A DNA stretch of 64,000 nucleotides, taken from IMG/VR virus record IMGVR_UViG_3300020711_000298, positions 36,981 to 100,980 of that record; one strand, 5' to 3'. Positions within the stretch are counted from its first letter, which is position 1. Each line of letters opens with the position of its first letter. The translations under genes and the position numbers were made by a program. The DNA is from a virus. Below, in pieces: positions 1-64,000 of the stretch. Under the pieces are notes generated by a model. That model saw only the letters and a list, made by a program, of their open reading frames with translations, made no database searches and was not told the origin of the DNA.

Positions 1-820
1 AGTAGGTTTAGAAGAAGCTAAAAAACGTTTAGGTAATGAACAATTGGCTAATCAATTTGCTCAACAATCTATTCAAGAAAGATTTAATAATAGAGTAGAT
101 AAATTAAAAGATATATTTGTAAGTATAGCTGAACCAGTTTTAGCTATAGTAAGTCCACTTATGGATTTAATAAATACAATATTACCAGCTATTAATGTTT
201 TATTACAACCAATAATTAATGATTTAAAAGCAATAGGAGTAGTTATAAGAGATCTTATATCTGAACCATTAAAAGCACTTAAAGGTATATTTTCTGGTAT
301 TATAGATATAATGAATGGAGATATTACAAATGGATTTAAAAAAATAGGAGTATCTTTATTACGTTATGTATTAAGTCCATTTCAAGCACTACTTGATGGA
401 ATTGTTACATTAATTAATTCATTTACAACAATACTTAATAAGATTCCTGGAGTAAATATTGGAGAAATAAAAGCCCCAGACTTAACTAATTCTATAGTTG
501 GACCTAATGTAGCAATGGCTGATGGAGGTATAGTAACATCTCCTACTCATGCTTTAGTAGGTGAAGCAGGACCTGAAGCTGTAATACCACTTAATCAATT
601 AATGAATGAATTTAAAGAAATGAAACAAATAACATCTCCTACTCATGCTTTAGTAGGTGAAGCAGGACCTGAAGCTGTAATACCACTTAATCAATTAATG
701 AATGAATTTAAAGAAATGAAACAAATATTAACCGCAATACTAAACAAAGAAGGTACAATAACTTTAAATGGTACAAAAATGGGTACAGCAATGGCTGTAG
801 GTTCATATAAGATTCAATAA
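1..820 (+). CDS. tail tape measure protein, C-terminal part (5' truncated by window edge)
   Basis: Amphipathic helical segments plus the C-terminal MADGGIV...ALVGEAGPEAVIPL motif typical of tape-measure tails; frame is open upstream of 44; precedes baseplate genes. Confidence 0.75.
   Translation, partial: VGLEEAKKRLGNEQLANQFAQQSIQERFNNRVDKLKDIFVSIAEPVLAIVSPLMDLINTILPAINVLLQPIINDLKAIGVVIRDLISEPLKALKGIFSGIIDIMNGDITNGFKKIGVSLLRYVLSPFQALLDGIVTLINSFTTILNKIPGVNIGEIKAPDLTNSIVGPNVAMADGGIVTSPTHALVGEAGPEAVIPLNQLMNEFKEMKQITSPTHALVGEAGPEAVIPLNQLMNEFKEMKQILTAILNKEGTITLNGTKMGTAMAVGSYKIQ
534..727 (+). repeat. perfect 96-bp tandem duplication (32 codons) in tape measure gene
   Basis: taacatctcctactcat...gaaacaaata starts at 534 and again at 630; TSPTHALVGEAGPEAVIPLNQLMNEFKEMKQI x2. 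Confidence 0.95.
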
Positions 821-824
821 CTTT

Positions 825-835
825 TAATATTTATA
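825..835 (+). promoter_or_regulatory. putative late promoter motif TAATATTTATA
   Basis: Same motif upstream of ORFs at 14958, 20746, 58894; variants at 22620, 35137, 47281. Confidence 0.5.
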
Positions 836-848
836 AACAAAAAACAAC

Positions 849-1118
849 ATGGGACTATTAAATTTATTAACATCACACGCTTCAAATTTAGGATTTAGCG
901 GAGCAACTCCAACAATAAATCCAGGCGCAACTCAACAATCTAAATTACATGCTGATGGAAATCAACCATCATATTCTTTAAATGGTGCTAATTTCCCAAC
1001 AGTAAACGCAGCATATAATGAATATATTGATGATGCGCCTAATGCTTTACCTCAACCATCTCAATTAGATTTAAACGGAGCAACACCATCTCAATATATT
1101 AATCATCTACCTCATTAA
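849..1118 (+). CDS. hypothetical virion-region protein
   Basis: 89-aa ORF between tape measure and baseplate genes, stop overlaps the next start (TAATG). Confidence 0.6.
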   Translation: MGLLNLLTSHASNLGFSGATPTINPGATQQSKLHADGNQPSYSLNGANFPTVNAAYNEYIDDAPNALPQPSQLDLNGATPSQYINHLPH

Positions 1119-2989
1119 TGGCTTTAATTAACCTACAAACTAATTTACGTAATTTAAAATACGGAAATGATAGGATTTATGGAGGTAGTAGTGGACAACC
1201 ATATATTACTACACCAATTCCTAATGGGACATCTGATGTAGGAAATGCCAATTATGATTTTATATTAAAAGGCGGAATAAACGCTATAACCGATTCAGCT
1301 ACAGATGTTTTACGTTTAAGTAAAATGTTTACTGATTTAAAAACCCCAAATGGGTTATTTTTTACAACTAAACAAAATTTACTTTCACGTACAGCAGTTC
1401 AAACTCAAACATCTGATATATTAAATGGAGGAATTTATACTCCATTATCAACATTAGCTGAAGCTGGTATTGTAGCGTTTGGTAGTCATTTACTTAAACA
1501 AGGTAGAAACCCATTTGATGATACTGGTGCTTATGCTACTAATAACTTTAATTTATATGGTCCTTATATAATCAACCAAAAAACTACACAACCATCTGGT
1601 GAAGATAGATTAGTTAATCTTTATAATACTTTAATAGTTTCATCAAGCAATGACATTAATATATTATCATATGATGGTGGTCCTGGTTCAGATTTAGGTA
1701 TAGGAAGTACTAATATTAGATTTGCTGACCAAAGAACAGGTATTAATAATGTTAATGGTAAAGAAATTATAAATGGAACTTACCAAACTACTAGAATGGT
1801 TCGTGTATTAAAAAACTGGATTCCATATAATGGTGCTACAAATGCCTATAATTTATTTAATAAAAATAATGATGAAGTAAGTAATTTAAATTCAACAATA
1901 TATTCAGGAACATATTCTTATGAACCAGGAATATCATATAATGTTTATAAAACAGGTTCATTAGAAACTGATACTACAGTAGCATTTACAAACGATTCTC
2001 TTACTTACACTCAAAATCAATTAAATGCTCTTGAAGGTGGTGATTTAAATAAAGATATAAGAGGTTCTCTATCAAGTCCTGGCGCTCCAAAAACTCAAGA
2101 TTTTAGAGCAATTTTAAGACAAGGATTAATAAGTTCTTCTATTATGTCTAATGCCCCATTGTATAATGTAGCTGAAAATAAAACTATTGAAGGTAGAGTA
2201 AATATGGGTGACCCGGGTAATAGTACAAACAAAAATTTAATATCTTACACCAATGGTGGTATATTAAATAGTAATAAAATAGCCCAACCCGTAGATAAAA
2301 TAACTGCTTTAGCATTGTATTCAAGTACAGCTGTAGATACAAGTGATATAGGTAAAAAAATTACAAATGATCTTGTAAAATTTAGAATAGCATCTATACA
2401 TAACAATAATCCTTCTCAAAAAACATTTATGCATTTTAGAGCAGCATTAAATAACTTTTCAGACTCATATAACGCAACTTGGAATTCAGCAACATATTTA
2501 GGTAGAGGTGAAAATTTTTATACATATAGTAATTTTACACGAACAATATCTTTAAGTTGGACTATAGCAGCCCAATCAAAACAAGAACTTATACCAATAT
2601 ATAAAAAATTAAATTACTTAGCTTCAAACATAGCTCCAGATTATACAAATCTTGGTTATATGACTGGTAATTTAGTACAACTTACTGTAGGTGGATATTT
2701 ATATGAACAAGTTGGTATTATAACAGGTTTAGTTTACGATATACAAGAAGACACACCTTGGGAAATAGGAATAAATGATGATGCTACTAATTATGATTCA
2801 AGTGTAAAAGAATTACCTCATGTTATTAGAGTATCTAGTTTTACATTTATACCAATACAAAACTTTATACCAGCTAAACAATCAGTAAATGGTAATACAG
2901 CAGCATCTATTATAGATAATAATGAGTATGGTCCTGAACGTTTTATAGCGTTAAATAATGGAACTATTTATAATAATTATGATTCATAA
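1118..2989 (+). CDS. baseplate / tail-tube initiator-like protein
   Basis: C-terminal FRAALNNFSDSYNATWNSATYLGRGENFYTYSNFTRTISLSW resembles contractile-tail tube/gp48-like domains; synteny. Confidence 0.6.
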   Translation: MALINLQTNLRNLKYGNDRIYGGSSGQPYITTPIPNGTSDVGNANYDFILKGGINAITDSATDVLRLSKMFTDLKTPNGLFFTTKQNLLSRTAVQTQTSDILNGGIYTPLSTLAEAGIVAFGSHLLKQGRNPFDDTGAYATNNFNLYGPYIINQKTTQPSGEDRLVNLYNTLIVSSSNDINILSYDGGPGSDLGIGSTNIRFADQRTGINNVNGKEIINGTYQTTRMVRVLKNWIPYNGATNAYNLFNKNNDEVSNLNSTIYSGTYSYEPGISYNVYKTGSLETDTTVAFTNDSLTYTQNQLNALEGGDLNKDIRGSLSSPGAPKTQDFRAILRQGLISSSIMSNAPLYNVAENKTIEGRVNMGDPGNSTNKNLISYTNGGILNSNKIAQPVDKITALALYSSTAVDTSDIGKKITNDLVKFRIASIHNNNPSQKTFMHFRAALNNFSDSYNATWNSATYLGRGENFYTYSNFTRTISLSWTIAAQSKQELIPIYKKLNYLASNIAPDYTNLGYMTGNLVQLTVGGYLYEQVGIITGLVYDIQEDTPWEIGINDDATNYDSSVKELPHVIRVSSFTFIPIQNFIPAKQSVNGNTAASIIDNNEYGPERFIALNNGTIYNNYDS

Positions 2990-3013
2990 TAAAATATTTT
3001 AATATAATTAATA

Positions 3014-3337
3014 ATGAACAGATACCAAAATATACCTAAAACTGTAATAAACAAACGCCCACTTTATAGAACTTCACGTTACCCTGAAGTTCCTTTAAGT
3101 TCGGATGATATTTACGTTTATACAACACAAGGTGATAGATTTGATATTTTAGCAAATCAATATTATGGTGACAGTTCATTATGGTGGATAATATCTATAG
3201 CTAATACAGGAACCGCAGGTACATCTAGTCCTTCAGACTTACCACAAAATTCTCTAGTAATACCTGAAGGAATACAAATTAGAATACCAGCATATCCACA
3301 ATCAACCATAAATGATTTTAACTCAATAAACCAATAA
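3014..3337 (+). CDS. LysM-like baseplate wedge protein (gp53-like)
   Basis: TTQGDRFDILANQYYGDSSLWWIISIAN...IRIP LysM-type signature. Confidence 0.75.
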   Translation: MNRYQNIPKTVINKRPLYRTSRYPEVPLSSDDIYVYTTQGDRFDILANQYYGDSSLWWIISIANTGTAGTSSPSDLPQNSLVIPEGIQIRIPAYPQSTINDFNSINQ

Positions 3338-3341
3338 AGTT

Positions 3342-6098
3342 ATGAATATAGTAGGAGAAAGTTTTCCTCAACCTATAGTAGACCAAATAAATACTCGTCA
3401 AAAGAAAAAAGGAACACCCAACAGGGACCCTGAACTTCTTACTTGGATGAATTCAAATACAGGGTGGGTTAGATTAATATCTTCAGTAGATGTTGATCCT
3501 ACACGTTATGCTTTTAAAAATGCTCCTTTACAAAATGCTCAATTAATAAATTCTGATTTAGCTAGACAATATATTCTATTTGGAGGTGTTTCAGATGGGA
3601 TAGGTAAAGCAGGATTACGTTCTGGAATAGCTACTGATAAGTCAATACATAATAATAATGCTTATGGTTTAGGTGGATCTGAAGAATTTGGTTTAGTTCC
3701 TATGCCTGGTATTACTTCATTTAATATTAAAACAGAAAATAAAGGTTCACTTAAAACAGCCACTATTGGGATCAAAGCTTATAATAGAACACAATTCGAT
3801 ATTATAAATACATTATATTTAAGTTTAGGTTATTCCGTTTTAATAGAATGGGGTAATACAATGTATTATGATAATGATATAAATAAACCATTAGAAACAA
3901 ATAATCCATATAATTTAGTTGAAGAATTTTTAGGTTTAAATAAACTTAAAGGAGTATATAAATGGGATGCTATACTTCCTAAAATTCAAGAATATCGTTT
4001 AAAGTCATGTGGTAACTATGATGCTGCTTTAGGTAAAGTAGTTAACTTTTCTTGGACATTAGATCGAGATTTAAGTTATAATATTACACTTACTGTTAGG
4101 ACAATAGGAGATATAATTGAATCTCTTAAAGTAAATATACTAACTGGAAATATAAAATTACAAATTACTCCTCCAAAATCAACTAGCACTACTCCTACAG
4201 AACAAAACCCTGTAGCTAACTTTGCTAATTCAAGCGATATTGGAACCATGATGTATAATATTCAACTTGATTTAGATAAAAAATCAGATTCAAATACTCC
4301 TACAGGTGTTAGTGTTTTAAAATTTACCAAAATAACACAAGCAATAAAACAAACATATGATGAAACTAAAAATGGAAACCAATATTATATTAGGTTAGGT
4401 TGGTTTTTAGAAATATTGCAAAATAGTATCATACCTGATGTTAAAAACGGAAATGTTAATACAAAATATATAACATTTGATACTGACATAGAATCAAATT
4501 TAATATCATTATATAGTAGACAACTAAGCGCTGACCCATCAGTATGTTTATTTAATACTAAATATACATTAAATAATGGAGAACAAGTAGAAATTTTAAA
4601 TTATGGTGAACAGTTTAAATTTTATGATCCTGATATAAAATGTTATTATGGGAAATTTATGAATGTATATTTTAATATGAATTACATTGTAAGTTCTTTA
4701 ACAAAATTAATAGACAATGAAGGTAAAATAATATTAATAGATTTTTTAAAACAACTTAGCTCTGATTTTTGTAAAGTTACAGGAAACTATAATAAAATTG
4801 AACCAACAATAAATGAAGAAATAAATAAAATAGTTTTTGTAGATGATGTGCCTATACCAGGATATGAGACATTATTAAAAAAAATAAATCCAACAGGATC
4901 ATTTAATGATGCTTTTTTTGTATTATATGGATTTAATAAAGCAACTAATAATAATTTAGCAGGTATTGTTAGGGATTTAAGTTTAACTACTACTATTACA
5001 CCACAATTAGCAAGTTTAATTACTATTGGTGCTCAAGCTAATGGTTATATAACAGGTCAAGATTCAACATCATTATCCACAATAAATCGTGGTTTAACAG
5101 ATAGAGTTAAACAAGAAATAATAGACCCTATCTCATCATCTGATTTTGATATCAATAAAATTTTAGGGCTTAGTGGGACTGGATTAACTATTAATGCGAC
5201 TACTCCACCACCATCTTTAGAAACTAAATATGTTAACCAAATTGGAATATTTAATACTTTTATAACTACATTAGGATCAATTAATGGTTCAAAACCAAAA
5301 TGGGACCAAAATGCTATTGATAATTTTAAAAACATAAATACTCAATTTGCAGAATATGACCAATATGCTCAAACAAGAAATGCTCAATTAAATAATCCAT
5401 CTGGATATATAGGTTCTCCTACTATAGGATTTTTACCATTTGGTTTAACATTAACTATAGATGGCCTTTCAGGAATGAAAGTATACCAAAAATATACTAT
5501 GGATACTCATTTTTTACCTTCAAATTATCCTGAATCATTAGAATTCTTAATCAACGGTATAACACATGAGATTAAAGATAATCAATGGATTACAACTATT
5601 GAATCATTCGCTGTTCCTAAAAATCCATTTGGAACACAAGATACTCCTATAACATCAGATGGCAGAGTACAAGGTGTTTCTCCAATAGTAAGAGGAAATA
5701 ATTATCCAGCAGCAAATTCAAAACAATATAGTAATATTAAATTTCAAAATATAGGACAAGGTAACCCATCTGATGATAAAATAAACCCAACTATTCTATC
5801 AGATATAAACAAAGCAGCTAAAAATACAGGAATAGTAGTATCTGTTACAACAGCAGTTAGTGGACATCATGATAATCCTCCAAGTCGACATTCTTCAGGT
5901 AATGCTGTAGATATAGCTTTAATAGACGGAATACCAGTAAGTCCAAATGCTTCTAATAGAGCAAAAATAGATACTTTTGTAAATGCACTTCAAAGCATAG
6001 GGTATTCTAAAAACTTAGAAAATGGAACTTTAAAATCTGTATTAACATTTGGTTTTCCAAATCATAATAATCATATTCACGTATCAAGTCAAGTATAA
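3342..6098 (+). CDS. baseplate hub-like protein with C-terminal M15/LAS-type peptidase
   Basis: Hub-like ITHEIKDNQWITTIES strand; C-terminal RHSSGNAVDIA...HNNHIHVS (HxxxxxxD...HxH zinc motif). Confidence 0.6.
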   Translation: MNIVGESFPQPIVDQINTRQKKKGTPNRDPELLTWMNSNTGWVRLISSVDVDPTRYAFKNAPLQNAQLINSDLARQYILFGGVSDGIGKAGLRSGIATDKSIHNNNAYGLGGSEEFGLVPMPGITSFNIKTENKGSLKTATIGIKAYNRTQFDIINTLYLSLGYSVLIEWGNTMYYDNDINKPLETNNPYNLVEEFLGLNKLKGVYKWDAILPKIQEYRLKSCGNYDAALGKVVNFSWTLDRDLSYNITLTVRTIGDIIESLKVNILTGNIKLQITPPKSTSTTPTEQNPVANFANSSDIGTMMYNIQLDLDKKSDSNTPTGVSVLKFTKITQAIKQTYDETKNGNQYYIRLGWFLEILQNSIIPDVKNGNVNTKYITFDTDIESNLISLYSRQLSADPSVCLFNTKYTLNNGEQVEILNYGEQFKFYDPDIKCYYGKFMNVYFNMNYIVSSLTKLIDNEGKIILIDFLKQLSSDFCKVTGNYNKIEPTINEEINKIVFVDDVPIPGYETLLKKINPTGSFNDAFFVLYGFNKATNNNLAGIVRDLSLTTTITPQLASLITIGAQANGYITGQDSTSLSTINRGLTDRVKQEIIDPISSSDFDINKILGLSGTGLTINATTPPPSLETKYVNQIGIFNTFITTLGSINGSKPKWDQNAIDNFKNINTQFAEYDQYAQTRNAQLNNPSGYIGSPTIGFLPFGLTLTIDGLSGMKVYQKYTMDTHFLPSNYPESLEFLINGITHEIKDNQWITTIESFAVPKNPFGTQDTPITSDGRVQGVSPIVRGNNYPAANSKQYSNIKFQNIGQGNPSDDKINPTILSDINKAAKNTGIVVSVTTAVSGHHDNPPSRHSSGNAVDIALIDGIPVSPNASNRAKIDTFVNALQSIGYSKNLENGTLKSVLTFGFPNHNNHIHVSSQV

Positions 6099-6100
6099 AA

Positions 6101-6703
6101 ATGTATTACCCATTATCTCAAATAAAAACCAATTTATATACTAATGGTGGAGAATATACTTATATCTCATCTGGTGAATCATATACTGGATATTATTGGA
6201 AAGCATCAGATGGAAAAATATTTTCAGGTAAAACTCCACAAGACACACCTGTAGAAGAATTAACACCTATAACTACTCAAAATTTTAATACATCTTCCAG
6301 TAATATATTCTTAAGTATAAATCAAGAAGATACAAATAATACAACATATCTTAATATAAAAAATATATCTGTTAATAATACTATTTATATTCCTCCATAT
6401 TCATTAACATTACCTACATCTCAAGATTATCAAATCGGAGAATTTACAAGATATTTTTGTAAAAAATCAAACGAAGTAGTTTATATTGAAATTAGTCAAG
6501 ATACATACAATTTATTACTTAATAAAGACCAACGTATATTATGGCAATTATATACTCCATTTAATATCCCATGGCAAATTACTGGAGATAAACAAATTGT
6601 AACTCAAACTAATCAAAATATAGTTGAATTAACAATATTTAAAAACAAATATTATCGTTTTAACGATTATCTTAAAAACGACTATTTAAAGTATTTTAAA
6701 TAA
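6101..6703 (+). CDS. hypothetical protein (baseplate region)
   Basis: 200-aa ORF, no recognisable motif. Confidence 0.55.
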   Translation: MYYPLSQIKTNLYTNGGEYTYISSGESYTGYYWKASDGKIFSGKTPQDTPVEELTPITTQNFNTSSSNIFLSINQEDTNNTTYLNIKNISVNNTIYIPPYSLTLPTSQDYQIGEFTRYFCKKSNEVVYIEISQDTYNLLLNKDQRILWQLYTPFNIPWQITGDKQIVTQTNQNIVELTIFKNKYYRFNDYLKNDYLKYFK

Positions 6704-6705
6704 AA

Positions 6706-6737
6706 CTTGGTTATTTAAGCCTTTTTTATTATCTTTA
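6706..6737 (+). promoter_or_regulatory. Bacteroidota-type promoter (CTTG-N20-TATCTTTA)
   Basis: Matches recurring TTTG-N20-TAnnTTTA consensus. Confidence 0.6.
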
Positions 6738-8030
6738 TTGAAAATAAAAGTTTTGTTTTATCTAGTAGAAAATACAGATCAATTACGTTCATTCTATAAT
6801 AAAGGCTATAAAAAAGCATTTGTTGAAGTAATACCATATAGTGATTTAGTACATCCCATTCTAAATCAAGTTTCATTACTGTATATAAAACCTATAACAG
6901 GCGATGATGAAAAAGGATATATATTAAGTGTTGATCATAATGAAACATTACCTGTAAATATAAAACATATAAATCAAATACTTAAACAATTTGATGAAAT
7001 ATATGTTAGGGATAAAAAAACATTTTTATATTATTTCCAAATTAAACAAACAATAGATATATGCCTTTCATCACCCCCATATACACATCCTACAACATCA
7101 GTTCATGAATATTTTTATAATATATACCCTTCACGTTTAGATATAAATCGAATTATACCTATAGTTAAACATTATGAAAGATGTGAAAATATGTATAAAC
7201 AGGTAAAAAATTATATTAGACCTTACGATAATAAACATTTCGATAAACTAATATATTCAATGTTTTATATTGAAAAAAATGGTATAAAAATAGATAAAGA
7301 TTTATTTAAACAATATTTAAAACCAAACAATGAGTTATTTAATATTAAAGATAGTAAAATATATACCCACTATAATTTACACACAATCACAGGTAGACCT
7401 TCTAACGCTTTTAATAATATCAATTTTGCCGCGTTAAATAAAGATAATGGATGCAGAATGGTTTTCATACCTGAAAATGATAAATTTGCCGAAATAGACA
7501 TCTCAGCATATCATCCAACATTAGCAGCACAATTAATAGGATATAAATTTAATGGTCCAATATATGAGACATTCGCTCAATATGCTCAAATAGACGTTAA
7601 AATAGCCAAAGAATTAATGTTTAAACAATTATACGGCGGAGTATATGATTCTTATAAAGACTGGGAATTTTTCGCCAAGATAATCGAGTATACTAATAAT
7701 ATATGGTTACAGTTTGAAAAACAAGGTTATGTTCAAGTACCTAATTCAAGTAAAATATTTTACAAAAATGAGTTGGAAAATATGAACCCGCAAAAACTAT
7801 TTAATTATATACTTCAAAACTTAGAAACATCAAATAATTCTCGTATTATATGGGATATTATAAAAATATTAAAAGATAAAAATACAAAAATAGTATTATA
7901 CACTTATGATGCTTTATTATTTGATTGGGACAAAGATGAACAAGACGTAATGGATGCTATAGATGATATATTTAAAAAATACAATCTAAAAATTAAATAC
8001 AATTATGGAACAAACTACGATTTTGCATAA
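6738..8030 (+). CDS. family A DNA polymerase-like protein (short, divergent)
   Basis: TGRPSN..NINFAAL, motif A DISAYHP, motif B KELMFKQLYGG, motif C YTYDALLFD. Confidence 0.75.
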   Translation: MKIKVLFYLVENTDQLRSFYNKGYKKAFVEVIPYSDLVHPILNQVSLLYIKPITGDDEKGYILSVDHNETLPVNIKHINQILKQFDEIYVRDKKTFLYYFQIKQTIDICLSSPPYTHPTTSVHEYFYNIYPSRLDINRIIPIVKHYERCENMYKQVKNYIRPYDNKHFDKLIYSMFYIEKNGIKIDKDLFKQYLKPNNELFNIKDSKIYTHYNLHTITGRPSNAFNNINFAALNKDNGCRMVFIPENDKFAEIDISAYHPTLAAQLIGYKFNGPIYETFAQYAQIDVKIAKELMFKQLYGGVYDSYKDWEFFAKIIEYTNNIWLQFEKQGYVQVPNSSKIFYKNELENMNPQKLFNYILQNLETSNNSRIIWDIIKILKDKNTKIVLYTYDALLFDWDKDEQDVMDAIDDIFKKYNLKIKYNYGTNYDFA

Positions 8031-8469
8031 ACTATACAATATTTATTGGGAGGACAATTTTGACCTAATAAATAATACAGATTTGAATAATAGATTATTA
8101 TGCTCTTTTTCTAGTTTAGAAGGATTAGATATTCTTATAGAAAATATTAAGAGTTCATACACCATAATGTATAATAAAATGTTTGTGCTTTATGTTAAAA
8201 GTACAGACGAATATGTTATTACATATAATATAGAACAAGGTAATGTTAATAACATGCCATCTAATACAATACTTGTGCATAGAAAAAAAGAACACAACGT
8301 ATTATACACTATTAACGCTTTAAATGAACTAATCAAAAAATTAAATGGAGGTGTTGTTAACCCAGCATTCCCTATTGAGTGGCAACATTATCGTAATAGT
8401 ATATTATTAACTACTCAAAATGAATTAAAACAATTAAATACTAAAATTCATAAAATTATAGAATTATGA
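8005..8469 (+). CDS. hypothetical protein
   Basis: 154-aa ORF between PolA-like and SSB genes. Confidence 0.6.
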   Translation: MEQTTILHKLYNIYWEDNFDLINNTDLNNRLLCSFSSLEGLDILIENIKSSYTIMYNKMFVLYVKSTDEYVITYNIEQGNVNNMPSNTILVHRKKEHNVLYTINALNELIKKLNGGVVNPAFPIEWQHYRNSILLTTQNELKQLNTKIHKIIEL

Positions 8470-8531
8470 ATAAAGAATTTCAAAGAAGCTATAGCTAAAG
8501 TTATTGAAATAATGAATAATTTTAAAAATAG

Positions 8532-8563
8532 TTTGGCTATTCAAAAATAGGTTATTATATTGA
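8532..8563 (+). promoter_or_regulatory. Bacteroidota-type promoter (TTTG-N20-TATATTGA)
   Basis: Consensus match upstream of SSB. Confidence 0.6.
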
Positions 8564-8588
8564 TGTTATATTTAAAATTTTATAGTTT

Positions 8589-9452
8589 ATGGATTTAAAT
8601 GAAATTAAGAGTCGCTTGAACTCTCTACAACAAGCAAAATCATCTAAAGGCGGCGGTGAAAAGAAAAATGTATTTTTCAAACCAGCTATTGGAAAACAAG
8701 TAGTTCGTGTTGTACCAAACAAATACAACAAAAAGAACCCATTTACAGAAGTACTAATACATTATGGTATTGGTAACAAAACAATGATCTCTCCTCAAAA
8801 CTGGGGTGAAAAAGATCCAATTGTTGAGTTCGCAAAAGAACTTCGTAAAACAGGTGACAAAGAAAATTGGCGTTTAGCTAAAAAATTGGAACCAAAAATG
8901 CGAGTGTTTGTTCCTGTAGTAGTACGTGGACAAGAAAGCGAAGGTGTTAAATTATGGAATTTCGGTAAGGAAACTTATATGGATTTCTTAAATTTAGCAG
9001 ACAATGAAGATATTGGTGATTTCACTGATGTAGCAGAAGGTAGAGACATTACATTAAACACTGTAGGTCCTGAAGTAACAGGTACAGCGTATAATAAAAC
9101 AACTATTATGCCTCGTACTAAACAAACATCATTAGTTGATGATAAAGTACTTATCAAAAAACTACTTGAAGACCAACCAAACCCAATTGAAACGTTTAAA
9201 AAATACTCTTATGAGGAAATGAAACAAGCGCTTCAAGAATGGCTAAACCCAGAAGAAACAGAAACTGAAGAAACTGAAGTTGAAGAAACAGTAATTGAAA
9301 CTCCTAAAACATCAACTAAGAAAAATTACGAGTTAAAAACACCAGCTAAGAAACAAGCAAGTAAAGCAGATAAATTTAATGCTATATTTGAAGATGAAAA
9401 TGGAAATGAAGATGAAAATAATGGTGATAACGATGATGATTTGCCATTCTAG
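8589..9452 (+). CDS. single-stranded DNA-binding protein (gp32-like)
   Basis: GVKLWNFGK, DFTDVAEGRDITL, acidic tail ending DDDLPF. Confidence 0.8.
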   Translation: MDLNEIKSRLNSLQQAKSSKGGGEKKNVFFKPAIGKQVVRVVPNKYNKKNPFTEVLIHYGIGNKTMISPQNWGEKDPIVEFAKELRKTGDKENWRLAKKLEPKMRVFVPVVVRGQESEGVKLWNFGKETYMDFLNLADNEDIGDFTDVAEGRDITLNTVGPEVTGTAYNKTTIMPRTKQTSLVDDKVLIKKLLEDQPNPIETFKKYSYEEMKQALQEWLNPEETETEETEVEETVIETPKTSTKKNYELKTPAKKQASKADKFNAIFEDENGNEDENNGDNDDDLPF

Positions 9453-9461
9453 ATATTAAAA

Positions 9462-9488
9462 TAAGCCCCTCAATAGAGGGGTTTATTT
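9462..9488 (+). terminator. hairpin terminator
   Basis: taagcccctc-aata-gaggggttta stem followed by T-rich tract. Confidence 0.6.
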
Positions 9489-9515
9489 ACCTTAAAATAA
9501 AAATATAATAATATT

Positions 9516-10607
9516 ATGGCTAAGAAAAAAGATAATACAGCATCGCTGAGTGAAATAGTATCCTCTGAACTTAAATCAAGTTTTGATCTCGACAAATATA
9601 AAGAGAAAAAACTTATGAATAACAATGTAAAGTTTAAAGAACAAACATGGATACCATTTTCTCCTGCTCTTCAAGACATTCTATCACTCCCAGGTATTCC
9701 TGTAGGACACATCACTATTATTAGAGGTAGGTCAAATACAGGTAAAACAACTACTTCTATTGAAGCAGCAACCGAAGCTCAAAAAATGGGTATATTACCT
9801 GTAATCATTATCACAGAAATGAAACATGATTGGAATCACTGGAGAACTATGGGATTCCAGATGGAAGATATAGTTGATGAAGAAACAGGAGAAATAATAG
9901 ATTATAAAGGTTTCTTTTTATATCGAGACAGAAGTACATTAAATTCAATTGAAGATATAGCTACTTTTATGTTAGATATAATTGATGACCAAAACAAAGG
10001 AAAACTACCATATAATCTTTTATTTATATGGGATTCTGTAGGTTCAATACCTTGTAATATGAGTATTGAACAAGGTAAAAATAATCCAATGTGGAATGCA
10101 GGAGCAATGGCTACTCAATTTGGAAACTTTATAAACCAAAAAATAATGGTATCCAGAAAAGAATCAAGCCAGTTTACTAATACATTTTTAGTTGTAAATA
10201 AAGTTGGAGTACAACCAGCAGAAGTACCTATGGGTCGACCAAAAATGACTAATAAAGGCGGTGACACAATGTATTGGGATGCATCTATAGTACTTACTTT
10301 TGGAAACATTACCAACTCAGGAACATCTAAAATAGAAGCTACTAAGGATAAAAAGAAAGTAGAATTCGCATTACGTACTAAAATAGCTTGTGATAAAAAT
10401 CACGTTAATGGTATTACTACAAAAGGAACTATAGTTAGTACAGTTCATGGTTTTATTAAAGATGATCCCAATGCTATTAACAAGTATAAAAAAGAACATG
10501 CTCATGAATGGATAAACATTCTTGGAGAAGGAAAATATGATGTAAATATAGATGAATCAGAATGGAATGAAAAATCAGATATATCTGAAATAGTTGATGA
10601 AGAATAA
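9516..10607 (+). CDS. recA: RecA/UvsX-like recombinase
   Basis: Walker A GRSNTGKTT, Walker B FIWDSVG, KGGDTMY loop, KIACDKNH. Confidence 0.85.
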   Translation: MAKKKDNTASLSEIVSSELKSSFDLDKYKEKKLMNNNVKFKEQTWIPFSPALQDILSLPGIPVGHITIIRGRSNTGKTTTSIEAATEAQKMGILPVIIITEMKHDWNHWRTMGFQMEDIVDEETGEIIDYKGFFLYRDRSTLNSIEDIATFMLDIIDDQNKGKLPYNLLFIWDSVGSIPCNMSIEQGKNNPMWNAGAMATQFGNFINQKIMVSRKESSQFTNTFLVVNKVGVQPAEVPMGRPKMTNKGGDTMYWDASIVLTFGNITNSGTSKIEATKDKKKVEFALRTKIACDKNHVNGITTKGTIVSTVHGFIKDDPNAINKYKKEHAHEWINILGEGKYDVNIDESEWNEKSDISEIVDEE

Positions 10608-10608
10608 T

Positions 10609-11649
10609 ATGAGCAATAAAAAAGATTTACTAAAAATACTTAATAACTTATCAGAAGATACAAATCAAGTTGAAGATAAACATCATGATAGAGTTATTTT
10701 AATAGATGGTTTAAACATGTTTCTTAGAAACTTTGCTATGATTAATTTCATAAACGAAGCTGGAAATCATGTCGGTGGACTAGGAGGTTTTTTAAGATCA
10801 TTAGGGTTCTTAATTAACCAAATTCAACCCACTTCTGTATATATAGTATTCGATGGAGTTGGTTCTTCCATAAACCGGAAGAATCTTCTCCCAGAATACA
10901 AATCTGGAAGAAATCTAGTTAGAGTTAATGATAAAGTATTTGATGACATAGAAGAAGAACAAGATTCTAAAATAGATCAAGTTCGAAGATTAATACATTA
11001 TCTTCGATGTCTTCCTGTTAACACCATTTCTATCGATAAAGTAGAAGCCGATGATATTATCGCGTATTATAGCGATATATTACCGAAAAAATATAACTCT
11101 AAAGTATATATTGTATCAAACGATAAAGACTACTTACAACTAATAAATGAAAATGTTACTGTATATCGCCCAGCAGATAAAGAATTTTTTACTAGAGAAA
11201 CTATTAAAAATAAGTTTGGTATATTAACAGAAAATTTTATTATTTATAAAACATTACTAGGAGATAACTCAGATAAAATACCAGGTGTAAAAGGATTAGG
11301 TGAAAAAGGTATATTTAAACGTTTTCCTGAATTAAAAGATCGAGTAGTAGATTTGGAAGACTTATTTGAATTATGTATACTTAAACATAAAGAGCATAAT
11401 ATATATTCTCAAATAATATTTTCTAAAAATAATCTAGAACGAAATTATAAACTTATGGATCTTAAAAATCCATTATTAGACGATAATGAAAAAGCATATT
11501 TAGAAGAAATATCAAATCAACCAATACCTGATTTAAATGTAAGTGGTTTTTTAAGATTATATAATGAAGATGGATTAAGCAAAACAATTAAAAATACAGA
11601 ATATTGGTTAAACAATACATTTAAAATACTAAATAGTTTTAAAAAATAA
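10609..11649 (+). CDS. 5'-3' exonuclease / flap endonuclease (T4 RNase H-like)
   Basis: LIDGLN, VFDG, YKSGR, EADDII, SNDKDYLQL, GDNSDKIPGVKGLGEK; ATG at 10609 preferred over 10594. Confidence 0.9.
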   Translation: MSNKKDLLKILNNLSEDTNQVEDKHHDRVILIDGLNMFLRNFAMINFINEAGNHVGGLGGFLRSLGFLINQIQPTSVYIVFDGVGSSINRKNLLPEYKSGRNLVRVNDKVFDDIEEEQDSKIDQVRRLIHYLRCLPVNTISIDKVEADDIIAYYSDILPKKYNSKVYIVSNDKDYLQLINENVTVYRPADKEFFTRETIKNKFGILTENFIIYKTLLGDNSDKIPGVKGLGEKGIFKRFPELKDRVVDLEDLFELCILKHKEHNIYSQIIFSKNNLERNYKLMDLKNPLLDDNEKAYLEEISNQPIPDLNVSGFLRLYNEDGLSKTIKNTEYWLNNTFKILNSFKK

Positions 11650-11653
11650 AGTT

Positions 11654-13039
11654 ATGACAACAACTACATTATCAAATTTATCTCAATATGGGACTGGATT
11701 TCAAGTAAAAGTATTATCATCATTATTAACACATAAAGAATTTTTATTAAACATTTATGATGTGTTAAGTGAAGATTATTTTGATTCACAATCACATAAA
11801 TGGATAATTAAAGAAATACTAAATTACTATACTAAATACCATACTAACCCATCAATGGAAGTATTAAAGGTAGAATTGAAAAAAATAGATAGTGAAGTAT
11901 TACAAATCTCTATTAAAGAACAACTTAAAGAAGCATATAAAGCCTCAGACGAAGATTTAAAATATGTTGAAGAAGAATTTAGTAATTTTTGTAAAAACCA
12001 ACAATTAAAAAAAGCATTATTAAATAGTGTAGATTTATTAAATGCTGGTGATTATGATTCTATTAGGGTTTTAGTTGATAATGCTTTAAAAGCAGGTCAA
12101 GATAAAAACATAGGCCATGAATATAATAAAGATACTGAATCACGATATAGAGAAGAACATAGAGCAACAGTACCTACACCTTGGGAAGAATTTAATGAAT
12201 TATTACAAGGTGGATTAGGCAATGGTGATTTTGGATTAATATTTGGTAATCCAGGTGGTGGTAAATCTTGGGTGTTAGTGGCTTTAGGAGGTGCAGCTGT
12301 AAAAGCAGGATATAATGTCTTGCATTACACATTAGAATTAGGTTCAGACTATGTTGGAAGAAGATATGACTCATTCTTTACAGGTATAGATGTTAGTAAA
12401 ATCACTAAATATAAAAATACTGTAGAAGAAGAAGTATCAAAATTATCAGGTAATTTAATTATTAGAGAATATTCACCAGGCAAAGCATCTATATCTACAA
12501 TAGAGGCTCATATTAAAAAATGTATTGATTTAGATTTCAAACCCGATTTAATTATTATCGATTATGTCGATCTATTGAGATCAAAGAAAAACAATCGTGA
12601 ACGAAAGGATGAGATAGATGATATTTATGTTAGCACTAAAGGATTAGCAAGAGAATTAAATATTCCAATATGGTCTGTATCTCAAGTTAATAGAACAGGT
12701 GCTAAGGAAGACGTAGTAGAAGGAACATCAGCCGCCGGAAGTTATGATAAAATAATGATTTCTGATGTTTGTATATCACTCTCACGTAAAAAAGAAGACA
12801 AAGTAAATGGTACCGGTAGATTCCATATTATGAAAAACAGATATGGAGGAGATGGTATGACTTATAATGCTAAAATAAATACATCTAATGGTGAATTTGA
12901 AATATTAGGAGAATATGTTAAAGGTGAAAACGATGAAGAATCAGCATCTTCTAATAATAGAAAAATATCATTTGATCAAATAAATACTATGGATAAAAAA
13001 GCACTTAAAAATAAATTTTTTGAAATAAACCACTCTTAA
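11654..13039 (+). CDS. DnaB-like replicative helicase
   Basis: GNPGGGKS, HYTLEL, IIIDYVDLL, SQVNR, MKNRYG. Confidence 0.9.
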   Translation: MTTTTLSNLSQYGTGFQVKVLSSLLTHKEFLLNIYDVLSEDYFDSQSHKWIIKEILNYYTKYHTNPSMEVLKVELKKIDSEVLQISIKEQLKEAYKASDEDLKYVEEEFSNFCKNQQLKKALLNSVDLLNAGDYDSIRVLVDNALKAGQDKNIGHEYNKDTESRYREEHRATVPTPWEEFNELLQGGLGNGDFGLIFGNPGGGKSWVLVALGGAAVKAGYNVLHYTLELGSDYVGRRYDSFFTGIDVSKITKYKNTVEEEVSKLSGNLIIREYSPGKASISTIEAHIKKCIDLDFKPDLIIIDYVDLLRSKKNNRERKDEIDDIYVSTKGLARELNIPIWSVSQVNRTGAKEDVVEGTSAAGSYDKIMISDVCISLSRKKEDKVNGTGRFHIMKNRYGGDGMTYNAKINTSNGEFEILGEYVKGENDEESASSNNRKISFDQINTMDKKALKNKFFEINHS

Positions 13040-13050
13040 TATTTAAAATT

Positions 13051-14910
13051 ATGAACATTGAACAAAGCATTCTAAGTGATATAACTGTCTACATGAAGTA
13101 TGCTAAATTTTTACCTTCCGTTAACCGCAGAGAAACATGGGAAGAATTAGTAGACAGAAACAAAGGAATGCATTTAGAAAAATTCCCCAACCTAAAAAAT
13201 GAAATCGAAGAAGCATATCAATTTGTATATGATAAAAAAGTTCTTCCGTCGATGCGTTCAATACAGTTCGCAGGAAAACCCGTTAGTATTAATAATGCTC
13301 GTATATTTAACTGCTCTTACTTGCCTATTGATGATATCGCTGCTTTTTCAGAAATAATGTTTTTATTATTATCGGGATGTGGAGTAGGATATTCAGTACA
13401 AAGACATCATGTTGAAAAATTACCTCAAGTAAGAAAACCATTAAAATCAAAACGTTATCTAGTAGGTGATAGTATTGAAGGATGGGCGGATTCAGTTAAG
13501 GTATTAGTAAAAGCATATTTAAAAGGGGGCCCATTACCATTATTTGATTTTAGAGACATTCGTCCTAAAGGAGCTCAACTTATTACAGTAGGTGGTAAAG
13601 CACCTGGTCCAGAACCATTAAAAATCGCGCTAGTTCATGTACAAGCAATATTAGATAGAAAACAAGATGGTGAATATTTAACACCACTCGATTGCCATGA
13701 TATTATCTGTCACTTAGCAGACGCTGTATTGTCTGGTGGTATTCGTAGAGCAGCATTAATAGCATTATTCAATTTGGATGATGAAGATATGTTGACTTGT
13801 AAATTTGGAAATTGGTGGGAAGATAATCCACAACGCGGAAGAGCAAATAATACTGCGGTATTAATCAAATCTAAAATTGAAAAAGATACATTCCTTGAAT
13901 TATGGAAAAAAATTGAATTAAGCAATAGTGGAGAACCAGGATTTATATTCTCAAATGATAAAGATGCTGGAACTAATCCATGTGCTGAAATTAATTTAAA
14001 ACCAAACCAGTTTTGTAATCTCTGCGAAGTAAACGCTTCTACTGTTGAATCACAGGATGACCTGAATGCGCGTGTGAAAGCAGCAGCTTTCATTGGTACT
14101 TTGCAAGCATCATACACAGATTTCCATTACCTAAGAGAAATATGGAAAAAAACAACTGAAAAAGAAGCATTATTAGGAATCGGAATGACCGGTATAGCTT
14201 CGGGTGCTGTGTTAAATTATAGTTTAAAAGAAGCCGCTAAAATAGCTGTTGAAGAAAACGCAAGAATAGCCGAAATTATAGGTATTAATAAAGCAGCTCG
14301 TATTACAACAGTAAAACCAAGTGGTACTACATCATTAGTATTAGGTACTTCATCTGGTATCCATGCTTGGCATGATGATTTCTATTTAAGAAGAATCCGT
14401 ATTGGTAAAAACGAAGCATTATATACTCACCTTCTTATTCACCATCCAGAATTACTTGAAGATGATTTCTTTAAACCAAACATACAAGCAATTGTAACAA
14501 TACCACAAAAAGCACCAGAAAACGCGATTGTACGTCCTACAGAAACAGCTATTGAATTACTAGAACGTATTAAAAAGTTCAATAAAGAATGGATAAAACC
14601 CGGACATAGACGCGGTTCTAATATGCATAATGTATCTGCTACGGTAAACATTAAACAAAACGAATGGGAAACTGTAGGAGATTGGTTATGGGATAATAAA
14701 GAATATTTTACAGCTTTATCATTCCTGCCGGAAGATTTGGGTACTTATGTTCAAGCTCCTTTCGAAACAATCACCGAAGAACAATTTAATGAACGTGTAA
14801 CACATTTACATTCATTAGATTTATCAAAAGTAGTTGAATTTGATGATATGACAGCTTTAATGGATCAAGCAGCTTGTGCAGGGCCTGGAGGAAGTTGCGA
14901 AATAATATAA
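13051..14910 (+). CDS. nrdJ: class II (B12-dependent) ribonucleotide reductase
   Basis: RRETWEE, PSMRS, FNCS, GTNPCAEI, TTVKPSGT, C-terminal CAGPGGSCEI; no beta subunit nearby. Confidence 0.9.
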   Translation: MNIEQSILSDITVYMKYAKFLPSVNRRETWEELVDRNKGMHLEKFPNLKNEIEEAYQFVYDKKVLPSMRSIQFAGKPVSINNARIFNCSYLPIDDIAAFSEIMFLLLSGCGVGYSVQRHHVEKLPQVRKPLKSKRYLVGDSIEGWADSVKVLVKAYLKGGPLPLFDFRDIRPKGAQLITVGGKAPGPEPLKIALVHVQAILDRKQDGEYLTPLDCHDIICHLADAVLSGGIRRAALIALFNLDDEDMLTCKFGNWWEDNPQRGRANNTAVLIKSKIEKDTFLELWKKIELSNSGEPGFIFSNDKDAGTNPCAEINLKPNQFCNLCEVNASTVESQDDLNARVKAAAFIGTLQASYTDFHYLREIWKKTTEKEALLGIGMTGIASGAVLNYSLKEAAKIAVEENARIAEIIGINKAARITTVKPSGTTSLVLGTSSGIHAWHDDFYLRRIRIGKNEALYTHLLIHHPELLEDDFFKPNIQAIVTIPQKAPENAIVRPTETAIELLERIKKFNKEWIKPGHRRGSNMHNVSATVNIKQNEWETVGDWLWDNKEYFTALSFLPEDLGTYVQAPFETITEEQFNERVTHLHSLDLSKVVEFDDMTALMDQAACAGPGGSCEII

Positions 14911-14936
14911 AATATATTTAAATATTAATAAAAGAT

Positions 14937-14957
14937 AGGGGACCTTTTAGGTCCCCT
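14937..14957 (+). terminator. hairpin after nrdJ
   Basis: aggggacct-ttt-aggtcccct perfect stem. Confidence 0.6.
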
Positions 14958-14968
14958 TAATATTTATA
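14958..14968 (+). promoter_or_regulatory. putative late promoter TAATATTTATA heading the secreted-protein operon
   Basis: Identical to motifs at 825, 20746, 58894. Confidence 0.5.
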
Positions 14969-15024
14969 GGAAAAGGTTATTCAAATTGTTTTTTATTTAA
15001 CATTTTAAACATTTTTATAACCAA

Positions 15025-16938
15025 ATGAAAAAAATTATTTTATTTATTCTAGTTGCGCTGTTGCCGTTTCTAGTTAAAAGTCAAACAATCCCCGCAGCTC
15101 CTGGTACAGGACATTATGTAATTATTGATACTGGGTACAATGTAGGTCCAACCGCAACAGGTACAACTACTGCTACTCTTTATTTCAGAAACAGCACTAC
15201 TAGTGATAAAATCACAGGTATGCAATTTAGAATATGGTACGATAGTCTAGCATTTAATGGTGCTTCTCCAACAGTATCATTACTTTATAGTTCTGCTAAC
15301 AAATATATACAATATGTTACTGATACAACTCATGGTAGTATCACTATCACTTTAGTTTATACTGGTAGTAGTTCAACTTATAATTTAGGAGATAGCGCGG
15401 CTTTTGCTATTACTTTCACTCACAATACTAATACATCTTTATTCAATACTTTAGATAGTATAAAAACACTAAAAGTATCAGGCGCTCAAACATACACTAA
15501 TTTAGCGTCTACTGTTTATGGTAATGATACTACATTAACTATTTACAGTTATGGTGGTAGATTTAATCGTCCTTTCCTTCATTATCATGGTCAATTTGTA
15601 AATGTTACCGGTACTAACACTAGAAACATAACTGTTTCTTTAGAGAAAAAACCTAAAACAAGTGGTACTTGGGTTAATATAAGTACTCAAACAACAGGTG
15701 CTGATGGTAAATTTAATTTTACAACTATATTAGATACTACTTATTGGGCTGCTAGATTAAATATTGAAGGTGATACAATGAATATAGGTAATATTATATC
15801 AACAGCCGATGCTCAAAAAATAAATCGTTTTGTACTTGGATTAGACAATCCTCAAGCTTTTGATTTTTACACTTCTGATGTAAACGGAGACCATAAAATA
15901 TCGATTTCAGATGAATATACTGTTTATGGTAGAATAGCAGGTAGATTTAGTACTTGGGTAAATGGTGTTAAAGATGTTTTATTCTTTACCTCAACCGAAT
16001 ATAGTACTATTTCTTCAAACCCAAATACAAATTATACAGCAACTATCTCAGGTACAACAAACGTATTATTTAATATAGTTGGTGGTAGCGTCGATTCAGT
16101 AACATATTATGTTGTGGGTGTAGGTGATGCTAATGGTACTGGATTTAAAATGGCTAAACTTACTCCAATTCAAATTATTAATCCCAACAATAACAACTAT
16201 ATAATAGATGAAACTGTTGAGTATTATGTAAATAATTTAAATACAATTGAAGTTAATTTACCTTCATTATCAGTAGATGCAGGTAATTTAGTAAATATAC
16301 CTATTAAAGTACTTACAAATGGCGAACAAATAGGTTCATTACAGTTAGCTTTAAAATTTGATACTACATTACTTGATTTTAAAGGTGTAATATCTGAGGA
16401 AAAAGTAGGTAATTGGATGTCATTTATAAACCCAAACAGTGGAGTAGTTGAATGGGGTGGATTTGATGCTAGTAATAATCAACATCTTTTAAATAATGAA
16501 GATCAAGTAGTAACATTACAATTTTTAGCTAAACAACCTAAAGATAATTGGACAACTTCTCCAATATATGTTACTCGTAAATTTGCAGGTAATGCTTTAG
16601 CTACTGATTTAAATATTAATCCTACTGATGGTAGAATTGAAGTTATGAGAATGTCTTCACCTGCTATTAATACAGATAATAATATTGCTTCTATTAATGT
16701 TTATCCTAATCCAACTAGTGGAGAAGTAGTAATTCATTTTTCTGTTCCTAAAGATGGTAATGTGACAGTTGCTTTTTATGATGTTAACGGAAAGAAAAAA
16801 TACACAGTAATACAAACCACAATGCCTAAAGGTGTTTATGCTTACAAAGCAAATATAGATGGATTAGCTAAAGGAGCATATAACGTTGTAATAACAACAA
16901 ATGAATCATCAGCTTACAATAAAACAATTTTAAACTAA
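15025..16938 (+). CDS. secreted cohesin/dockerin-like protein with T9SS C-terminal sorting domain
   Basis: Signal peptide ending KS-Q; cohesin-like ITGMQFRIWYD and VNIPIKV..IGSLQLALKFDTTLLDF; dockerin-like DVNGDHKISISD; CTD VYPNPTSG..VAFYDVNGK..LAKGAYNV. Confidence 0.75.
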   Translation: MKKIILFILVALLPFLVKSQTIPAAPGTGHYVIIDTGYNVGPTATGTTTATLYFRNSTTSDKITGMQFRIWYDSLAFNGASPTVSLLYSSANKYIQYVTDTTHGSITITLVYTGSSSTYNLGDSAAFAITFTHNTNTSLFNTLDSIKTLKVSGAQTYTNLASTVYGNDTTLTIYSYGGRFNRPFLHYHGQFVNVTGTNTRNITVSLEKKPKTSGTWVNISTQTTGADGKFNFTTILDTTYWAARLNIEGDTMNIGNIISTADAQKINRFVLGLDNPQAFDFYTSDVNGDHKISISDEYTVYGRIAGRFSTWVNGVKDVLFFTSTEYSTISSNPNTNYTATISGTTNVLFNIVGGSVDSVTYYVVGVGDANGTGFKMAKLTPIQIINPNNNNYIIDETVEYYVNNLNTIEVNLPSLSVDAGNLVNIPIKVLTNGEQIGSLQLALKFDTTLLDFKGVISEEKVGNWMSFINPNSGVVEWGGFDASNNQHLLNNEDQVVTLQFLAKQPKDNWTTSPIYVTRKFAGNALATDLNINPTDGRIEVMRMSSPAINTDNNIASINVYPNPTSGEVVIHFSVPKDGNVTVAFYDVNGKKKYTVIQTTMPKGVYAYKANIDGLAKGAYNVVITTNESSAYNKTILN

Positions 16939-16951
16939 AACAAAACAAATT

Positions 16952-17293
16952 ATGTCAGAAGAAACAAAAACAACCGACGGGGGTTGGTCAGGTCTAAAGA
17001 AAACATTAATAGGTACACTTACAACAGTTATCGCTGGTGCTGGTGTTTGGGTAAGTTCATTTTTGGGTGGTCATAAAGAAGAACCTAAAGCAGAACCTAA
17101 AGCCGCTACTGCTGCCCCTGCTCCAGCTGCTGCTGCTCCTGCCGCTGCTCCTGTGATTATTAATTTATCAAATAATAACACAAACCAACAAAAACAAACA
17201 GGTGGTAGTGCAACAGCCTCAGCTGCTACTAAAGAAAAACCAGTTGAGAAAAAAGAAACTAAAAAGAGCGAAACACAAGATGCTCCTTGGTAA
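16952..17293 (+). CDS. single-pass membrane protein with Ala/Pro-rich linker
   Basis: Hydrophobic TLIGTLTTVIAGAGVWVSSFL; AAPAPAAAAPAAAP linker. Confidence 0.65.
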   Translation: MSEETKTTDGGWSGLKKTLIGTLTTVIAGAGVWVSSFLGGHKEEPKAEPKAATAAPAPAAAAPAAAPVIINLSNNNTNQQKQTGGSATASAATKEKPVEKKETKKSETQDAPW

Positions 17294-17307
17294 TTAAAAT
17301 TAACTCT

Positions 17308-18018
17308 ATGAAAATATTATATGTTATAGCTTTAATGCTGTTACCCTTTATTAGTGTTGCTCAAATCGGTTCTATTAAAACCGAACAATATCATGCCCGC
17401 TTTGAAAAAGGAATCTCATTAGATAGTGTTCTTAATTATAAGGACACTGTCAAAATTCCTATTCAATTATTAAAAGTAGGAATCAATTCAGAACTATATG
17501 AAATGTATCCTGAATTAAAAGATAAACGTGTTGGTTTGGGTGTAACAAACATTGTAATTGAATTTTTAGAAGAAACCAATCGCTTTGTATTTACTGAAGA
17601 TAAATTAGAAATCAAAGAAAGAATGATTGCTGAATATAAAGCATCAGCAAAAGGTTTTACTGAAAATAAAATAGATGGTAAAGGTAAAATCAAATTAGCC
17701 AAATATTTTGTTTATATCGAAGTATATGACTTTTCAGTATCTGAAGATGAAATAGTAAAAGCTAAAGATGGATCTAAAGTTACTCAAACAACTCGTTTAG
17801 GTTTACAAATCAAGTTTGTAGATGCAGAATCAGGAGAAATAATAACTGGTAGTGATATGGGTGAGGCTTCAACTGTAAAAACATCTAATCTTTTAGGTGA
17901 CATAGATGAAATTAAATTTAATCAATCCACAATAGGTATTTCTACTAAAAAAGCACTTGAATCTGCTTCAGTAAATGTCATTTTAAAATTGATTAAAAAA
18001 GGTGTATTTAAAAACTAA
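17308..18018 (+). CDS. CsgG/TolB-N-like secreted protein
   Basis: Signal peptide; LGVTNIVIEFLEETNRFVFTE, IEVYDFSVSE, LGLQIKFVDAESGEII pattern of the CsgG family. Confidence 0.6.
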   Translation: MKILYVIALMLLPFISVAQIGSIKTEQYHARFEKGISLDSVLNYKDTVKIPIQLLKVGINSELYEMYPELKDKRVGLGVTNIVIEFLEETNRFVFTEDKLEIKERMIAEYKASAKGFTENKIDGKGKIKLAKYFVYIEVYDFSVSEDEIVKAKDGSKVTQTTRLGLQIKFVDAESGEIITGSDMGEASTVKTSNLLGDIDEIKFNQSTIGISTKKALESASVNVILKLIKKGVFKN

Positions 18019-19141
18019 AATATTAATCTTATTAGTATTGTTTGGACTGACTTCTTATGGTCAGTCTTTTACATATTCCTATAAAGATCCATGTAATGGT
18101 ACTTTAAAAACATTAATAATACCAGCAAGCCAAAATACAATATCTGTTACTTACTATAATCAAATACAAACATTTAATATAAACGATTTTTCTAATGGTG
18201 TTTTTGATAAGTGGGTATCAAATACTTACAGTCAATATAGCGTTACATCTCCTTGTAGTGGATTAGCATTTACTGCTACTACTAAACAAAACCAAGAACT
18301 TACAGCTACATTAACCGGGCTAGTAACCACTTTAACAAACCTAAACTTCCCCGATCCTAATACTCCAGACCCAGGTGAACCCGTTCCTACCCCTGATATT
18401 CCTTCAGGTAGTGGTTCTTCAGATGTATTAAGTGGTACAAGTAATAGTGTAACATCATCAAGTGGAGGTGGAAGCGATTCAAAACCATCTTCAAGTTCTA
18501 AAGACAAACCAGGAGTATTAAAACCAACAATTGTAGGTAGTTCAGATCTACTTGCTTTTAGCAATACAGATGCTTCTAAAGGTGGTAAAGTATCAGGTGG
18601 TTATACTTCTACAAGATGGGATGGTAAAGTATCTCATGGTATAATGTTTGATTATTCAACTAATATCCAAGGTCCTAATATAACTGGATTTTATTCGTTT
18701 GCTAAAGGTAAAAGAATGAATTTGATATCAAATACTATTTCTATTGGTTTTAGTGGGAAAGGATTATTTTATAGTACATTAGCTGCTGGTCAACTTAGAA
18801 ATTATAAAAAAATAAAAATAATAGGTTTATTAGCAGGTACGTATGGAGAAATGTATCAACAAAAACTTATAGGTACTTCTATAATAACTGGTTTGATGTA
18901 TGATATGAAAGTAGGTAAAAAAATAGCAATAAAATTTACAAATTTGTTTGTATATTCTCCTTACATGCAATATTACAATGATATGTTATTAAAATCACCT
19001 TATGTTATTTTACCTTCTATTGGTACAAATTTAAGCTTATCTAAATCATTTAAATTTAATATCAATGCAGGTGGTGCTTATCAAGTTAATAGCGGAGCTC
19101 TTAATTATACAATAACAATAGGAACAAGGTTAGCATTATGA
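18002..19141 (+). CDS. secreted protein with Pro/Ser linker and putative C-terminal outer-membrane beta-barrel
   Basis: Signal peptide ending YG-Q; PDPNTPDPGEPVPTPD and S/G linker; alternating strands ending FNINAGGAYQ..LNYTITIGTRLAL. Confidence 0.55.
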   Translation: MYLKTKILILLVLFGLTSYGQSFTYSYKDPCNGTLKTLIIPASQNTISVTYYNQIQTFNINDFSNGVFDKWVSNTYSQYSVTSPCSGLAFTATTKQNQELTATLTGLVTTLTNLNFPDPNTPDPGEPVPTPDIPSGSGSSDVLSGTSNSVTSSSGGGSDSKPSSSSKDKPGVLKPTIVGSSDLLAFSNTDASKGGKVSGGYTSTRWDGKVSHGIMFDYSTNIQGPNITGFYSFAKGKRMNLISNTISIGFSGKGLFYSTLAAGQLRNYKKIKIIGLLAGTYGEMYQQKLIGTSIITGLMYDMKVGKKIAIKFTNLFVYSPYMQYYNDMLLKSPYVILPSIGTNLSLSKSFKFNINAGGAYQVNSGALNYTITIGTRLAL

Positions 19142-20298
19142 TAAAATATATTTTAACTATATTATTTACCTTATTTTCTCTAGCACTACTAGGACAAACA
19201 TTTACTTATTCAGGATACATTTATAATGCTGATGGTAGTGGAGCAGGTAATGTTCCTGTTAAATTATATTCAAGAACCACCACCACCACTGTTGTAAGTA
19301 ATTTAAATACAAAGATATACTCAACACACAATGGAAACGGTAGCACAAACCAGTACAACCAGTATGCAAGTACTGTAACCGATATGGGTTACTTTTTCAA
19401 CACAGGATATAGCAACACTAGGTTAAACTGGTCCGGTACTTTACCTGCTACTACCGTGTTAAATTGGGGTACCTGGACTACTCTATATTATGCAGGAGCT
19501 AGTGTACCAAATGGAGGAGATTATTTTTCAACCGATGTTACAGCCACCTTTGTACCTAAAGAAACAGGTACATACTATTTTGGTGTTAATTCAGATGATG
19601 CTGGTGATATTTTAATAAACGGAAGTCTAGTTGCTTCTTATTATGGTGGTCATGGTATGGGAGGATATCAAATAGGTGGTATTTCTATGACAGCCGGCAC
19701 ATCTTATACCTTTGAAGCAAGACAACAAGAATATGGTGGTGGTGAAGGTTTGGCTGTTGCTTGGAAAAGACCATCTCAATCAACTTATACTTTACAAACA
19801 GACGAGATAGGAACTGCTACCACAACTACTTCTGCTTGGTCTTTATATGGGACTTACTACACAGATTCTACAGGTAAGTATACAATAAGTGTACCTACAA
19901 ATTCTACCTTAAGTTGGCAATTAGAATTTGATGCTTATACTCCCTCTACAACATTACAAATCTCAGATTTTATAGGTATAGACAATGTTATACTTAATAA
20001 AACAATATTAAATGGTTTACATTATTATCTATATGATTTAAATAGTACTAACAATATTACAATATCAGATTTGTATTATATAGCAGGTAAAAAAAGTGGT
20101 AGATTTTCTACTTGGGGAAATTCATTTACCTCAAGATTATTTACTCCGTCTCAATATACTTCTATAACCTCAACAACATCAAATTTAAAATCTACTTATC
20201 CTGGTGTAACTCAAATTTTAATATCACCAGCAACAAGTGGAGGCACTGCAAATTATTATCTAATAGCCCCAGGTTATTCTGGAAAAGTAAATTATTAA
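19138..20298 (+). CDS. secreted PA14-domain protein with dockerin-like repeat
   Basis: Signal peptide; PA14 motifs ETGTYYFGVNSDDAGDILING and QEYGGGEGLAVAWKRP; DLNSTNNITISD; paralogous to 15025 ORF (shared GRFSTW). Confidence 0.7.
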   Translation: MIKYILTILFTLFSLALLGQTFTYSGYIYNADGSGAGNVPVKLYSRTTTTTVVSNLNTKIYSTHNGNGSTNQYNQYASTVTDMGYFFNTGYSNTRLNWSGTLPATTVLNWGTWTTLYYAGASVPNGGDYFSTDVTATFVPKETGTYYFGVNSDDAGDILINGSLVASYYGGHGMGGYQIGGISMTAGTSYTFEARQQEYGGGEGLAVAWKRPSQSTYTLQTDEIGTATTTTSAWSLYGTYYTDSTGKYTISVPTNSTLSWQLEFDAYTPSTTLQISDFIGIDNVILNKTILNGLHYYLYDLNSTNNITISDLYYIAGKKSGRFSTWGNSFTSRLFTPSQYTSITSTTSNLKSTYPGVTQILISPATSGGTANYYLIAPGYSGKVNY

Positions 20299-20301
20299 AA
20301 T

Positions 20302-20748
20302 ATGAAAAAATTATTATTCGCTTTAATGTTAATTCCTACTCTATCATTTGGACAATGTGTAAGAGTTGATTCTGTTTGGTGTAACAAAAAAGTTAAACAA
20401 ATAGGCACCAGAAGTGTTCTTTTAGGTGTAAAACAAATAACTGAAGAAATATTATCAGAAAAATATAAACTTTGTGATTCTAATGCAATTTCGGTTAAAA
20501 TAGAAATATATAAAATAGGTATGCCTTCAAGCAATTTTAAAATAGCAGGCGCCGGAGAAGCCAAACAAACCACACAAGTTTACACTAGAATGTATTTTGG
20601 CGATAAAGTTGTAGAAGGATTAGGTGAATCTGAAACTAAAGCAGGTTACATACTTATTGAATTAAATGACGATAAAATACCATTTAGTAATACAACAATA
20701 GGTAATGCATTAAAGAAATCAATACTCGATGCTTCCGGAAAATTATAA
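20302..20748 (+). CDS. small secreted protein, CsgG-like fold suspected
   Basis: Signal peptide; LLGVKQITEEIL and FSNTTIGNALKKSI parallel GLGVTNIVIEFL and FNQSTIGISTKKAL of the 17308 ORF. Confidence 0.5.
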   Translation: MKKLLFALMLIPTLSFGQCVRVDSVWCNKKVKQIGTRSVLLGVKQITEEILSEKYKLCDSNAISVKIEIYKIGMPSSNFKIAGAGEAKQTTQVYTRMYFGDKVVEGLGESETKAGYILIELNDDKIPFSNTTIGNALKKSILDASGKL

Positions 20749-20756
20749 TATTTATA
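20746..20756 (+). promoter_or_regulatory. putative late promoter TAATATTTATA before lysis region
   Basis: Recurring motif. Confidence 0.5.
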
Positions 20757-20778
20757 ACAAACAAAAACAAAACAGATT

Positions 20779-21075
20779 ATGAACTTTAAACAATGGATTA
20801 TTGATCTTTTCAAAGATGAAAGAGGATCAACATCAGTAAAACCAGTAGTGGCCGTGATTGGCACTTTATTTCTTTGCGTAACTATGACATTAAACAGTTA
20901 CACACATGAAGAATTTAAACCAGCTCCAGAATTAGTAAACGCTGTATTAGTTATAACAGCAATTGGTATGGGTGCTGATACTTTAGATAAATTCACTACA
21001 AAGAAACCAGACCCAATTACTCCAGCTGCTCCTGCTGAAACACCAACCCCAGAAGAAACATCAACAGAAGCGTAA
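20779..21075 (+). CDS. holin-like two-TM membrane protein
   Basis: Two hydrophobic helices, near endolysin. Confidence 0.45.
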   Translation: MNFKQWIIDLFKDERGSTSVKPVVAVIGTLFLCVTMTLNSYTHEEFKPAPELVNAVLVITAIGMGADTLDKFTTKKPDPITPAAPAETPTPEETSTEA

Positions 21076-21975
21076 ATGATAAAACTAACCAGTATCTTAA
21101 AGAGTATAGCAAATAAATCAACACTTAATGAGTGTGTTGTAGCAGCTATTAAACTCGGTAATGACAAAATTTTAGCTAAAAATAGAGATCGCGCTTATGA
21201 TCCTACTATTAAAATTATTCATGAGTTAATAGACGATATAGAAGTTTGTTATCTATATGATGAAATTACCGATTACTCTGAAGGTATGAATGAGTATGGT
21301 ATAGGTATTATAAATGCTTCATTAATGGTGGCTGAAGATGAAGCTCAAGGCACTATGCAAAGTAGTGAAAAAAATGATAAGAAAAAAACAGCTTCTCCAT
21401 CATATGATGGTATGAAAATAAGACACGCCTTAGCTAACAAAAAATTATCTAAGGCGGTTCGTTCTATAGTATCATACCAAGGTGAAGACCCAAAAGAAGT
21501 AGGTATTAAAGGTGAAACTATAGTTTCTAATCCTAAATATACCTTTATCGTTGAACTTACAAGTAAACATTTACCTGTAATTACAAAAATGAAACCTGAC
21601 ACTAAAGTAGTAGTACGAACAAATCATGGAATACACTATAAAGATGCAGGTTACACTAGTGGACCTAAAAGAGCATCATCTATTTCTAGAAAAGAAATAG
21701 CTCAAAAAGAGTTAGAAGACATAAAAAATGAAAATGAAATTCTTCCTGTATTGTCTAAATCTATAACAACAGATAATTACAATAATCCTTATAGAACAGA
21801 TAATAAATATGGAATGAATACAACATCACAAATTAAAATGAATCTAACTCAACTTACTTTTGAACTAGATTATGATGATGAACACAGCAAATTTGAAGGA
21901 TACGAAAATAAACTCCCAGAAGGATATGAGCCTAAAATAAAGGTAAGATTTAAACAAACAGAATTACATAAATAA
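21076..21975 (+). CDS. N-terminal nucleophile (Ntn) hydrolase-like protein with 19-aa leader
   Basis: CVVAAIKLGNDKILAKNRD, EGMNEYGIGI, VRTNHG match the C45/choloylglycine-hydrolase-like Ntn pattern. Confidence 0.65.
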   Translation: MIKLTSILKSIANKSTLNECVVAAIKLGNDKILAKNRDRAYDPTIKIIHELIDDIEVCYLYDEITDYSEGMNEYGIGIINASLMVAEDEAQGTMQSSEKNDKKKTASPSYDGMKIRHALANKKLSKAVRSIVSYQGEDPKEVGIKGETIVSNPKYTFIVELTSKHLPVITKMKPDTKVVVRTNHGIHYKDAGYTSGPKRASSISRKEIAQKELEDIKNENEILPVLSKSITTDNYNNPYRTDNKYGMNTTSQIKMNLTQLTFELDYDDEHSKFEGYENKLPEGYEPKIKVRFKQTELHK

Positions 21976-21987
21976 AAAACAAATAAA

Positions 21988-22587
21988 ATGGATTTACAAA
22001 AACTAAAAGGACACGTTCCTGATTCGGTTATTGAAATGTTACCGGATACAATCGCGAAATTTGAATTAAATACACCATTACGCTTAGCACACTTTTTAGC
22101 TCAAGCAGGTCATGAATCAGGTGGTTTTAAAGCATTAAATGAAAACCTAAATTATGGAGCTAAAGGTTTACGTAGCATCTTTGGAAAATATTTTCCTGAT
22201 GACGCTAAAGCAGCTTTATATGAACGTAAACCTGAAAAAATAGCTAACTTAGTTTATGGTAATCGTATGGGTAATGGTCCTGAAACATCAGGTGATGGTT
22301 GGAAATTTCATGGTCGTGGATTTATTCAATTAACTGGTAAAGAAAATTATGCTGCTTTTAGTAAAGAAATAAATGAAGATTGCGTTACTAATCCAGATTT
22401 AATCGCAACTAAATATCCTTTAGCCTCTGCTGCTTGGTTTTTTCATAAAAATGGATTACATAAAATAGCTGACGAAGGTGCTAACGAAGCAACAGTCACT
22501 AAAGTTACTAAAAAAGTAAATGGTGGTGTTTTAGGTCTTGAAGATAGACAAAGACACTTTAATGAATACTATTCTTTAATAAAATAA
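21988..22587 (+). CDS. glycoside hydrolase family 19 endolysin
   Basis: AHFLAQAGHESGGF, ENLNY, GRGFIQLTGKENY, VNGG..GLEDR. Confidence 0.9.
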   Translation: MDLQKLKGHVPDSVIEMLPDTIAKFELNTPLRLAHFLAQAGHESGGFKALNENLNYGAKGLRSIFGKYFPDDAKAALYERKPEKIANLVYGNRMGNGPETSGDGWKFHGRGFIQLTGKENYAAFSKEINEDCVTNPDLIATKYPLASAAWFFHKNGLHKIADEGANEATVTKVTKKVNGGVLGLEDRQRHFNEYYSLIK

Positions 22588-22592
22588 TAAAT

Positions 22593-22618
22593 AAGGAGCG
22601 CCAAAAAGCGCTCCTTTT
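22593..22618 (+). terminator. Rho-independent terminator
   Basis: aaggagcgc-caaaaa-gcgctcctt followed by tt. Confidence 0.7.
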
Positions 22619-22652
22619 ACATATTTATTATCGACTAAAATAACAAAATACG

Positions 22653-23270
22653 ATGATAAATATTACATACATTTATTTGGTTGAAAATTGTTTTGATAAT
22701 CCTAATAAAGTCTATATAGGAAAAACAAAAAATAAGTATAAGCGAAAATCAATACATAAAAAAACCTATGGTAAAAATATTGATTATACTATTATAGATC
22801 AAATAGATTCATTAAACCATAAAGATTGGAAACCTATTGAAACTATGTGGATTCAAAGTTTTATCAGTTGGGGATTTGATGTTCAAAATATCAAAAAAGA
22901 AGGAGGAAGTGGTAGTAGCGAATGGACTAAAGAACAAAAATATAAACAAAAACAAATTTTTAAAAATAGGAATATTACTTGGAAAACAACAGGATCAAAA
23001 GGATATAAATGGACAGAAGAACAAAAAAATAATAGAAAAGGAAAAGGAATAGGACCTAATCCTTTAATTTCTCTAAAAAAGAAAAATCATCCTAGTAGAT
23101 CTAAACCAGTATTACAATATGATTTAAAAGGTAATTTTATTAAAGAGTGGAAAAGTTGTGCTGAAGCTGGTAGGGTTTTATTTAATGGTAAAAGTCAATG
23201 TATTCAAGATTGTGCCGCTGGTAGACAAAAAATAGGATATAAATTTATTTGGAAATATACAAATTATTAA
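22653..23270 (+). mobile_element. free-standing GIY-YIG homing endonuclease with NUMOD1 C-terminal domain
   Basis: YIYLVE..KVYIGKT N-terminus; KPVLQYDLKGNFIKEWKS..GYKFIWKY C-terminus. Confidence 0.8.
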
Positions 23271-23281
23271 AATAAAAAATT

Positions 23282-23464
23282 ATGAAATACGTTTTATTAT
23301 TTATATCGTTTTTAATTACATTTTCTTCATGTGTAATGGTAGAACCTCCACATATACAACCTAATGTATATTATGGTGTATCTTATTATCCTAGACCATA
23401 TTACACACATCATGTTCGTCATTATTATAATTGCCAACACAATTACTATAATCACAGACATTAA
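23282..23464 (+). CDS. small lipoprotein, His/Tyr-rich
   Basis: Signal II with FSSC lipobox. Confidence 0.55.
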   Translation: MKYVLLFISFLITFSSCVMVEPPHIQPNVYYGVSYYPRPYYTHHVRHYYNCQHNYYNHRH

Positions 23465-24366
23465 TGAATAAAATAAAACCCTTTATATTCCCAACAATAG
23501 TAGCGCTTTCAGCTTTGTCTGTAAGCACTTCTGCTGCTTTTTACAGTGTTAGTGGTTTAATTAAATTATTTGCGGGGGCCGCATTTGCTGTGGGTATAAT
23601 GGCTGGATCTTTAGAAATCGCCAAACTCGTCACAGCATCATTACTTTACCAATATTGGGGTAAATTAAACAAAGTATTACGTACTTATTTAACAATAGCC
23701 GCTATTGTTTTAGTATTAATAACTTCGGCTGGTATTTATGGTTTTTTATCTGCTGCTTACCAAACCACAGCAAATAAAGAAGCAATAACAGAACAACGTA
23801 TTGCTGCTCTAGAAACCAAAAAACATTTATACGAACAAAACCGCGATAACTATCTCTCAGAAAAGAAATCATTAACACAAAATACTTCCGAGTTACGTTC
23901 TGCTTTAACAAATGAAAAATTAAAAAGTAAAAAATCATTTGAAAAGCAAATTAATAATATTTCTAAAACAGATGATAGAGTATCTTCCAAATTAGATATA
24001 TCAAATGACTCTATATTTGCTCTAAATAATAGAATTTTAGAATTAAAAACCAATAGCTCATCTACTTCAGAACTTGGCCCTTTAAAATATTTAAGTAATC
24101 TTACAGGTAAACCAATGGATAAAATCATCAACTGGTTATTACTTGTAATAATATTTGTTTTTGATCCTTTAGCTATTGCTTTAGTAATAGCTGCTAATTT
24201 TGCTTTTTCTCAAATAAAAAAAACAGATGAACCATTGTTTGAAGAAAATATAGAAGAAATAAAAGAAATTGAAAATACTCAAATAGAACAAACCATCCCA
24301 TCTCTTGCAGAAAGTGGATTAAGTCCTAAAGAATACGCTAAAATTTATCGTAAAAGACCTCATTAA
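23464..24366 (+). CDS. multi-TM coiled-coil membrane protein
   Basis: Three N-terminal TMs, long coiled coil, C-terminal TM IIFVFDPLAIAL. Confidence 0.65.
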   Translation: MNKIKPFIFPTIVALSALSVSTSAAFYSVSGLIKLFAGAAFAVGIMAGSLEIAKLVTASLLYQYWGKLNKVLRTYLTIAAIVLVLITSAGIYGFLSAAYQTTANKEAITEQRIAALETKKHLYEQNRDNYLSEKKSLTQNTSELRSALTNEKLKSKKSFEKQINNISKTDDRVSSKLDISNDSIFALNNRILELKTNSSSTSELGPLKYLSNLTGKPMDKIINWLLLVIIFVFDPLAIALVIAANFAFSQIKKTDEPLFEENIEEIKEIENTQIEQTIPSLAESGLSPKEYAKIYRKRPH

Positions 24367-24369
24367 AAG

Positions 24370-24401
24370 TTTGGTTTTTTAAATAGTTTTAAATATATTT
24401 A
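24370..24401 (+). promoter_or_regulatory. Bacteroidota-type promoter (TTTG-N20-TATATTTA)
   Basis: Exact consensus upstream of DpdA-like gene. Confidence 0.65.
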
Positions 24402-24419
24402 TAGAAAATAATAATTGTT

Positions 24420-25220
24420 ATGTTTAAAAAAATAAAAGTTTTCCATGAAGTTCCTTTTGAACTATTAGAATTAAGTATAGATTTTACAGATGGAGATTAT
24501 TGTTTACCTCATTTGTTAGACCAAAACGAAACATATAGGAATTATTTTTATAAGGCTAAAACAAAAAGTCGTTATATTATAATGGATAATTCCTTACATG
24601 AATTAGGTACTGCTTACAATACAGATCGTTTATTATATTGGATAAATGAATTAAAACCAAATGAATTTATTGTTCCTGATGTTTGGGAAAATAAAACTCA
24701 ATCAATCATTAATGCTAGAAAATGGGCTAGTATTCAATTACCTGAAGAAATAACTAAAGTAGCTGTTGTACAATTTAATTTTATAACAGATGCTATTGAA
24801 TGTTACCAAACATATAAAGATCTAGGTTATAAAAAGATAGCATTTTCATATGGTGCTTCTTGCTATAACCTAATTTCATCTCATCCAAATAAAGATATGG
24901 GTAAAGCATTAGGTAGAATTGAATTAATATCTAAACTTTATAAAAATAGAATAATATCATCAACCGACAGAGTACATTTATTAGGATGTGCTGTACCACA
25001 AGAATTTGGTTGGTATGATGGTATGCCTTTTATTGAAAGTATCGATACATCAAACCCAGTTATGGCTGGTATCGAAGGAAAATATTATACAGCTAAAGGT
25101 TTAACTACTAAACCTATGGTTAATATGAATATGGTTCAAGATGAAGAAATAGATAAAGATATAATTGATATTATAAAAACAAATATCAATTTATTTAGAT
25201 TTGTAAACAATTTAAAATAA
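24420..25220 (+). CDS. TGT-fold transglycosylase, DpdA-like (7-deazaguanine DNA insertion)
   Basis: IIMDNS, FIVPDV, RVHLLG, ESIDTS motifs of the TGT barrel; next to queC/D/E/folE. Confidence 0.6.
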   Translation: MFKKIKVFHEVPFELLELSIDFTDGDYCLPHLLDQNETYRNYFYKAKTKSRYIIMDNSLHELGTAYNTDRLLYWINELKPNEFIVPDVWENKTQSIINARKWASIQLPEEITKVAVVQFNFITDAIECYQTYKDLGYKKIAFSYGASCYNLISSHPNKDMGKALGRIELISKLYKNRIISSTDRVHLLGCAVPQEFGWYDGMPFIESIDTSNPVMAGIEGKYYTAKGLTTKPMVNMNMVQDEEIDKDIIDIIKTNINLFRFVNNLK

Positions 25221-25224
25221 AAAT

Positions 25225-25512
25225 ATGATGTTAAAATTTGACACATACTGTGATCATTGTCAAGAAATAGACTTAGATATGGATGATGTATACTGTTCTA
25301 TGGATAGTTATGAATGTCAAGAAATGGCAGATTTACTATATGAAGAAGGTTATATAGCCAGAAAAGATGATTCATTAGAAAAACAATTAGAAAATTTAAG
25401 AGGAATTACTGGTAGTGAATTTAAAAATGCTATATTAAAACTAGCTACTAATTATTACCAACTAACACCAACCGAAACAGACATTATAATTACATTAACA
25501 AAAAAATTTTAA
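25225..25512 (+). CDS. hypothetical acidic protein
   Basis: 95-aa ORF in operon. Confidence 0.55.
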   Translation: MMLKFDTYCDHCQEIDLDMDDVYCSMDSYECQEMADLLYEEGYIARKDDSLEKQLENLRGITGSEFKNAILKLATNYYQLTPTETDIIITLTKKF

Positions 25513-25513
25513 T

Positions 25514-26407
25514 ATGAAAAAACAAGTAGTAATATCATTATCAGGGGGTATGGATTCAAGTACTCTACTCCTACATTACCTATCATCCGGTTACCAATGT
25601 ACTTGTATCTCATTTGATTATGGTCAAAAACATAAAGTTGAATTAGAGCGAGCAACTGAATTAGTACACTATATAAACAGTAATATATCAAACAATGTTA
25701 AACATCAGATTATCAAATTAGATGGTTTAGCTCAATTATTAAATTCATCATTAGTAGAAGGTGGAGAAGATGTTCCTGAAGGCCACTATGCTGAAGAAAA
25801 CATGAAAGCAACTGTAGTACCAAATCGCAATAAAATATTTGGTAGTATTGCTCAAGCAATAGCATTATCTATTGCTACTCAAACAAATAATGAATGTAAA
25901 ATTGCTTTAGGTATTCATGCTGGAGACCATAGTATTTATCCTGATTGTAGACAAGAGTTTAGAGATGCTGATTATAAAGCATTTTTGTTAGGAAATTGGG
26001 ATTCACATTTAGTAACATACGATGCTCCCTTTTTACAAGTTGATAAATTTGATATTTTAAAACATGGATTAGAATGTTGTGAGCAATTAGGTTTAGATTT
26101 TGATGAAGTATATAAACGTACTAACACAAGCTATAAACCAATTTTAATTGAAACTAAAGCATCTTTAGGAACAATAGAATTTGAGCATGGTGGGATAATC
26201 CATAAACTCCCACAAGAAGCAACAGTATACGGCACTTGGTACTCAGACTACAAATCAGGATCTTCAATAGAAAGAATATTAGCTTTTATTAAGTTAGGTC
26301 ACCCTGATCCAGTAGAGTATGCTGATGAAACTGGCCCTGTATCTTGGGATGTAGCTAAAACACACGCTGAAAAAATAGAAAAAATACATGGCAAAACACT
26401 CCAGTAA
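25514..26407 (+). CDS. queC: 7-cyano-7-deazaguanine synthase (QueC), lacking C-terminal Zn cysteines
   Basis: SLSGGMDSS, FDYGQKH, VVPNRN, GIHAGDHSIYPDCR. Confidence 0.9.
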   Translation: MKKQVVISLSGGMDSSTLLLHYLSSGYQCTCISFDYGQKHKVELERATELVHYINSNISNNVKHQIIKLDGLAQLLNSSLVEGGEDVPEGHYAEENMKATVVPNRNKIFGSIAQAIALSIATQTNNECKIALGIHAGDHSIYPDCRQEFRDADYKAFLLGNWDSHLVTYDAPFLQVDKFDILKHGLECCEQLGLDFDEVYKRTNTSYKPILIETKASLGTIEFEHGGIIHKLPQEATVYGTWYSDYKSGSSIERILAFIKLGHPDPVEYADETGPVSWDVAKTHAEKIEKIHGKTLQ

Positions 26408-26562
26408 TCCAATATGATCTTCAAGGTAATTTTATAAAAGAATGGAATTCGCAAAAAGAAGCATCTATTTTTTTAAAAACTAAAGGTGATGGGGTTGGAG
26501 CCTGTTGTAGAGGAAAACAAAAATCTGCTTATGGGTTTATTTGGAAATTTAAAACAAATTAA
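26371..26562 (+). pseudogene. NUMOD1 homing-endonuclease remnant (no start codon)
   Basis: Reads KNRKNTWQNTPVIQYDLQGNFIKEWNSQKEAS...CCRGKQKSAYGFIWKFKTN*, homologous to the C-terminus of 22653..23270; in-frame TGA directly upstream. Confidence 0.85.
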
Positions 26563-26571
26563 TTATATTTA
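26540..26571 (+). promoter_or_regulatory. Bacteroidota-type promoter embedded in HEG remnant
   Basis: TTTG-N20-TATATTTA exact. Confidence 0.6.
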
Positions 26572-26583
26572 AAATAAAAAATT

Positions 26584-26829
26584 ATGAGACAATTATTCTT
26601 TTTTCATGCTTCATGGTGTCAACCGTGTAAAGCCTTTAGTCCTATAATGGACCAAATTTCAAAACAAATCCCCGTGAAAAAAATCAACATCGATTACGAA
26701 CCTGATGTAACAACTAAATATAATGTTACAAGTATTCCTACTGTAATATTAGTAGAAAATGGTCAAGAATCTCGTAGATTCACAGGTGTTAAATCCTATA
26801 ATGATGTTTTAAACTTTATAAATCAATAA
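26584..26829 (+). CDS. thioredoxin
   Basis: WCQPC active site, SIPT cis-Pro loop. Confidence 0.9.
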   Translation: MRQLFFFHASWCQPCKAFSPIMDQISKQIPVKKINIDYEPDVTTKYNVTSIPTVILVENGQESRRFTGVKSYNDVLNFINQ

Positions 26830-26830
26830 T

Positions 26831-27310
26831 ATGGGAAGATATATCTCAACAAAAACATTCGACAATTACTCTGTAGCCATCAGACAATGGAAAGCACAAC
26901 ACTCACACTGTCAGCTACTCCACGGTTATGGAATTTATTTTAAAGTATGGTTTGCCTCAAATGAACCAATGGAAGAAAATCAATTAGACGATATGAATTG
27001 GATTGTTGATTTCGGTGGCTTTAAAGCACCACCTAAAGGCAATGGTTTAAAAGACTGGATGGACTATATGTGGGATCATACCTTACTAATTGAAAAAGAC
27101 GATCCGTACCTTGATTTCTTCAAATCAGCCGAAATGGAAGGTTTATGCCATGTTCGAGTAATGGATAAAATGGGATGTGAAAGTCTAGCTAAATTAGTTT
27201 ATGACAAATTCAACGATGTATTATCTAAAACAGATGCTGGTCGTTGTAAAGTAATCAAAGTAGAATGCTTTGAACATGGAAAAAATTCATCAATTTATCA
27301 AGAAAATTAA
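26831..27310 (+). CDS. queD: 6-carboxytetrahydropterin synthase (QueD)
   Basis: HCQLLHGY, WIVDFG, WDH, CESLAK, ECFEH. Confidence 0.85.
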   Translation: MGRYISTKTFDNYSVAIRQWKAQHSHCQLLHGYGIYFKVWFASNEPMEENQLDDMNWIVDFGGFKAPPKGNGLKDWMDYMWDHTLLIEKDDPYLDFFKSAEMEGLCHVRVMDKMGCESLAKLVYDKFNDVLSKTDAGRCKVIKVECFEHGKNSSIYQEN

Positions 27311-27322
27311 AACAAAATAAAT

Positions 27323-27547
27323 ATGAAAACAATTATCAGTAATGGAGTCTATCTTAGAGTAGATAATGAAGTGGCTGACCGTGAAGTATCATTCGGTCGA
27401 GCTAAATTTGCACCTAAATCCGAATGGAAGAAAAATGTTCGTGATATTAAACCAGAAGAAGTAGTTGTAGCCGAAGAAAAAGGTGAAAAAACTAAATCTA
27501 GAAAAGCTGAAAAAGCTCGTAAATTGAAAGCTAAACAAAGACAATAA
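27323..27547 (+). CDS. hypothetical basic protein
   Basis: 74-aa ORF in operon. Confidence 0.55.
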   Translation: MKTIISNGVYLRVDNEVADREVSFGRAKFAPKSEWKKNVRDIKPEEVVVAEEKGEKTKSRKAEKARKLKAKQRQ

Positions 27548-27810
27548 TGAAACAAAAAATTAAAGAGGCAGTTTTATTGTTTTTTATACAAATAGTAATG
27601 TATGGTTTACTATGTATAAATTTTAGAGCTGTAGCTCAAACCCAATATAATTTAGCAGCATTAACTGATTTTATGATTGGTAGCATGAGTTTCTTTATTA
27701 TAAGAAAAATAGCAAGATCTGAAGATGCTATTCACCAATGGATAGGATATGCCTTAGGGTGTGTTGCTGGATCTTATTTAGGTATTTACATTTCAACTTT
27801 ATTACATTAA
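27547..27810 (+). CDS. small three-TM membrane protein
   Basis: Hydrophobic helices, YALGCVAGSYLG. Confidence 0.6.
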   Translation: MKQKIKEAVLLFFIQIVMYGLLCINFRAVAQTQYNLAALTDFMIGSMSFFIIRKIARSEDAIHQWIGYALGCVAGSYLGIYISTLLH

Positions 27811-27814
27811 TATT

Positions 27815-28648
27815 ATGAGCAAAATTAACCCAAACAAACTATTAATCTCCAGCGACTTTTATAGCGTACAAGGAGAAGGCATATCATCTGGTATTCCATC
27901 ATATTTTGTTCGTTTAGGTTTATGTAACTTAACTTGTGGTATGAGCAATAAATTCCTCAACCAACTTGTTAAAGACAAAAAACTAGAAGACGGAGAAATA
28001 TTTGTAGGTGATCTACAAGCAGAAGGTAAAGCAACTTGGACTTGCGATTCTACATCACAATGGGCATGGAGAGGTGAAGACAAAGATTTTCAATATCTAA
28101 TCGACCAATGGAAAGAACAAGGTATCTATGACGATATTTTAAATGGTACAATTCATATTATTTGGACAGGTGGTGAACCTACAATTAAAGGACATCAAGA
28201 AGCTATTGTAAATTTTATTCAATATATGTGGGAATGTGATTCATATAATTATACCCCATTTCATGAAATAGAAACAAATGGAACAAACTATATTGAAGAT
28301 GAACTTTTAGAGTCATTAGACCAAATTAACTGCTCTCCAAAACTATCAAATTCCGGTTTATCAGTTAAACAGCGTATCAACCCAGAGGCTATTAAACGTA
28401 TAATGCAACATTCTAATTATCAATTTAAATTTGTAATTTCCAATGAAGAAGATGTACAAGAAATATTCCGTGATTTTATCATACCATTTAGCATACCTCT
28501 TGCCAACGTCGTTTGTATGCCAGGATTAGATGATGCTGCTAATTTTGAAGAACGAACTCGATTTGTTTTAGAGCTCGCTAAAAAATATCGCTTCCGCGGT
28601 CTTACACGACTGCATATAGCAGCATGGAACAAAACGCTCGACTGTTGA
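27815..28648 (+). CDS. queE: 7-carboxy-7-deazaguanine synthase (QueE, radical SAM)
   Basis: FYSVQGEG, FVRLGLCNLTC..CDS, TGGEP, EIETNGT, CSPKL, RLH. Confidence 0.9.
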   Translation: MSKINPNKLLISSDFYSVQGEGISSGIPSYFVRLGLCNLTCGMSNKFLNQLVKDKKLEDGEIFVGDLQAEGKATWTCDSTSQWAWRGEDKDFQYLIDQWKEQGIYDDILNGTIHIIWTGGEPTIKGHQEAIVNFIQYMWECDSYNYTPFHEIETNGTNYIEDELLESLDQINCSPKLSNSGLSVKQRINPEAIKRIMQHSNYQFKFVISNEEDVQEIFRDFIIPFSIPLANVVCMPGLDDAANFEERTRFVLELAKKYRFRGLTRLHIAAWNKTLDC

Positions 28649-28687
28649 TATAGAAAATCAACTTATTAAAACATTAAACATATAGTT

Positions 28688-29119
28688 ATGATACTTCAGA
28701 ACCGAAAAGCATATTACAATTACCATATACTTGAAGAGTATATAGCAGGAATAATGCTAGTTGGTTCTGAAGTTAAATCTATTCGTAACCATGATATTAA
28801 TTTTAAAGATAGTTATATTTATATCAATAACAATGAAGTGTTTGTAAAGCAAATGTTTATAGGAAAATATAAACAAGCGGTACATACTAATCATGAAGAA
28901 GTTAGAGATAGAAAATTATTGTTAACTAAAAAACAAATACGAAACATTCAAAAACAGCTTCAAGTAACAGGTATTACATCTGTACCTTTAGAAATATTTG
29001 AAATGAGTGGTAAATTTAAAATTAAAATAGCAATAGTTAAAGGTAAAAAGTTATATGATAAACGTGATGCTATCAAAGAAAAAGATATTAAATTACAAAC
29101 TCAAAGAGAACTTACATAA
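28688..29119 (+). CDS. smpB: SsrA-binding protein SmpB
   Basis: NRKAYYNY, AGIMLVGSEVKSIR, RKLLL, KGKKLYDKR. Confidence 0.92.
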   Translation: MILQNRKAYYNYHILEEYIAGIMLVGSEVKSIRNHDINFKDSYIYINNNEVFVKQMFIGKYKQAVHTNHEEVRDRKLLLTKKQIRNIQKQLQVTGITSVPLEIFEMSGKFKIKIAIVKGKKLYDKRDAIKEKDIKLQTQRELT

Positions 29120-29412
29120 TGACTATAAATCAACTTGAAAAATTAGCCAATAATAAAAATAAAGCATTATTATATTTTAATGCTGATTATTGTGATGCTT
29201 GCCATCAAACACATCCAATCATGGAACAAATTAAAGAATTAAAACCCGAATACATATTCTACAATTTGGATATAGATGATGCTGATAATGATGAAATATC
29301 AGAAATGCTTAAAATAGATTACATGCCTACTCTTATTATTATAAATGATGGTAGTATGAGAAAATATAAAGGTAAAAGAGAGATAGTTAAATATTTGGCA
29401 TCTCAAAAATAA
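29119..29412 (+). CDS. thioredoxin-like protein
   Basis: FNADYCDAC, YMPTL. Confidence 0.75.
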   Translation: MTINQLEKLANNKNKALLYFNADYCDACHQTHPIMEQIKELKPEYIFYNLDIDDADNDEISEMLKIDYMPTLIIINDGSMRKYKGKREIVKYLASQK

Positions 29413-29425
29413 GTTATTATATTAT
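29394..29425 (+). promoter_or_regulatory. Bacteroidota-type promoter (TTTG-N20-TATATTAG)
   Basis: Consensus match upstream of folE. Confidence 0.55.
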
Positions 29426-29446
29426 TAGAAATAAAATTTATATTAA

Positions 29447-30082
29447 ATGGAGTTATTGAAAAAATCAAATGGTAGCTTACCACGCACGCAAGAAGAAATA
29501 AACAGCATGATTGAAGAAGCGGCTGTACATTATGGTAATTTTTTAAATGCTGTTGGTTTTGACTATAAAGCAGATCGCCAAACCGAAGATACACCTATGA
29601 GAGTTTCGAAGGCTTGGTTAAAAGATCTAATTGTAGGTTCAATTACAGATGAACCAAAAATCACAGTATTCCCTAATGATGAAGGATATAGTGGATTAGT
29701 AATCCAATCCGGTATTCCTATTGTTAGTATGTGCGCACATCACAATTTAGCATTTACAGGTTACGCTACTGTAGCTTATGTACCTGGTGAAAATGTAATT
29801 GGATTATCTAAATTAAATCGTATTGTAGAATGGTTTTCTCGCCGCCCACAAATGCAAGAATCATTAACACAACAAATTCATGATTATATTGCTGATAAAA
29901 TGAAATGTAATTCAGTAGCAGTAAGTATTGCTTGTAAACATACTTGTTGTTCACATAGAGGTATTAAACATCCTTCAGTAATGACCACAAATAAATTTAG
30001 TGGTGTGTTTATGGAAAAGGATAATTTAATTAGAGAAGAATTTTTACACGCAATTGAAACAAACGCCCCTGCTTTAAAATAA
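29447..30082 (+). CDS. folE: GTP cyclohydrolase I
   Basis: DTPMRV, SMCAHH, IGLSKLNRIV, RRPQMQE, HTCCSHRG. Confidence 0.95.
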   Translation: MELLKKSNGSLPRTQEEINSMIEEAAVHYGNFLNAVGFDYKADRQTEDTPMRVSKAWLKDLIVGSITDEPKITVFPNDEGYSGLVIQSGIPIVSMCAHHNLAFTGYATVAYVPGENVIGLSKLNRIVEWFSRRPQMQESLTQQIHDYIADKMKCNSVAVSIACKHTCCSHRGIKHPSVMTTNKFSGVFMEKDNLIREEFLHAIETNAPALK

Positions 30083-30486
30083 TGAAAAAGATATATTTAA
30101 ACTGGGCTGGTATAGAATCATATATTGATACTTTAGCTTATAAAATAGCAGCAAGTGGAAAACAAGTAACAGTTATTCATGGATTGTCTAGAGGTGGATT
30201 GATACCCGCAGTATTATTATCTCACAAATTAGGTATTCCTTATGTAAATGATTGGCCTATACTTAAACATTTATATGATCCTAAAACAACACTAATAGTT
30301 GATGATATTTGCGACTCGGGTAAAACATTAAAACCTTATACTGATTATATTACAGTTACTCTTCATCACAAAACAACAGCTATTGTTGAGCCTACATTTT
30401 GGGTTAAAACAGTAGAAGAAAACGAATGGACTTGCTATCCTTGGGAAGATAAAGAATCACAAACAATTCAAGATTATAAACTATAA
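30082..30486 (+). CDS. purine phosphoribosyltransferase-like protein
   Basis: GLSRGGLIPA, LIVDDICDSGKT, YPWE. Confidence 0.85.
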   Translation: MKKIYLNWAGIESYIDTLAYKIAASGKQVTVIHGLSRGGLIPAVLLSHKLGIPYVNDWPILKHLYDPKTTLIVDDICDSGKTLKPYTDYITVTLHHKTTAIVEPTFWVKTVEENEWTCYPWEDKESQTIQDYKL

Positions 30487-30487
30487 T

Positions 30488-30649
30488 ATGCAACCTAAAG
30501 AATCAAAATCAAGTAGACACTTTATAATCAGTTTAATTAAATCAGTTACAAGGATATTTTCAGGATTATCTTTATGTTTTGGTTTATTACATTTAGCTGG
30601 AATATTTTTAATATTAGCTGAATTTTTAGGTATAGCAGAAGAATTTTAA
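30488..30649 (+). CDS. small membrane protein (53 aa, not in ORF track)
   Basis: MQPKESKSSRHFIISLIKSVTRIFSGLSLCFGLLHLAGIFLILAEFLGIAEEF fills the gap. Confidence 0.6.
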   Translation: MQPKESKSSRHFIISLIKSVTRIFSGLSLCFGLLHLAGIFLILAEFLGIAEEF

Positions 30650-30659
30650 AACAAATAAA

Positions 30660-31112
30660 ATGATAACAATATACGCACATAAAAACCACCCAGACGCAGT
30701 TATACCAACTGTAGCATATGGTTCAACATCAGCATGTTTTGATATAACATGCACTGAAACAACAACAATTCCTGCTAGAGGTAAAGCAGTAGTACCCAAT
30801 GGTTTAAATCTAACAATTCCGGATAGTTTAAATTATTGGATGCAAATTCAATTACGTTCTAGTAAAGGTTTCAAACATGATTTGGTACCTCATTACGGAA
30901 CAGTAGATGCTGGTTATACAGGAAATTTAGGTATTAAAGTTTACAACTTAGGTGATACTGACGTAGTAATTGAAAAAGGTGAAAAATACGCTCAAATAGC
31001 TGTTATTGAAAGACCTGAATATGAAATTATTGAACTAAACAATCAAGAATTTGAATCATTTAAAACAACTCAACTTCGTGGAGATAGCGGATTTGGTTCA
31101 AGTGGAAAATAA
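30660..31112 (+). CDS. dut: trimeric dUTPase
   Basis: ACFDI, RSSKG, GTVDAGYTG, YAQI, RGDSGFGSSG. Confidence 0.93.
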   Translation: MITIYAHKNHPDAVIPTVAYGSTSACFDITCTETTTIPARGKAVVPNGLNLTIPDSLNYWMQIQLRSSKGFKHDLVPHYGTVDAGYTGNLGIKVYNLGDTDVVIEKGEKYAQIAVIERPEYEIIELNNQEFESFKTTQLRGDSGFGSSGK

Positions 31113-31134
31113 ACAATTAAAATAAATATAAATT

Positions 31135-31407
31135 ATGAGAAGTACAAAAGAAATCATTGCTGACCTAAGACATAATATTGAATGGTCTCAACCAAACATT
31201 AGACATAATGCTTTAGTTACTTTAGTTAATGAATTAGAACAAGCATTAGATTCAACTCCAAAAACAATAATTCACCCCCCGGTTGCAGTAAATGAAATAC
31301 CATTAACTCCTACAGTTGAAATAGTAGAAGCAAATGAAGAGCCAACCACTCAGGATGAATCAACTACTCCTAAAAAAGGTAGAAAACCATCATCAAATAA
31401 TCCTTAA
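31135..31407 (+). CDS. hypothetical protein
   Basis: 90-aa ORF. Confidence 0.5.
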   Translation: MRSTKEIIADLRHNIEWSQPNIRHNALVTLVNELEQALDSTPKTIIHPPVAVNEIPLTPTVEIVEANEEPTTQDESTTPKKGRKPSSNNP

Positions 31408-31425
31408 AAAAATAGAGTTCAAAAA

Positions 31426-31457
31426 TTTAGAGCCCCATAAGGGGCTTCTTATATTTA
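31426..31457 (+). promoter_or_regulatory. promoter-like site with hairpin spacer upstream of polB
   Basis: TTTA-N20-TATATTTA; spacer holds gagcccc-ataa-ggggctt stem. Confidence 0.45.
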
Positions 31458-31466
31458 ACTAATATT

Positions 31467-33350
31467 ATGTATCAATCAATATATTATTCACATAACGGAG
31501 ATGATAAAGGTACTTGTTACCTTAGAGATGATAAAAAAGGATGGAGTGAATTTAAATATAAACCTACAGTTTATAAATTAGATCATGAAGGTGAATATGA
31601 AACATTATTTGGTGATAGATGTTCTCCAATTCAAGGAAAATTTGATTGGAATGATCCTACTGTATTAGAAAAAGATATTCAAAAAGAATTAGCTATATTA
31701 AGAGATCTATATTATAAAGATGATTTTGCTCCTGAAAAACATAATATAGTTTATTTCGATATTGAGATTGAAATATTAGGTACTTTAAATCCTCAAACTG
31801 TTAGAGAAGCAAACGCTCAAATGACATCAGTAGCTATTATAGATGTTTCTACTAATAAAAAATATTGTTATATTGTAGATGAATCTAAAGTTATTGAATA
31901 TGTAGACAAAGATAATAAAGAAATCATACCATGTATTAATGAAAAAGATTTATTAAGTAAATTTTTAACTAAATGGGTTGAGTTAGATCCTACTATTATA
32001 GTTGGTTATAATAGTGATTTCTTTGATATTCCATACACTTACTTTAGAATTAAAAAAATACTAGGAGAAGATATGGCTTTATTTTTATCTCCTATTAAAA
32101 AAATAAATGATAATATTTATAACTCATATTCACCAATAACAATAGGAGGTGTGAATAGTCTTGATTATATGCTTTTAGTTAAAAAGTATATCATGAAAGA
32201 AGAATCATCTTATAAATTAAATGATATAGGATTAAAATATGCTAAATTAGGTAAAGTCGAATATAATGGCTCATTAGATAAACTATTTAAAGACAACCCA
32301 GATAAATTTATTGAATATAATCTTCGAGATGTTGAAATTATTGAGGCTTTAGAAAACAAATTACAATTTATCAAATTAACAGTTTTAATATGCCATTTAT
32401 GCCATGTACCTTATGAATCAATATATTATAATACAGTATTAAATGAAGGTGCTATATTAACATATTTAAAACGTAAAAATATAATATCACCTAATAAACC
32501 AACAACTACAAATAAAAATATTAAAGAATTAAATATAGGTGATGAAGTACAACACCAGCGAGGAACTCCAACTGTTGAAGGTGTGATTACTTATATAGAT
32601 GAAACAACTAATAAAGCTCAAGTTAGGACTAAAGCTAATACTTTAAAAGAAAGAAGTTTAAAATCAATAAGAAGAAAAGAATCATACGCTGGAGGATATT
32701 TATTAGAACCTAAACCTGGATTATACTCATATGTAAGTGATTCTGACTTTACTAGTCTATACCCAAGTATTATTAAATCTTTAAATTTAGGGATTGAAAC
32801 ATTAATAGGTAGAATTGTAACTAAAACTAATTATGAACAATATAATTCTTTAGAAAAATTAAAAGAAAAGGATCCTGAAGAAATAATTCATTTAGAAAAA
32901 TTAGATATTAAAACATATAATTTAAAACCTGGTAAAGTTAAAATAAAAGATTTAATAGAATTAATTGAAGAAAACAATTGGTCAATATCAGCTAGTGGAG
33001 CATTTTATAGAAATGATATTAAAAGTATATCATGTGAAGTATTGGAAGATTGGTTTGGAAAACGAGAACATTATAGAGGATTAAAAAAACAAGCAGGTAA
33101 AAAAGAAGATTGGGAAAATTATAAATTATATGATTTGTATCAAATGGCATTTAAAATCTTACAAAATGCACTTTATGGTACTTATGCTATAAATGGATGG
33201 AGATATACTGATGGGTATAAAATATGTTCTGCTTCTATTACAAATAGTGGTCAACGATTAGTTAAATCTAGTATAATTTATGCTGATAATTTAATTGAAG
33301 AATATATTAATACAGATGTAGAAAAATTAAAAAAATTACTAAATTTATAA
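31467..33350 (+). CDS. family B DNA polymerase, N-terminal subunit (exonuclease, motifs A and B)
   Basis: FDIEIE, GYNSDFFDIPY, YNLRDV, DFTSLYPSII, KILQNALYG. Confidence 0.92.
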   Translation: MYQSIYYSHNGDDKGTCYLRDDKKGWSEFKYKPTVYKLDHEGEYETLFGDRCSPIQGKFDWNDPTVLEKDIQKELAILRDLYYKDDFAPEKHNIVYFDIEIEILGTLNPQTVREANAQMTSVAIIDVSTNKKYCYIVDESKVIEYVDKDNKEIIPCINEKDLLSKFLTKWVELDPTIIVGYNSDFFDIPYTYFRIKKILGEDMALFLSPIKKINDNIYNSYSPITIGGVNSLDYMLLVKKYIMKEESSYKLNDIGLKYAKLGKVEYNGSLDKLFKDNPDKFIEYNLRDVEIIEALENKLQFIKLTVLICHLCHVPYESIYYNTVLNEGAILTYLKRKNIISPNKPTTTNKNIKELNIGDEVQHQRGTPTVEGVITYIDETTNKAQVRTKANTLKERSLKSIRRKESYAGGYLLEPKPGLYSYVSDSDFTSLYPSIIKSLNLGIETLIGRIVTKTNYEQYNSLEKLKEKDPEEIIHLEKLDIKTYNLKPGKVKIKDLIELIEENNWSISASGAFYRNDIKSISCEVLEDWFGKREHYRGLKKQAGKKEDWENYKLYDLYQMAFKILQNALYGTYAINGWRYTDGYKICSASITNSGQRLVKSSIIYADNLIEEYINTDVEKLKKLLNL

Positions 33351-33439
33351 CAGAAACTAATAATAATTATTCTATTATATCTAAGGTATGTAGGGATATT
33401 TTTTCTCAAACTAATGATTATAAATGGAAATATAAATAA
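33347..33439 (+). pseudogene. NUMOD1 homing-endonuclease C-terminal remnant between the polB halves
   Basis: Frame reads ITETNNNYSIISKVCRDIFSQTNDYKWKYK*. Confidence 0.65.
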
Positions 33440-33440
33440 T

Positions 33441-34352
33441 ATGGAAGATTTCAATCCTAAATATGTAATTGCTAGTGATACAGATAGTATGTATATCTGC
33501 TTAGAATTACTATTAAAAAAATTATACCCTAATTTGAACGAAATGGATGAAGATGAAAAAATTAATAATCTAATTAAAATATCTAAACATCTTCAGGATA
33601 AATTTAATGAAAACTTAAGAGATATATCAAAACGAGTTTTTAATATTAATAAAAAACATTATTTTGAATTAAAACAAGAAGTAATAGTTAAAAGAGCATA
33701 CTGGTCAGGTAAACGAAGATATGCTATGTGGGTTGTTAATAAAGAAGGTGTACCAATACCTGCTGACCATAAAGATGCTTTTGATATGAAAGGTTTAGAT
33801 ATAATGAAATCTAACTTTCCTCCATTATTTAGAGATTTTGGTGAAAATTTAATTAAAAAAATTCTATTTGATACTCCTAAACCTGAAATAGATAAATTTA
33901 TTTTGGATTGGAAAAAATCATTAGATTTAATAGATTGGAAAAAATTATTAAAACCTACTGGTCTAAAAAAACTAGATGAATATATTAGTAAAAAACCAGA
34001 CGCAGGTGAAATATTTTCTAAATTAGCTTTAAAATGCCCTGTTAATACTAAAGCAGCAATATACACAAATGACCTATTAAAATTTAAAAAACTAAATAAA
34101 AAATATCAACAATTCCAGATAGGTGATAAAATGTATATAGCTTATTTAAAAGAAAACCCATACCGAATAGATGTGTTAGGAATTAATGGATATGATGATG
34201 CTCCTGAAATTTTAGAGTTTGTTGAAAAATATATTGATAGAAATCAAATGTTTGAATCTGTTATTAAAAATAAAATAGAAAACCTATTTGCTGATTTAAA
34301 TTGGGGTATGCCTATATTTAATGAAAAAGTAAATAAATTCTTTAAATTCTAA
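33441..34352 (+). CDS. family B DNA polymerase, C-terminal subunit (motif C, thumb)
   Basis: ASDTDSMY, KRRYA, MKGLDI; ATG 33441 preferred over 33414. Confidence 0.9.
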   Translation: MEDFNPKYVIASDTDSMYICLELLLKKLYPNLNEMDEDEKINNLIKISKHLQDKFNENLRDISKRVFNINKKHYFELKQEVIVKRAYWSGKRRYAMWVVNKEGVPIPADHKDAFDMKGLDIMKSNFPPLFRDFGENLIKKILFDTPKPEIDKFILDWKKSLDLIDWKKLLKPTGLKKLDEYISKKPDAGEIFSKLALKCPVNTKAAIYTNDLLKFKKLNKKYQQFQIGDKMYIAYLKENPYRIDVLGINGYDDAPEILEFVEKYIDRNQMFESVIKNKIENLFADLNWGMPIFNEKVNKFFKF

Positions 34353-34384
34353 TTTGGCTAATTAAAAAACATTAATTATATTAA
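34353..34384 (+). promoter_or_regulatory. Bacteroidota-type promoter (TTTG-N20-TATATTAA)
   Basis: Consensus match. Confidence 0.55.
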
Positions 34385-34390
34385 TATTAT

Positions 34391-35131
34391 ATGATAGAAA
34401 AATTAACCTTAATATCAGTCATTTCAAAATATTACCTTAATGGAATGGTAGAGGCTGTTCGTTGGGATATAAAAGATAAGAACTTAAATATCAAATTTAC
34501 AGCTCCATCTAAAGAAATGATAGGTAATATAACTTATAAAAATATACCTCTTGAAGATTCCATAATAGGAATAAGTAATACTACTCAATTAAATAAATTA
34601 TTACATATAACAAGTGGTTATTTAGATTTAAAATACACTAAACAAAATAAATTATTTACTAAACTTATTATATCTGATAAACAATTTACTGTTAATTATG
34701 CTTTAGCAGATTTAATGATTATACCTAAAAGTGGTGATTTAAATGGTGATATTTTATTTAATATTGAAGCAAAATTAGATAATGAGAGTATAAGTGCTAT
34801 TGTGAAAGCAAAAACAGCTTTATCTGAAAGTGAAACAGTATTAATTAAACCAACATTAAATGATGATGGTGATTATCAAATAGAAATGGAATTTGGAGGT
34901 AATATTGAATACGCTAATAAAGTATCATTTTTTATTCCAAATATAATGACAAATAATGTACCTGATAATTTTAAAGTTTATTATAATTCAAACATGATTA
35001 AAGAAATTATGTATTGTAATAGAGATATGGTATTAGGAAACATATCTATAAATTTAGATGGTTTAATGAAATTAGAATTTGAAAGTAAAGATTTAAAAAG
35101 TACTTATTACCTTGTTGCTAAGGAAATATAA
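34391..35131 (+). CDS. sliding clamp (gp45/PCNA-like)
   Basis: Size, position between polB and clamp loader, C-terminal GLMKLEF..STYYLVA. Confidence 0.6.
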   Translation: MIEKLTLISVISKYYLNGMVEAVRWDIKDKNLNIKFTAPSKEMIGNITYKNIPLEDSIIGISNTTQLNKLLHITSGYLDLKYTKQNKLFTKLIISDKQFTVNYALADLMIIPKSGDLNGDILFNIEAKLDNESISAIVKAKTALSESETVLIKPTLNDDGDYQIEMEFGGNIEYANKVSFFIPNIMTNNVPDNFKVYYNSNMIKEIMYCNRDMVLGNISINLDGLMKLEFESKDLKSTYYLVAKEI

Positions 35132-35167
35132 GATCATATATTTATATCAAATAAAAAGTTATATAAA

Positions 35168-35458
35168 ATGAAGTTACAAGCAGTGTACAATGCGGTTATC
35201 ATAAAACCGTTTAATGAAGAAGAAATCAAATACGGAAGTATTATCGTCCCAGATCTTGGAAAAGAAAAAAATCTTAGCGGAACTGTAGTTTCTGTAGGAC
35301 CAGGCCAATATTCACTTACTGGTACTCTTATCCCAACTGTACTTAAAGAAGGACAAAAAGTTATATTACCTCAAATGGGCCCCGTGAAAGTAGAACATGA
35401 TGGTGAAGAATATTACGTATGCCCAGAAAATCAAGTATTAGCAATTTTAAACGATTAA
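35168..35458 (+). CDS. groES: co-chaperonin GroES
   Basis: GSIIVPD, GTVVSVGPG, ENQVLAIL. Confidence 0.92.
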   Translation: MKLQAVYNAVIIKPFNEEEIKYGSIIVPDLGKEKNLSGTVVSVGPGQYSLTGTLIPTVLKEGQKVILPQMGPVKVEHDGEEYYVCPENQVLAILND

Positions 35459-35468
35459 AATAAGTTAT

Positions 35469-37085
35469 ATGAGTAAAATTATAGAATTCGGCCCAGAAGC
35501 TAGAAAAAAATTATTTAATGGAGTTGAGAAATTATCCAACGCTGTTACATCAACTTTAGGCCCTAATGGTCGTAATGTTGTTATTTCAAAACCAGGTGAA
35601 TACCCAGCTAGTACAAAAGATGGAGTTACTGTAGCTAAATCAATAACACTTGAAGATCCAATTGAAGAATTAGGTGTACAAATGGTTAAACAAGCTGCTA
35701 TTAAAACAGCAGATACAGCTGGTGATGGTACAACTACATCAACTTTATTAGCGACCGAAATGGTTAGACAAGGTTTAACGCATTTAAGTAACGGAGCTAA
35801 CGCGGTAGAAATTAAACGCAGTATAGATGCCGCTGTTAAAGATGTCCTTGAATTTATACGCACACAAATTAAAGAAAATATATCATCTGAGGAACAACTA
35901 AAACAAATTGCTTCCATCTCAGCAAATAACGATCCTGAAGTAGGAGAATTAATTGCTACAGCTATGGAAAAAGTAGGTCGTGAAGGTGTTGTTCATATTG
36001 AAGAATCAAAATCAGGTGAAACATATCTTGAAACAGTAGAAGGTATGCAGTTTGATCGTGGTTATAAATCACCTTATTTTGTTACTGATAATAACTCAAT
36101 GACTAGTACTTTAAATGATGTTTTAATTCTTATAGCAGATAAAAAATTCACTCAAGTAAAAGAATTATTACCTATACTTGAAGCTGTATCTCAACAAAAT
36201 AAATCTTTACTTATTGTAGCTGAAGATGTTGAAGGTGAAGCATTAGCTACACTTATTGTAAATAAAGCTAGAGGTATATTAAAAGTAGCGGCTGTAAAAG
36301 CTCCTGATTTTGGTGATCGTCGTAAATTGATTTTGGAAGATATGGCTATTTTAACAGGTGGTCAAGTGTTTAGTACTGAAAAAGGTATGAAATTAGATAA
36401 ATTTAGTTGGGATTGGTTTGGTAAAGCACGTGTTGTAACAATTACTAAAGACACTACTACTATTATTGATGGTAAAGGAGATGAAAATTCTGTATCACAA
36501 CGTATAACAGAACTACAACAACAAATTGAAAATTCAAAAACACCATTTGAACAAGAAAAATTACAAGAACGTTTAGCTAAATTTATAGGTGGTGTAGCAA
36601 TTATTCATGTTGGTGGAAATACTGAAACCGAAATGAAAGAAAAGAAAGATCGTGTAGATGATGCTTTACATGCTACAAAAGCAGCCATTGAAGAAGGTAT
36701 TGTACCAGGTGGTGGAGTAGCATTATTACACGCACGTAATGGTATTAAAAACCGTGATACTATTGGCTCTAATATAGTTTGGCATGCTTGCGCAGCCCCA
36801 CTTAATAAAATACTTAAAAACGCAGGATATGAAGATTTAGCAATATTCCAAGTTATAAGTGATACTAACAACAGTGAAAATTGGAATGGTTGGGATTTGA
36901 AAGAAGAAAAATTAACCAACATGAAAGAAGCAGGAATCATCGATCCAGCCAAAGTAACCCGTTGCGCTCTTGAAAATGCAGCATCAGTAGCAGGAACCAT
37001 TTTGTTAACAGAATGTACTGTTGTTGATAAACCAGAAGAAAAGAAAGCAGACGAAGGATTTGGAGGTATGGGAGGAATGTTTTAA
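35469..37085 (+). CDS. groEL: chaperonin GroEL
   Basis: TLGPNGRNV, AGDGTTT, EGMQFDRGY, GGMGGMF tail. Confidence 0.97.
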   Translation: MSKIIEFGPEARKKLFNGVEKLSNAVTSTLGPNGRNVVISKPGEYPASTKDGVTVAKSITLEDPIEELGVQMVKQAAIKTADTAGDGTTTSTLLATEMVRQGLTHLSNGANAVEIKRSIDAAVKDVLEFIRTQIKENISSEEQLKQIASISANNDPEVGELIATAMEKVGREGVVHIEESKSGETYLETVEGMQFDRGYKSPYFVTDNNSMTSTLNDVLILIADKKFTQVKELLPILEAVSQQNKSLLIVAEDVEGEALATLIVNKARGILKVAAVKAPDFGDRRKLILEDMAILTGGQVFSTEKGMKLDKFSWDWFGKARVVTITKDTTTIIDGKGDENSVSQRITELQQQIENSKTPFEQEKLQERLAKFIGGVAIIHVGGNTETEMKEKKDRVDDALHATKAAIEEGIVPGGGVALLHARNGIKNRDTIGSNIVWHACAAPLNKILKNAGYEDLAIFQVISDTNNSENWNGWDLKEEKLTNMKEAGIIDPAKVTRCALENAASVAGTILLTECTVVDKPEEKKADEGFGGMGGMF

Positions 37086-37103
37086 ATTTAGTTAAAATAA
37101 GTT

Positions 37104-38030
37104 ATGAAAGAACATACATTGTGGGTCGAAAAATACCGTAGTAAAACATTAAATGATTATGTTGGTAATGAGCAAATAAAACAAGCTATTTCCCAATATT
37201 TAAGTCAAAATGATATTCAAAACTTCTTATTTTTCGGCCCATCAGGTACTGGTAAAACAACATTAGCAAAACTTATTGTTAATAATCTTAATTGTGATTA
37301 TCTTTATATTAATAGTAGTGATGAGAGAGGTATTGATACAGTTAGGGAAAAAATAACAGGATTTGCTTCAACAGCATCATTTAAACCTCTTAAAGTAATA
37401 ATATTAGATGAAGCTGATTTTTTAACGATACAAGCACAAGCATCACTTAGAAATATAATCGAAACATATTCTCGTTCTACTCGTTTTATAATGACTTGTA
37501 ATTTTATAGAACGAATTATAGATCCACTTCAATCACGATGTCAGGTATTAAAAATAGTACCTCCAACTAAAAGTGAAGTTGCTAGACACGTAGCTAATAT
37601 ATTAGATACAGAATCAGTTGAATATGATTTAGATGCTTTAAAAATAGTAATAAACCAATTTTATCCTGATATTAGAAAAATATTAAATACATGCCAATTA
37701 AATACAATTGATAATATTTTAAAAATTGATAAATCTATATTAGTATCATCTGGATATCAAAGTAAAATATTAAATGAATTAAAAAAACCATCATCTAAAT
37801 CATTTAATGTAATACGTCAAATAATAGCTGATTCTAACATTAATGATTTTGAAAGTACATATAGGTACTTATATGATAATATAAATGAATATTCTCAAGG
37901 AAATGAAGGTATAATTACTGTAATATTAGAAGAATATCTATACCATGCTAATTTTAGAATAGATAAAGAAATTAATATAATGGCATGTGTGTCAAAACTA
38001 TTACAAACATTAAATAAAAAAGTATTATAA
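37104..38030 (+). CDS. clamp loader AAA+ subunit (RFC/gp44-like)
   Basis: LWVEKYR, GPSGTGKTT, LDEADFL, LQSRC. Confidence 0.92.
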   Translation: MKEHTLWVEKYRSKTLNDYVGNEQIKQAISQYLSQNDIQNFLFFGPSGTGKTTLAKLIVNNLNCDYLYINSSDERGIDTVREKITGFASTASFKPLKVIILDEADFLTIQAQASLRNIIETYSRSTRFIMTCNFIERIIDPLQSRCQVLKIVPPTKSEVARHVANILDTESVEYDLDALKIVINQFYPDIRKILNTCQLNTIDNILKIDKSILVSSGYQSKILNELKKPSSKSFNVIRQIIADSNINDFESTYRYLYDNINEYSQGNEGIITVILEEYLYHANFRIDKEINIMACVSKLLQTLNKKVL

Positions 38031-38031
38031 A

Positions 38032-38271
38032 ATGAAAGACCAAGTAAAATTAAACATCGATTTAAAAGCAACACAACCAGTTACATCATCTGAAGGTAAT
38101 AGTGTATTTGCTGAAGGAGTAATTCTAAGGAAAGTATCTAAATTTTTAGCCGGTACATCAGAAGATGGTATAATACCAATACCGGTATTTTATGATATAA
38201 AAAGCGGTAAAATCTTAATTGAAACATTACCTAAAGAACTAAGAGAAGAATTTAAAAATGAAAATATTTGA
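38032..38271 (+). CDS. hypothetical protein
   Basis: 79-aa ORF. Confidence 0.55.
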   Translation: MKDQVKLNIDLKATQPVTSSEGNSVFAEGVILRKVSKFLAGTSEDGIIPIPVFYDIKSGKILIETLPKELREEFKNENI

Positions 38272-38683
38272 TTGGTTAACACAAATTACTGTTAATAAAA
38301 AATCTTGGAATTCATTCTCAGAGGATGATAAATTATCTTTTAACCCATATATGATTCATAGATACTTGTCTATGGAAAAGGATTATATTGATATAGTAAA
38401 TTACATTCAAGTTATACCTTATACAGAAAAAGAAAAAATATATAAAATTTACTGCAATATGATTCCTAAGAAAAATATATTTTTAAAATATATTAAATCA
38501 TCTTCCAAGAAAAAAATACCAGATTCTGTGCTTCAATTTATAGCTAAAGAATATACTTGTTCATTAGGAGAAGCAGAAGAATATTCTCATATTATAGGTA
38601 AAAATGGTATAATTAGTATTTTATACAAACATGGTGTAGATGAAAAAGAACAGAAAAAACTATTAAAAGAAATTACAATATGA
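38258..38683 (+). CDS. clamp loader small subunit (gp62-like)
   Basis: FNPYMIHRYLS, FLKYIK; position after gp44-like gene. Confidence 0.65.
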   Translation: MKIFDWLTQITVNKKSWNSFSEDDKLSFNPYMIHRYLSMEKDYIDIVNYIQVIPYTEKEKIYKIYCNMIPKKNIFLKYIKSSSKKKIPDSVLQFIAKEYTCSLGEAEEYSHIIGKNGIISILYKHGVDEKEQKKLLKEITI

Positions 38684-39063
38684 CAAAAAACAACGAAGTA
38701 TACCCTTATCCCACAACCGAACCTTTTACCTCAATTGAGGTTTTTGAACAAACATATCCTGAATTGGCTAAAGAATTTAAGCAAATTCAAGAGGAACAAT
38801 ATGAATTGTTTGCTGAAAAAATGCTTGATTATGGTATAGAAAATATTGCTTTAGGATCTGATTTATCAAATTTTGAAGATGTAAAACTTTCTCTTACTGG
38901 TATTTGGCTTAGATGTAATGATAAAATCAACCGTTTAAAAAATATTTTAAAGCGTGGTGGTAAAAATTATGTTGAAGGAGAATCTATGATAGATAGTTTT
39001 ATTGATATTGCTAATTATGGAATCATAGCCCAATTAGTAGCTAAAGAAAAATGGAAAAAATAA
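38680..39063 (+). CDS. DUF1599 / nucleotide-modification-associated domain protein
   Basis: KMLDYG..N, RCNDKINRL, ESMIDSFIDIANY. Confidence 0.7.
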   Translation: MTKNNEVYPYPTTEPFTSIEVFEQTYPELAKEFKQIQEEQYELFAEKMLDYGIENIALGSDLSNFEDVKLSLTGIWLRCNDKINRLKNILKRGGKNYVEGESMIDSFIDIANYGIIAQLVAKEKWKK

Positions 39064-39095
39064 TTTGGCTTTATTAAAATAATACCATATTTTTA
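39064..39095 (+). promoter_or_regulatory. Bacteroidota-type promoter (TTTG-N20-TATTTTTA)
   Basis: Consensus match. Confidence 0.5.
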
Positions 39096-39099
39096 TGGT

Positions 39100-39324
39100 A
39101 TGGAAAAAATAAATGAAAGTCAATTATCTAATGCTCGTGAAAAATTCATGAATAAAAGAATTACTTTCAAAACAAAAAATAGTAGTTTTGGACATGGTAC
39201 TTGTCAGTTTTTAGGATATAATCAATATTTTCCTTCTTGGGAACTACAAATTACAGTTGACAGAACTCCTTATCAACACGTTATTTTTGAATCTATTAAA
39301 TTAGTTGAAGACAAGGGTAAATAA
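39100..39324 (+). CDS. hypothetical protein
   Basis: 74-aa ORF behind promoter. Confidence 0.5.
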   Translation: MEKINESQLSNAREKFMNKRITFKTKNSSFGHGTCQFLGYNQYFPSWELQITVDRTPYQHVIFESIKLVEDKGK

Positions 39325-39391
39325 TTTTGAAATAATAAACAATCTGCTTACATTCGAATCTAGGATAATGATTAAAATAACTATAGATAAA

Positions 39392-40075
39392 ATGAAACTA
39401 ATAATAAATAAAGGACAAAAATTATGGTTCACAAGTGATACACACTATAACCATTCAAATATCTGCTCAGCTACTACAAAGTGGACTGGTGCTGAAAATA
39501 TGACTCGTGCTTTTAATTCATTGGAAGATATGAATAAAACATTAGTTGAAAATATAAATTCATGTGTTGAAGAAAATGATGTTTTGATTCATTTGGGTGA
39601 TTGGTCTTTTGGCGGCTTTGATATGATTGAAGAATTTAGAAAGCAAATCAAGTGCAAAAATATTCACCTGGTATTAGGTAATCACGATCATCATATCCAA
39701 AACAACAAGAATAATGTACAATCTCTGTTTAGTTCTATTCACGAATATTTGTATTTGGATTTGAGAATACCAGCTGGAAAAGAAGTAAACAAATTTAGAA
39801 TGGTTTGTATGCATTATCCTCTAGCTAGTTGGAATGGAATGAATGATGGTGTTGTTCACCTTCACGGACACGTTCATCTTCCTAAAGATCTTAGAGTGGC
39901 TAAAGGTAAAGCAATGGATGTTGGTGTTGACGGAAACGATCTATACCCAATTGAATTGTTTCAAATATTGAATATTATGAAAACACAACCGGTTATGAGC
40001 TTGTCATTGCCAAAAGATCATCACGTTAAAAGAGTAGCACCAGTTGAAGAAAAAGGAGGACATTATGGATGTTAG
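39392..40075 (+). CDS. calcineurin-like metallophosphoesterase
   Basis: SDTH, HLGD, GNHD, HYP, HGHVH; start 39392 inferred. Confidence 0.9.
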   Translation: MKLIINKGQKLWFTSDTHYNHSNICSATTKWTGAENMTRAFNSLEDMNKTLVENINSCVEENDVLIHLGDWSFGGFDMIEEFRKQIKCKNIHLVLGNHDHHIQNNKNNVQSLFSSIHEYLYLDLRIPAGKEVNKFRMVCMHYPLASWNGMNDGVVHLHGHVHLPKDLRVAKGKAMDVGVDGNDLYPIELFQILNIMKTQPVMSLSLPKDHHVKRVAPVEEKGGHYGC

Positions 40076-40463
40076 TAAATTACAAGAATTTCTTGAGAGT
40101 GAAGAAGGACAACGTTCTATGGATAAATGGGCTATGGATCTTGCAAATAAACAAGAACATCTAAAACGTTGGGTTGAAAAGTTTAAAAAGTGGGCAGAAC
40201 CAAATATAGATGCTGCTTTAGAAATACTAATCACCAAATATGACTCTTCAGAATATATTGATCGAGAATATAAAATAGGATATGAACCAAGAGAAGAATT
40301 TCTTTGGTTAGCTTTCGAGTATGCTAGACTATATTGTAAACCTTGTGAAGATGAAAAATATTTTAATATGTTTACAGGAGAGGCTTATTATATAGGTTCA
40401 TATGTAATTCAAGTAATGCATGGTCAAGGTTCTGTTATAAGAATTGATAAAATACAAAATTAA
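40065..40463 (+). CDS. hypothetical protein
   Basis: ORF; ATG 40065 inferred. Confidence 0.55.
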   Translation: MDVSKLQEFLESEEGQRSMDKWAMDLANKQEHLKRWVEKFKKWAEPNIDAALEILITKYDSSEYIDREYKIGYEPREEFLWLAFEYARLYCKPCEDEKYFNMFTGEAYYIGSYVIQVMHGQGSVIRIDKIQN

Positions 40464-40467
40464 AACA

Positions 40468-40890
40468 ATGGATAAAATATTATATCTTACAAGAGGTCTT
40501 CCAGGCTCTGGAAAAACAACTCTGGCTCATCAATTAACAAATTTACATTCTATTTGTGAAGCAGATAAATTCTTCTATGATAAAGAAGGTAATTATAATT
40601 GGGATGGAGATAAACTAAATGAGGCTCACAGTTGGTGTGTAAGTGAAGTTAAAGTTCGAATGATGGATAATGCTAGAAATGAACAATTTTATCCTATAAT
40701 AGTTGTTTCAAATACTTTCACTATGGAAAGTGAAATGGAGCCTTACATAGAACTAGCTAAAAAATATGGTTATACAGTAGTTTCATTAATATTGGAAAAT
40801 AGACATGGCTCTGTATCAAAACATAACGTTCCTGTTAAATCTTTGAACAAAATGGAACAAAGATTGCGACAAAATATAAAACTTCGTTAA
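40468..40890 (+). CDS. P-loop kinase (AAA_33 / polynucleotide kinase-like)
   Basis: RGLPGSGKTT, EADKFF, VSNTF, HNVP. Confidence 0.8.
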   Translation: MDKILYLTRGLPGSGKTTLAHQLTNLHSICEADKFFYDKEGNYNWDGDKLNEAHSWCVSEVKVRMMDNARNEQFYPIIVVSNTFTMESEMEPYIELAKKYGYTVVSLILENRHGSVSKHNVPVKSLNKMEQRLRQNIKLR

Positions 40891-40895
40891 AAAAG

Positions 40896-40939
40896 TTTGG
40901 AGGGGCGAATGTCCCTTCGTACATTTACGTAAATAAAAA
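40896..40939 (+). promoter_or_regulatory. promoter TTTG-N20-TACATTTA with ATTTACGTAAAT palindrome
   Basis: Extended motif shared with 42214 and 44223. Confidence 0.65.
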
Positions 40940-40948
40940 TAAAAACAT

Positions 40949-41782
40949 ATGATATTAAACCTAGCATATCCTGAAAATTCTCAGGTAAATTTTCAAATAT
41001 CCCAATTTCCAGATGGGCAACAATCTTTAACTATTCTTTCAGGTGTAGGACCTGAGAATTATATTACTATAAGTTCTCATTTAACTTCATTTGAAGATTT
41101 AGAATTAATAATCTGTACCAATGTGGCTTTAAAAGAAATGGGAGTTAAAAATATTGAGTTGTATGTTCCTTATTTTCTAGGTGCTCGTTCAGATAGGAAA
41201 TTTGGTGAAGGTGGATTTAACTATTTAAAAACTGTTATTTGCCCTATAATCAATTCTCAAAATTTTAGTAAAGTAATAGTTTTAGACCCACATTCAGATG
41301 TACTTGAGGCTTGCTTAAATAATTTTGAAAAAAGAAGCAATATAGGAGTTGTATCTCATGCTCTTCAAGGTATTGATGCTGAAAAAGAAGATACAGTAAT
41401 TATATCTCCTGATGCCGGTGCATTAAAAAAGATATACGATGTTGCTAAGGTATTTGACTTACCAAATGTAATTACAGCAGGTAAGGTTAGAGATATTCCA
41501 ACAGGTAAAATATTAAAAACTGAATTACCTAATATTACTCAATTTGAAGGTAAGAAATTCCTTATCATAGACGATATTTGCGATGGAGGTAGAACGTTTA
41601 TTGAACTAGCGAAAGCAATTAAAGAACAAATCCCTGATGCTGAGTGTTATTTATGTGTTACTCATGGTATTTTTAACCAGGGATTTGATGAATTATCAAC
41701 TTATTTTAAAAAAATCTATTGTACAAATAGTGTAAAAGATTTTAATTGGAAACCTTTTATTAATCAACTAGATGTATTTTAA
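40949..41782 (+). CDS. PRPP-synthetase-like protein (candidate Adps of NARP1)
   Basis: FPDG, PYFLGARSDR, DPHS, SPDAGA, IIDDICDGGRT, THG; paired with NAMPT-like gene. Confidence 0.85.
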   Translation: MILNLAYPENSQVNFQISQFPDGQQSLTILSGVGPENYITISSHLTSFEDLELIICTNVALKEMGVKNIELYVPYFLGARSDRKFGEGGFNYLKTVICPIINSQNFSKVIVLDPHSDVLEACLNNFEKRSNIGVVSHALQGIDAEKEDTVIISPDAGALKKIYDVAKVFDLPNVITAGKVRDIPTGKILKTELPNITQFEGKKFLIIDDICDGGRTFIELAKAIKEQIPDAECYLCVTHGIFNQGFDELSTYFKKIYCTNSVKDFNWKPFINQLDVF

Positions 41783-41784
41783 TT

Positions 41785-42210
41785 ATGGACTTAACAAATA
41801 AATACGTTACCCGTCTTAGGAAAGAGTGGGAACAATATGGAAAAATTATAGTTGCAGTAGACTTTGATGACACTATTTCTCCTTGGAAATTTTCAAAAGA
41901 AGAACTTCAAGACACAGTAGACTTAGTAAAAGAAGTACAACAAACCGGAGCTTACATTGTTATATTTACAGCCTGTTCTCCAGATAGATATGAAGAAATT
42001 TCATCTTATGTTAATTCTTTAGGTATCAAAGTAGATGCTATCAATCAAACACCGATAGAGATACCTTATGGTAATCATAACAAAATCTATGCCAATATCT
42101 TTTTAGATGATCGCGCAGGACTTGAAGAAGCCAAAAAAATATTGCGAGAATGCATGTATCTTCAAAGAAGCTTTAAAAGATCGCAAATTACTTTGGACGA
42201 AGTTGGATAA
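41785..42210 (+). CDS. HAD-superfamily hydrolase-like protein
   Basis: VAVDFDDTI motif I, FTA motif II, FLDDRA motif IV. Confidence 0.7.
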   Translation: MDLTNKYVTRLRKEWEQYGKIIVAVDFDDTISPWKFSKEELQDTVDLVKEVQQTGAYIVIFTACSPDRYEEISSYVNSLGIKVDAINQTPIEIPYGNHNKIYANIFLDDRAGLEEAKKILRECMYLQRSFKRSQITLDEVG

Positions 42211-42213
42211 AAA

Positions 42214-42257
42214 TTTGGCTACCTCAAACATTAGTCGTATATTTACGTAAATAAAAA
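42214..42257 (+). promoter_or_regulatory. promoter TTTG-N20-TATATTTA with TATTTACGTAAATA palindrome
   Basis: Seen directly. Confidence 0.65.
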
Positions 42258-42268
42258 ATTAAAAAATT

Positions 42269-43771
42269 ATGTTTAAACCAGTTAGTTTATTTTACACAGA
42301 CGGATATAAGATTGGCCACAAGAAAATGTTGGCCCCAGGAACCACAAAATTATATGGTACTTGGATTCCTCGTAGCACAAAGTATGCTCCTACCGGTGTT
42401 ACAAAAATAGTATCGTTTGGTCAACAGCTTGTAGTTCGTTGGTTAAATGATGAGTTTACAGAACATTTTTTCAACCAACCAAAATCAGTAGCAACCCAAT
42501 TTGGTAAAGATATGTCAATGTATCTTGGAATGGATTATGATGCTACCCATTTTGAAGCACTTCATGATTTAGGTTATTTACCTATTCGAATTAAAGCATT
42601 ACCAGAAGGTATTGAAACATTACCTAATGTTCCTCATATGACCTTTATTAACACCGTAGATGGTTTTGCTTGGTTAACTTTATATTTGGAAACAATTATT
42701 TCCTCTTTGGCTTGGAAACCTTCAACATCAGCCACTATTGCTCTACAATATCGTAGGAATTTAGTTCAATGGGTTATGAAAACAGATCCGGCTAATGCAT
42801 TTTTAATTCCTTTCCTTGCTCATGATTTCTCTGCTCGCGGTTTATCACCTTGGGATATGTTATCAAGCGGTTTAGGACATGCTACTTCGTTTAGAGGTTC
42901 TGATACCATTATTTGTATTCCGGGTGCTCGTTATTTTTATAATGAACCTGAAACAGAGGTTTGTATCAATTCAGTAAATGCTTCTGAACATAGCGTTTCA
43001 ACAACTAAAATCTTTACGGTTGGTGAACAACAAATGATTGCGGATTGGTTGGTTGATTTTCCTAAAGGAATATTATCAATCGTATCAGATACATTTGATT
43101 TATGGAAATTAATTACCGAATATTTACCAGCAAACAAAGAAGCGATAATGGCTCGTGACGGTAAGTTAGTCATTCGTCCTGACTCAGGTGATCCAGTTGA
43201 TATTATCTGTGGTTCATTTTTACAAAGTGACCGAGATTTATCGGAAAACAAAAATGCAATTTGGACAAGTGAAGAAAAAGGTGTAATCGAATTACTTTGG
43301 GAAATCTTCGGTGGTACAATCAACGAACAAGGTTACAAAGTTCTTGATCCACACATCGGAGCCATTTACGGTGACTCAATTACATTGGAACGTCAGATTC
43401 AAATATATGAAAGGTTAGCCGCTAAAGGTTTTGCTTCAACTAATATTGTACTCGGTATTGGTTCTTATACATATCAAATGAATACTCGTGATACATTAGG
43501 TTTTGCTGCTAAAGGTGCCTGGTTTGAAGTTGATAAAAATGGTACTAAGGTTGGTTATGATATTTACAAAGATCCAGTAACCGATTCAGGTAAAACAAAG
43601 AAATCTTTGAAAGGTCTTATTATGGTAGATGAAAATCTTGAAGTACACACCCAATGTACACCTCAACAAGAGGCTCAAGGTTTACTACAAACCATTTATA
43701 TGGATGGTAAATTCTACAATCAAACAACATTAACTGAAATTCGCGCTAAACTTGAACAAATATGCAAATAA
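42269..43771 (+). CDS. nicotinamide phosphoribosyltransferase-like protein (candidate Namat of NARP1)
   Basis: TDGYKIGH, HDFSARG, ASEHSV, VSDTFD, IRPDSGDP, IYGDSI, KKSLKG. Confidence 0.88.
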   Translation: MFKPVSLFYTDGYKIGHKKMLAPGTTKLYGTWIPRSTKYAPTGVTKIVSFGQQLVVRWLNDEFTEHFFNQPKSVATQFGKDMSMYLGMDYDATHFEALHDLGYLPIRIKALPEGIETLPNVPHMTFINTVDGFAWLTLYLETIISSLAWKPSTSATIALQYRRNLVQWVMKTDPANAFLIPFLAHDFSARGLSPWDMLSSGLGHATSFRGSDTIICIPGARYFYNEPETEVCINSVNASEHSVSTTKIFTVGEQQMIADWLVDFPKGILSIVSDTFDLWKLITEYLPANKEAIMARDGKLVIRPDSGDPVDIICGSFLQSDRDLSENKNAIWTSEEKGVIELLWEIFGGTINEQGYKVLDPHIGAIYGDSITLERQIQIYERLAAKGFASTNIVLGIGSYTYQMNTRDTLGFAAKGAWFEVDKNGTKVGYDIYKDPVTDSGKTKKSLKGLIMVDENLEVHTQCTPQQEAQGLLQTIYMDGKFYNQTTLTEIRAKLEQICK

Positions 43772-44235
43772 TCAAACCAAACACATTTAACCAAGATAAA
43801 TCATCTATTACTGTATTTTTAGCAGGCTCCATTGAAATGGGGGCTGCTGAAAATTGGCAGCAAAAACTAGAAAATATTCTTGAAGATATTGAACAAGAAA
43901 TAACATTGTTTAATCCTCGCCGCGATGATTGGGATTCAAGTTGGGTACAAAAACAAACCAATCCTCAATTCAACCATCAAGTAAATTGGGAATTAAACAT
44001 GCTAGATAAATCAGATATTATATTCATGTATTTTTCTCCAGAAACAAAATCTCCTATTTCGTTGCTTGAATTGGGTTTATATGCTCATAACGGTAAAATG
44101 ATAGTGTGTTGTCCTGATGAGTTTTGGAGGAAAGGTAACGTTGATATTGTTTGTACACGATATAACATTCCATTGTTTAACAATTTTGATGAAGCTGTTG
44201 GTGCTCTACTTACTAAAATAAGTTTGGCTTATTAA
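43762..44235 (+). CDS. nucleoside 2-deoxyribosyltransferase-like protein
   Basis: VFLAGSI, FNPRR, QVNWEL, SPISLLELG. Confidence 0.8.
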   Translation: MQIIKPNTFNQDKSSITVFLAGSIEMGAAENWQQKLENILEDIEQEITLFNPRRDDWDSSWVQKQTNPQFNHQVNWELNMLDKSDIIFMYFSPETKSPISLLELGLYAHNGKMIVCCPDEFWRKGNVDIVCTRYNIPLFNNFDEAVGALLTKISLAY

Positions 44236-44266
44236 AAAATAGATCGTATATTTACGGAAATAAAAA
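44223..44266 (+). promoter_or_regulatory. promoter TTTG-N20-TATATTTA (CGTATATTTACGGAAATAAAAA)
   Basis: Third copy of extended motif. Confidence 0.65.
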
Positions 44267-44278
44267 AAAAATAAGGTT

Positions 44279-44716
44279 ATGAAAGAACAATTTGTACCAT
44301 ACGAAATAGCCAAAAAATTAGAAGAGAAAGGATTTGATGAAGAATGTTTAGCTGGTTATTATGTGTTTGGTGGTAATAAAGAACAAGGTGGTGATGAACA
44401 AACAGAGCCAGAACTTTTTATGGATGGATATGATATTGATTATAGAGAGGCAGAATTAAATATGCACGCATATTATTATTGTGATGCACCTCTTTGGCAA
44501 CAAGTAGTTGATTGGCTTCGTGAAGAAAAGAATATAAATATAATCATTGATAAAGTAAGCGATTCAGAATATGTTTATCATAATTATTTTCAAGAATTAA
44601 TTACAGGTAAAGGTCGAATAAAATTTGGTGCTGGGCAGGATGAAGATATTGAGATTGAATATACTTACTTTCAAGCAAGACAAGCAGCAATCGAACATGC
44701 ATTAACACTTATTTAA
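44279..44716 (+). CDS. hypothetical protein, tandem paralog 1
   Basis: Shares MKEQFVPYEIA, APLWQQVxDWLRE, IEHALTLI with next ORF. Confidence 0.7.
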   Translation: MKEQFVPYEIAKKLEEKGFDEECLAGYYVFGGNKEQGGDEQTEPELFMDGYDIDYREAELNMHAYYYCDAPLWQQVVDWLREEKNINIIIDKVSDSEYVYHNYFQELITGKGRIKFGAGQDEDIEIEYTYFQARQAAIEHALTLI

Positions 44717-44717
44717 T

Positions 44718-45116
44718 ATGAAAGAACAATTTGTACCATACGAAATAGCTATAATCTTAAAAGAAAAAGGTTTTAATGAAGATTGTTTAGGTATATATAT
44801 CGATAAAGAATTAACTATAGGTTTACCGGAAACTACATTAAATGTAATTACTAAATATTATGATATTCTTGAAAAAGAAGAATATTTATTAGCTCCTTTA
44901 TGGCAACAAGTAATTGATTGGTTAAGGGAAAAACATCGTTTTATTATAACCATAGATTTTTTAAACAAACAAGAATCATTACACCCTAACGACCCAGAAT
45001 GGACATCAGAATTATATAATATGGATAACTTTCATCATATCATAGCTGAATACGATAGATACTCATACGAAGACGCAAGACAAGTAACTATTGAACACGC
45101 ACTAACATTAATATAA
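44718..45116 (+). CDS. hypothetical protein, tandem paralog 2
   Basis: Same three conserved blocks as 44279 ORF. Confidence 0.7.
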   Translation: MKEQFVPYEIAIILKEKGFNEDCLGIYIDKELTIGLPETTLNVITKYYDILEKEEYLLAPLWQQVIDWLREKHRFIITIDFLNKQESLHPNDPEWTSELYNMDNFHHIIAEYDRYSYEDARQVTIEHALTLI

Positions 45117-45181
45117 TATGGTAATAAAAATCTTTATAGCAATAATAATAACACTTATACTTTTACCTAATTTTAAAAAAA

Positions 45182-46318
45182 ATGGAAAATAACAATAGCG
45201 TTTGCTTCATAGCAAAAATAAACGAAATAAAAGAAATACCTGGAGCCGACAACATCGAACAGGCAATGGTAGGTAACTGGTCTTGCATCATTAAAAAAGG
45301 AGCTTATGCCGAAGGTGGTTTAGTGGTTTGTGCTACTACAGATGCTGTTATACCTGAAGACTTGGCCGAAAAGATGAACGTAACAAACTACTTACGTAAG
45401 GGTAACCGTGTGCGTACAGTAAAGCTTCGTGGGGTCTATTCCGAGTGTTTGATCATACCACTAATGTTTATTCCTAAAACATTTCAAGGCAAAATAGTAG
45501 AAGGAGCAGATATGATGGAGGTAATGGGAATTACAAAGTTTGAACCCCCAGTAAAGCAAATTCAACTCGCTTCAGGTAAAAAAATACGCTATAGTGAAAA
45601 TCCAAATTTTCATATATACTATAAATTTCCAAATCTTAAAAACGTATCAGGTATGTTTACAGAAGAGGACTCGGTTCAAATCACACGTAAGATACACGGC
45701 ACAAATGCTCGTTATGGTATAGTGAAAAAGAACAAATTATCTTTTTGGGATAAATTCAGAAAGTTCTTTAGGATAGCTAATGAATGGATTGATTACGAGT
45801 TTGTAGTAGGTTCACATAACGTTGAAAAGGGATCCGATTCTCAAGGTTTCTATGATACAAATGTTTGGTATGAAATAGCCAACAAATATAAGATCAAAGA
45901 AAAGCTTTGGGATTATGTAAAAAAGTATATGCCTTTAGAAGAACTAGGTTCTGGTGTTGTGATATATGGTGAAATCTACGGTGCCGGTATTCAAAGGGGT
46001 TATGATTATGGTCTTAAGGATATTCAATTTGCTGGATTTGATGTTATGGAAAATGGGCAATATTTGAGTACGTTTAATACTCTTCTTGTTTTGAAAAGCA
46101 TGATGGATTTACCTCATGTCCCTGTATTATACGATGGTCATTGGTCTCAAGAAATTCAAGATAAACTTACATTCAATAACTTTATTGAAGGTACAAAAGT
46201 ACCACACGAAGGTATTGTTATCAAGCATACTTCAGGTGATCGTTCTAAAGTCGCAAAGGTGATTAACCCCGACTATTTGATTTACGGAGAAAAACACGAT
46301 ATAGGAGATTCACATTAA
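45182..46318 (+). CDS. RNA ligase (DRB0094-like family)
   Basis: N-terminal IPGADNIE..VKLRGVYSE; motif I KIHGTN, IYGEIYG, FDV, EGIVIK, KVINPDYL. Confidence 0.85.
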   Translation: MENNNSVCFIAKINEIKEIPGADNIEQAMVGNWSCIIKKGAYAEGGLVVCATTDAVIPEDLAEKMNVTNYLRKGNRVRTVKLRGVYSECLIIPLMFIPKTFQGKIVEGADMMEVMGITKFEPPVKQIQLASGKKIRYSENPNFHIYYKFPNLKNVSGMFTEEDSVQITRKIHGTNARYGIVKKNKLSFWDKFRKFFRIANEWIDYEFVVGSHNVEKGSDSQGFYDTNVWYEIANKYKIKEKLWDYVKKYMPLEELGSGVVIYGEIYGAGIQRGYDYGLKDIQFAGFDVMENGQYLSTFNTLLVLKSMMDLPHVPVLYDGHWSQEIQDKLTFNNFIEGTKVPHEGIVIKHTSGDRSKVAKVINPDYLIYGEKHDIGDSH

Positions 46319-47269
46319 ATGAAAAAACAAAATATTCCTCCTATAATAAAGGAGATTAAAAATAAAATTTTCCCTCAAATTGATTATAGTTACCAAAAAT
46401 CAATTTCGTATAGTCAATTATCTATGTTTAGAAGTTGCCCACACAAATGGGAACTTCAATATAAAGAAGGACACCATATATCAGAACAATCCATTAATCT
46501 TACTTTTGGAACAGCTCTCCATGAAACTTTACAACATTATTTAACTACATTTTATGAAGTAAGTGGAGCAGCTGCTGACAGAATAGATTTAGAAACATAT
46601 TTTCAAGATAAACTAGGTGAAACTTATAGATTAAATTATAAAGCAAATAAAAACATTCATTTCAGTGACCCAGTAGAATTAAGAGAATTTTATGATGACG
46701 GCTTAGAAATTTTAAATTTTATTAAAAAGAAAAAAGGTGGATATTTTAGTAAAAAAGGATGGCATTTAATAGGGTGTGAAATACCAATTCAATTATCACC
46801 AAATCCATTATTTAAACACGTAATATACAAGGGCTTCTTAGATTTGGTACTATACCATGAGCCCACTAATACTATTAAAATTATCGATATTAAAACATCA
46901 ACTCGCGGGTGGGATGATAAAACTAAAAAAGATGAGGATAAACAATTCCAATTAATATTATATAAACAATTTTTTAGTCAAATATATAATATACCTGTTG
47001 ATAATATTGAGATAGAATTCTTTATAGTTAAACGAAAAGTACCTGAAGTAAGTGATTTTCCTATTAAACGAGTACAAATATTTTCTCCTCCTAGTGGTAA
47101 AATAAAACTAAATAAAGCTAATATAACTGTAAATGAATTTATCGAAGAGGTATTTGATTCAAACGGCAAATACCAAGATAAAAAATATTCACCTAATCCA
47201 TCTGCTCATAATTGTCGTTTTTGTCCTTACAAAGAAAATAAAGAACTTTGTGATAAAGGGTTATTTTAG
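46319..47269 (+). CDS. PD-(D/E)XK exonuclease (Cas4/RecB-like)
   Basis: SYSQL..CP, FGTALHE, GFLDLV, IIDIKTS, QLILY, CRFCPY..C. Confidence 0.85.
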   Translation: MKKQNIPPIIKEIKNKIFPQIDYSYQKSISYSQLSMFRSCPHKWELQYKEGHHISEQSINLTFGTALHETLQHYLTTFYEVSGAAADRIDLETYFQDKLGETYRLNYKANKNIHFSDPVELREFYDDGLEILNFIKKKKGGYFSKKGWHLIGCEIPIQLSPNPLFKHVIYKGFLDLVLYHEPTNTIKIIDIKTSTRGWDDKTKKDEDKQFQLILYKQFFSQIYNIPVDNIEIEFFIVKRKVPEVSDFPIKRVQIFSPPSGKIKLNKANITVNEFIEEVFDSNGKYQDKKYSPNPSAHNCRFCPYKENKELCDKGLF

Positions 47270-47311
47270 TATCTTTTTATATATTTATATAAGACACTAA
47301 ATAATTAAATT

Positions 47312-47566
47312 ATGATAAAAAATTACATTGATTACCTTAGAGCATTCTTTAGGAATTGGAAAGAAATTAAAGAAAACATTAATCGTATTATAGCGCAAGA
47401 TTTAATTCATCGCAAAGTTGTTTTACATACAGATGATTTGAATGAAACATTTGCACGAATGAAGTATATAATGGATTATAAACCCACTTATAAGCAAAAA
47501 CAATTACCTCTTCCAAATTCTGGAGAATTAATTGATGTAACTAAAATATTTAAAAATCAAAACTAA
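47312..47566 (+). CDS. hypothetical protein
   Basis: 84-aa ORF behind ATATTTATA motif. Confidence 0.5.
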   Translation: MIKNYIDYLRAFFRNWKEIKENINRIIAQDLIHRKVVLHTDDLNETFARMKYIMDYKPTYKQKQLPLPNSGELIDVTKIFKNQN

Positions 47567-47578
47567 ATAAACAACATC

Positions 47579-47782
47579 ATGGAAAAAAAAGAAATGGTAT
47601 TAACATCAGTAAAAATCCCAAGTGATTTATTTGATGATTTTAAAGTAGCATCAGTAAGGTTAAAATTTAGTTTACAAAAACTAGTAGAAAGATCTATGGT
47701 TCTATATTTGGAAAATGAAGAATTTAGAAAACAACTACATAGTTTTAATAGTATAAATTACAAAAGCAAACTTGAAGAATAA
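47579..47782 (+). CDS. ribbon-helix-helix-like small DNA-binding protein
   Basis: LTSVKIPSDLFDDFK..SLQKLVERSM strand-helix-helix pattern. Confidence 0.5.
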   Translation: MEKKEMVLTSVKIPSDLFDDFKVASVRLKFSLQKLVERSMVLYLENEEFRKQLHSFNSINYKSKLEE

Positions 47783-47821
47783 GTTTGGAAATATAAAAGT
47801 TATTAATTAACATTAAGTTAT

Positions 47822-49255
47822 ATGAAACCACAGTTTATGTATTTACCTCCAGAGAAGAGGAAGAAAATTCTCCTAATCACAGACGATATTAGAGTACACT
47901 CAGGTGTAGCAACAGTAGGTAGAGAAATAATTTTACATACTGCTCAACATTTTAATTGGGTTAATATTGGAGGCTCAGTACAGCATCCTGAAGAAGGTAA
48001 ACGTTTAGATTTATCCCAATCAACTAATGAAACAGCAGGATTAACAGATTCATCTGTAACATTATACCCAACAAGCGGGTACGGAAACCCAGATATGTTA
48101 CGTGCTATAATTAATATTGAAAAACCAGATGCTTTAATGTTAATCACCGATCCAAGATATTTTACTTGGGTGTTTCAAATGGAAAATGAAATCCGTAAAA
48201 GTATTCCTATTACTTACTTAAACATATGGGATGATTATCCAGCTCCATTATATAACAGAGCTTTTTATGAATCATGTGATTTATTGATGGGTATAAGTAA
48301 ACAAACAGTCAATATTAATAAATTAGTATTAGGTGATAAAATAAAAAATAAAATTATAACTTATGTTCCTCATGGTTTGAATCATGAAATGATGAAACCT
48401 ATAGATAAAAATGATCCTGAATTAATTAAATTCAAGAAAAATTTATTTGGAAATAAAGAATATGATTTTGTTTTATTCTTTAATTCACGTAATATTAGAC
48501 GTAAACAAATACCTGACACAATGTTGGCTTATAAGTTATTTATAGATCAACTATCTATTGAACAAGCTAAGAAATGTGCTTTTGTATTACATACTGAAAT
48601 AGTAAGTGAACATGGTACTGATTTAGAAGCGGTTAGAGAATTACTTCTAAATGAAGATAAATATAATGTTTATTTCTCAACTGAAAGATATAGCACACAA
48701 CAAATGAATTTTTTATATAATTGTTCTGATGCTCAAATATTATTAACTTCAAATGAAGGATGGGGATTAAGTTTAACTGAAGCTATATTAGCAGGTAAAC
48801 CAATAATAGCTAATGTAACTGGTGGTATGCAAGATCAAATGCGTTTTTCTAAAGACGGTAAATGGATTGATTTTGATGCTGATTTTCCTTCAAATCATAA
48901 TGGTACAATTAAAGAATGTGGAGAATGGGCATTTCCGGTATTTCCATCTAATCGTTCTATTGTAGGTTCACCTATGACTCCTTATATTTGGGATGATAGA
49001 TGTACTGCTGAAGATGCTGCTATTCAAATTATGAATGTTTATCAATTAGATAAAGAAGAAAGAGAACGTAGAGGATTAGCAGGTAGAGAATGGGCTATTG
49101 GAGAAGAAGCAGGATTCACATCTGAAATAATGGGTGAAAGAGTTATAAATTCATTAGATATTTTATTTGATATTTGGGAACCAAGAGAAAAATATGAAAT
49201 AGTAAATGTAAATGAATCAAAAGATAACATTGTAAACCATAAATTAGTATATTAA
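47822..49255 (+). CDS. glycosyltransferase (GT-B, GT4-like)
   Basis: HSGVATVG, VPHG, RNIRRKQ, NEGWGLSLTEA. Confidence 0.85.
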   Translation: MKPQFMYLPPEKRKKILLITDDIRVHSGVATVGREIILHTAQHFNWVNIGGSVQHPEEGKRLDLSQSTNETAGLTDSSVTLYPTSGYGNPDMLRAIINIEKPDALMLITDPRYFTWVFQMENEIRKSIPITYLNIWDDYPAPLYNRAFYESCDLLMGISKQTVNINKLVLGDKIKNKIITYVPHGLNHEMMKPIDKNDPELIKFKKNLFGNKEYDFVLFFNSRNIRRKQIPDTMLAYKLFIDQLSIEQAKKCAFVLHTEIVSEHGTDLEAVRELLLNEDKYNVYFSTERYSTQQMNFLYNCSDAQILLTSNEGWGLSLTEAILAGKPIIANVTGGMQDQMRFSKDGKWIDFDADFPSNHNGTIKECGEWAFPVFPSNRSIVGSPMTPYIWDDRCTAEDAAIQIMNVYQLDKEERERRGLAGREWAIGEEAGFTSEIMGERVINSLDILFDIWEPREKYEIVNVNESKDNIVNHKLVY

Positions 49256-49256
49256 A

Positions 49257-49988
49257 ATGAAATTACTTAATATATTATTGGAAGTTTATAAAGAAGAATA
49301 TGAATTGAATCTTAAAGAGGGTTTAACTAAAACCACAGAAATAGGTCAAGCAGTCAATATTCTAAAAAAACAATTCCCTGATTGGATATTTCAGTATTAT
49401 AAAGGTGATAAGGATTTTACAATAGAAATTTTAAGAATAAAAAATGGTATTAACCTTGATTCTTTTGAAAAATTATTACCTTTATTAAATAATCTAAGTT
49501 ATTTTATTTCTTATATGGAGATATACGGTGATGATAGAGGCCGACGATTTGAAATTAAGGATAAATATGATGAAAAAATAGTTAAAAATAGTTTTCAAAA
49601 TCAAGATATTTATTCCATATATTTAGAATGTGAAGCCAAATTTGATCAAACTGTTAATAAAATACCTGAATTTTTATATCATGTTGCTCCTTTAAAAAAT
49701 TGGGAAAAAATCGAAAAAATAGGTTTGGTACCTAAATCAAGATCTAAAAAAGCTTTTCATCCTTATAGAGTATATTTAGGAAAAGATGAAAAAAATATAT
49801 TATCTTTAGCTCCAAAATTTTATCAAATTACAGGAATAAAAGAATGGGTATTATTAAAAATAGATACAAAATCTATTCCTGGAGATTATTTTAAACTATA
49901 TTATGATCCTAATTTTAAGTATGGGTTTTATACATTAAACAATATTCCATCTTACGCTATAGAAAAAATAAAAAATATTAATATTTAA
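49257..49988 (+). CDS. protein with C-terminal ADP-ribosyltransferase-fold (Tpt1/KptA-like) domain
   Basis: LYHVA..IEKIGLVPKS..RVYL..LLKID..DPN..NIPSYAI. Confidence 0.55.
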   Translation: MKLLNILLEVYKEEYELNLKEGLTKTTEIGQAVNILKKQFPDWIFQYYKGDKDFTIEILRIKNGINLDSFEKLLPLLNNLSYFISYMEIYGDDRGRRFEIKDKYDEKIVKNSFQNQDIYSIYLECEAKFDQTVNKIPEFLYHVAPLKNWEKIEKIGLVPKSRSKKAFHPYRVYLGKDEKNILSLAPKFYQITGIKEWVLLKIDTKSIPGDYFKLYYDPNFKYGFYTLNNIPSYAIEKIKNINI

Positions 49989-50003
49989 TTAAAAACAAGT
50001 TAT

Positions 50004-51308
50004 ATGAGTAAACCACTACTTATAATTAGCTCCCCATTTGACACATATTCAGGTTATGGAGCCAGATCAAGAGATCTTATCAAAGCTATTATTGAATTAG
50101 ATAAGTATGATGTAAAATTATTATCACAACGTTGGGGAAATACACCTTTTGGATTCTGCAAAGATAATCCTGAATGGTCATTTTTAATGGAATGTATACT
50201 AAACACTCCTCAGCTTCCTAAACAACCCGAATTATGGATGCAAATTACAGTACCAAATGAATTCCAACCTATAGGTAAATTTAATATTGGATGTACTGCA
50301 GGTATTGAAACAACAAATTGCTCTTCAGAATGGATTGAAGGATGTAATAGAATGAATTTAAATTTAGTTTCATCTAATCACTCTAAAAAAGTATTTGAAG
50401 AATCAAAATTTCAAAAATTAAACAAACAAACTAATCAACCTGAAGGGATACTTCAATTAGAAAAACCAATGGAGGTATTATTTGAAGGAGCATTAACTGA
50501 TATTTTTCAAACTATAGAAAAACATCAAATTGAAAATATTAATTTAGATTCTATTAAAGAGGATTTTAATTATCTTTTTGTAGGCCATTGGTTACCAGGT
50601 GATATGGGTGAAGATAGAAAAAATGTTAGTTTATTGATTAAAGCTTTTTATGAAACATTTAAAAATAAAAGCAAAAAACCAGGACTAATTTTAAAAACAT
50701 CTATAGTTGGTTCATCATATATGGATAGAGATGAAATACTTAAACGTATTAAACAAATTAAAAAAACAGTTAATTCTAAAGATTTACCTAATATTTATTT
50801 ATTACAAGGAGAATTATCTGATTCGGAAATAAATGAATTATATAATCATCCCAAAGTAAAAGCAATGGTATGTTTAACTAAAGGTGAAGGTTTTGGTCGT
50901 CCATTGCTTGAATTTAGTTTAATTAAAAAACCTATTATCACTACAAATTGGAGTGGACATATAGATTTTTTAAATAAAGAATTTACACCATTAATTGGAG
51001 GTCAATTAACACCTGTTCATCCAAGTGCTGCTAACCAATTTTTACTTAAAGAAAGCCAATGGTTTTCACCTGATCTTGGTCAAGTAGGATTTTATTTAAG
51101 AGATATGTTTGAAAATTATAAAAACTATCTTACAGGTGCTAAACGTCAAGCATATAAAAGTAAAACTGAATTTAGTTGGGATAAAATGAAAGAAAAAATA
51201 GATTCAATATTTACACAATATGTACCTGAATTCCCTAAAGAAATTAAACTTAAACTACCAGAAATTAAAAAAATATCATTACCTAAAAAAGAAGAAATAA
51301 ATGGATAA
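50004..51308 (+). CDS. glycosyltransferase (GT-B, GT4-like)
   Basis: SGYGARSR, FVGHW, DRKNV, GEGFGRPLLEF. Confidence 0.85.
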   Translation: MSKPLLIISSPFDTYSGYGARSRDLIKAIIELDKYDVKLLSQRWGNTPFGFCKDNPEWSFLMECILNTPQLPKQPELWMQITVPNEFQPIGKFNIGCTAGIETTNCSSEWIEGCNRMNLNLVSSNHSKKVFEESKFQKLNKQTNQPEGILQLEKPMEVLFEGALTDIFQTIEKHQIENINLDSIKEDFNYLFVGHWLPGDMGEDRKNVSLLIKAFYETFKNKSKKPGLILKTSIVGSSYMDRDEILKRIKQIKKTVNSKDLPNIYLLQGELSDSEINELYNHPKVKAMVCLTKGEGFGRPLLEFSLIKKPIITTNWSGHIDFLNKEFTPLIGGQLTPVHPSAANQFLLKESQWFSPDLGQVGFYLRDMFENYKNYLTGAKRQAYKSKTEFSWDKMKEKIDSIFTQYVPEFPKEIKLKLPEIKKISLPKKEEING

Positions 51309-51756
51309 TTTAATAACTTGCGATAGATGTAAAGGAGATGCTTGCTATGTTCAAGAAGTAAGCCCTGAAGTAAAAACATATTTTTGTTATGGATGTGGTT
51401 TTACAACTAACTCATTAATGAAAGAAGGAGAACAATTCTTTATAGAACAACAAGAAACACTCCCAGAAATATATAAAGTATTATTTCATACTGATGATGA
51501 AGGTAAAATATGGATGCCATCAGCTATAAATCTACCTAAACAAGGTATGGTATTTGCTAATGGTAATGCAGTTGATAATTGGAAATGGTCAGCAGTAAAA
51601 GCAATACCTGTTACTGAAGAAGAAAAAACTAAATATCCTATTCCTGGAAAGAAAAATCAATATTATGAATTTAGGATGGATATGAGTACTATAGCTCATT
51701 TTGATGAAAAGGATTATATGGAAGCGCTTTCATATATAGGTGTTTTACCTGAATAA
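51301..51756 (+). CDS. zinc-ribbon protein
   Basis: CDRC..CYGCG. Confidence 0.55.
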   Translation: MDNLITCDRCKGDACYVQEVSPEVKTYFCYGCGFTTNSLMKEGEQFFIEQQETLPEIYKVLFHTDDEGKIWMPSAINLPKQGMVFANGNAVDNWKWSAVKAIPVTEEEKTKYPIPGKKNQYYEFRMDMSTIAHFDEKDYMEALSYIGVLPE

Positions 51757-51759
51757 AAG

Positions 51760-51791
51760 TTTGGTTTTTTAAAATACTTTTATTATCTTTA
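51760..51791 (+). promoter_or_regulatory. Bacteroidota-type promoter (TTTG-N20-TATCTTTA)
   Basis: Exact consensus. Confidence 0.65.
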
Positions 51792-51800
51792 TAAAAAAAA

Positions 51801-52061
51801 ATGAATAAAGAACAGTATTTAAATTATCTCAAATCACTGAATGGAAATTTTGATATTCATATATTCTATGATTATTATAAAGAACATAATAAGAAAGAAG
51901 AATACAATTTCAGTATAGAAGATTTTAATATATGTTTTAACCAGTTTGCTAGCTTACGTGGAGTTAATAATGCTATAGCTACTGTTAAACAATATTATGA
52001 TATTAAATTTGGGATAATAGAAGTAAAAAATAAAAAAGGAATAATTATTGGTCGTTATTAA
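51801..52061 (+). CDS. hypothetical protein
   Basis: 86-aa ORF. Confidence 0.5.
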   Translation: MNKEQYLNYLKSLNGNFDIHIFYDYYKEHNKKEEYNFSIEDFNICFNQFASLRGVNNAIATVKQYYDIKFGIIEVKNKKGIIIGRY

Positions 52062-52070
52062 AATATAAAA

Positions 52071-52712
52071 ATGAAAATAAGTTACGCGATATTAACTCAT
52101 AATGAAGGTGAGTATATTAATACATTACTCTCCTTCTTAATAACAAATAAACGTTCTGAAGATGAAATTGTAGTTGTTGATGATTTTTCTAATGATGAAT
52201 TAACTAAACAAATTTTAGAAAAATATAAATCAAATATTAACTTACAATATAGAACATTTGATGGTGATCATACTCAAAAGAATTATTTAAATAGTTTATG
52301 TACTGGGGATTTTATATTACAATTAGATGCTGATGAACTAATAAGTAAAGAATTAATTGATTTACTCCCAGATATATTAGAAGCTAATCCAAGTTTAGAT
52401 TTATTTATTATGCCTCGTATCAACACAGTTGAAGGATTAACTCCAGAATGGAGTAAAAAATGGGGATGGAATGTAAATAGTAAAGGATGGGTTAATTTTC
52501 CTGATTGGCAAATGAGATTATATCGTAATTGTGATTGGGTTAAATGGGATGGTTTATTACATAGTAAAATAGTTGGACATAAAGAATTTACTACTCTACC
52601 AATAGAAGAAATTTTTTGTATATTACATCCTAAACAATTAGATCGTCAAATAACTCAAAATAATCTTTACGATAAAATAGAAGCTAACGGACGTCAAAAA
52701 TATAAAATATGA
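52071..52712 (+). CDS. glycosyltransferase family 2
   Basis: ISYAILTHNE, VVDDFS, LQLDADE. Confidence 0.88.
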   Translation: MKISYAILTHNEGEYINTLLSFLITNKRSEDEIVVVDDFSNDELTKQILEKYKSNINLQYRTFDGDHTQKNYLNSLCTGDFILQLDADELISKELIDLLPDILEANPSLDLFIMPRINTVEGLTPEWSKKWGWNVNSKGWVNFPDWQMRLYRNCDWVKWDGLLHSKIVGHKEFTTLPIEEIFCILHPKQLDRQITQNNLYDKIEANGRQKYKI

Positions 52713-53512
52713 TACTGAAAGATATTATAAATAAAAGTTATTACGGAGCTGTAGGGTATATTGAAAATGAAGAAGATATAATTCGTTTAGAACAATATAT
52801 TCTTATGAATTTATCTATTTTATCACAATTTAAAGGAATAATAACAGCCACTACATTCAACCAAAACAACCCAGATGAATTATATAATAAAGTACTTGAA
52901 TTATGGAAAAAATACTTCCCAGACTCTAAAAATATAAATAATGGTGTGAGTAGAGGACATAGTTTTGGAGCTGCTGATAATGATAATAGTATAATAGATT
53001 TTTGTAAAACTTATGATATAGATTGGGTTTGTAAGAGTGCTTATGATATATTACTGTTTGATGAGTGTCTAAATATAGAAATAGAAGAAGCTGATTTTTA
53101 TTATACAGAAGGTATTAGTAGACATAATATTTTAATTAGTAATTCTGATTTTGAATTTTTATGTAAACGCCATTTTTCTCCTCAAACTAATTTTTATTTT
53201 ATAGATGTTTCTAAGATAGATTACTTAAACAGTAAAAGCTACATAGATGAAAGTTATCTTTACTCACTCAAACTCCCAGAATATAATGGCAAAATATGGG
53301 ATTATATTGATGGGTGGAGTAATGAAAATCTATTAAAATATTGTGTTATTAGAAATAGATTAAAAAAATACCACCTGATAGATAATACAGAATATAAAAA
53401 GTTATATGACACTGTTATCCAATACGATATTTGGGACCCATCATGTAAAAATATAATAATTAAAGGCATATGCCATTACCATTTTTATAACCATCCAGTA
53501 ATAAAAATATGA
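52709..53512 (+). CDS. hypothetical protein, possibly GT-A fold
   Basis: Within glycosylation locus; weak GT-A-like pattern. Confidence 0.45.
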   Translation: MILKDIINKSYYGAVGYIENEEDIIRLEQYILMNLSILSQFKGIITATTFNQNNPDELYNKVLELWKKYFPDSKNINNGVSRGHSFGAADNDNSIIDFCKTYDIDWVCKSAYDILLFDECLNIEIEEADFYYTEGISRHNILISNSDFEFLCKRHFSPQTNFYFIDVSKIDYLNSKSYIDESYLYSLKLPEYNGKIWDYIDGWSNENLLKYCVIRNRLKKYHLIDNTEYKKLYDTVIQYDIWDPSCKNIIIKGICHYHFYNHPVIKI

Positions 53513-54018
53513 AATACAATTATAAAAAATTAAAAGAAGTACCTCTAATTCAACCTGATATATTCTATGACCATAGAGGAGAATATGTTGAAACATGGAA
53601 TTGCGAATATTATAAAATATTTGGAAACATTGAATGGAAACAAGATAGTTTCAGCTCATCAGTAAAAAATACATTACGAGGATTACATGGTGATTCAACA
53701 ACATGGAAACTTATTCAATGTTTAAAAGGCTCAATAGTATTAGCTGTTGTAGATATGAGACCAAATAGTGATACTTATTTAACACATGATATTTTTTATC
53801 TTAATGAAAAAAATAGACATCAAGTATTAGTGCCTCCAATGTTTGCTAATGGTCATTACGCTATAGAAGATTGTATATTTAGTTATAAACAATCAACCTT
53901 ATATACTGGGGCTCAAAATCAATTTACAGTTAGATGGGATGATCCTAAATTAAATATATTTTGGCCTTCCAAAGAACCTATATTATCATCAAGAGATAAA
54001 AATGCTAAACTAATATGA
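53509..54018 (+). CDS. rmlC: dTDP-4-dehydrorhamnose 3,5-epimerase family
   Basis: DHRGEY, TLRGLHG, VDMRPNS, VPPMFANG, WDDP, LSSRD. Confidence 0.88.
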   Translation: MKYNYKKLKEVPLIQPDIFYDHRGEYVETWNCEYYKIFGNIEWKQDSFSSSVKNTLRGLHGDSTTWKLIQCLKGSIVLAVVDMRPNSDTYLTHDIFYLNEKNRHQVLVPPMFANGHYAIEDCIFSYKQSTLYTGAQNQFTVRWDDPKLNIFWPSKEPILSSRDKNAKLI

Positions 54019-54965
54019 AAATTTTAATTACTGGAGCCGCGGGCTATTTAGGATCAGTTTTAATTGATCATTTGTTTAATAAACATAATGATATGTTTGA
54101 TAAAATAATAGCTGTAGATAATTTAATGTATAAACAAACATCTTTAAGTCATTATTGTCATCGTGATGAATTTGAATTTCATAAATTAGATGTTCGTGAT
54201 TATGATAAAATGCTTCCACTAATACAAGAAGCAAATGTTATTATTCCTTTAGCTTGTATTGTAGGGATGCCTGCTTGTAAAAAATATCCTGAATTAACAG
54301 TAGCAACTAATCAAGAAGCAATACAATGGTTAACTAAAGTTACTCGTCCTGATCAAAAAATCATATTTCCAACTACAAATAGTGGTTATGGAATAGGTCA
54401 AGAAGGAATCTATTGTACTGAAGAAACACCATTAACTCCTATTTCATTATATGGTGTAACTAAAACTGAAGCAGAAAAAGCATTATTAAATAATGGTAAT
54501 GCTGTTACATTTAGATTAGCTACTGTATTTGGAATGTCTCCAAGAATGAGACTTGATCTGTTAGTGAATGATTTCACTTATAAAGCATATAAAGACAAAT
54601 ATATTGTTTTATTTGAATCTCATTTTAAACGTAATTTTATTCATATTAGAGATGTAGCTAAAACATTTGTGTTTGCCATTCATAATTTTGATAAAATGAA
54701 AGACCAAACATATAATGTAGGACTAAGCTCAGCTAATATTAGTAAAAAAGAGTTATGTGAAACGATTAAAACATTTATCCCTGATTTTTATATTACTGAA
54801 AGTGATATAAATGAAGACCCAGATAAACGTAATTATATTGTAAGTAATAATAAATTGGAATCATTAGGTTGGTATCCAGAATATAGTTTAGAAGCAGGTA
54901 TAGCAGAATTACTTAAAGCTTACCCAATAATAGAAAATTCAAATAATAACTTTACAAACTTATAA
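54015..54965 (+). CDS. NAD-dependent nucleotide-sugar epimerase/dehydratase
   Basis: TGAAGYLGS, YGVTK, RLATVFG. Confidence 0.9.
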   Translation: MKILITGAAGYLGSVLIDHLFNKHNDMFDKIIAVDNLMYKQTSLSHYCHRDEFEFHKLDVRDYDKMLPLIQEANVIIPLACIVGMPACKKYPELTVATNQEAIQWLTKVTRPDQKIIFPTTNSGYGIGQEGIYCTEETPLTPISLYGVTKTEAEKALLNNGNAVTFRLATVFGMSPRMRLDLLVNDFTYKAYKDKYIVLFESHFKRNFIHIRDVAKTFVFAIHNFDKMKDQTYNVGLSSANISKKELCETIKTFIPDFYITESDINEDPDKRNYIVSNNKLESLGWYPEYSLEAGIAELLKAYPIIENSNNNFTNL

Positions 54966-54966
54966 A

Positions 54967-55566
54967 ATGAAAGAATCAGTACAAAACTTATTTGAAAGAT
55001 GTTTTAGTTTTACTTTATCTCCAACTCCAAGAGATAGTGATTGGCATTTAATGACTTTATTTTCTTTAATATTGCAAAATAAAAGTAAAAATATACTTGA
55101 GTTAGGTGTTAGATTTGGTGACACTACAGAACCAATGATAGCAGCTGCTTCATTAACTGAAGGAAAAATAACATGCGTTGATATTCAACAAACATTATGG
55201 AAATGTCCTGAAGATTTAAAAGATATTTATACTTTTATTAAATCAGATGCTATTAAATTTCTAGAAGAAGCAATTAATAAAGAAGAATATTATGATTTTG
55301 TTTATATAGATGATTGGCATACAGGTCCTCATGTCAAAAAAGAACTTGAATTAATTGATAAACTAACAGATAATAAATCAATAATTGTTCTTCATGATCT
55401 TATGGGATCTAATTATCAGCCTAATTATTTTTATCCAATAAATGAAACTCAAGGTGAATGGGCATATGGTGGACCTTATGCTGCTGTTAAAGAATTAGAT
55501 TTGAATAAATGGGAATGGATGACCATACCTGTAAATAATGGTTTAACATTATTAAGAAAAAAATAA
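54967..55566 (+). CDS. class I SAM methyltransferase (Methyltransf_24-like)
   Basis: ILELGVRFG, YIDDWH, VLHD. Confidence 0.8.
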   Translation: MKESVQNLFERCFSFTLSPTPRDSDWHLMTLFSLILQNKSKNILELGVRFGDTTEPMIAAASLTEGKITCVDIQQTLWKCPEDLKDIYTFIKSDAIKFLEEAINKEEYYDFVYIDDWHTGPHVKKELELIDKLTDNKSIIVLHDLMGSNYQPNYFYPINETQGEWAYGGPYAAVKELDLNKWEWMTIPVNNGLTLLRKK

Positions 55567-56460
55567 ATGGCTAAAATATTAATAACTGGAGCTACAGGAT
55601 TTGTAGGTAGACATTTAGTTCCTACTTTAAAAAAATTAGATCATGATGTTATCACTACTGGTAGTAATAATCTTCTATATACTTTAAATTGGAATAAAGA
55701 AACTAAATTAGATTATATTATTCATTTAGCTGTGAAAACAGCAGCTGGAGGATATTGCCAAAAACATCCAGGTGAACAATTCCTTATTAATTCAGATATA
55801 AACAATACTATATTACATTTTTGGAAAAATTACCAATCACAAGCTAAAATGATTACTTTTGGTTCATCTTGTGGGTATAATGATGATGTAATTAAATTTG
55901 AAGAAAATTATTTAATAGGTGAACCAGAATCAGGATATGAAGTTTATGGTACTATAAAACGTAATTTACTAATTGGGTTAAAAGCATTAAATCAAGAATA
56001 TGGGATGAATTATAGTTATTTAATACCATCTGTTTTTTATGGTCCTGAATATGATTTACATGATAAACATTTTATATTTGATTTAATTAGAAAAATAGTA
56101 AATGCTAAGAATGGAGGTGATAAAGTAGTATTATGGGGTGATGGTAACCAAACTAGAGAATTAATTTATATTCAAGATGCTGTTGATATAATAATTAAAT
56201 CCTTAACTTGGAATAAACAAATTTTTAACCTATCTTCAGGCAAAGCAAATTCAATAAAAGAATATGCTCAAACAATATGTAATATAGTTGATTATGATTA
56301 TAATTTAATTGAGTGGGATACCAACGCTTTTGTTGGCTCACGTAATAAAAATTTAATCAATCACCATTTATTAGATTATCAATTCACTTCATTAAAAGAT
56401 GGTTTATACGAAACAATAAAATATTATGAAAATAGAAAAATAACATGGGGGATAAAATAA
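55567..56460 (+). CDS. GDP-L-fucose synthase-like reductase/epimerase
   Basis: TGATGFVG, GSSCGY, YGTIK, LWGDGNQTRELIY. Confidence 0.8.
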   Translation: MAKILITGATGFVGRHLVPTLKKLDHDVITTGSNNLLYTLNWNKETKLDYIIHLAVKTAAGGYCQKHPGEQFLINSDINNTILHFWKNYQSQAKMITFGSSCGYNDDVIKFEENYLIGEPESGYEVYGTIKRNLLIGLKALNQEYGMNYSYLIPSVFYGPEYDLHDKHFIFDLIRKIVNAKNGGDKVVLWGDGNQTRELIYIQDAVDIIIKSLTWNKQIFNLSSGKANSIKEYAQTICNIVDYDYNLIEWDTNAFVGSRNKNLINHHLLDYQFTSLKDGLYETIKYYENRKITWGIK

Positions 56461-56490
56461 GTCAAAATAAAAGATTAAATTATAAAAATT

Positions 56491-57390
56491 ATGAATTTAA
56501 ATATGCTTAAAATAGGCATGGTTGTTGTTGGAAGAAATGACGGGTATAAAGATTTTGAACGTGGTTTAATTCATTTTAAATCAATGTTGGATACATTTGA
56601 TGAAATAACTTATATTGATTGGAATTCTCCTAAAGGTTCATTTTTATGGGAAATACAAGATCAATTACCTAAAACAGGAAAAATAAAACATTTTGTAATA
56701 CCACCTGAAGTTGTATCTCAAATTATAGTACATCCTCAAGCTCAACAATGTAATGAAGGATTAAGTAGAAATATAGGGATTAGAAGAAGTGAATGTGATT
56801 GGATAGTTTCAACTAATATTGATATCATCCCACCTAAACGTGAAGATTTATTAAAATTAATAGAAACATTAGATTCAAATACATTTTACACTATATCTAG
56901 ACGTGAAGCACCTAAAGATATAGTTTACAAATACGGACATGAAAACTGGAAACAACTTCAAGAAGAATTATACAATACTATCCCAGAAAGACATTTTCCA
57001 GCTATGGTAACACCTAATGATAAATTTAGTTTAATTAATTGTTGTGGTGATTTTCAAATGGCTTCTAAACACGTATGGGATAAAATAAAAGGATTTGAAG
57101 AAGATATGATATTTGCTTGTTTTGTAGATACTAATGCTCAAAAGAAAGCTATATTAAACGGTTTTGGATTAAAAGATTTATATAATCCACCTTTATTCCA
57201 TATTGAACATGGTGCTTATTATACTAAAGAAGATGGTACTAGAGTATCAGATCCTACTAATAAAGGATCATATACTGGTGATACAAAAGCATATAATGAC
57301 GCTTGGGAATATGTTGAATGGTTTAAAAAATCAAACAATACTAATGATTGGGGACTAGGTAATATAGATATTGAATTTGAAATAATTTAA
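56491..57390 (+). CDS. GT2-like glycosyltransferase
   Basis: VVGRND, IDWNS, RNIGIRR, TNIDII, GDFQ, HIEH. Confidence 0.65.
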   Translation: MNLNMLKIGMVVVGRNDGYKDFERGLIHFKSMLDTFDEITYIDWNSPKGSFLWEIQDQLPKTGKIKHFVIPPEVVSQIIVHPQAQQCNEGLSRNIGIRRSECDWIVSTNIDIIPPKREDLLKLIETLDSNTFYTISRREAPKDIVYKYGHENWKQLQEELYNTIPERHFPAMVTPNDKFSLINCCGDFQMASKHVWDKIKGFEEDMIFACFVDTNAQKKAILNGFGLKDLYNPPLFHIEHGAYYTKEDGTRVSDPTNKGSYTGDTKAYNDAWEYVEWFKKSNNTNDWGLGNIDIEFEII

Positions 57391-57400
57391 AATAAAAAAT

Positions 57401-57559
57401 ATGATTTACGGATTTTATAACAGAAATGATGTTAAACAAGAAATAATAAATCGCGCCATAACTTTATCTAGACTATCCGCAGCTAAAATATTTGCTGGAA
57501 GGAAAAACTTAGATTTAAAATCATTTTTAAAAATATATGGTATTAAAAAAATAAAATAA
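57401..57559 (+). CDS. small hypothetical protein (52 aa, not in ORF track)
   Basis: MIYGFYNRNDVKQE...IYGIKKIK fills the gap. Confidence 0.5.
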   Translation: MIYGFYNRNDVKQEIINRAITLSRLSAAKIFAGRKNLDLKSFLKIYGIKKIK

Positions 57560-57563
57560 TATT

Positions 57564-57941
57564 ATGAGTATAAAAAACTTTGGACAAAAATTAAAAATGG
57601 AAGAATCTAACTCAACTAAAGTGAAAAAAGAAAAAGAAATATTTATAGAGAATATTACTTTATTAGAACAATGTATTAAACGTGTAGAAGTTTTAATAGG
57701 TGGGTTCGCTGTTGATTTATGTAATTATGAAGATCCATTTTGGATGGTAATTGAAAATATGTTTTTATTAAAATATGGTGAAAATATTTATGAATTAATA
57801 TTCTGGTATTTATATGATAGAGTAGATGAAAATGGAAAAATATATCCTTTAATACTTGAAGAAGAAGGTAAAGAACCAAAAGAAATAAAAATAAAAACTC
57901 CAAATGATTTATGGAATTTTATAGAAAAAAATATTAAATAA
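57564..57941 (+). CDS. hypothetical protein
   Basis: 125-aa ORF. Confidence 0.55.
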   Translation: MSIKNFGQKLKMEESNSTKVKKEKEIFIENITLLEQCIKRVEVLIGGFAVDLCNYEDPFWMVIENMFLLKYGENIYELIFWYLYDRVDENGKIYPLILEEEGKEPKEIKIKTPNDLWNFIEKNIK

Positions 57942-57950
57942 AAAATAAAA

Positions 57951-58262
57951 ATGGAAACAACACGATTCTGTAAATGCGGAGTTCAAATACCTCCAGCGAG
58001 ATTAAAAATTTTACCTAATACTCATACATGCGTTAATTGTTCAGATGCTAAACCTAAAAAACCAGTTATAGTGCAACGTGGAAAAGGTGACCATACATAT
58101 ACTGAAACAGTTATTTTAGATCATGATGATTATGTTAAATATTCTGAAGAAGAAAATAAATTCAGAAAACGTACTATGCCTATAATACAAACCGATTTAT
58201 CTGAGATCAATAATAGTATAAATAATACTAAAACAACTGTAGATAATAAAAATAATGCCTAA
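57951..58262 (+). CDS. DksA/TraR-type C4 zinc-finger protein
   Basis: CKCGVQIPPARLKILPNTHTCVNC. Confidence 0.75.
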   Translation: METTRFCKCGVQIPPARLKILPNTHTCVNCSDAKPKKPVIVQRGKGDHTYTETVILDHDDYVKYSEEENKFRKRTMPIIQTDLSEINNSINNTKTTVDNKNNA

Positions 58263-58896
58263 AGCTCGTCCTTTAAGTAAAAATGAGATAGTAGCAGCTA
58301 TGGATAAAACTAAATCTGTTAGAGCTGCTGCTAGATATTTAAACTGTTCATATCAACATCTAAAAAAATGGATGGTGTTTTATGATGGTAAAGAAGGAGG
58401 TACTTTATTTGATCAACATAAAAATCAAAGTGGTAAAGGTATACCTAAATTTTTAAGTCATACTCCATTTGGTAGAAAAGTACCAGCTATATTGGATATA
58501 ATTGAAGGTAGAGCAGATCCATCTAATTTTAACCCTCAAAAGATTAAATATAGACTTATTGAAGGTGGTTATTTAAAGGAAGAATGTTATAAATGTGGTT
58601 TTCATGAACGTCGTTTATTAGATTATAAAATGCCTCTTATATTGCATTTTAAAAATGGTAATAAACAACATTATACTTTAAACAATCTTGAAATGTTATG
58701 TTATAATTGTTATTATCTTTATGTAGCTGATTTATACACTGATAGACAAATAGAAATAACAGAAGATCATGTTCCTGCTAAAGAAAAACAAGTAGATTGG
58801 GAAATAGATGAATATACTAAACAACGATTTAGAGAATTAGGTTTATATGAAAATAAACCCCCAGACGATGGTTCTGAATTTATATCGAGGGTTTAA
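58255..58896 (+). CDS. HTH plus HNH-like zinc-finger protein
   Basis: SVRAAARYLNCSY HTH; CYKCG..LHFKNGN..NNLEMLCYNC. Confidence 0.65.
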   Translation: MPKARPLSKNEIVAAMDKTKSVRAAARYLNCSYQHLKKWMVFYDGKEGGTLFDQHKNQSGKGIPKFLSHTPFGRKVPAILDIIEGRADPSNFNPQKIKYRLIEGGYLKEECYKCGFHERRLLDYKMPLILHFKNGNKQHYTLNNLEMLCYNCYYLYVADLYTDRQIEITEDHVPAKEKQVDWEIDEYTKQRFRELGLYENKPPDDGSEFISRV

Positions 58897-58916
58897 TATT
58901 TATAATAAACCATATT

Positions 58917-59075
58917 ATGAAAAAACATAAAAAACATGATGAGATTGTTCGTAATTATGAAAAACAAAAATCTAAACATCTTGAAAAACTAGCAACTAAA
59001 ATGCTAGATAATGAAGAAAAATTTAATAAATTAAAAGAAAAAGAAACAAGTTTAAAATTTTTAAATCTATTCTAA
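58917..59075 (+). CDS. small basic protein (52 aa, not in ORF track)
   Basis: MKKHKKHDEIVRNYEKQK...FLNLF behind TAATATTTATA. Confidence 0.5.
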   Translation: MKKHKKHDEIVRNYEKQKSKHLEKLATKMLDNEEKFNKLKEKETSLKFLNLF

Positions 59076-59411
59076 ATGGTCCCAGAAATAATAGTAAACA
59101 ATGATGATGAACTTCAAGATATGATAGATAATAAAGATTTTAAAATAGCTGAATCTATTATATCTTCTATTCTTAATAATATTAATACTAAAAAACAACA
59201 TATTCATGTATTATCATTTAATATATTAGAAGAAGATAAAACATTAGATATAACATTAGAAAAAAAGTTTTTTATAGAAACATTAGAAGAAAATCTTAAA
59301 TATTTTGTTGAAAAAGAAAGATATGAAGATTGTCAAAAGATAGTTGAAACAATTAATATATTAAAAAATAAAGAAAAAAATGGCAAGTCCCGCAAACAAC
59401 AACCCAAATAA
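59076..59411 (+). CDS. hypothetical protein with UVR-like C-terminal motif
   Basis: FVEKERYEDCQKI. Confidence 0.5.
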   Translation: MVPEIIVNNDDELQDMIDNKDFKIAESIISSILNNINTKKQHIHVLSFNILEEDKTLDITLEKKFFIETLEENLKYFVEKERYEDCQKIVETINILKNKEKNGKSRKQQPK

Positions 59412-59505
59412 AATAAGCTTTGGAGAACGAAAAAAAGGTAAAGCAAAAAAGTCTTATAACAAACATGATAGAAAAGAACGCAATTATAGAAGACAGGGAC
59501 GTTAA
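59380..59505 (+). CDS. small basic protein ending YRRQGR (41 aa, not in ORF track)
   Basis: MASPANNNPNKISFGERKKGKAKKSYNKHDRKERNYRRQGR. Confidence 0.55.
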   Translation: MASPANNNPNKISFGERKKGKAKKSYNKHDRKERNYRRQGR

Positions 59506-59512
59506 TGTACCA

Positions 59513-59674
59513 ATGACTGCTTTAGAGTTTTTTTTATCTATGCCTGATAATTTAATATTAGATGTAATTAAATATGATCCTGAAGGTACAAAAATGATGT
59601 GTTTAGCTTTAAGTTTAGAATTAAATGGTATTATTTCTAAAAAAGAAAACTCTGAAATATTTTTGGAAAACTAA
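59513..59674 (+). CDS. hypothetical protein
   Basis: ATG 59513 in frame with the track ORF 59420..59674. Confidence 0.45.
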   Translation: MTALEFFLSMPDNLILDVIKYDPEGTKMMCLALSLELNGIISKKENSEIFLEN

Positions 59675-59693
59675 AAAATGTTTTTTACCTTTA
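59662..59693 (+). promoter_or_regulatory. Bacteroidota-type promoter (TTTG-N20-TACCTTTA)
   Basis: Consensus match. Confidence 0.6.
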
Positions 59694-59709
59694 GTTGTAA
59701 TTTAAGGTT

Positions 59710-60048
59710 ATGAAATATAGATATGAACATTATTTACCTCCAACATTTCATATTAGTAATATAACTGGAAAGAAATTTATAGTTCCAAGTTGGATACCTG
59801 TTCATCTTGAAGCAACATTAGATGATATAGAATGGATTAAACCAGACTATGATGGGGTTAAAAAGACTATAAATGAAAATATAAAAGAAGAGAATTGGAG
59901 ATTTGAATCCTCAAGTGAACCAGGAACATTTTATACTGTGGTAAAAAAAGGAGATGAAATAAAATGTAATTGTGCCGGGGTGAGAAGATCAAAAACAGGT
60001 GAATGTAAACATATGAAAGAAGTAAAAAATCTTTTAAAATCTAAATAA
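59710..60048 (+). CDS. SWIM zinc-finger protein
   Basis: YTV..CNC..CKH. Confidence 0.7.
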   Translation: MKYRYEHYLPPTFHISNITGKKFIVPSWIPVHLEATLDDIEWIKPDYDGVKKTINENIKEENWRFESSSEPGTFYTVVKKGDEIKCNCAGVRRSKTGECKHMKEVKNLLKSK

Positions 60049-60051
60049 TAT

Positions 60052-60312
60052 ATGAGAGGAAGACCACCAGTAGTTGAAGATAATATTCGTCCAAACAAAT
60101 TTGAGGTGCATTATGAAAATAATGATTCAACTGAAGTATGGAAATATGATTTAAAAAAAAGTACTGGCCCTATTGAAATAATAATTGAGTATAAAAAAGA
60201 TATAATTAAAGGTTGGGATTCAAAATTAAAAGAAGCTAAAATACAAAAAAGAATAGATAAACAAATGAAACAAATTCAATCTAAATCAAAGAAAAATGTC
60301 CGCAACAAGTAA
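60052..60312 (+). CDS. hypothetical protein
   Basis: 86-aa ORF. Confidence 0.5.
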   Translation: MRGRPPVVEDNIRPNKFEVHYENNDSTEVWKYDLKKSTGPIEIIIEYKKDIIKGWDSKLKEAKIQKRIDKQMKQIQSKSKKNVRNK

Positions 60313-60520
60313 ACATTATGGTGATGTAGGTATATGGATTGAAAAGATTATTGAATCTTGTAAAACTATAGAACAAGCAAATAATTGTTATACATTAGTC
60401 CATTCATTTTATAAAAAATATCATCAACATAGTGTATATAAGCATTTGTATTTTTTAATAGAAAATAAATATAACGCTTTATTACATCAAAAGTATCATA
60501 CACATACATCTTATAAATAA
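60296..60520 (+). CDS. hypothetical protein
   Basis: 74-aa ORF. Confidence 0.5.
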   Translation: MSATSKHYGDVGIWIEKIIESCKTIEQANNCYTLVHSFYKKYHQHSVYKHLYFLIENKYNALLHQKYHTHTSYK

Positions 60521-60522
60521 AT

Positions 60523-61302
60523 ATGAAAACAATAATATTAGGAGACATGGATACAAATGGAAATATAAATAAACGCAGTATAGTGATTGGTGACATTCAC
60601 GGTAGAGATGTTTGGAAAAAAATAATTGAACACGAAAATCCAAATAGAGTAATCTTTATAGGAGACTATTTTGATTCATTCGATATTCCCGGAGTAGACC
60701 AAATTCATAATTTTAAAGAAATTATTGAATATAAACAAAATACAAAAACAGAAGTAATAATGTTAATTGGTAATCATGATTATCATTATTTCCCAGAAAT
60801 TGGGGATTGTGGAACTAGTGGTTATCAAAGAGGTATTGCTCCAAATATTATTCAAGTAATAGATGAAAATAGACATCATCTTCAAATGGCTTACAATTTT
60901 GGGGATTTTGTATTTACTCATGCTGGTGTTAGTGAACAGTTCATGGATCAAACGTTTGGTAAAACAAATTGGAATGTAGAATCAATGGTGGTTGATTTAA
61001 ACGAAATGTTTAAATATAAACCCTTAGCATTCATGTTTAATGGATTTAACGCGTATGGAGATGATCTATGGCAAACACCCATTTGGATTAGACCAAAGTC
61101 ATTAATGGAAGTAAACCGTGATTATTTAAGAAAAGAAATAATCCAAGTTGTTGGACACACCTCAATGAAACAAATAGATATTGAAGGTAAAGCAACAGGT
61201 GATAGATATTATTTTATAGATTGTTTGGGTACCTCAGGAGAATATCTTATCATTACGGACGGAGAAGTAACTGTTAACTCATATAAAAATTATGGAAAAT
61301 AA
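60523..61302 (+). CDS. calcineurin-like metallophosphoesterase
   Basis: GDIHG, GDYFD, GNHD, THAG, VGHT. Confidence 0.9.
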   Translation: MKTIILGDMDTNGNINKRSIVIGDIHGRDVWKKIIEHENPNRVIFIGDYFDSFDIPGVDQIHNFKEIIEYKQNTKTEVIMLIGNHDYHYFPEIGDCGTSGYQRGIAPNIIQVIDENRHHLQMAYNFGDFVFTHAGVSEQFMDQTFGKTNWNVESMVVDLNEMFKYKPLAFMFNGFNAYGDDLWQTPIWIRPKSLMEVNRDYLRKEIIQVVGHTSMKQIDIEGKATGDRYYFIDCLGTSGEYLIITDGEVTVNSYKNYGK

Positions 61303-61498
61303 AGATTATATTTTACGTAGAGATCATTTATTAAAAATAATGCATAAGCAAAATATTTTAATAAGTAAAGAAATAGAAGATACAACAACTAAAGTATACT
61401 CTAAAAGAGGTAGAAAACCTGCTCCATCAAAACGAATTGAATCTAAAGTTAATACTAAAACATATTCTCCAAAAAGATTTAAAAATAAATTTGGCTAA
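61292..61498 (+). CDS. hypothetical basic protein
   Basis: 68-aa ORF with KRGRKP. Confidence 0.45.
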   Translation: MENKDYILRRDHLLKIMHKQNILISKEIEDTTTKVYSKRGRKPAPSKRIESKVNTKTYSPKRFKNKFG

Positions 61499-61521
61499 AT
61501 AAAATCGTTATTTTATCTTTA
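61490..61521 (+). promoter_or_regulatory. Bacteroidota-type promoter (TTTG-N20-TATCTTTA)
   Basis: Exact consensus. Confidence 0.65.
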
Positions 61522-61535
61522 TAAAAATAAAAGTT

Positions 61536-61739
61536 ATGACACCTAGAGAAAGTATAACAAAAAAATTAAATACAGAATCTAAATTTGGATTTTTAGGTGA
61601 TGAAATTCAATATATAATTAAAGATTGGGTATCAATGCATTCTCAACATCAAACTAAAGTTGAGATTCATTTTGACCCAACTAATGGTATATGGGCTGAT
61701 GTTGAGTTAAATAAAGAATCAATATTTAGATATTTTTAA
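61536..61739 (+). CDS. hypothetical protein
   Basis: 67-aa ORF. Confidence 0.5.
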   Translation: MTPRESITKKLNTESKFGFLGDEIQYIIKDWVSMHSQHQTKVEIHFDPTNGIWADVELNKESIFRYF

Positions 61740-61782
61740 TATAAAAATTAAAATATAATATACTATACTTTAAAGATTAATA

Positions 61783-62223
61783 ATGGAACTAATCACAACA
61801 TACATCTGTAAGAAATCAGACATAGGGGTACACGATAACATGTTTGGAGGCACAATGATGTCCTTAATAGACGATGCCTCTGCCTCCTATGCAATGCAAA
61901 TCTGCGACACGCCAAGGGTGGTTACACTCAAGATAGACGAGTTGCTATTTAAAAAGCCTGTTAAAGTAAACAACCTAATCAAGATATACGGTGAGGTAAC
62001 TGAATTTGGAAATACATCAGTTACTTTGTATATTGAGGTAAGAAAACATAATGTTTATACTGGTGCCCAAGATATCGTAACACAAACTCATATCAAGTTT
62101 GTTCGAATAGACGAAGACGGTAATCCGTTACCTATAGAAGAAACTATAAAAACCAGGTATAAAGAACGTGTTGAAAAGTACGGAAAAGGATTGTTGAGCT
62201 TAGAAGAAAAGAAAGCAAAATGA
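61783..62223 (+). CDS. hotdog-fold acyl-CoA thioesterase (YciA-like)
   Basis: NMFGGTMMSLIDDA, VVTLKID..FKKPV, GNTSV, FVRID. Confidence 0.85.
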   Translation: MELITTYICKKSDIGVHDNMFGGTMMSLIDDASASYAMQICDTPRVVTLKIDELLFKKPVKVNNLIKIYGEVTEFGNTSVTLYIEVRKHNVYTGAQDIVTQTHIKFVRIDEDGNPLPIEETIKTRYKERVEKYGKGLLSLEEKKAK

Positions 62224-62387
62224 ATAACGAATTGTTAAAGCTTAAAATAAAAAGAAATGAAGAATGGAGTCTTAAACACAATAAGGACGCATCATTTCAG
62301 GATAACGTAATTGTAGACGGGCATATCTTTCTTCATGTTATTAAAGAGGGTAAATACGTTGGTTTATATAAACATAGGAAAATATGA
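62220..62387 (+). CDS. small hypothetical protein (55 aa, not in ORF track)
   Basis: MNNELLKLK...LYKHRKI, overlaps both neighbours by ATGA. Confidence 0.5.
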   Translation: MNNELLKLKIKRNEEWSLKHNKDASFQDNVIVDGHIFLHVIKEGKYVGLYKHRKI

Positions 62388-62965
62388 ATAAAGAACAAGC
62401 ACTGGCTAAGGTATTTTATGTTAAGTCCACAGGAATATTTTATAAAGATATAATGAAATATACAGGAAAATCAGCAATTGATAATATATTTTTTCACATT
62501 TATTTAAAAATAAATTACACTAATAAAGCCAAATGTATAAATTTATTAGAATATTTAATAGAAAAATACCCAGATGCTCCTGGTTCTTCACATAACCATC
62601 AAGCATATGCGGGTGGTTATTATAATCATATTAGTGATATTTTAGATTATGCTGAATTTCTATATGAATCTTTGTCTAAACGAAAAAAACTAGATTTTAC
62701 TTTATCCGATGCTATGTTGGTTTTATTTTTACATGACATAGAAAAACCAGTCAAGTATTGTGATTCTACTATTGAAACAGATTCTCAAATTAGGGAAAGA
62801 TTAATTAAAGAGTTTGATTTTACATTAAATGAAGAACATATTGAAGCTTTAAAATACATTCATGGTGAGGGTGAAGATTATAGAAAAGATAAAAGAATTA
62901 TGTCTCCATTATGTGCTTTTTGTCATTGTTGCGATATAATAAGTGCAAGAATATTTTTTGAATAA
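62384..62965 (+). CDS. HD-domain phosphohydrolase
   Basis: HQAYAGGYYNH, LHDIEK, IHG, CD. Confidence 0.75.
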   Translation: MNKEQALAKVFYVKSTGIFYKDIMKYTGKSAIDNIFFHIYLKINYTNKAKCINLLEYLIEKYPDAPGSSHNHQAYAGGYYNHISDILDYAEFLYESLSKRKKLDFTLSDAMLVLFLHDIEKPVKYCDSTIETDSQIRERLIKEFDFTLNEEHIEALKYIHGEGEDYRKDKRIMSPLCAFCHCCDIISARIFFE

Positions 62966-62995
62966 ACAATAATAAAGATACATACATAACGATTT

Positions 62996-64000
62996 ATGAA
63001 TAAATTAGATAAACAATACCAAGAGTTACTTCAAGACATCTTAGATAAAGGAGTTAAAAAAACTGATCGCACAGGAACTGGTACGATATCAGTTTTTGGA
63101 AGACAAATTCGTCACAAAATGAGTGATGGTTTTCCTTTACTTACAACAAAGAAAATGTACTTTAAAGGCATTGTAACTGAACTATTGTGGTTTTTAAAAG
63201 GTGATACAAATATTAGATACCTTGTGGATAATGGCTGTCATATTTGGGTAGGTGATTCCTTTTCTAATTATCTAAAATATCCATTACCTACTATTCAAAA
63301 TGAAGATACTAATATACTATATAAAAATATGGGTAAAGGATGGTGCATACAGATAGGATTTGCTCTAATATCACCACATCCTGTTAGGCATTTAACACAA
63401 GAAGAATTCATTGAAAAAATCAAAACCGATTATGATTTTGCTAAGAAGTGGGGTGAATTAGGACCTGTTTATGGTGCTCAATGGAGAAAATGGAAATCTG
63501 GTCGTGGCGAAGGTCATATGGGTAATCCCGATTATGACATTTATGTTGATCAAATCCAAAATCTTATTAATGACCTTAAAACAAATCCAGATTCAAGAAG
63601 ATTAATGGTTAATGCTTGGAATGTTGGAGAATTAGACCAAATGGTTCTTCCACCTTGTCATTACGGATTTCAAGTTTATACAAGAGAGTTGAGTTTCGAA
63701 GAACGATACGAAATTCCTATAAAATACATAACTGAAGATAAATTACATCTGTTATTTAAACGTGCAACTAATGAAAATCTAGATGAATTAGGTGTTCCTA
63801 AACGAGCAATCTCTTTAATGTGGAATCAACGTTCAGTAGATACATTCTTAGGTTTACCGTTCAACATAGCTTCATACGGTTTGTTACTTGAGATCATTGC
63901 TAAAATGGTTAACATGGTTCCTGATGAATTGATTGGAAACTTGGGTGATACTCATCTTTATTCGAATCACATTGAACAAGCGAAAGAACAAATTGGTAAA
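62996..64000 (+). CDS. thyA: thymidylate synthase (3' truncated by window edge)
   Basis: DRTGTGT, FPLLTTKK, ELLWFLKG, GPVYGAQWR, LPPCH, QRSVDTFLGLPFNIASY read from ATG 62996. Confidence 0.95.
   Translation, partial: MNKLDKQYQELLQDILDKGVKKTDRTGTGTISVFGRQIRHKMSDGFPLLTTKKMYFKGIVTELLWFLKGDTNIRYLVDNGCHIWVGDSFSNYLKYPLPTIQNEDTNILYKNMGKGWCIQIGFALISPHPVRHLTQEEFIEKIKTDYDFAKKWGELGPVYGAQWRKWKSGRGEGHMGNPDYDIYVDQIQNLINDLKTNPDSRRLMVNAWNVGELDQMVLPPCHYGFQVYTRELSFEERYEIPIKYITEDKLHLLFKRATNENLDELGVPKRAISLMWNQRSVDTFLGLPFNIASYGLLLEIIAKMVNMVPDELIGNLGDTHLYSNHIEQAKEQIGK

What the first reader, a model, noticed from the sequence alone, without database searches (positions are those of the whole stretch)
14958..20748. 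Phage-encoded cell-surface assembly: cohesin-dockerin-like T9SS scaffold, two CsgG-like proteins, a putative OM barrel and a lectin-like cargo
Seen: six tightly coupled ORFs bounded by two TAATATTTATA motifs; five have cleavable signal peptides ending at Gln and one has a membrane anchor. The 637-aa ORF reads cohesin-like, beta-sandwich, dockerin-like, cohesin-like, T9SS CTD. The 386-aa ORF has the same sandwich plus dockerin-like repeat and a PA14 domain but no CTD. Established: the CTD routes proteins through the Bacteroidota type IX secretion system, cohesin-dockerin pairs build cellulosome-type complexes, and CsgG forms the curli outer-membrane channel. Inference: the phage builds a modular surface structure on the infected cell, with the scaffold exported by the host T9SS and CTD-less partners docked or exported through the phage CsgG-like/barrel parts. 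Possible roles are receptor masking, aggregation of new hosts before lysis, or grazer avoidance. I know of no characterised phage system with this architecture.
Basis: partly seen in the sequence, partly recalled or inferred. Interest (0 to 1): 0.88.

Follow-up and report, generated by a model that had tools for sequence, protein, structure and literature searches.

The report
Phage envelope module with swappable lectin
A large phage of Flavobacterium-type bacteria carries six tightly packed genes for exported proteins, conserved in order in at least 80 related phage contigs, that most likely place a swappable sugar-binding protein in or on the infected cell's envelope; nobody has tested what it does.

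Summary
Six coupled ORFs (15025-20748) sit between a terminator and a holin-like gene plus an endolysin, in a 101-kb IMG/VR phage record.

- **Targeting:** five ORFs have Sec signal peptides exposing Gln (the Bacteroidetes Q-rule); one has an N-terminal membrane anchor.
- **Curated Pfam matches:** a cohesin and a T9SS type-A tail in the 637-aa protein, and PA14 in the 386-aa protein.
- **Weaker calls:** the dockerin-like module and the N-terminal cohesin-like domain are supported only below threshold, across the family.
- **CsgG-like pair:** the 243-aa and 148-aa proteins are paralogues. The 243-aa one is CsgG-superfamily by fold and by profile chain. It has no lipobox, so a curli-type channel is not shown.
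- **Barrel:** the 379-aa protein models as a 12-strand barrel closest to autotransporter translocators.
- **Conservation:** all six genes keep their order in about 80 viral contigs and in cultured Flavobacterium phage immuto (gp013-gp019).
- **Lectin slot:** it swaps between C-type lectin, ConA-like and PA14 domains.
- **Neighbours:** endolysin is the commonest neighbour, on either side.

Best reading, which is inferred: an envelope lectin-display module that uses the host T9SS. Docking and function are untested. This scan noted the same module before on other phage DNA. I found no paper that describes it.

The parts
14937..14957 (+). Intrinsic-terminator-like hairpin closing the upstream ribonucleotide reductase gene
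   Evidence: 9-bp stem with 6 GC pairs followed by a T-rich tail; sequence read.
14958..14968 (+). TAATATTTATA motif, a candidate phage promoter element 57 nt upstream of the first gene
   Evidence: 5 copies in the window, all on the + strand, against 1.26 expected. ATATTTAT is the commonest 8-mer within 130 nt upstream of the scaffold gene, in 16 of 41 loci. Promoter function is not tested.
15025..16938 (+). Scaffold protein (637 aa): signal peptide, cohesin-like domain, beta-sandwich, dockerin-like module, cohesin, T9SS type-A C-terminal domain
   Evidence: ORF; Pfam Cohesin and Por_Secre_tail above cut-off; TIGR04183; homologues of 629-652 aa at 41-55% identity.
15166..15516 (+). N-terminal cohesin-like domain of the scaffold (residues 48-164); tentative
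   Evidence: Pfam Cohesin E 0.003, 18 bits, below the cut-off. 29 of 41 homologues match below threshold. Profile comparison with the C-terminal cohesin is not significant.
15769..15942 (+). Dockerin-like EF-hand pair of the scaffold (residues about 249-306; DVNGDHKISISD loop)
   Evidence: Sequence read directly. Dockerin_1 E 0.097 for this segment; 57 of 81 family segments match, best 9.6e-7. The PDB profile search returns dockerins at E 0.03-0.5.
16246..16644 (+). Cohesin domain of the scaffold (residues 408-540)
   Evidence: Pfam PF00963, E 4.2e-9, 37.2 bits against a cut-off of 24.1.
16699..16929 (+). T9SS type-A C-terminal sorting domain (residues 559-635)
   Evidence: PF18962 at 38.6 bits against 27. 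TIGR04183 at 29.8 against 23. It is the only such domain in the 101-kb record. The family profile's tail matches CTDs in 159 of 201 Bacteroidota genomes.
16952..17293 (+). 113-aa bitopic membrane protein: conserved cytoplasmic N-terminus, one TM segment, Ala/Pro-rich extended region, invariant C-terminal Trp
   Evidence: ORF. The alignment of 36 homologues shows invariant K16, K17, T18 and W113 and a conserved APV(I/V)xN motif. No family match.
17287..18018 (+). 243-aa non-lipidated CsgG-superfamily protein, the most conserved gene of the module
   Evidence: 65-83% identity across 80 loci. AF2 model pLDDT 68.6. Foldseek top hit CsgG, E 7.7e-9; VIA-align CsgG Z 11.7. hhalign to a bacterial CsgG/HfaB lipoprotein family E 1.7e-41; that family matches E. 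coli CsgG at E 1.5e-6.
18002..19141 (+). 379-aa outer-membrane protein: small N-domain with two conserved Cys (residues 21-85), long helix (86-114), disordered Ser/Gly/Pro linker (116-170), 12-strand beta-barrel (176-378)
   Evidence: AF2 model pLDDT 76, about 90 in the barrel. VIA-align: NalP translocator Z 24.3 over model residues 83-379, then EstA, Hbp and AIDA-I at Z 21-22, and FapF at 19.6. Linker length varies, giving homologues of 394-736 aa.
19138..20298 (+). 386-aa CTD-less lectin: signal peptide, split beta-sandwich carrying an inserted PA14 domain (residues 126-221), dockerin-like module (about 274-323), C-terminal beta region
   Evidence: PA14 at 40.8 bits. C-terminal 150 aa are homologous to scaffold residues 216-370. 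In 40 homologues the insert is Lectin_C (21), Laminin_G_3 (13), PA14 (4), pentaxin, GEVED or Ig_7, and none has a CTD.
20302..20748 (+). 148-aa short paralogue of the 243-aa CsgG-fold protein; signal peptide, Gln, conserved Cys, no lipobox
   Evidence: hhalign A1 against A3: probability 96.9%, E 1.6e-10. Alignment of 36 homologues. The immuto gp019 N-terminus reads AQDKC, so the Cys is not at a lipobox position.
20746..20756 (+). Second TAATATTTATA motif, overlapping the stop of the last gene and preceding the holin-like gene

Best explanation
**What it is.** This is a conserved six-gene envelope module of a clade of large phages that infect Bacteroidota. All its products leave the cytoplasm.

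**Scaffold (637 aa).** It is exported by Sec. Its type-A C-terminal domain then hands it to the host type IX secretion system, which takes it to the cell surface.

**Lectin (386 aa).** It has no such tail. It carries the same sandwich-plus-dockerin-like module as the scaffold, with a swappable carbohydrate-binding domain inserted in it. The inference is that this module docks it to a cohesin of the scaffold, possibly already in the periplasm. It would then travel with the scaffold or be held by it.

**Accessory proteins.** The other four are inferred to form an envelope-spanning complex that anchors or assists the assembly, not a curli-type channel:
- an inner-membrane-anchored extended protein with an invariant C-terminal Trp;
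- two non-lipidated CsgG-fold periplasmic proteins;
- an autotransporter-like, helix-plugged 12-strand barrel on a flexible linker.

**Timing and role.** The module is often fused into the endolysin operon, so it probably acts around lysis. The most likely role is glycan binding at the infected cell's surface. That would mask receptors against superinfection and against loss of progeny on debris. Holding neighbouring host cells is the second option.

**Shown:** gene structure, targeting signals, domain families, folds, co-conservation, lectin swapping and endolysin linkage.
**Inferred:** docking, surface location, the accessory complex and the biological role.
For: - **Targeting signals.** Five Sec signal peptides expose Gln, as in the Bacteroidetes Q-rule (conserved; rule in PMC5837995). 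A T9SS type-A CTD passes the curated cut-offs and matches host CTDs in 159 of 201 Bacteroidota genomes.
- **Domains.** Cohesin and PA14 pass the curated cut-offs. The scaffold and the lectin share a roughly 150-aa module whose core matches Dockerin_1 in 57 of 81 family segments and solved dockerins weakly.
- **Swappable lectin.** The lectin slot holds Lectin_C, Laminin_G_3, PA14, pentaxin or GEVED in different phages, while its flanks stay conserved and never carry a CTD.
- **Separate proteins in immuto.** In phage immuto the scaffold is two separately exported proteins: gp014, and gp015 with its own signal peptide. The halves therefore must find each other non-covalently if they work together.
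- **Co-conservation.** The order scaffold, TM protein, CsgG-like, barrel, lectin, short CsgG-like is kept in essentially all 80 loci and in immuto gp013-gp019.
- **Folds.** CsgG fold and homology. Barrel and autotransporter-like fold.
- **Not virion genes.** The module lies among replication and lysis genes, not structural genes.
- **Endolysin linkage.** Endolysin is the commonest neighbour in 33 non-redundant loci and occurs on either side. In five lineages the scaffold gene starts 13-25 nt after the endolysin stop.
- **Phage-specific.** The 243-aa family was not found in the 400 other Bacteroidota genomes searched.
Against: - No experiment or expression data exist for this module.
- The dockerin-like and N-terminal cohesin-like calls are below the curated thresholds for the window's own sequence. 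The EF-hand pair could be merely a structural calcium site.
- It is not known whether T9SS can carry a non-covalently bound partner.
- In three related contigs an in-frame TGA separates the cohesin-plus-CTD part, which then lacks a signal peptide. Either the CTD is dispensable there or the stop is read through.
- The role of four of the six genes is guessed from topology and fold only.
- The linkage to endolysin fits a lysis function as well as a surface-display function.
Confidence: 0.5

Rival explanations
1. **Lysis accessory.** The module, or its four-gene core (TM protein, two CsgG-fold proteins, barrel), links the inner and outer membranes. It helps to breach the Bacteroidota outer membrane at lysis, doing the job of a spanin. 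The scaffold and lectin would then target or reinforce that step.
For: - Endolysin is the commonest neighbour, on either side of the module.
- In five non-redundant lineages the module follows the endolysin stop by 13-25 nt.
- In the window a two-TM holin-like ORF and the endolysin lie directly downstream.
- The 113-aa protein has the N-in, single-TM, periplasm-spanning topology of an i-spanin, with an invariant C-terminal Trp that could dock an outer-membrane partner.
Against: - The 113-aa protein has no coiled-coil periplasmic domain.
- No partner with a lipobox is present.
- Six genes, including a T9SS cargo and a swappable lectin, are far more than outer-membrane disruption needs.
- Among 50,697 GenBank phage records only the immuto phages carry the module, so it is not the general lysis solution of Bacteroidota phages.
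Confidence: 0.17
2. **Two independent units that only travel together.** One is a secreted lectin-and-scaffold pair that uses T9SS. The other is a separate periplasmic or outer-membrane CsgG-fold-plus-barrel unit. The second would be comparable to the csgG/csgF clusters of pelagimyophages, exporting or anchoring something else, for example its own disordered linker or an unknown polymer.
For: - Phage csgG/csgF clusters without any T9SS cargo exist in pelagimyophages (PMC7029224).
- Phage T9SS cargo without CsgG-like genes exists in 'Cryophage' (PMC7468147).
- No direct evidence links the two halves physically.
Against: - The genes are interleaved, not adjacent as two blocks: the lectin lies between the barrel and the short CsgG-like gene.
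- This interleaved order holds in essentially all 80 loci, although divergence falls to about 25-45% identity in the less conserved genes.
- In immuto only the lectin gene has moved, and it stays within the block.
Confidence: 0.15
3. **Export channel.** The CsgG-like proteins oligomerise into an outer-membrane pore, with the barrel as a second pore, through which the CTD-less lectin is exported.
For: - CsgG is the best structural match of the 243-aa protein.
- The protein is homologous to proteins that pass the Pfam CsgG cut-off.
- The lectin lacks any recognisable outer-membrane export signal.
Against: - CsgG needs its lipid anchor to reach the outer membrane, on established knowledge. Both phage paralogues have a signal-peptidase-I site with Gln and no lipobox, whereas the closest bacterial relatives keep a G-C lipobox.
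- The stretch aligned to the E. coli membrane hairpin is 5-6 residues shorter and about twice as charged.
- Curli-type pores pass unfolded chains, not folded lectin domains.
- The barrel has 12 strands and a helix modelled in its lumen.
Confidence: 0.1
4. **Virion or assembly proteins.** The 'signal peptides' are misread N-termini, and the lectin is a receptor-binding accessory of the particle.
For: Lectin-type domains (C-type lectin, ConA-like, PA14) also occur in phage fibres. The slot is hypervariable, like a receptor-binding gene.
Against: - Five conserved signal peptides obey the host-specific Q-rule.
- A T9SS CTD, a membrane anchor and a transmembrane barrel are all present.
- The module lies in the replication and lysis region rather than the structural module.
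- No PHROG structural family matches any of the six proteins.
Confidence: 0.03

Closest known systems
gp013-gp019 of Flavobacterium phage vB_FspM_immuto (NC_055915, Immutovirus; host Flavobacterium sp. LMO8)
   Same: All six genes are present in one block next to helicase and ribonucleotide reductase genes:
- gp017 is 61% identical to the 243-aa protein.
- gp016 corresponds to the TM protein.
- gp018 corresponds to the barrel.
- gp019 corresponds to the short paralogue.
- gp014 plus gp015 correspond to the scaffold.
- gp013 is a lectin with the same C-terminal module.
   Different: - The scaffold is split into two genes, each with its own signal peptide.
- The lectin domain is C-type instead of PA14, and its gene lies upstream of the scaffold instead of after the barrel.
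- The products are annotated only as hypothetical, 'cohesin domain-containing' or 'lectin C-type domain-containing', and no function is described.
Cellulosome-type cohesin-dockerin assemblies
   Same: A scaffold carries cohesin module(s) and a cell-surface targeting signal. A separate partner carries an EF-hand-pair dockerin-like module and a carbohydrate-binding domain.
   Different: - There are no enzymes; the payload is a lectin.
- The anchor is a T9SS CTD rather than an SLH domain or sortase signal.
- The scaffold carries a dockerin-like module of its own.
- The dockerin-like and first cohesin-like modules fall below the curated thresholds.
- Binding is untested.
- The genes are phage-encoded.
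Phage-encoded T9SS cargo of 'Cryophage' (Bellas et al. 2020, PMC7468147)
   Same: A phage of Bacteroidota encodes proteins with T9SS type-A sorting domains, one of them a PA14 protein. These cargo genes are hypervariable between phage variants, and the authors suggested inter-strain competition or superinfection effects.
   Different: - There the cargoes are single CTD-bearing enzymes or a PA14 protein.
- Here the lectin itself has no CTD, and it comes with a cohesin scaffold, CsgG-fold proteins, a barrel and a TM protein in a fixed six-gene order.
csgG/csgF 'curli' cluster of pelagimyophages (Zaragoza-Solas et al. 2020, PMC7029224)
   Same: It is a phage-encoded CsgG-family gene inside a small conserved cluster of unknown function. 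The authors proposed aggregation of host cells ('sibling capture') as one explanation.
   Different: - Those proteins are close to alphaproteobacterial CsgG and CsgF. Here there is no CsgF, CsgA, CsgB or CsgE match.
- The CsgG-fold proteins here are non-lipidated and too divergent for the Pfam model.
- They are embedded with T9SS cargo and a lectin.
- No similarity to any GenBank phage other than immuto was found by tblastn.
Type Va autotransporter translocators (NalP, EstA, Hbp, AIDA-I) and the amyloid exporter FapF
   Same: The 379-aa protein has a C-terminal 12-strand barrel preceded by a helix. The model superposes that helix on the pore helix of the translocators (NalP Z 24.3, 230 residues aligned, rmsd 2.5). 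As in FapF, an N-terminal domain and a disordered linker precede the barrel.
   Different: - There is no Pfam autotransporter match.
- A disordered insert lies between the helix and the first strand. It is 55 aa here and much longer in homologues of up to 736 aa.
- The putative passenger is only about 65 aa.
- Loops are very short.
- The helix-in-pore placement is a model feature, not a measurement.
Phage receptor-masking and surface-exclusion proteins (T5 Llp, Cor, plasmid TraT); named from general knowledge
   Same: These are phage- or plasmid-encoded envelope proteins that change what the cell surface offers to incoming phages or DNA. This is the proposed role here.
   Different: Those are single small lipoproteins that block one protein receptor. 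Here it is a six-gene assembly with a glycan-binding payload. The similarity is one of proposed function only and was not tested.

Membership tests
Cohesin (Pfam PF00963) | Sequence match to the curated family model | tested here: met
   Scaffold residues 408-540: E 4.2e-9, 37.2 bits against a cut-off of 24.1.
Cohesin (Pfam PF00963) | A second, N-terminal cohesin module in the same protein | tested here: inconclusive
   Residues 48-164 score 18 bits, below the cut-off. 29 of 41 homologues match below threshold, best 6.5e-4. The profile comparison with the C-terminal cohesin gives E 0.089, not significant. No PDB sequence match.
Cohesin-dockerin system | Calcium-dependent binding of the dockerin module to the cohesin | not testable with these tools
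   This needs a binding assay (pull-down or ITC, with and without EDTA) using scaffold cohesin(s) and the C-terminal module of the lectin.
Dockerin type I (Pfam PF00404) | Duplicated EF-hand-like calcium loop plus helix, matching the curated model | tested here: inconclusive
   The window's scaffold segment scores E 0.097, 13.3 bits, against a cut-off of 22.9. 57 of 81 family segments match at E<=1, best 9.6e-7. Two full-length lectin homologues match at 6e-4. The PDB profile search lists dockerins (4uyp_B, 4fl4_A, 6kg9_A, 2ccl_B) at E 0.03-0.5. The DVNGDxxISISD loop is visible, and N48 and D57 of the segment are invariant.
T9SS type-A cargo (Por_Secre_tail PF18962 / TIGR04183) | C-terminal sorting domain matching the curated models, plus an N-terminal Sec signal peptide | tested here: met
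   PF18962 at 38.6 bits against 27. TIGR04183 at 29.8 against 23. The signal peptide is read. The tail matches CTDs in 159 of 201 Bacteroidota genomes.
T9SS type-A cargo | Secretion depends on the host T9SS and the CTD is removed | not testable with these tools
   This needs expression in a wild-type host against a T9SS-mutant host.
CsgG family (Pfam PF03783), curli outer-membrane channel | Sequence match to the curated family model | tested here: not met
   No Pfam hit for the 243-aa or 148-aa protein at E<=0.1.
CsgG family (Pfam PF03783), curli outer-membrane channel | Homology and fold | tested here: met
   Foldseek top hits are CsgG (4uv2, 6l7c) at E about 1e-8. VIA-align gives CsgG 6lqh Z 11.7, 156 residues aligned, rmsd 3.8, ahead of LptE-like and PelC at Z 9.5-10. 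The family profile reaches proteins that pass the CsgG cut-off and a cluster named CsgG/HfaB. hhalign to that bacterial family gives E 1.7e-41, and that family hits E. coli CsgG at E 1.5e-6.
CsgG family (Pfam PF03783), curli outer-membrane channel | N-terminal lipobox Cys (lipoprotein anchoring to the outer membrane) | tested here: not met
   The mature N-termini start with Gln after a signal-peptidase-I site. The 243-aa protein has no Cys there. The conserved Cys of the 148-aa family is 1-3 residues after Gln. Bacterial relatives keep a G-C lipobox.
CsgG family (Pfam PF03783), curli outer-membrane channel | Two amphipathic transmembrane hairpins that build the oligomeric barrel | tested here: inconclusive
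   The stretch aligned to the E. coli hairpin is 5-6 residues shorter. It is 28-35% charged against 17%, but the alternating-face hydrophobicity does not discriminate. Oligomerisation was not tested.
Curli (type VIII) secretion system | Amyloid subunits CsgA and CsgB and accessory CsgE and CsgF next to CsgG | tested here: not met
   None of the six proteins or their neighbours has such a Pfam match.
Type Va autotransporter | C-terminal 12-strand barrel with an alpha-helix in its pore | tested here: met
   This rests on the AF2 model only. It shows 12 strands at residues 176-378 with pLDDT about 90. The best structural matches are NalP, EstA, Hbp and AIDA-I translocators at Z 21-24, with alignments that start at model residues 73-85 and so include helix 86-114.
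Type Va autotransporter | Sequence match to the autotransporter beta-domain family, a helix joined directly to strand 1, and a large passenger | tested here: not met
   No Pfam match. A 55-aa disordered insert lies between the helix and the barrel, and it is of variable length in homologues. The N-domain is only about 65 aa.
PA14 (Pfam PF07691) | Sequence match to the curated family model | tested here: met
   Residues 126-221 of the 386-aa protein: E 2.5e-10, 40.8 bits against a cut-off of 24.
Two-component spanin | An inner-membrane protein with a coiled-coil periplasmic domain, plus a small outer-membrane lipoprotein with a lipobox | tested here: not met
   The 113-aa protein has the topology, but its periplasmic part is Ala/Pro/Lys/Glu-rich and low in complexity. 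No lipobox protein is present in the module. No PHROG spanin match.

The most novel reading that the evidence does not exclude
A clade of Bacteroidota phages builds its own trans-envelope display apparatus.
- A cohesin scaffold hijacks the host T9SS.
- It carries a CTD-less, swappable lectin out by non-covalent dockerin-cohesin piggy-backing.
- A phage-encoded autotransporter-like barrel, a ring of non-lipidated CsgG-fold proteins and an inner-membrane tether fix the assembly in the envelope.
- The lectin coat is deployed with the lysis genes. It blocks glycan receptors on the dying cell and its debris, or it captures neighbouring host cells.

This would be the first multi-component surface organelle encoded by a phage, and the first case of hitch-hiking through T9SS.
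Probability: 0.25. Interest if true: 0.88.

Novelty: categorically new. Interest (0 to 1): 0.72.

Why it matters
- **Scale and conservation.** Phages are known to alter host surfaces with single genes, such as O-antigen modification or receptor-blocking lipoproteins. Here six envelope proteins are kept in a fixed order across at least 80 phage contigs of 15-430 kb, with one position that swaps lectin types the way a receptor-binding gene does. That implies strong selection on a function nobody has described.
- **Consequences if it is a surface lectin display using the host T9SS.**
  - It would show that phages can load new cargo onto this Bacteroidota-specific secretion system.
  - It would give a natural test of whether T9SS can carry non-covalent passengers.
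  - It would point to a new layer of phage-phage or phage-host-population interaction in lakes and coastal waters, where Flavobacteriia are major polysaccharide degraders.
- **Experimentally tractable.** A cultured model exists: phage immuto on Flavobacterium sp. LMO8.
- **New protein variants worth structural study.** The module contains non-lipidated CsgG-fold proteins and a minimal autotransporter-like barrel with a disordered insert.

Tried and rejected
- **Complex prediction** of the two cohesin(-like) domains with the lectin's C-terminal module gave no verdict: score 0.13 against a mark of 0.32. It counts neither for nor against binding.
- **Direct PDB sequence-profile searches** with the 243-aa, 379-aa and 148-aa families found nothing meaningful. 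The N-terminal cohesin-like profile also found nothing.
- **PHROGs and NCBIfam** gave no informative match for the four core proteins. I dismissed the 'Zot-like toxin' hit of the 113-aa protein (E 0.004) because it covers only the TM and Pro-rich stretch.
- **The ESM Atlas** had no usable hit for the barrel protein's N-domain.
- **Megablast against GenBank phages** found no near relative.
The context of the distant CsgG-like relatives could therefore be examined only in two metagenome loci, which showed tandem CsgG-like genes and a FlgT_N neighbour but no known system.
- **The first metagenome scan with alignment A10** failed for lack of a conserved stretch.
- **A simple alternating-hydrophobicity test** for CsgG-type membrane hairpins did not discriminate.
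- **PorV/PorP/SprF-type T9SS barrel reading for the 379-aa protein:** PorV (6h3i_F) scores Z 13.2, well below the autotransporters at 21-24. I do not favour this reading, but it is not excluded.
- **Lipoprotein reading of the 148-aa protein** (Cys19 directly after Gln18): rejected, because in homologues the Cys lies 1-3 residues after the Gln.

Full report
**Setting.** The window is bases 36981-100980 of a 100,980-base IMG/VR virus record that CheckV rates 63% complete.
- All large ORFs are on the + strand.
- The region around the finding encodes a UvsX-like recombinase, an exonuclease, a DnaB-type helicase, a ribonucleotide reductase, DNA polymerases, GroEL, NAMPT and glycosyltransferases.
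- The cassette therefore lies in the non-structural part of a large phage genome.
- The nearest cultured relative is Flavobacterium phage vB_FspM_immuto (160 kb, host Flavobacterium sp. LMO8, Baltic Sea). It is similar only at protein level.

**Observation.** Six ORFs run from 15025 to 20748, with junctions between a 13-nt gap and a 17-nt overlap.
- Upstream, a 9-bp GC-rich hairpin (14937-14957) ends the reductase gene. The motif TAATATTTATA follows it directly.
- A second copy of the motif overlaps the stop of the sixth gene.
- The motif occurs five times in the window, all on the + strand, against 1.26 expected.
- Its core ATATTTAT is the commonest 8-mer upstream of the first gene in related loci, in 16 of 41. 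It is a plausible promoter element, but that is not shown.
- Five products begin with a basic and hydrophobic leader followed by Gln, and the Gln is conserved in every family alignment. This is the Bacteroidetes Q-rule for signal peptidase I substrates (PMC5837995), already noted for some Porphyromonas phage proteins (PMC10367356). It supports both export and a Bacteroidota host.
- The 113-aa product has one membrane segment near its N-terminus.

**Scaffold and lectin.**
- *Scaffold (637 aa).* It passes the curated cut-offs for Cohesin (residues 408-540) and for the T9SS type-A sorting domain (559-635). This is the only such tail in the record. The family profile's tail matches CTDs in 159 of 201 sampled Bacteroidota genomes, while the rest of the protein matches nothing cellular.
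- *N-terminal domain.* It is cohesin-like only below threshold.
- *Shared module.* Residues 216-370 are homologous to the C-terminal 150 residues of the 386-aa protein. Its core reads as a pair of EF-hand-like loops and helices (ISTADAQKINRFVLG ... DVNGDHKISISDEYTVYGRIAGRF).
- *Dockerin-like signal.* Scanned alone, 57 of 81 such segments from the two families match Pfam Dockerin_1 (best 9.6e-7; the window's own 0.097). The family profile retrieves solved dockerins weakly. 'Dockerin-like' is therefore reasonable for the family but not established for this sequence.
- *Lectin (386 aa).* It carries a PA14 domain above the cut-off, inserted into the sandwich. In 40 non-redundant homologues the same slot holds a C-type lectin (21), a ConA-like domain (13), PA14 (4), pentaxin, GEVED or Ig-like domains. 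The N-terminal strands and the C-terminal module stay conserved, and no member has a CTD.

**The two CsgG-like proteins.**
- Pfam gives no hit.
- An AF2 model of the 243-aa protein (pLDDT 68.6) matches CsgG best. Foldseek gives E about 1e-8. An independent VIA-align search gives Z 11.7, ahead of LptE-like, PelC, HpaA and FlgT at Z 8.6-10.
- A profile search of 1.84 billion representatives found 277 relatives. The more distant ones pass the Pfam CsgG cut-off or are named CsgG/HfaB by their sources.
- The phage family aligns to that bacterial lipoprotein family with hhalign E 1.7e-41. That family in turn hits E. coli CsgG at E 1.5e-6.
- The 148-aa protein is a shorter paralogue (hhalign E 1.6e-10).
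- Membership in the CsgG superfamily is therefore supported.
- The bacterial relatives keep a G-C lipobox, but both phage proteins replace it with a signal-peptidase-I site and Gln.
- The stretch equivalent to the first CsgG membrane hairpin is shorter and more charged, and my simple test was inconclusive.
- A curli-type channel is therefore not shown. I consider soluble periplasmic rings or adaptors more likely.
- The 243-aa protein is the most conserved gene of the module (65-83% identity, about 70 invariant positions). It was not found in the 400 other sampled Bacteroidota genomes. In the GTDB species collection it occurs only on two long MAG contigs, one from an uncultured Bacteroidetes and one from a Sediminibacterium.

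**The barrel protein.** The AF2 model (pLDDT 76) has four parts:
- a small alpha/beta N-domain with two invariant Cys;
- a long helix (86-114);
- a disordered Ser/Gly/Pro linker (116-170);
- a confident 12-strand barrel with very short loops.

Foldseek lists autotransporters, FapF and 12-strand porins. VIA-align ranks autotransporter translocators first: NalP at Z 24.3, then EstA, Hbp and AIDA-I at 21-22. Those alignments begin at model residues 73-85 and cover 230-239 residues, more than the 204-residue barrel. Helix 86-114 is therefore superposed on the pore helix. Barrel-only porins such as KdgM align from residue 177. The protein thus resembles a minimal autotransporter or a FapF-type plugged barrel, but with a disordered insert between the helix and strand 1. 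That insert makes homologues range from 394 to 736 aa.

**The 113-aa protein.** Its family keeps a cytoplasmic MSEET...WSGLKKT head, the membrane segment, an Ala/Pro-rich spacer, a short APV(I/V)xN strand-like motif and an invariant C-terminal Pro/Ser-Trp. This suits a tether that reaches across the periplasm to an outer-membrane partner.

**Conservation.**
- A viral-contig scan with the 243-aa protein gave 192 confirmed relatives, of which I examined the best 80 loci.
- In essentially all of them the order is scaffold, TM protein, CsgG-like, barrel, lectin, short CsgG-like. Counts per gene are 74-80 of 80, and the shortfalls lie mostly at contig ends.
- Host contigs range from about 5 to 434 kb.
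- Phage immuto has the same set as gp013-gp019, with the lectin gene moved upstream and the scaffold split into two genes, each with its own signal peptide.
- Among 50,697 GenBank phage records only the four immuto records carry the scaffold or the 243-aa protein.

**Link to lysis.**
- Among 110 immediate neighbours of the module in 33 non-redundant loci, GH19-type endolysin is by far the commonest annotated family, with 13 members. It lies upstream in some lineages and downstream in others.
- In five lineages the scaffold gene starts 13-25 nt after the endolysin stop, without the upstream motif. That implies co-transcription.
- In the window a two-TM holin-like ORF, a C45/Ntn-hydrolase-like ORF and the endolysin follow the module.

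**Interpretation.**
- *What is shown.* This is a phage-specific, strongly conserved set of six envelope-addressed proteins. One is a bona fide T9SS cargo with a cohesin. One is a swappable lectin sharing a dockerin-like module with it.
- *What I infer.* The lectin is held by the scaffold and displayed at, or exported to, the surface through the host T9SS. The other four proteins form an anchoring or assisting envelope complex. The assembly acts around lysis.
- *Role.* I favour glycan binding that masks receptors on the infected cell and its debris. Capture of neighbouring cells is second.
- *Rivals.* They are a lysis accessory, two unrelated units, a true CsgG export channel, and virion proteins. 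They are weighed in the rival section.
- The single complex-prediction job gave no verdict and is not used as evidence.

**Prior knowledge.**
- Phage-encoded T9SS cargo has been reported once. 'Cryophage' carries CTD-bearing glycosidases and a PA14 protein, variable between variants (PMC7468147).
- Phage-encoded CsgG/CsgF clusters of unknown function are known in pelagimyophages (PMC7029224).
- Neither resembles the six-gene architecture here.
- My paper searches found no description of it.
- This scan has noted the same module before on other phage DNA, with similar follow-up verdicts. Those notes are not independent evidence.

**Verdict.**
- The parts belong to known families, but as a system I know of no characterised counterpart. 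I rate it categorically new with moderate confidence.
- Interest is 0.72: high because of the conservation, the lectin swapping, the T9SS hijack and the availability of a cultured model, and held back because the function is unknown and nothing in the docking model is demonstrated.

Noticed in passing
L003:6090-6150; also L004 and L005: In three related contigs the scaffold gene carries an in-frame TGA (GTGI*MARL) exactly at the junction before the cohesin-plus-CTD part. The downstream part has no signal peptide of its own. Either the CTD part is dispensable there, or the stop is read through.
   Followed up: partly
L012:12348-12812, L032:11902-12360 and 12 other loci (alignment A7): In 14 of 33 non-redundant loci a seventh gene overlaps the end of the short CsgG-like gene. 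It encodes about 150 aa with a signal peptide plus Gln, an invariant HExxH...EE motif and weak SprT-like/zincin matches, so it is a small secreted metalloprotease candidate. It was not found in the window's own record.
   Followed up: partly
window 20779-21075: A 98-aa ORF with two hydrophobic segments and a Pro/Thr/Glu-rich tail lies directly after the module and before the endolysin. It looks like a holin. Homologues lie next to the endolysin in several loci.
   Followed up: no
window 21076-21975: A 299-aa ORF between the holin-like gene and the endolysin weakly matches the C45 autoproteolytic acyltransferase/hydrolase (Ntn) family, at NCBIfam E 3.9e-6 and below the cut-off.
   Followed up: no
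L020:10221-12932: In one contig the lectin and the short CsgG-like protein are read as a single 903-aa ORF. Near-identical contigs L016-L019 have two genes. This is probably a mutation or an assembly error rather than a real fusion.
   Followed up: no
L102:6303-7633 and L104:7063-8930: The closest bacterial relatives of the 243-aa protein are lipoproteins named CsgG/HfaB family. They also occur as tandem paralogues, or next to a protein with a FlgT_N domain, in metagenome contigs of unknown organisms. Their system is not known either.
   Followed up: partly
P0091, P0092, P0102 (caspase fusions); P0097, P0125 (kinase fusions): Distant members of the same CsgG-like superfamily are fused to Peptidase_C14 (caspase) domains or to Ser/Thr protein kinase domains.
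   Followed up: no
window 35469-37085, 42269-43771, 47822-51308: The phage also encodes a GroEL-type chaperonin, a nicotinamide phosphoribosyltransferase and two glycosyltransferase-like proteins. The glycosyltransferases could bear on surface glycan changes.
   Followed up: no
window 825, 32111 and 58894: Three further copies of TAATATTTATA lie on the + strand. Those at 825 and 58894 sit at gene ends; the copy at 32111 lies inside the DNA polymerase ORF (31467-33350).
   Followed up: no
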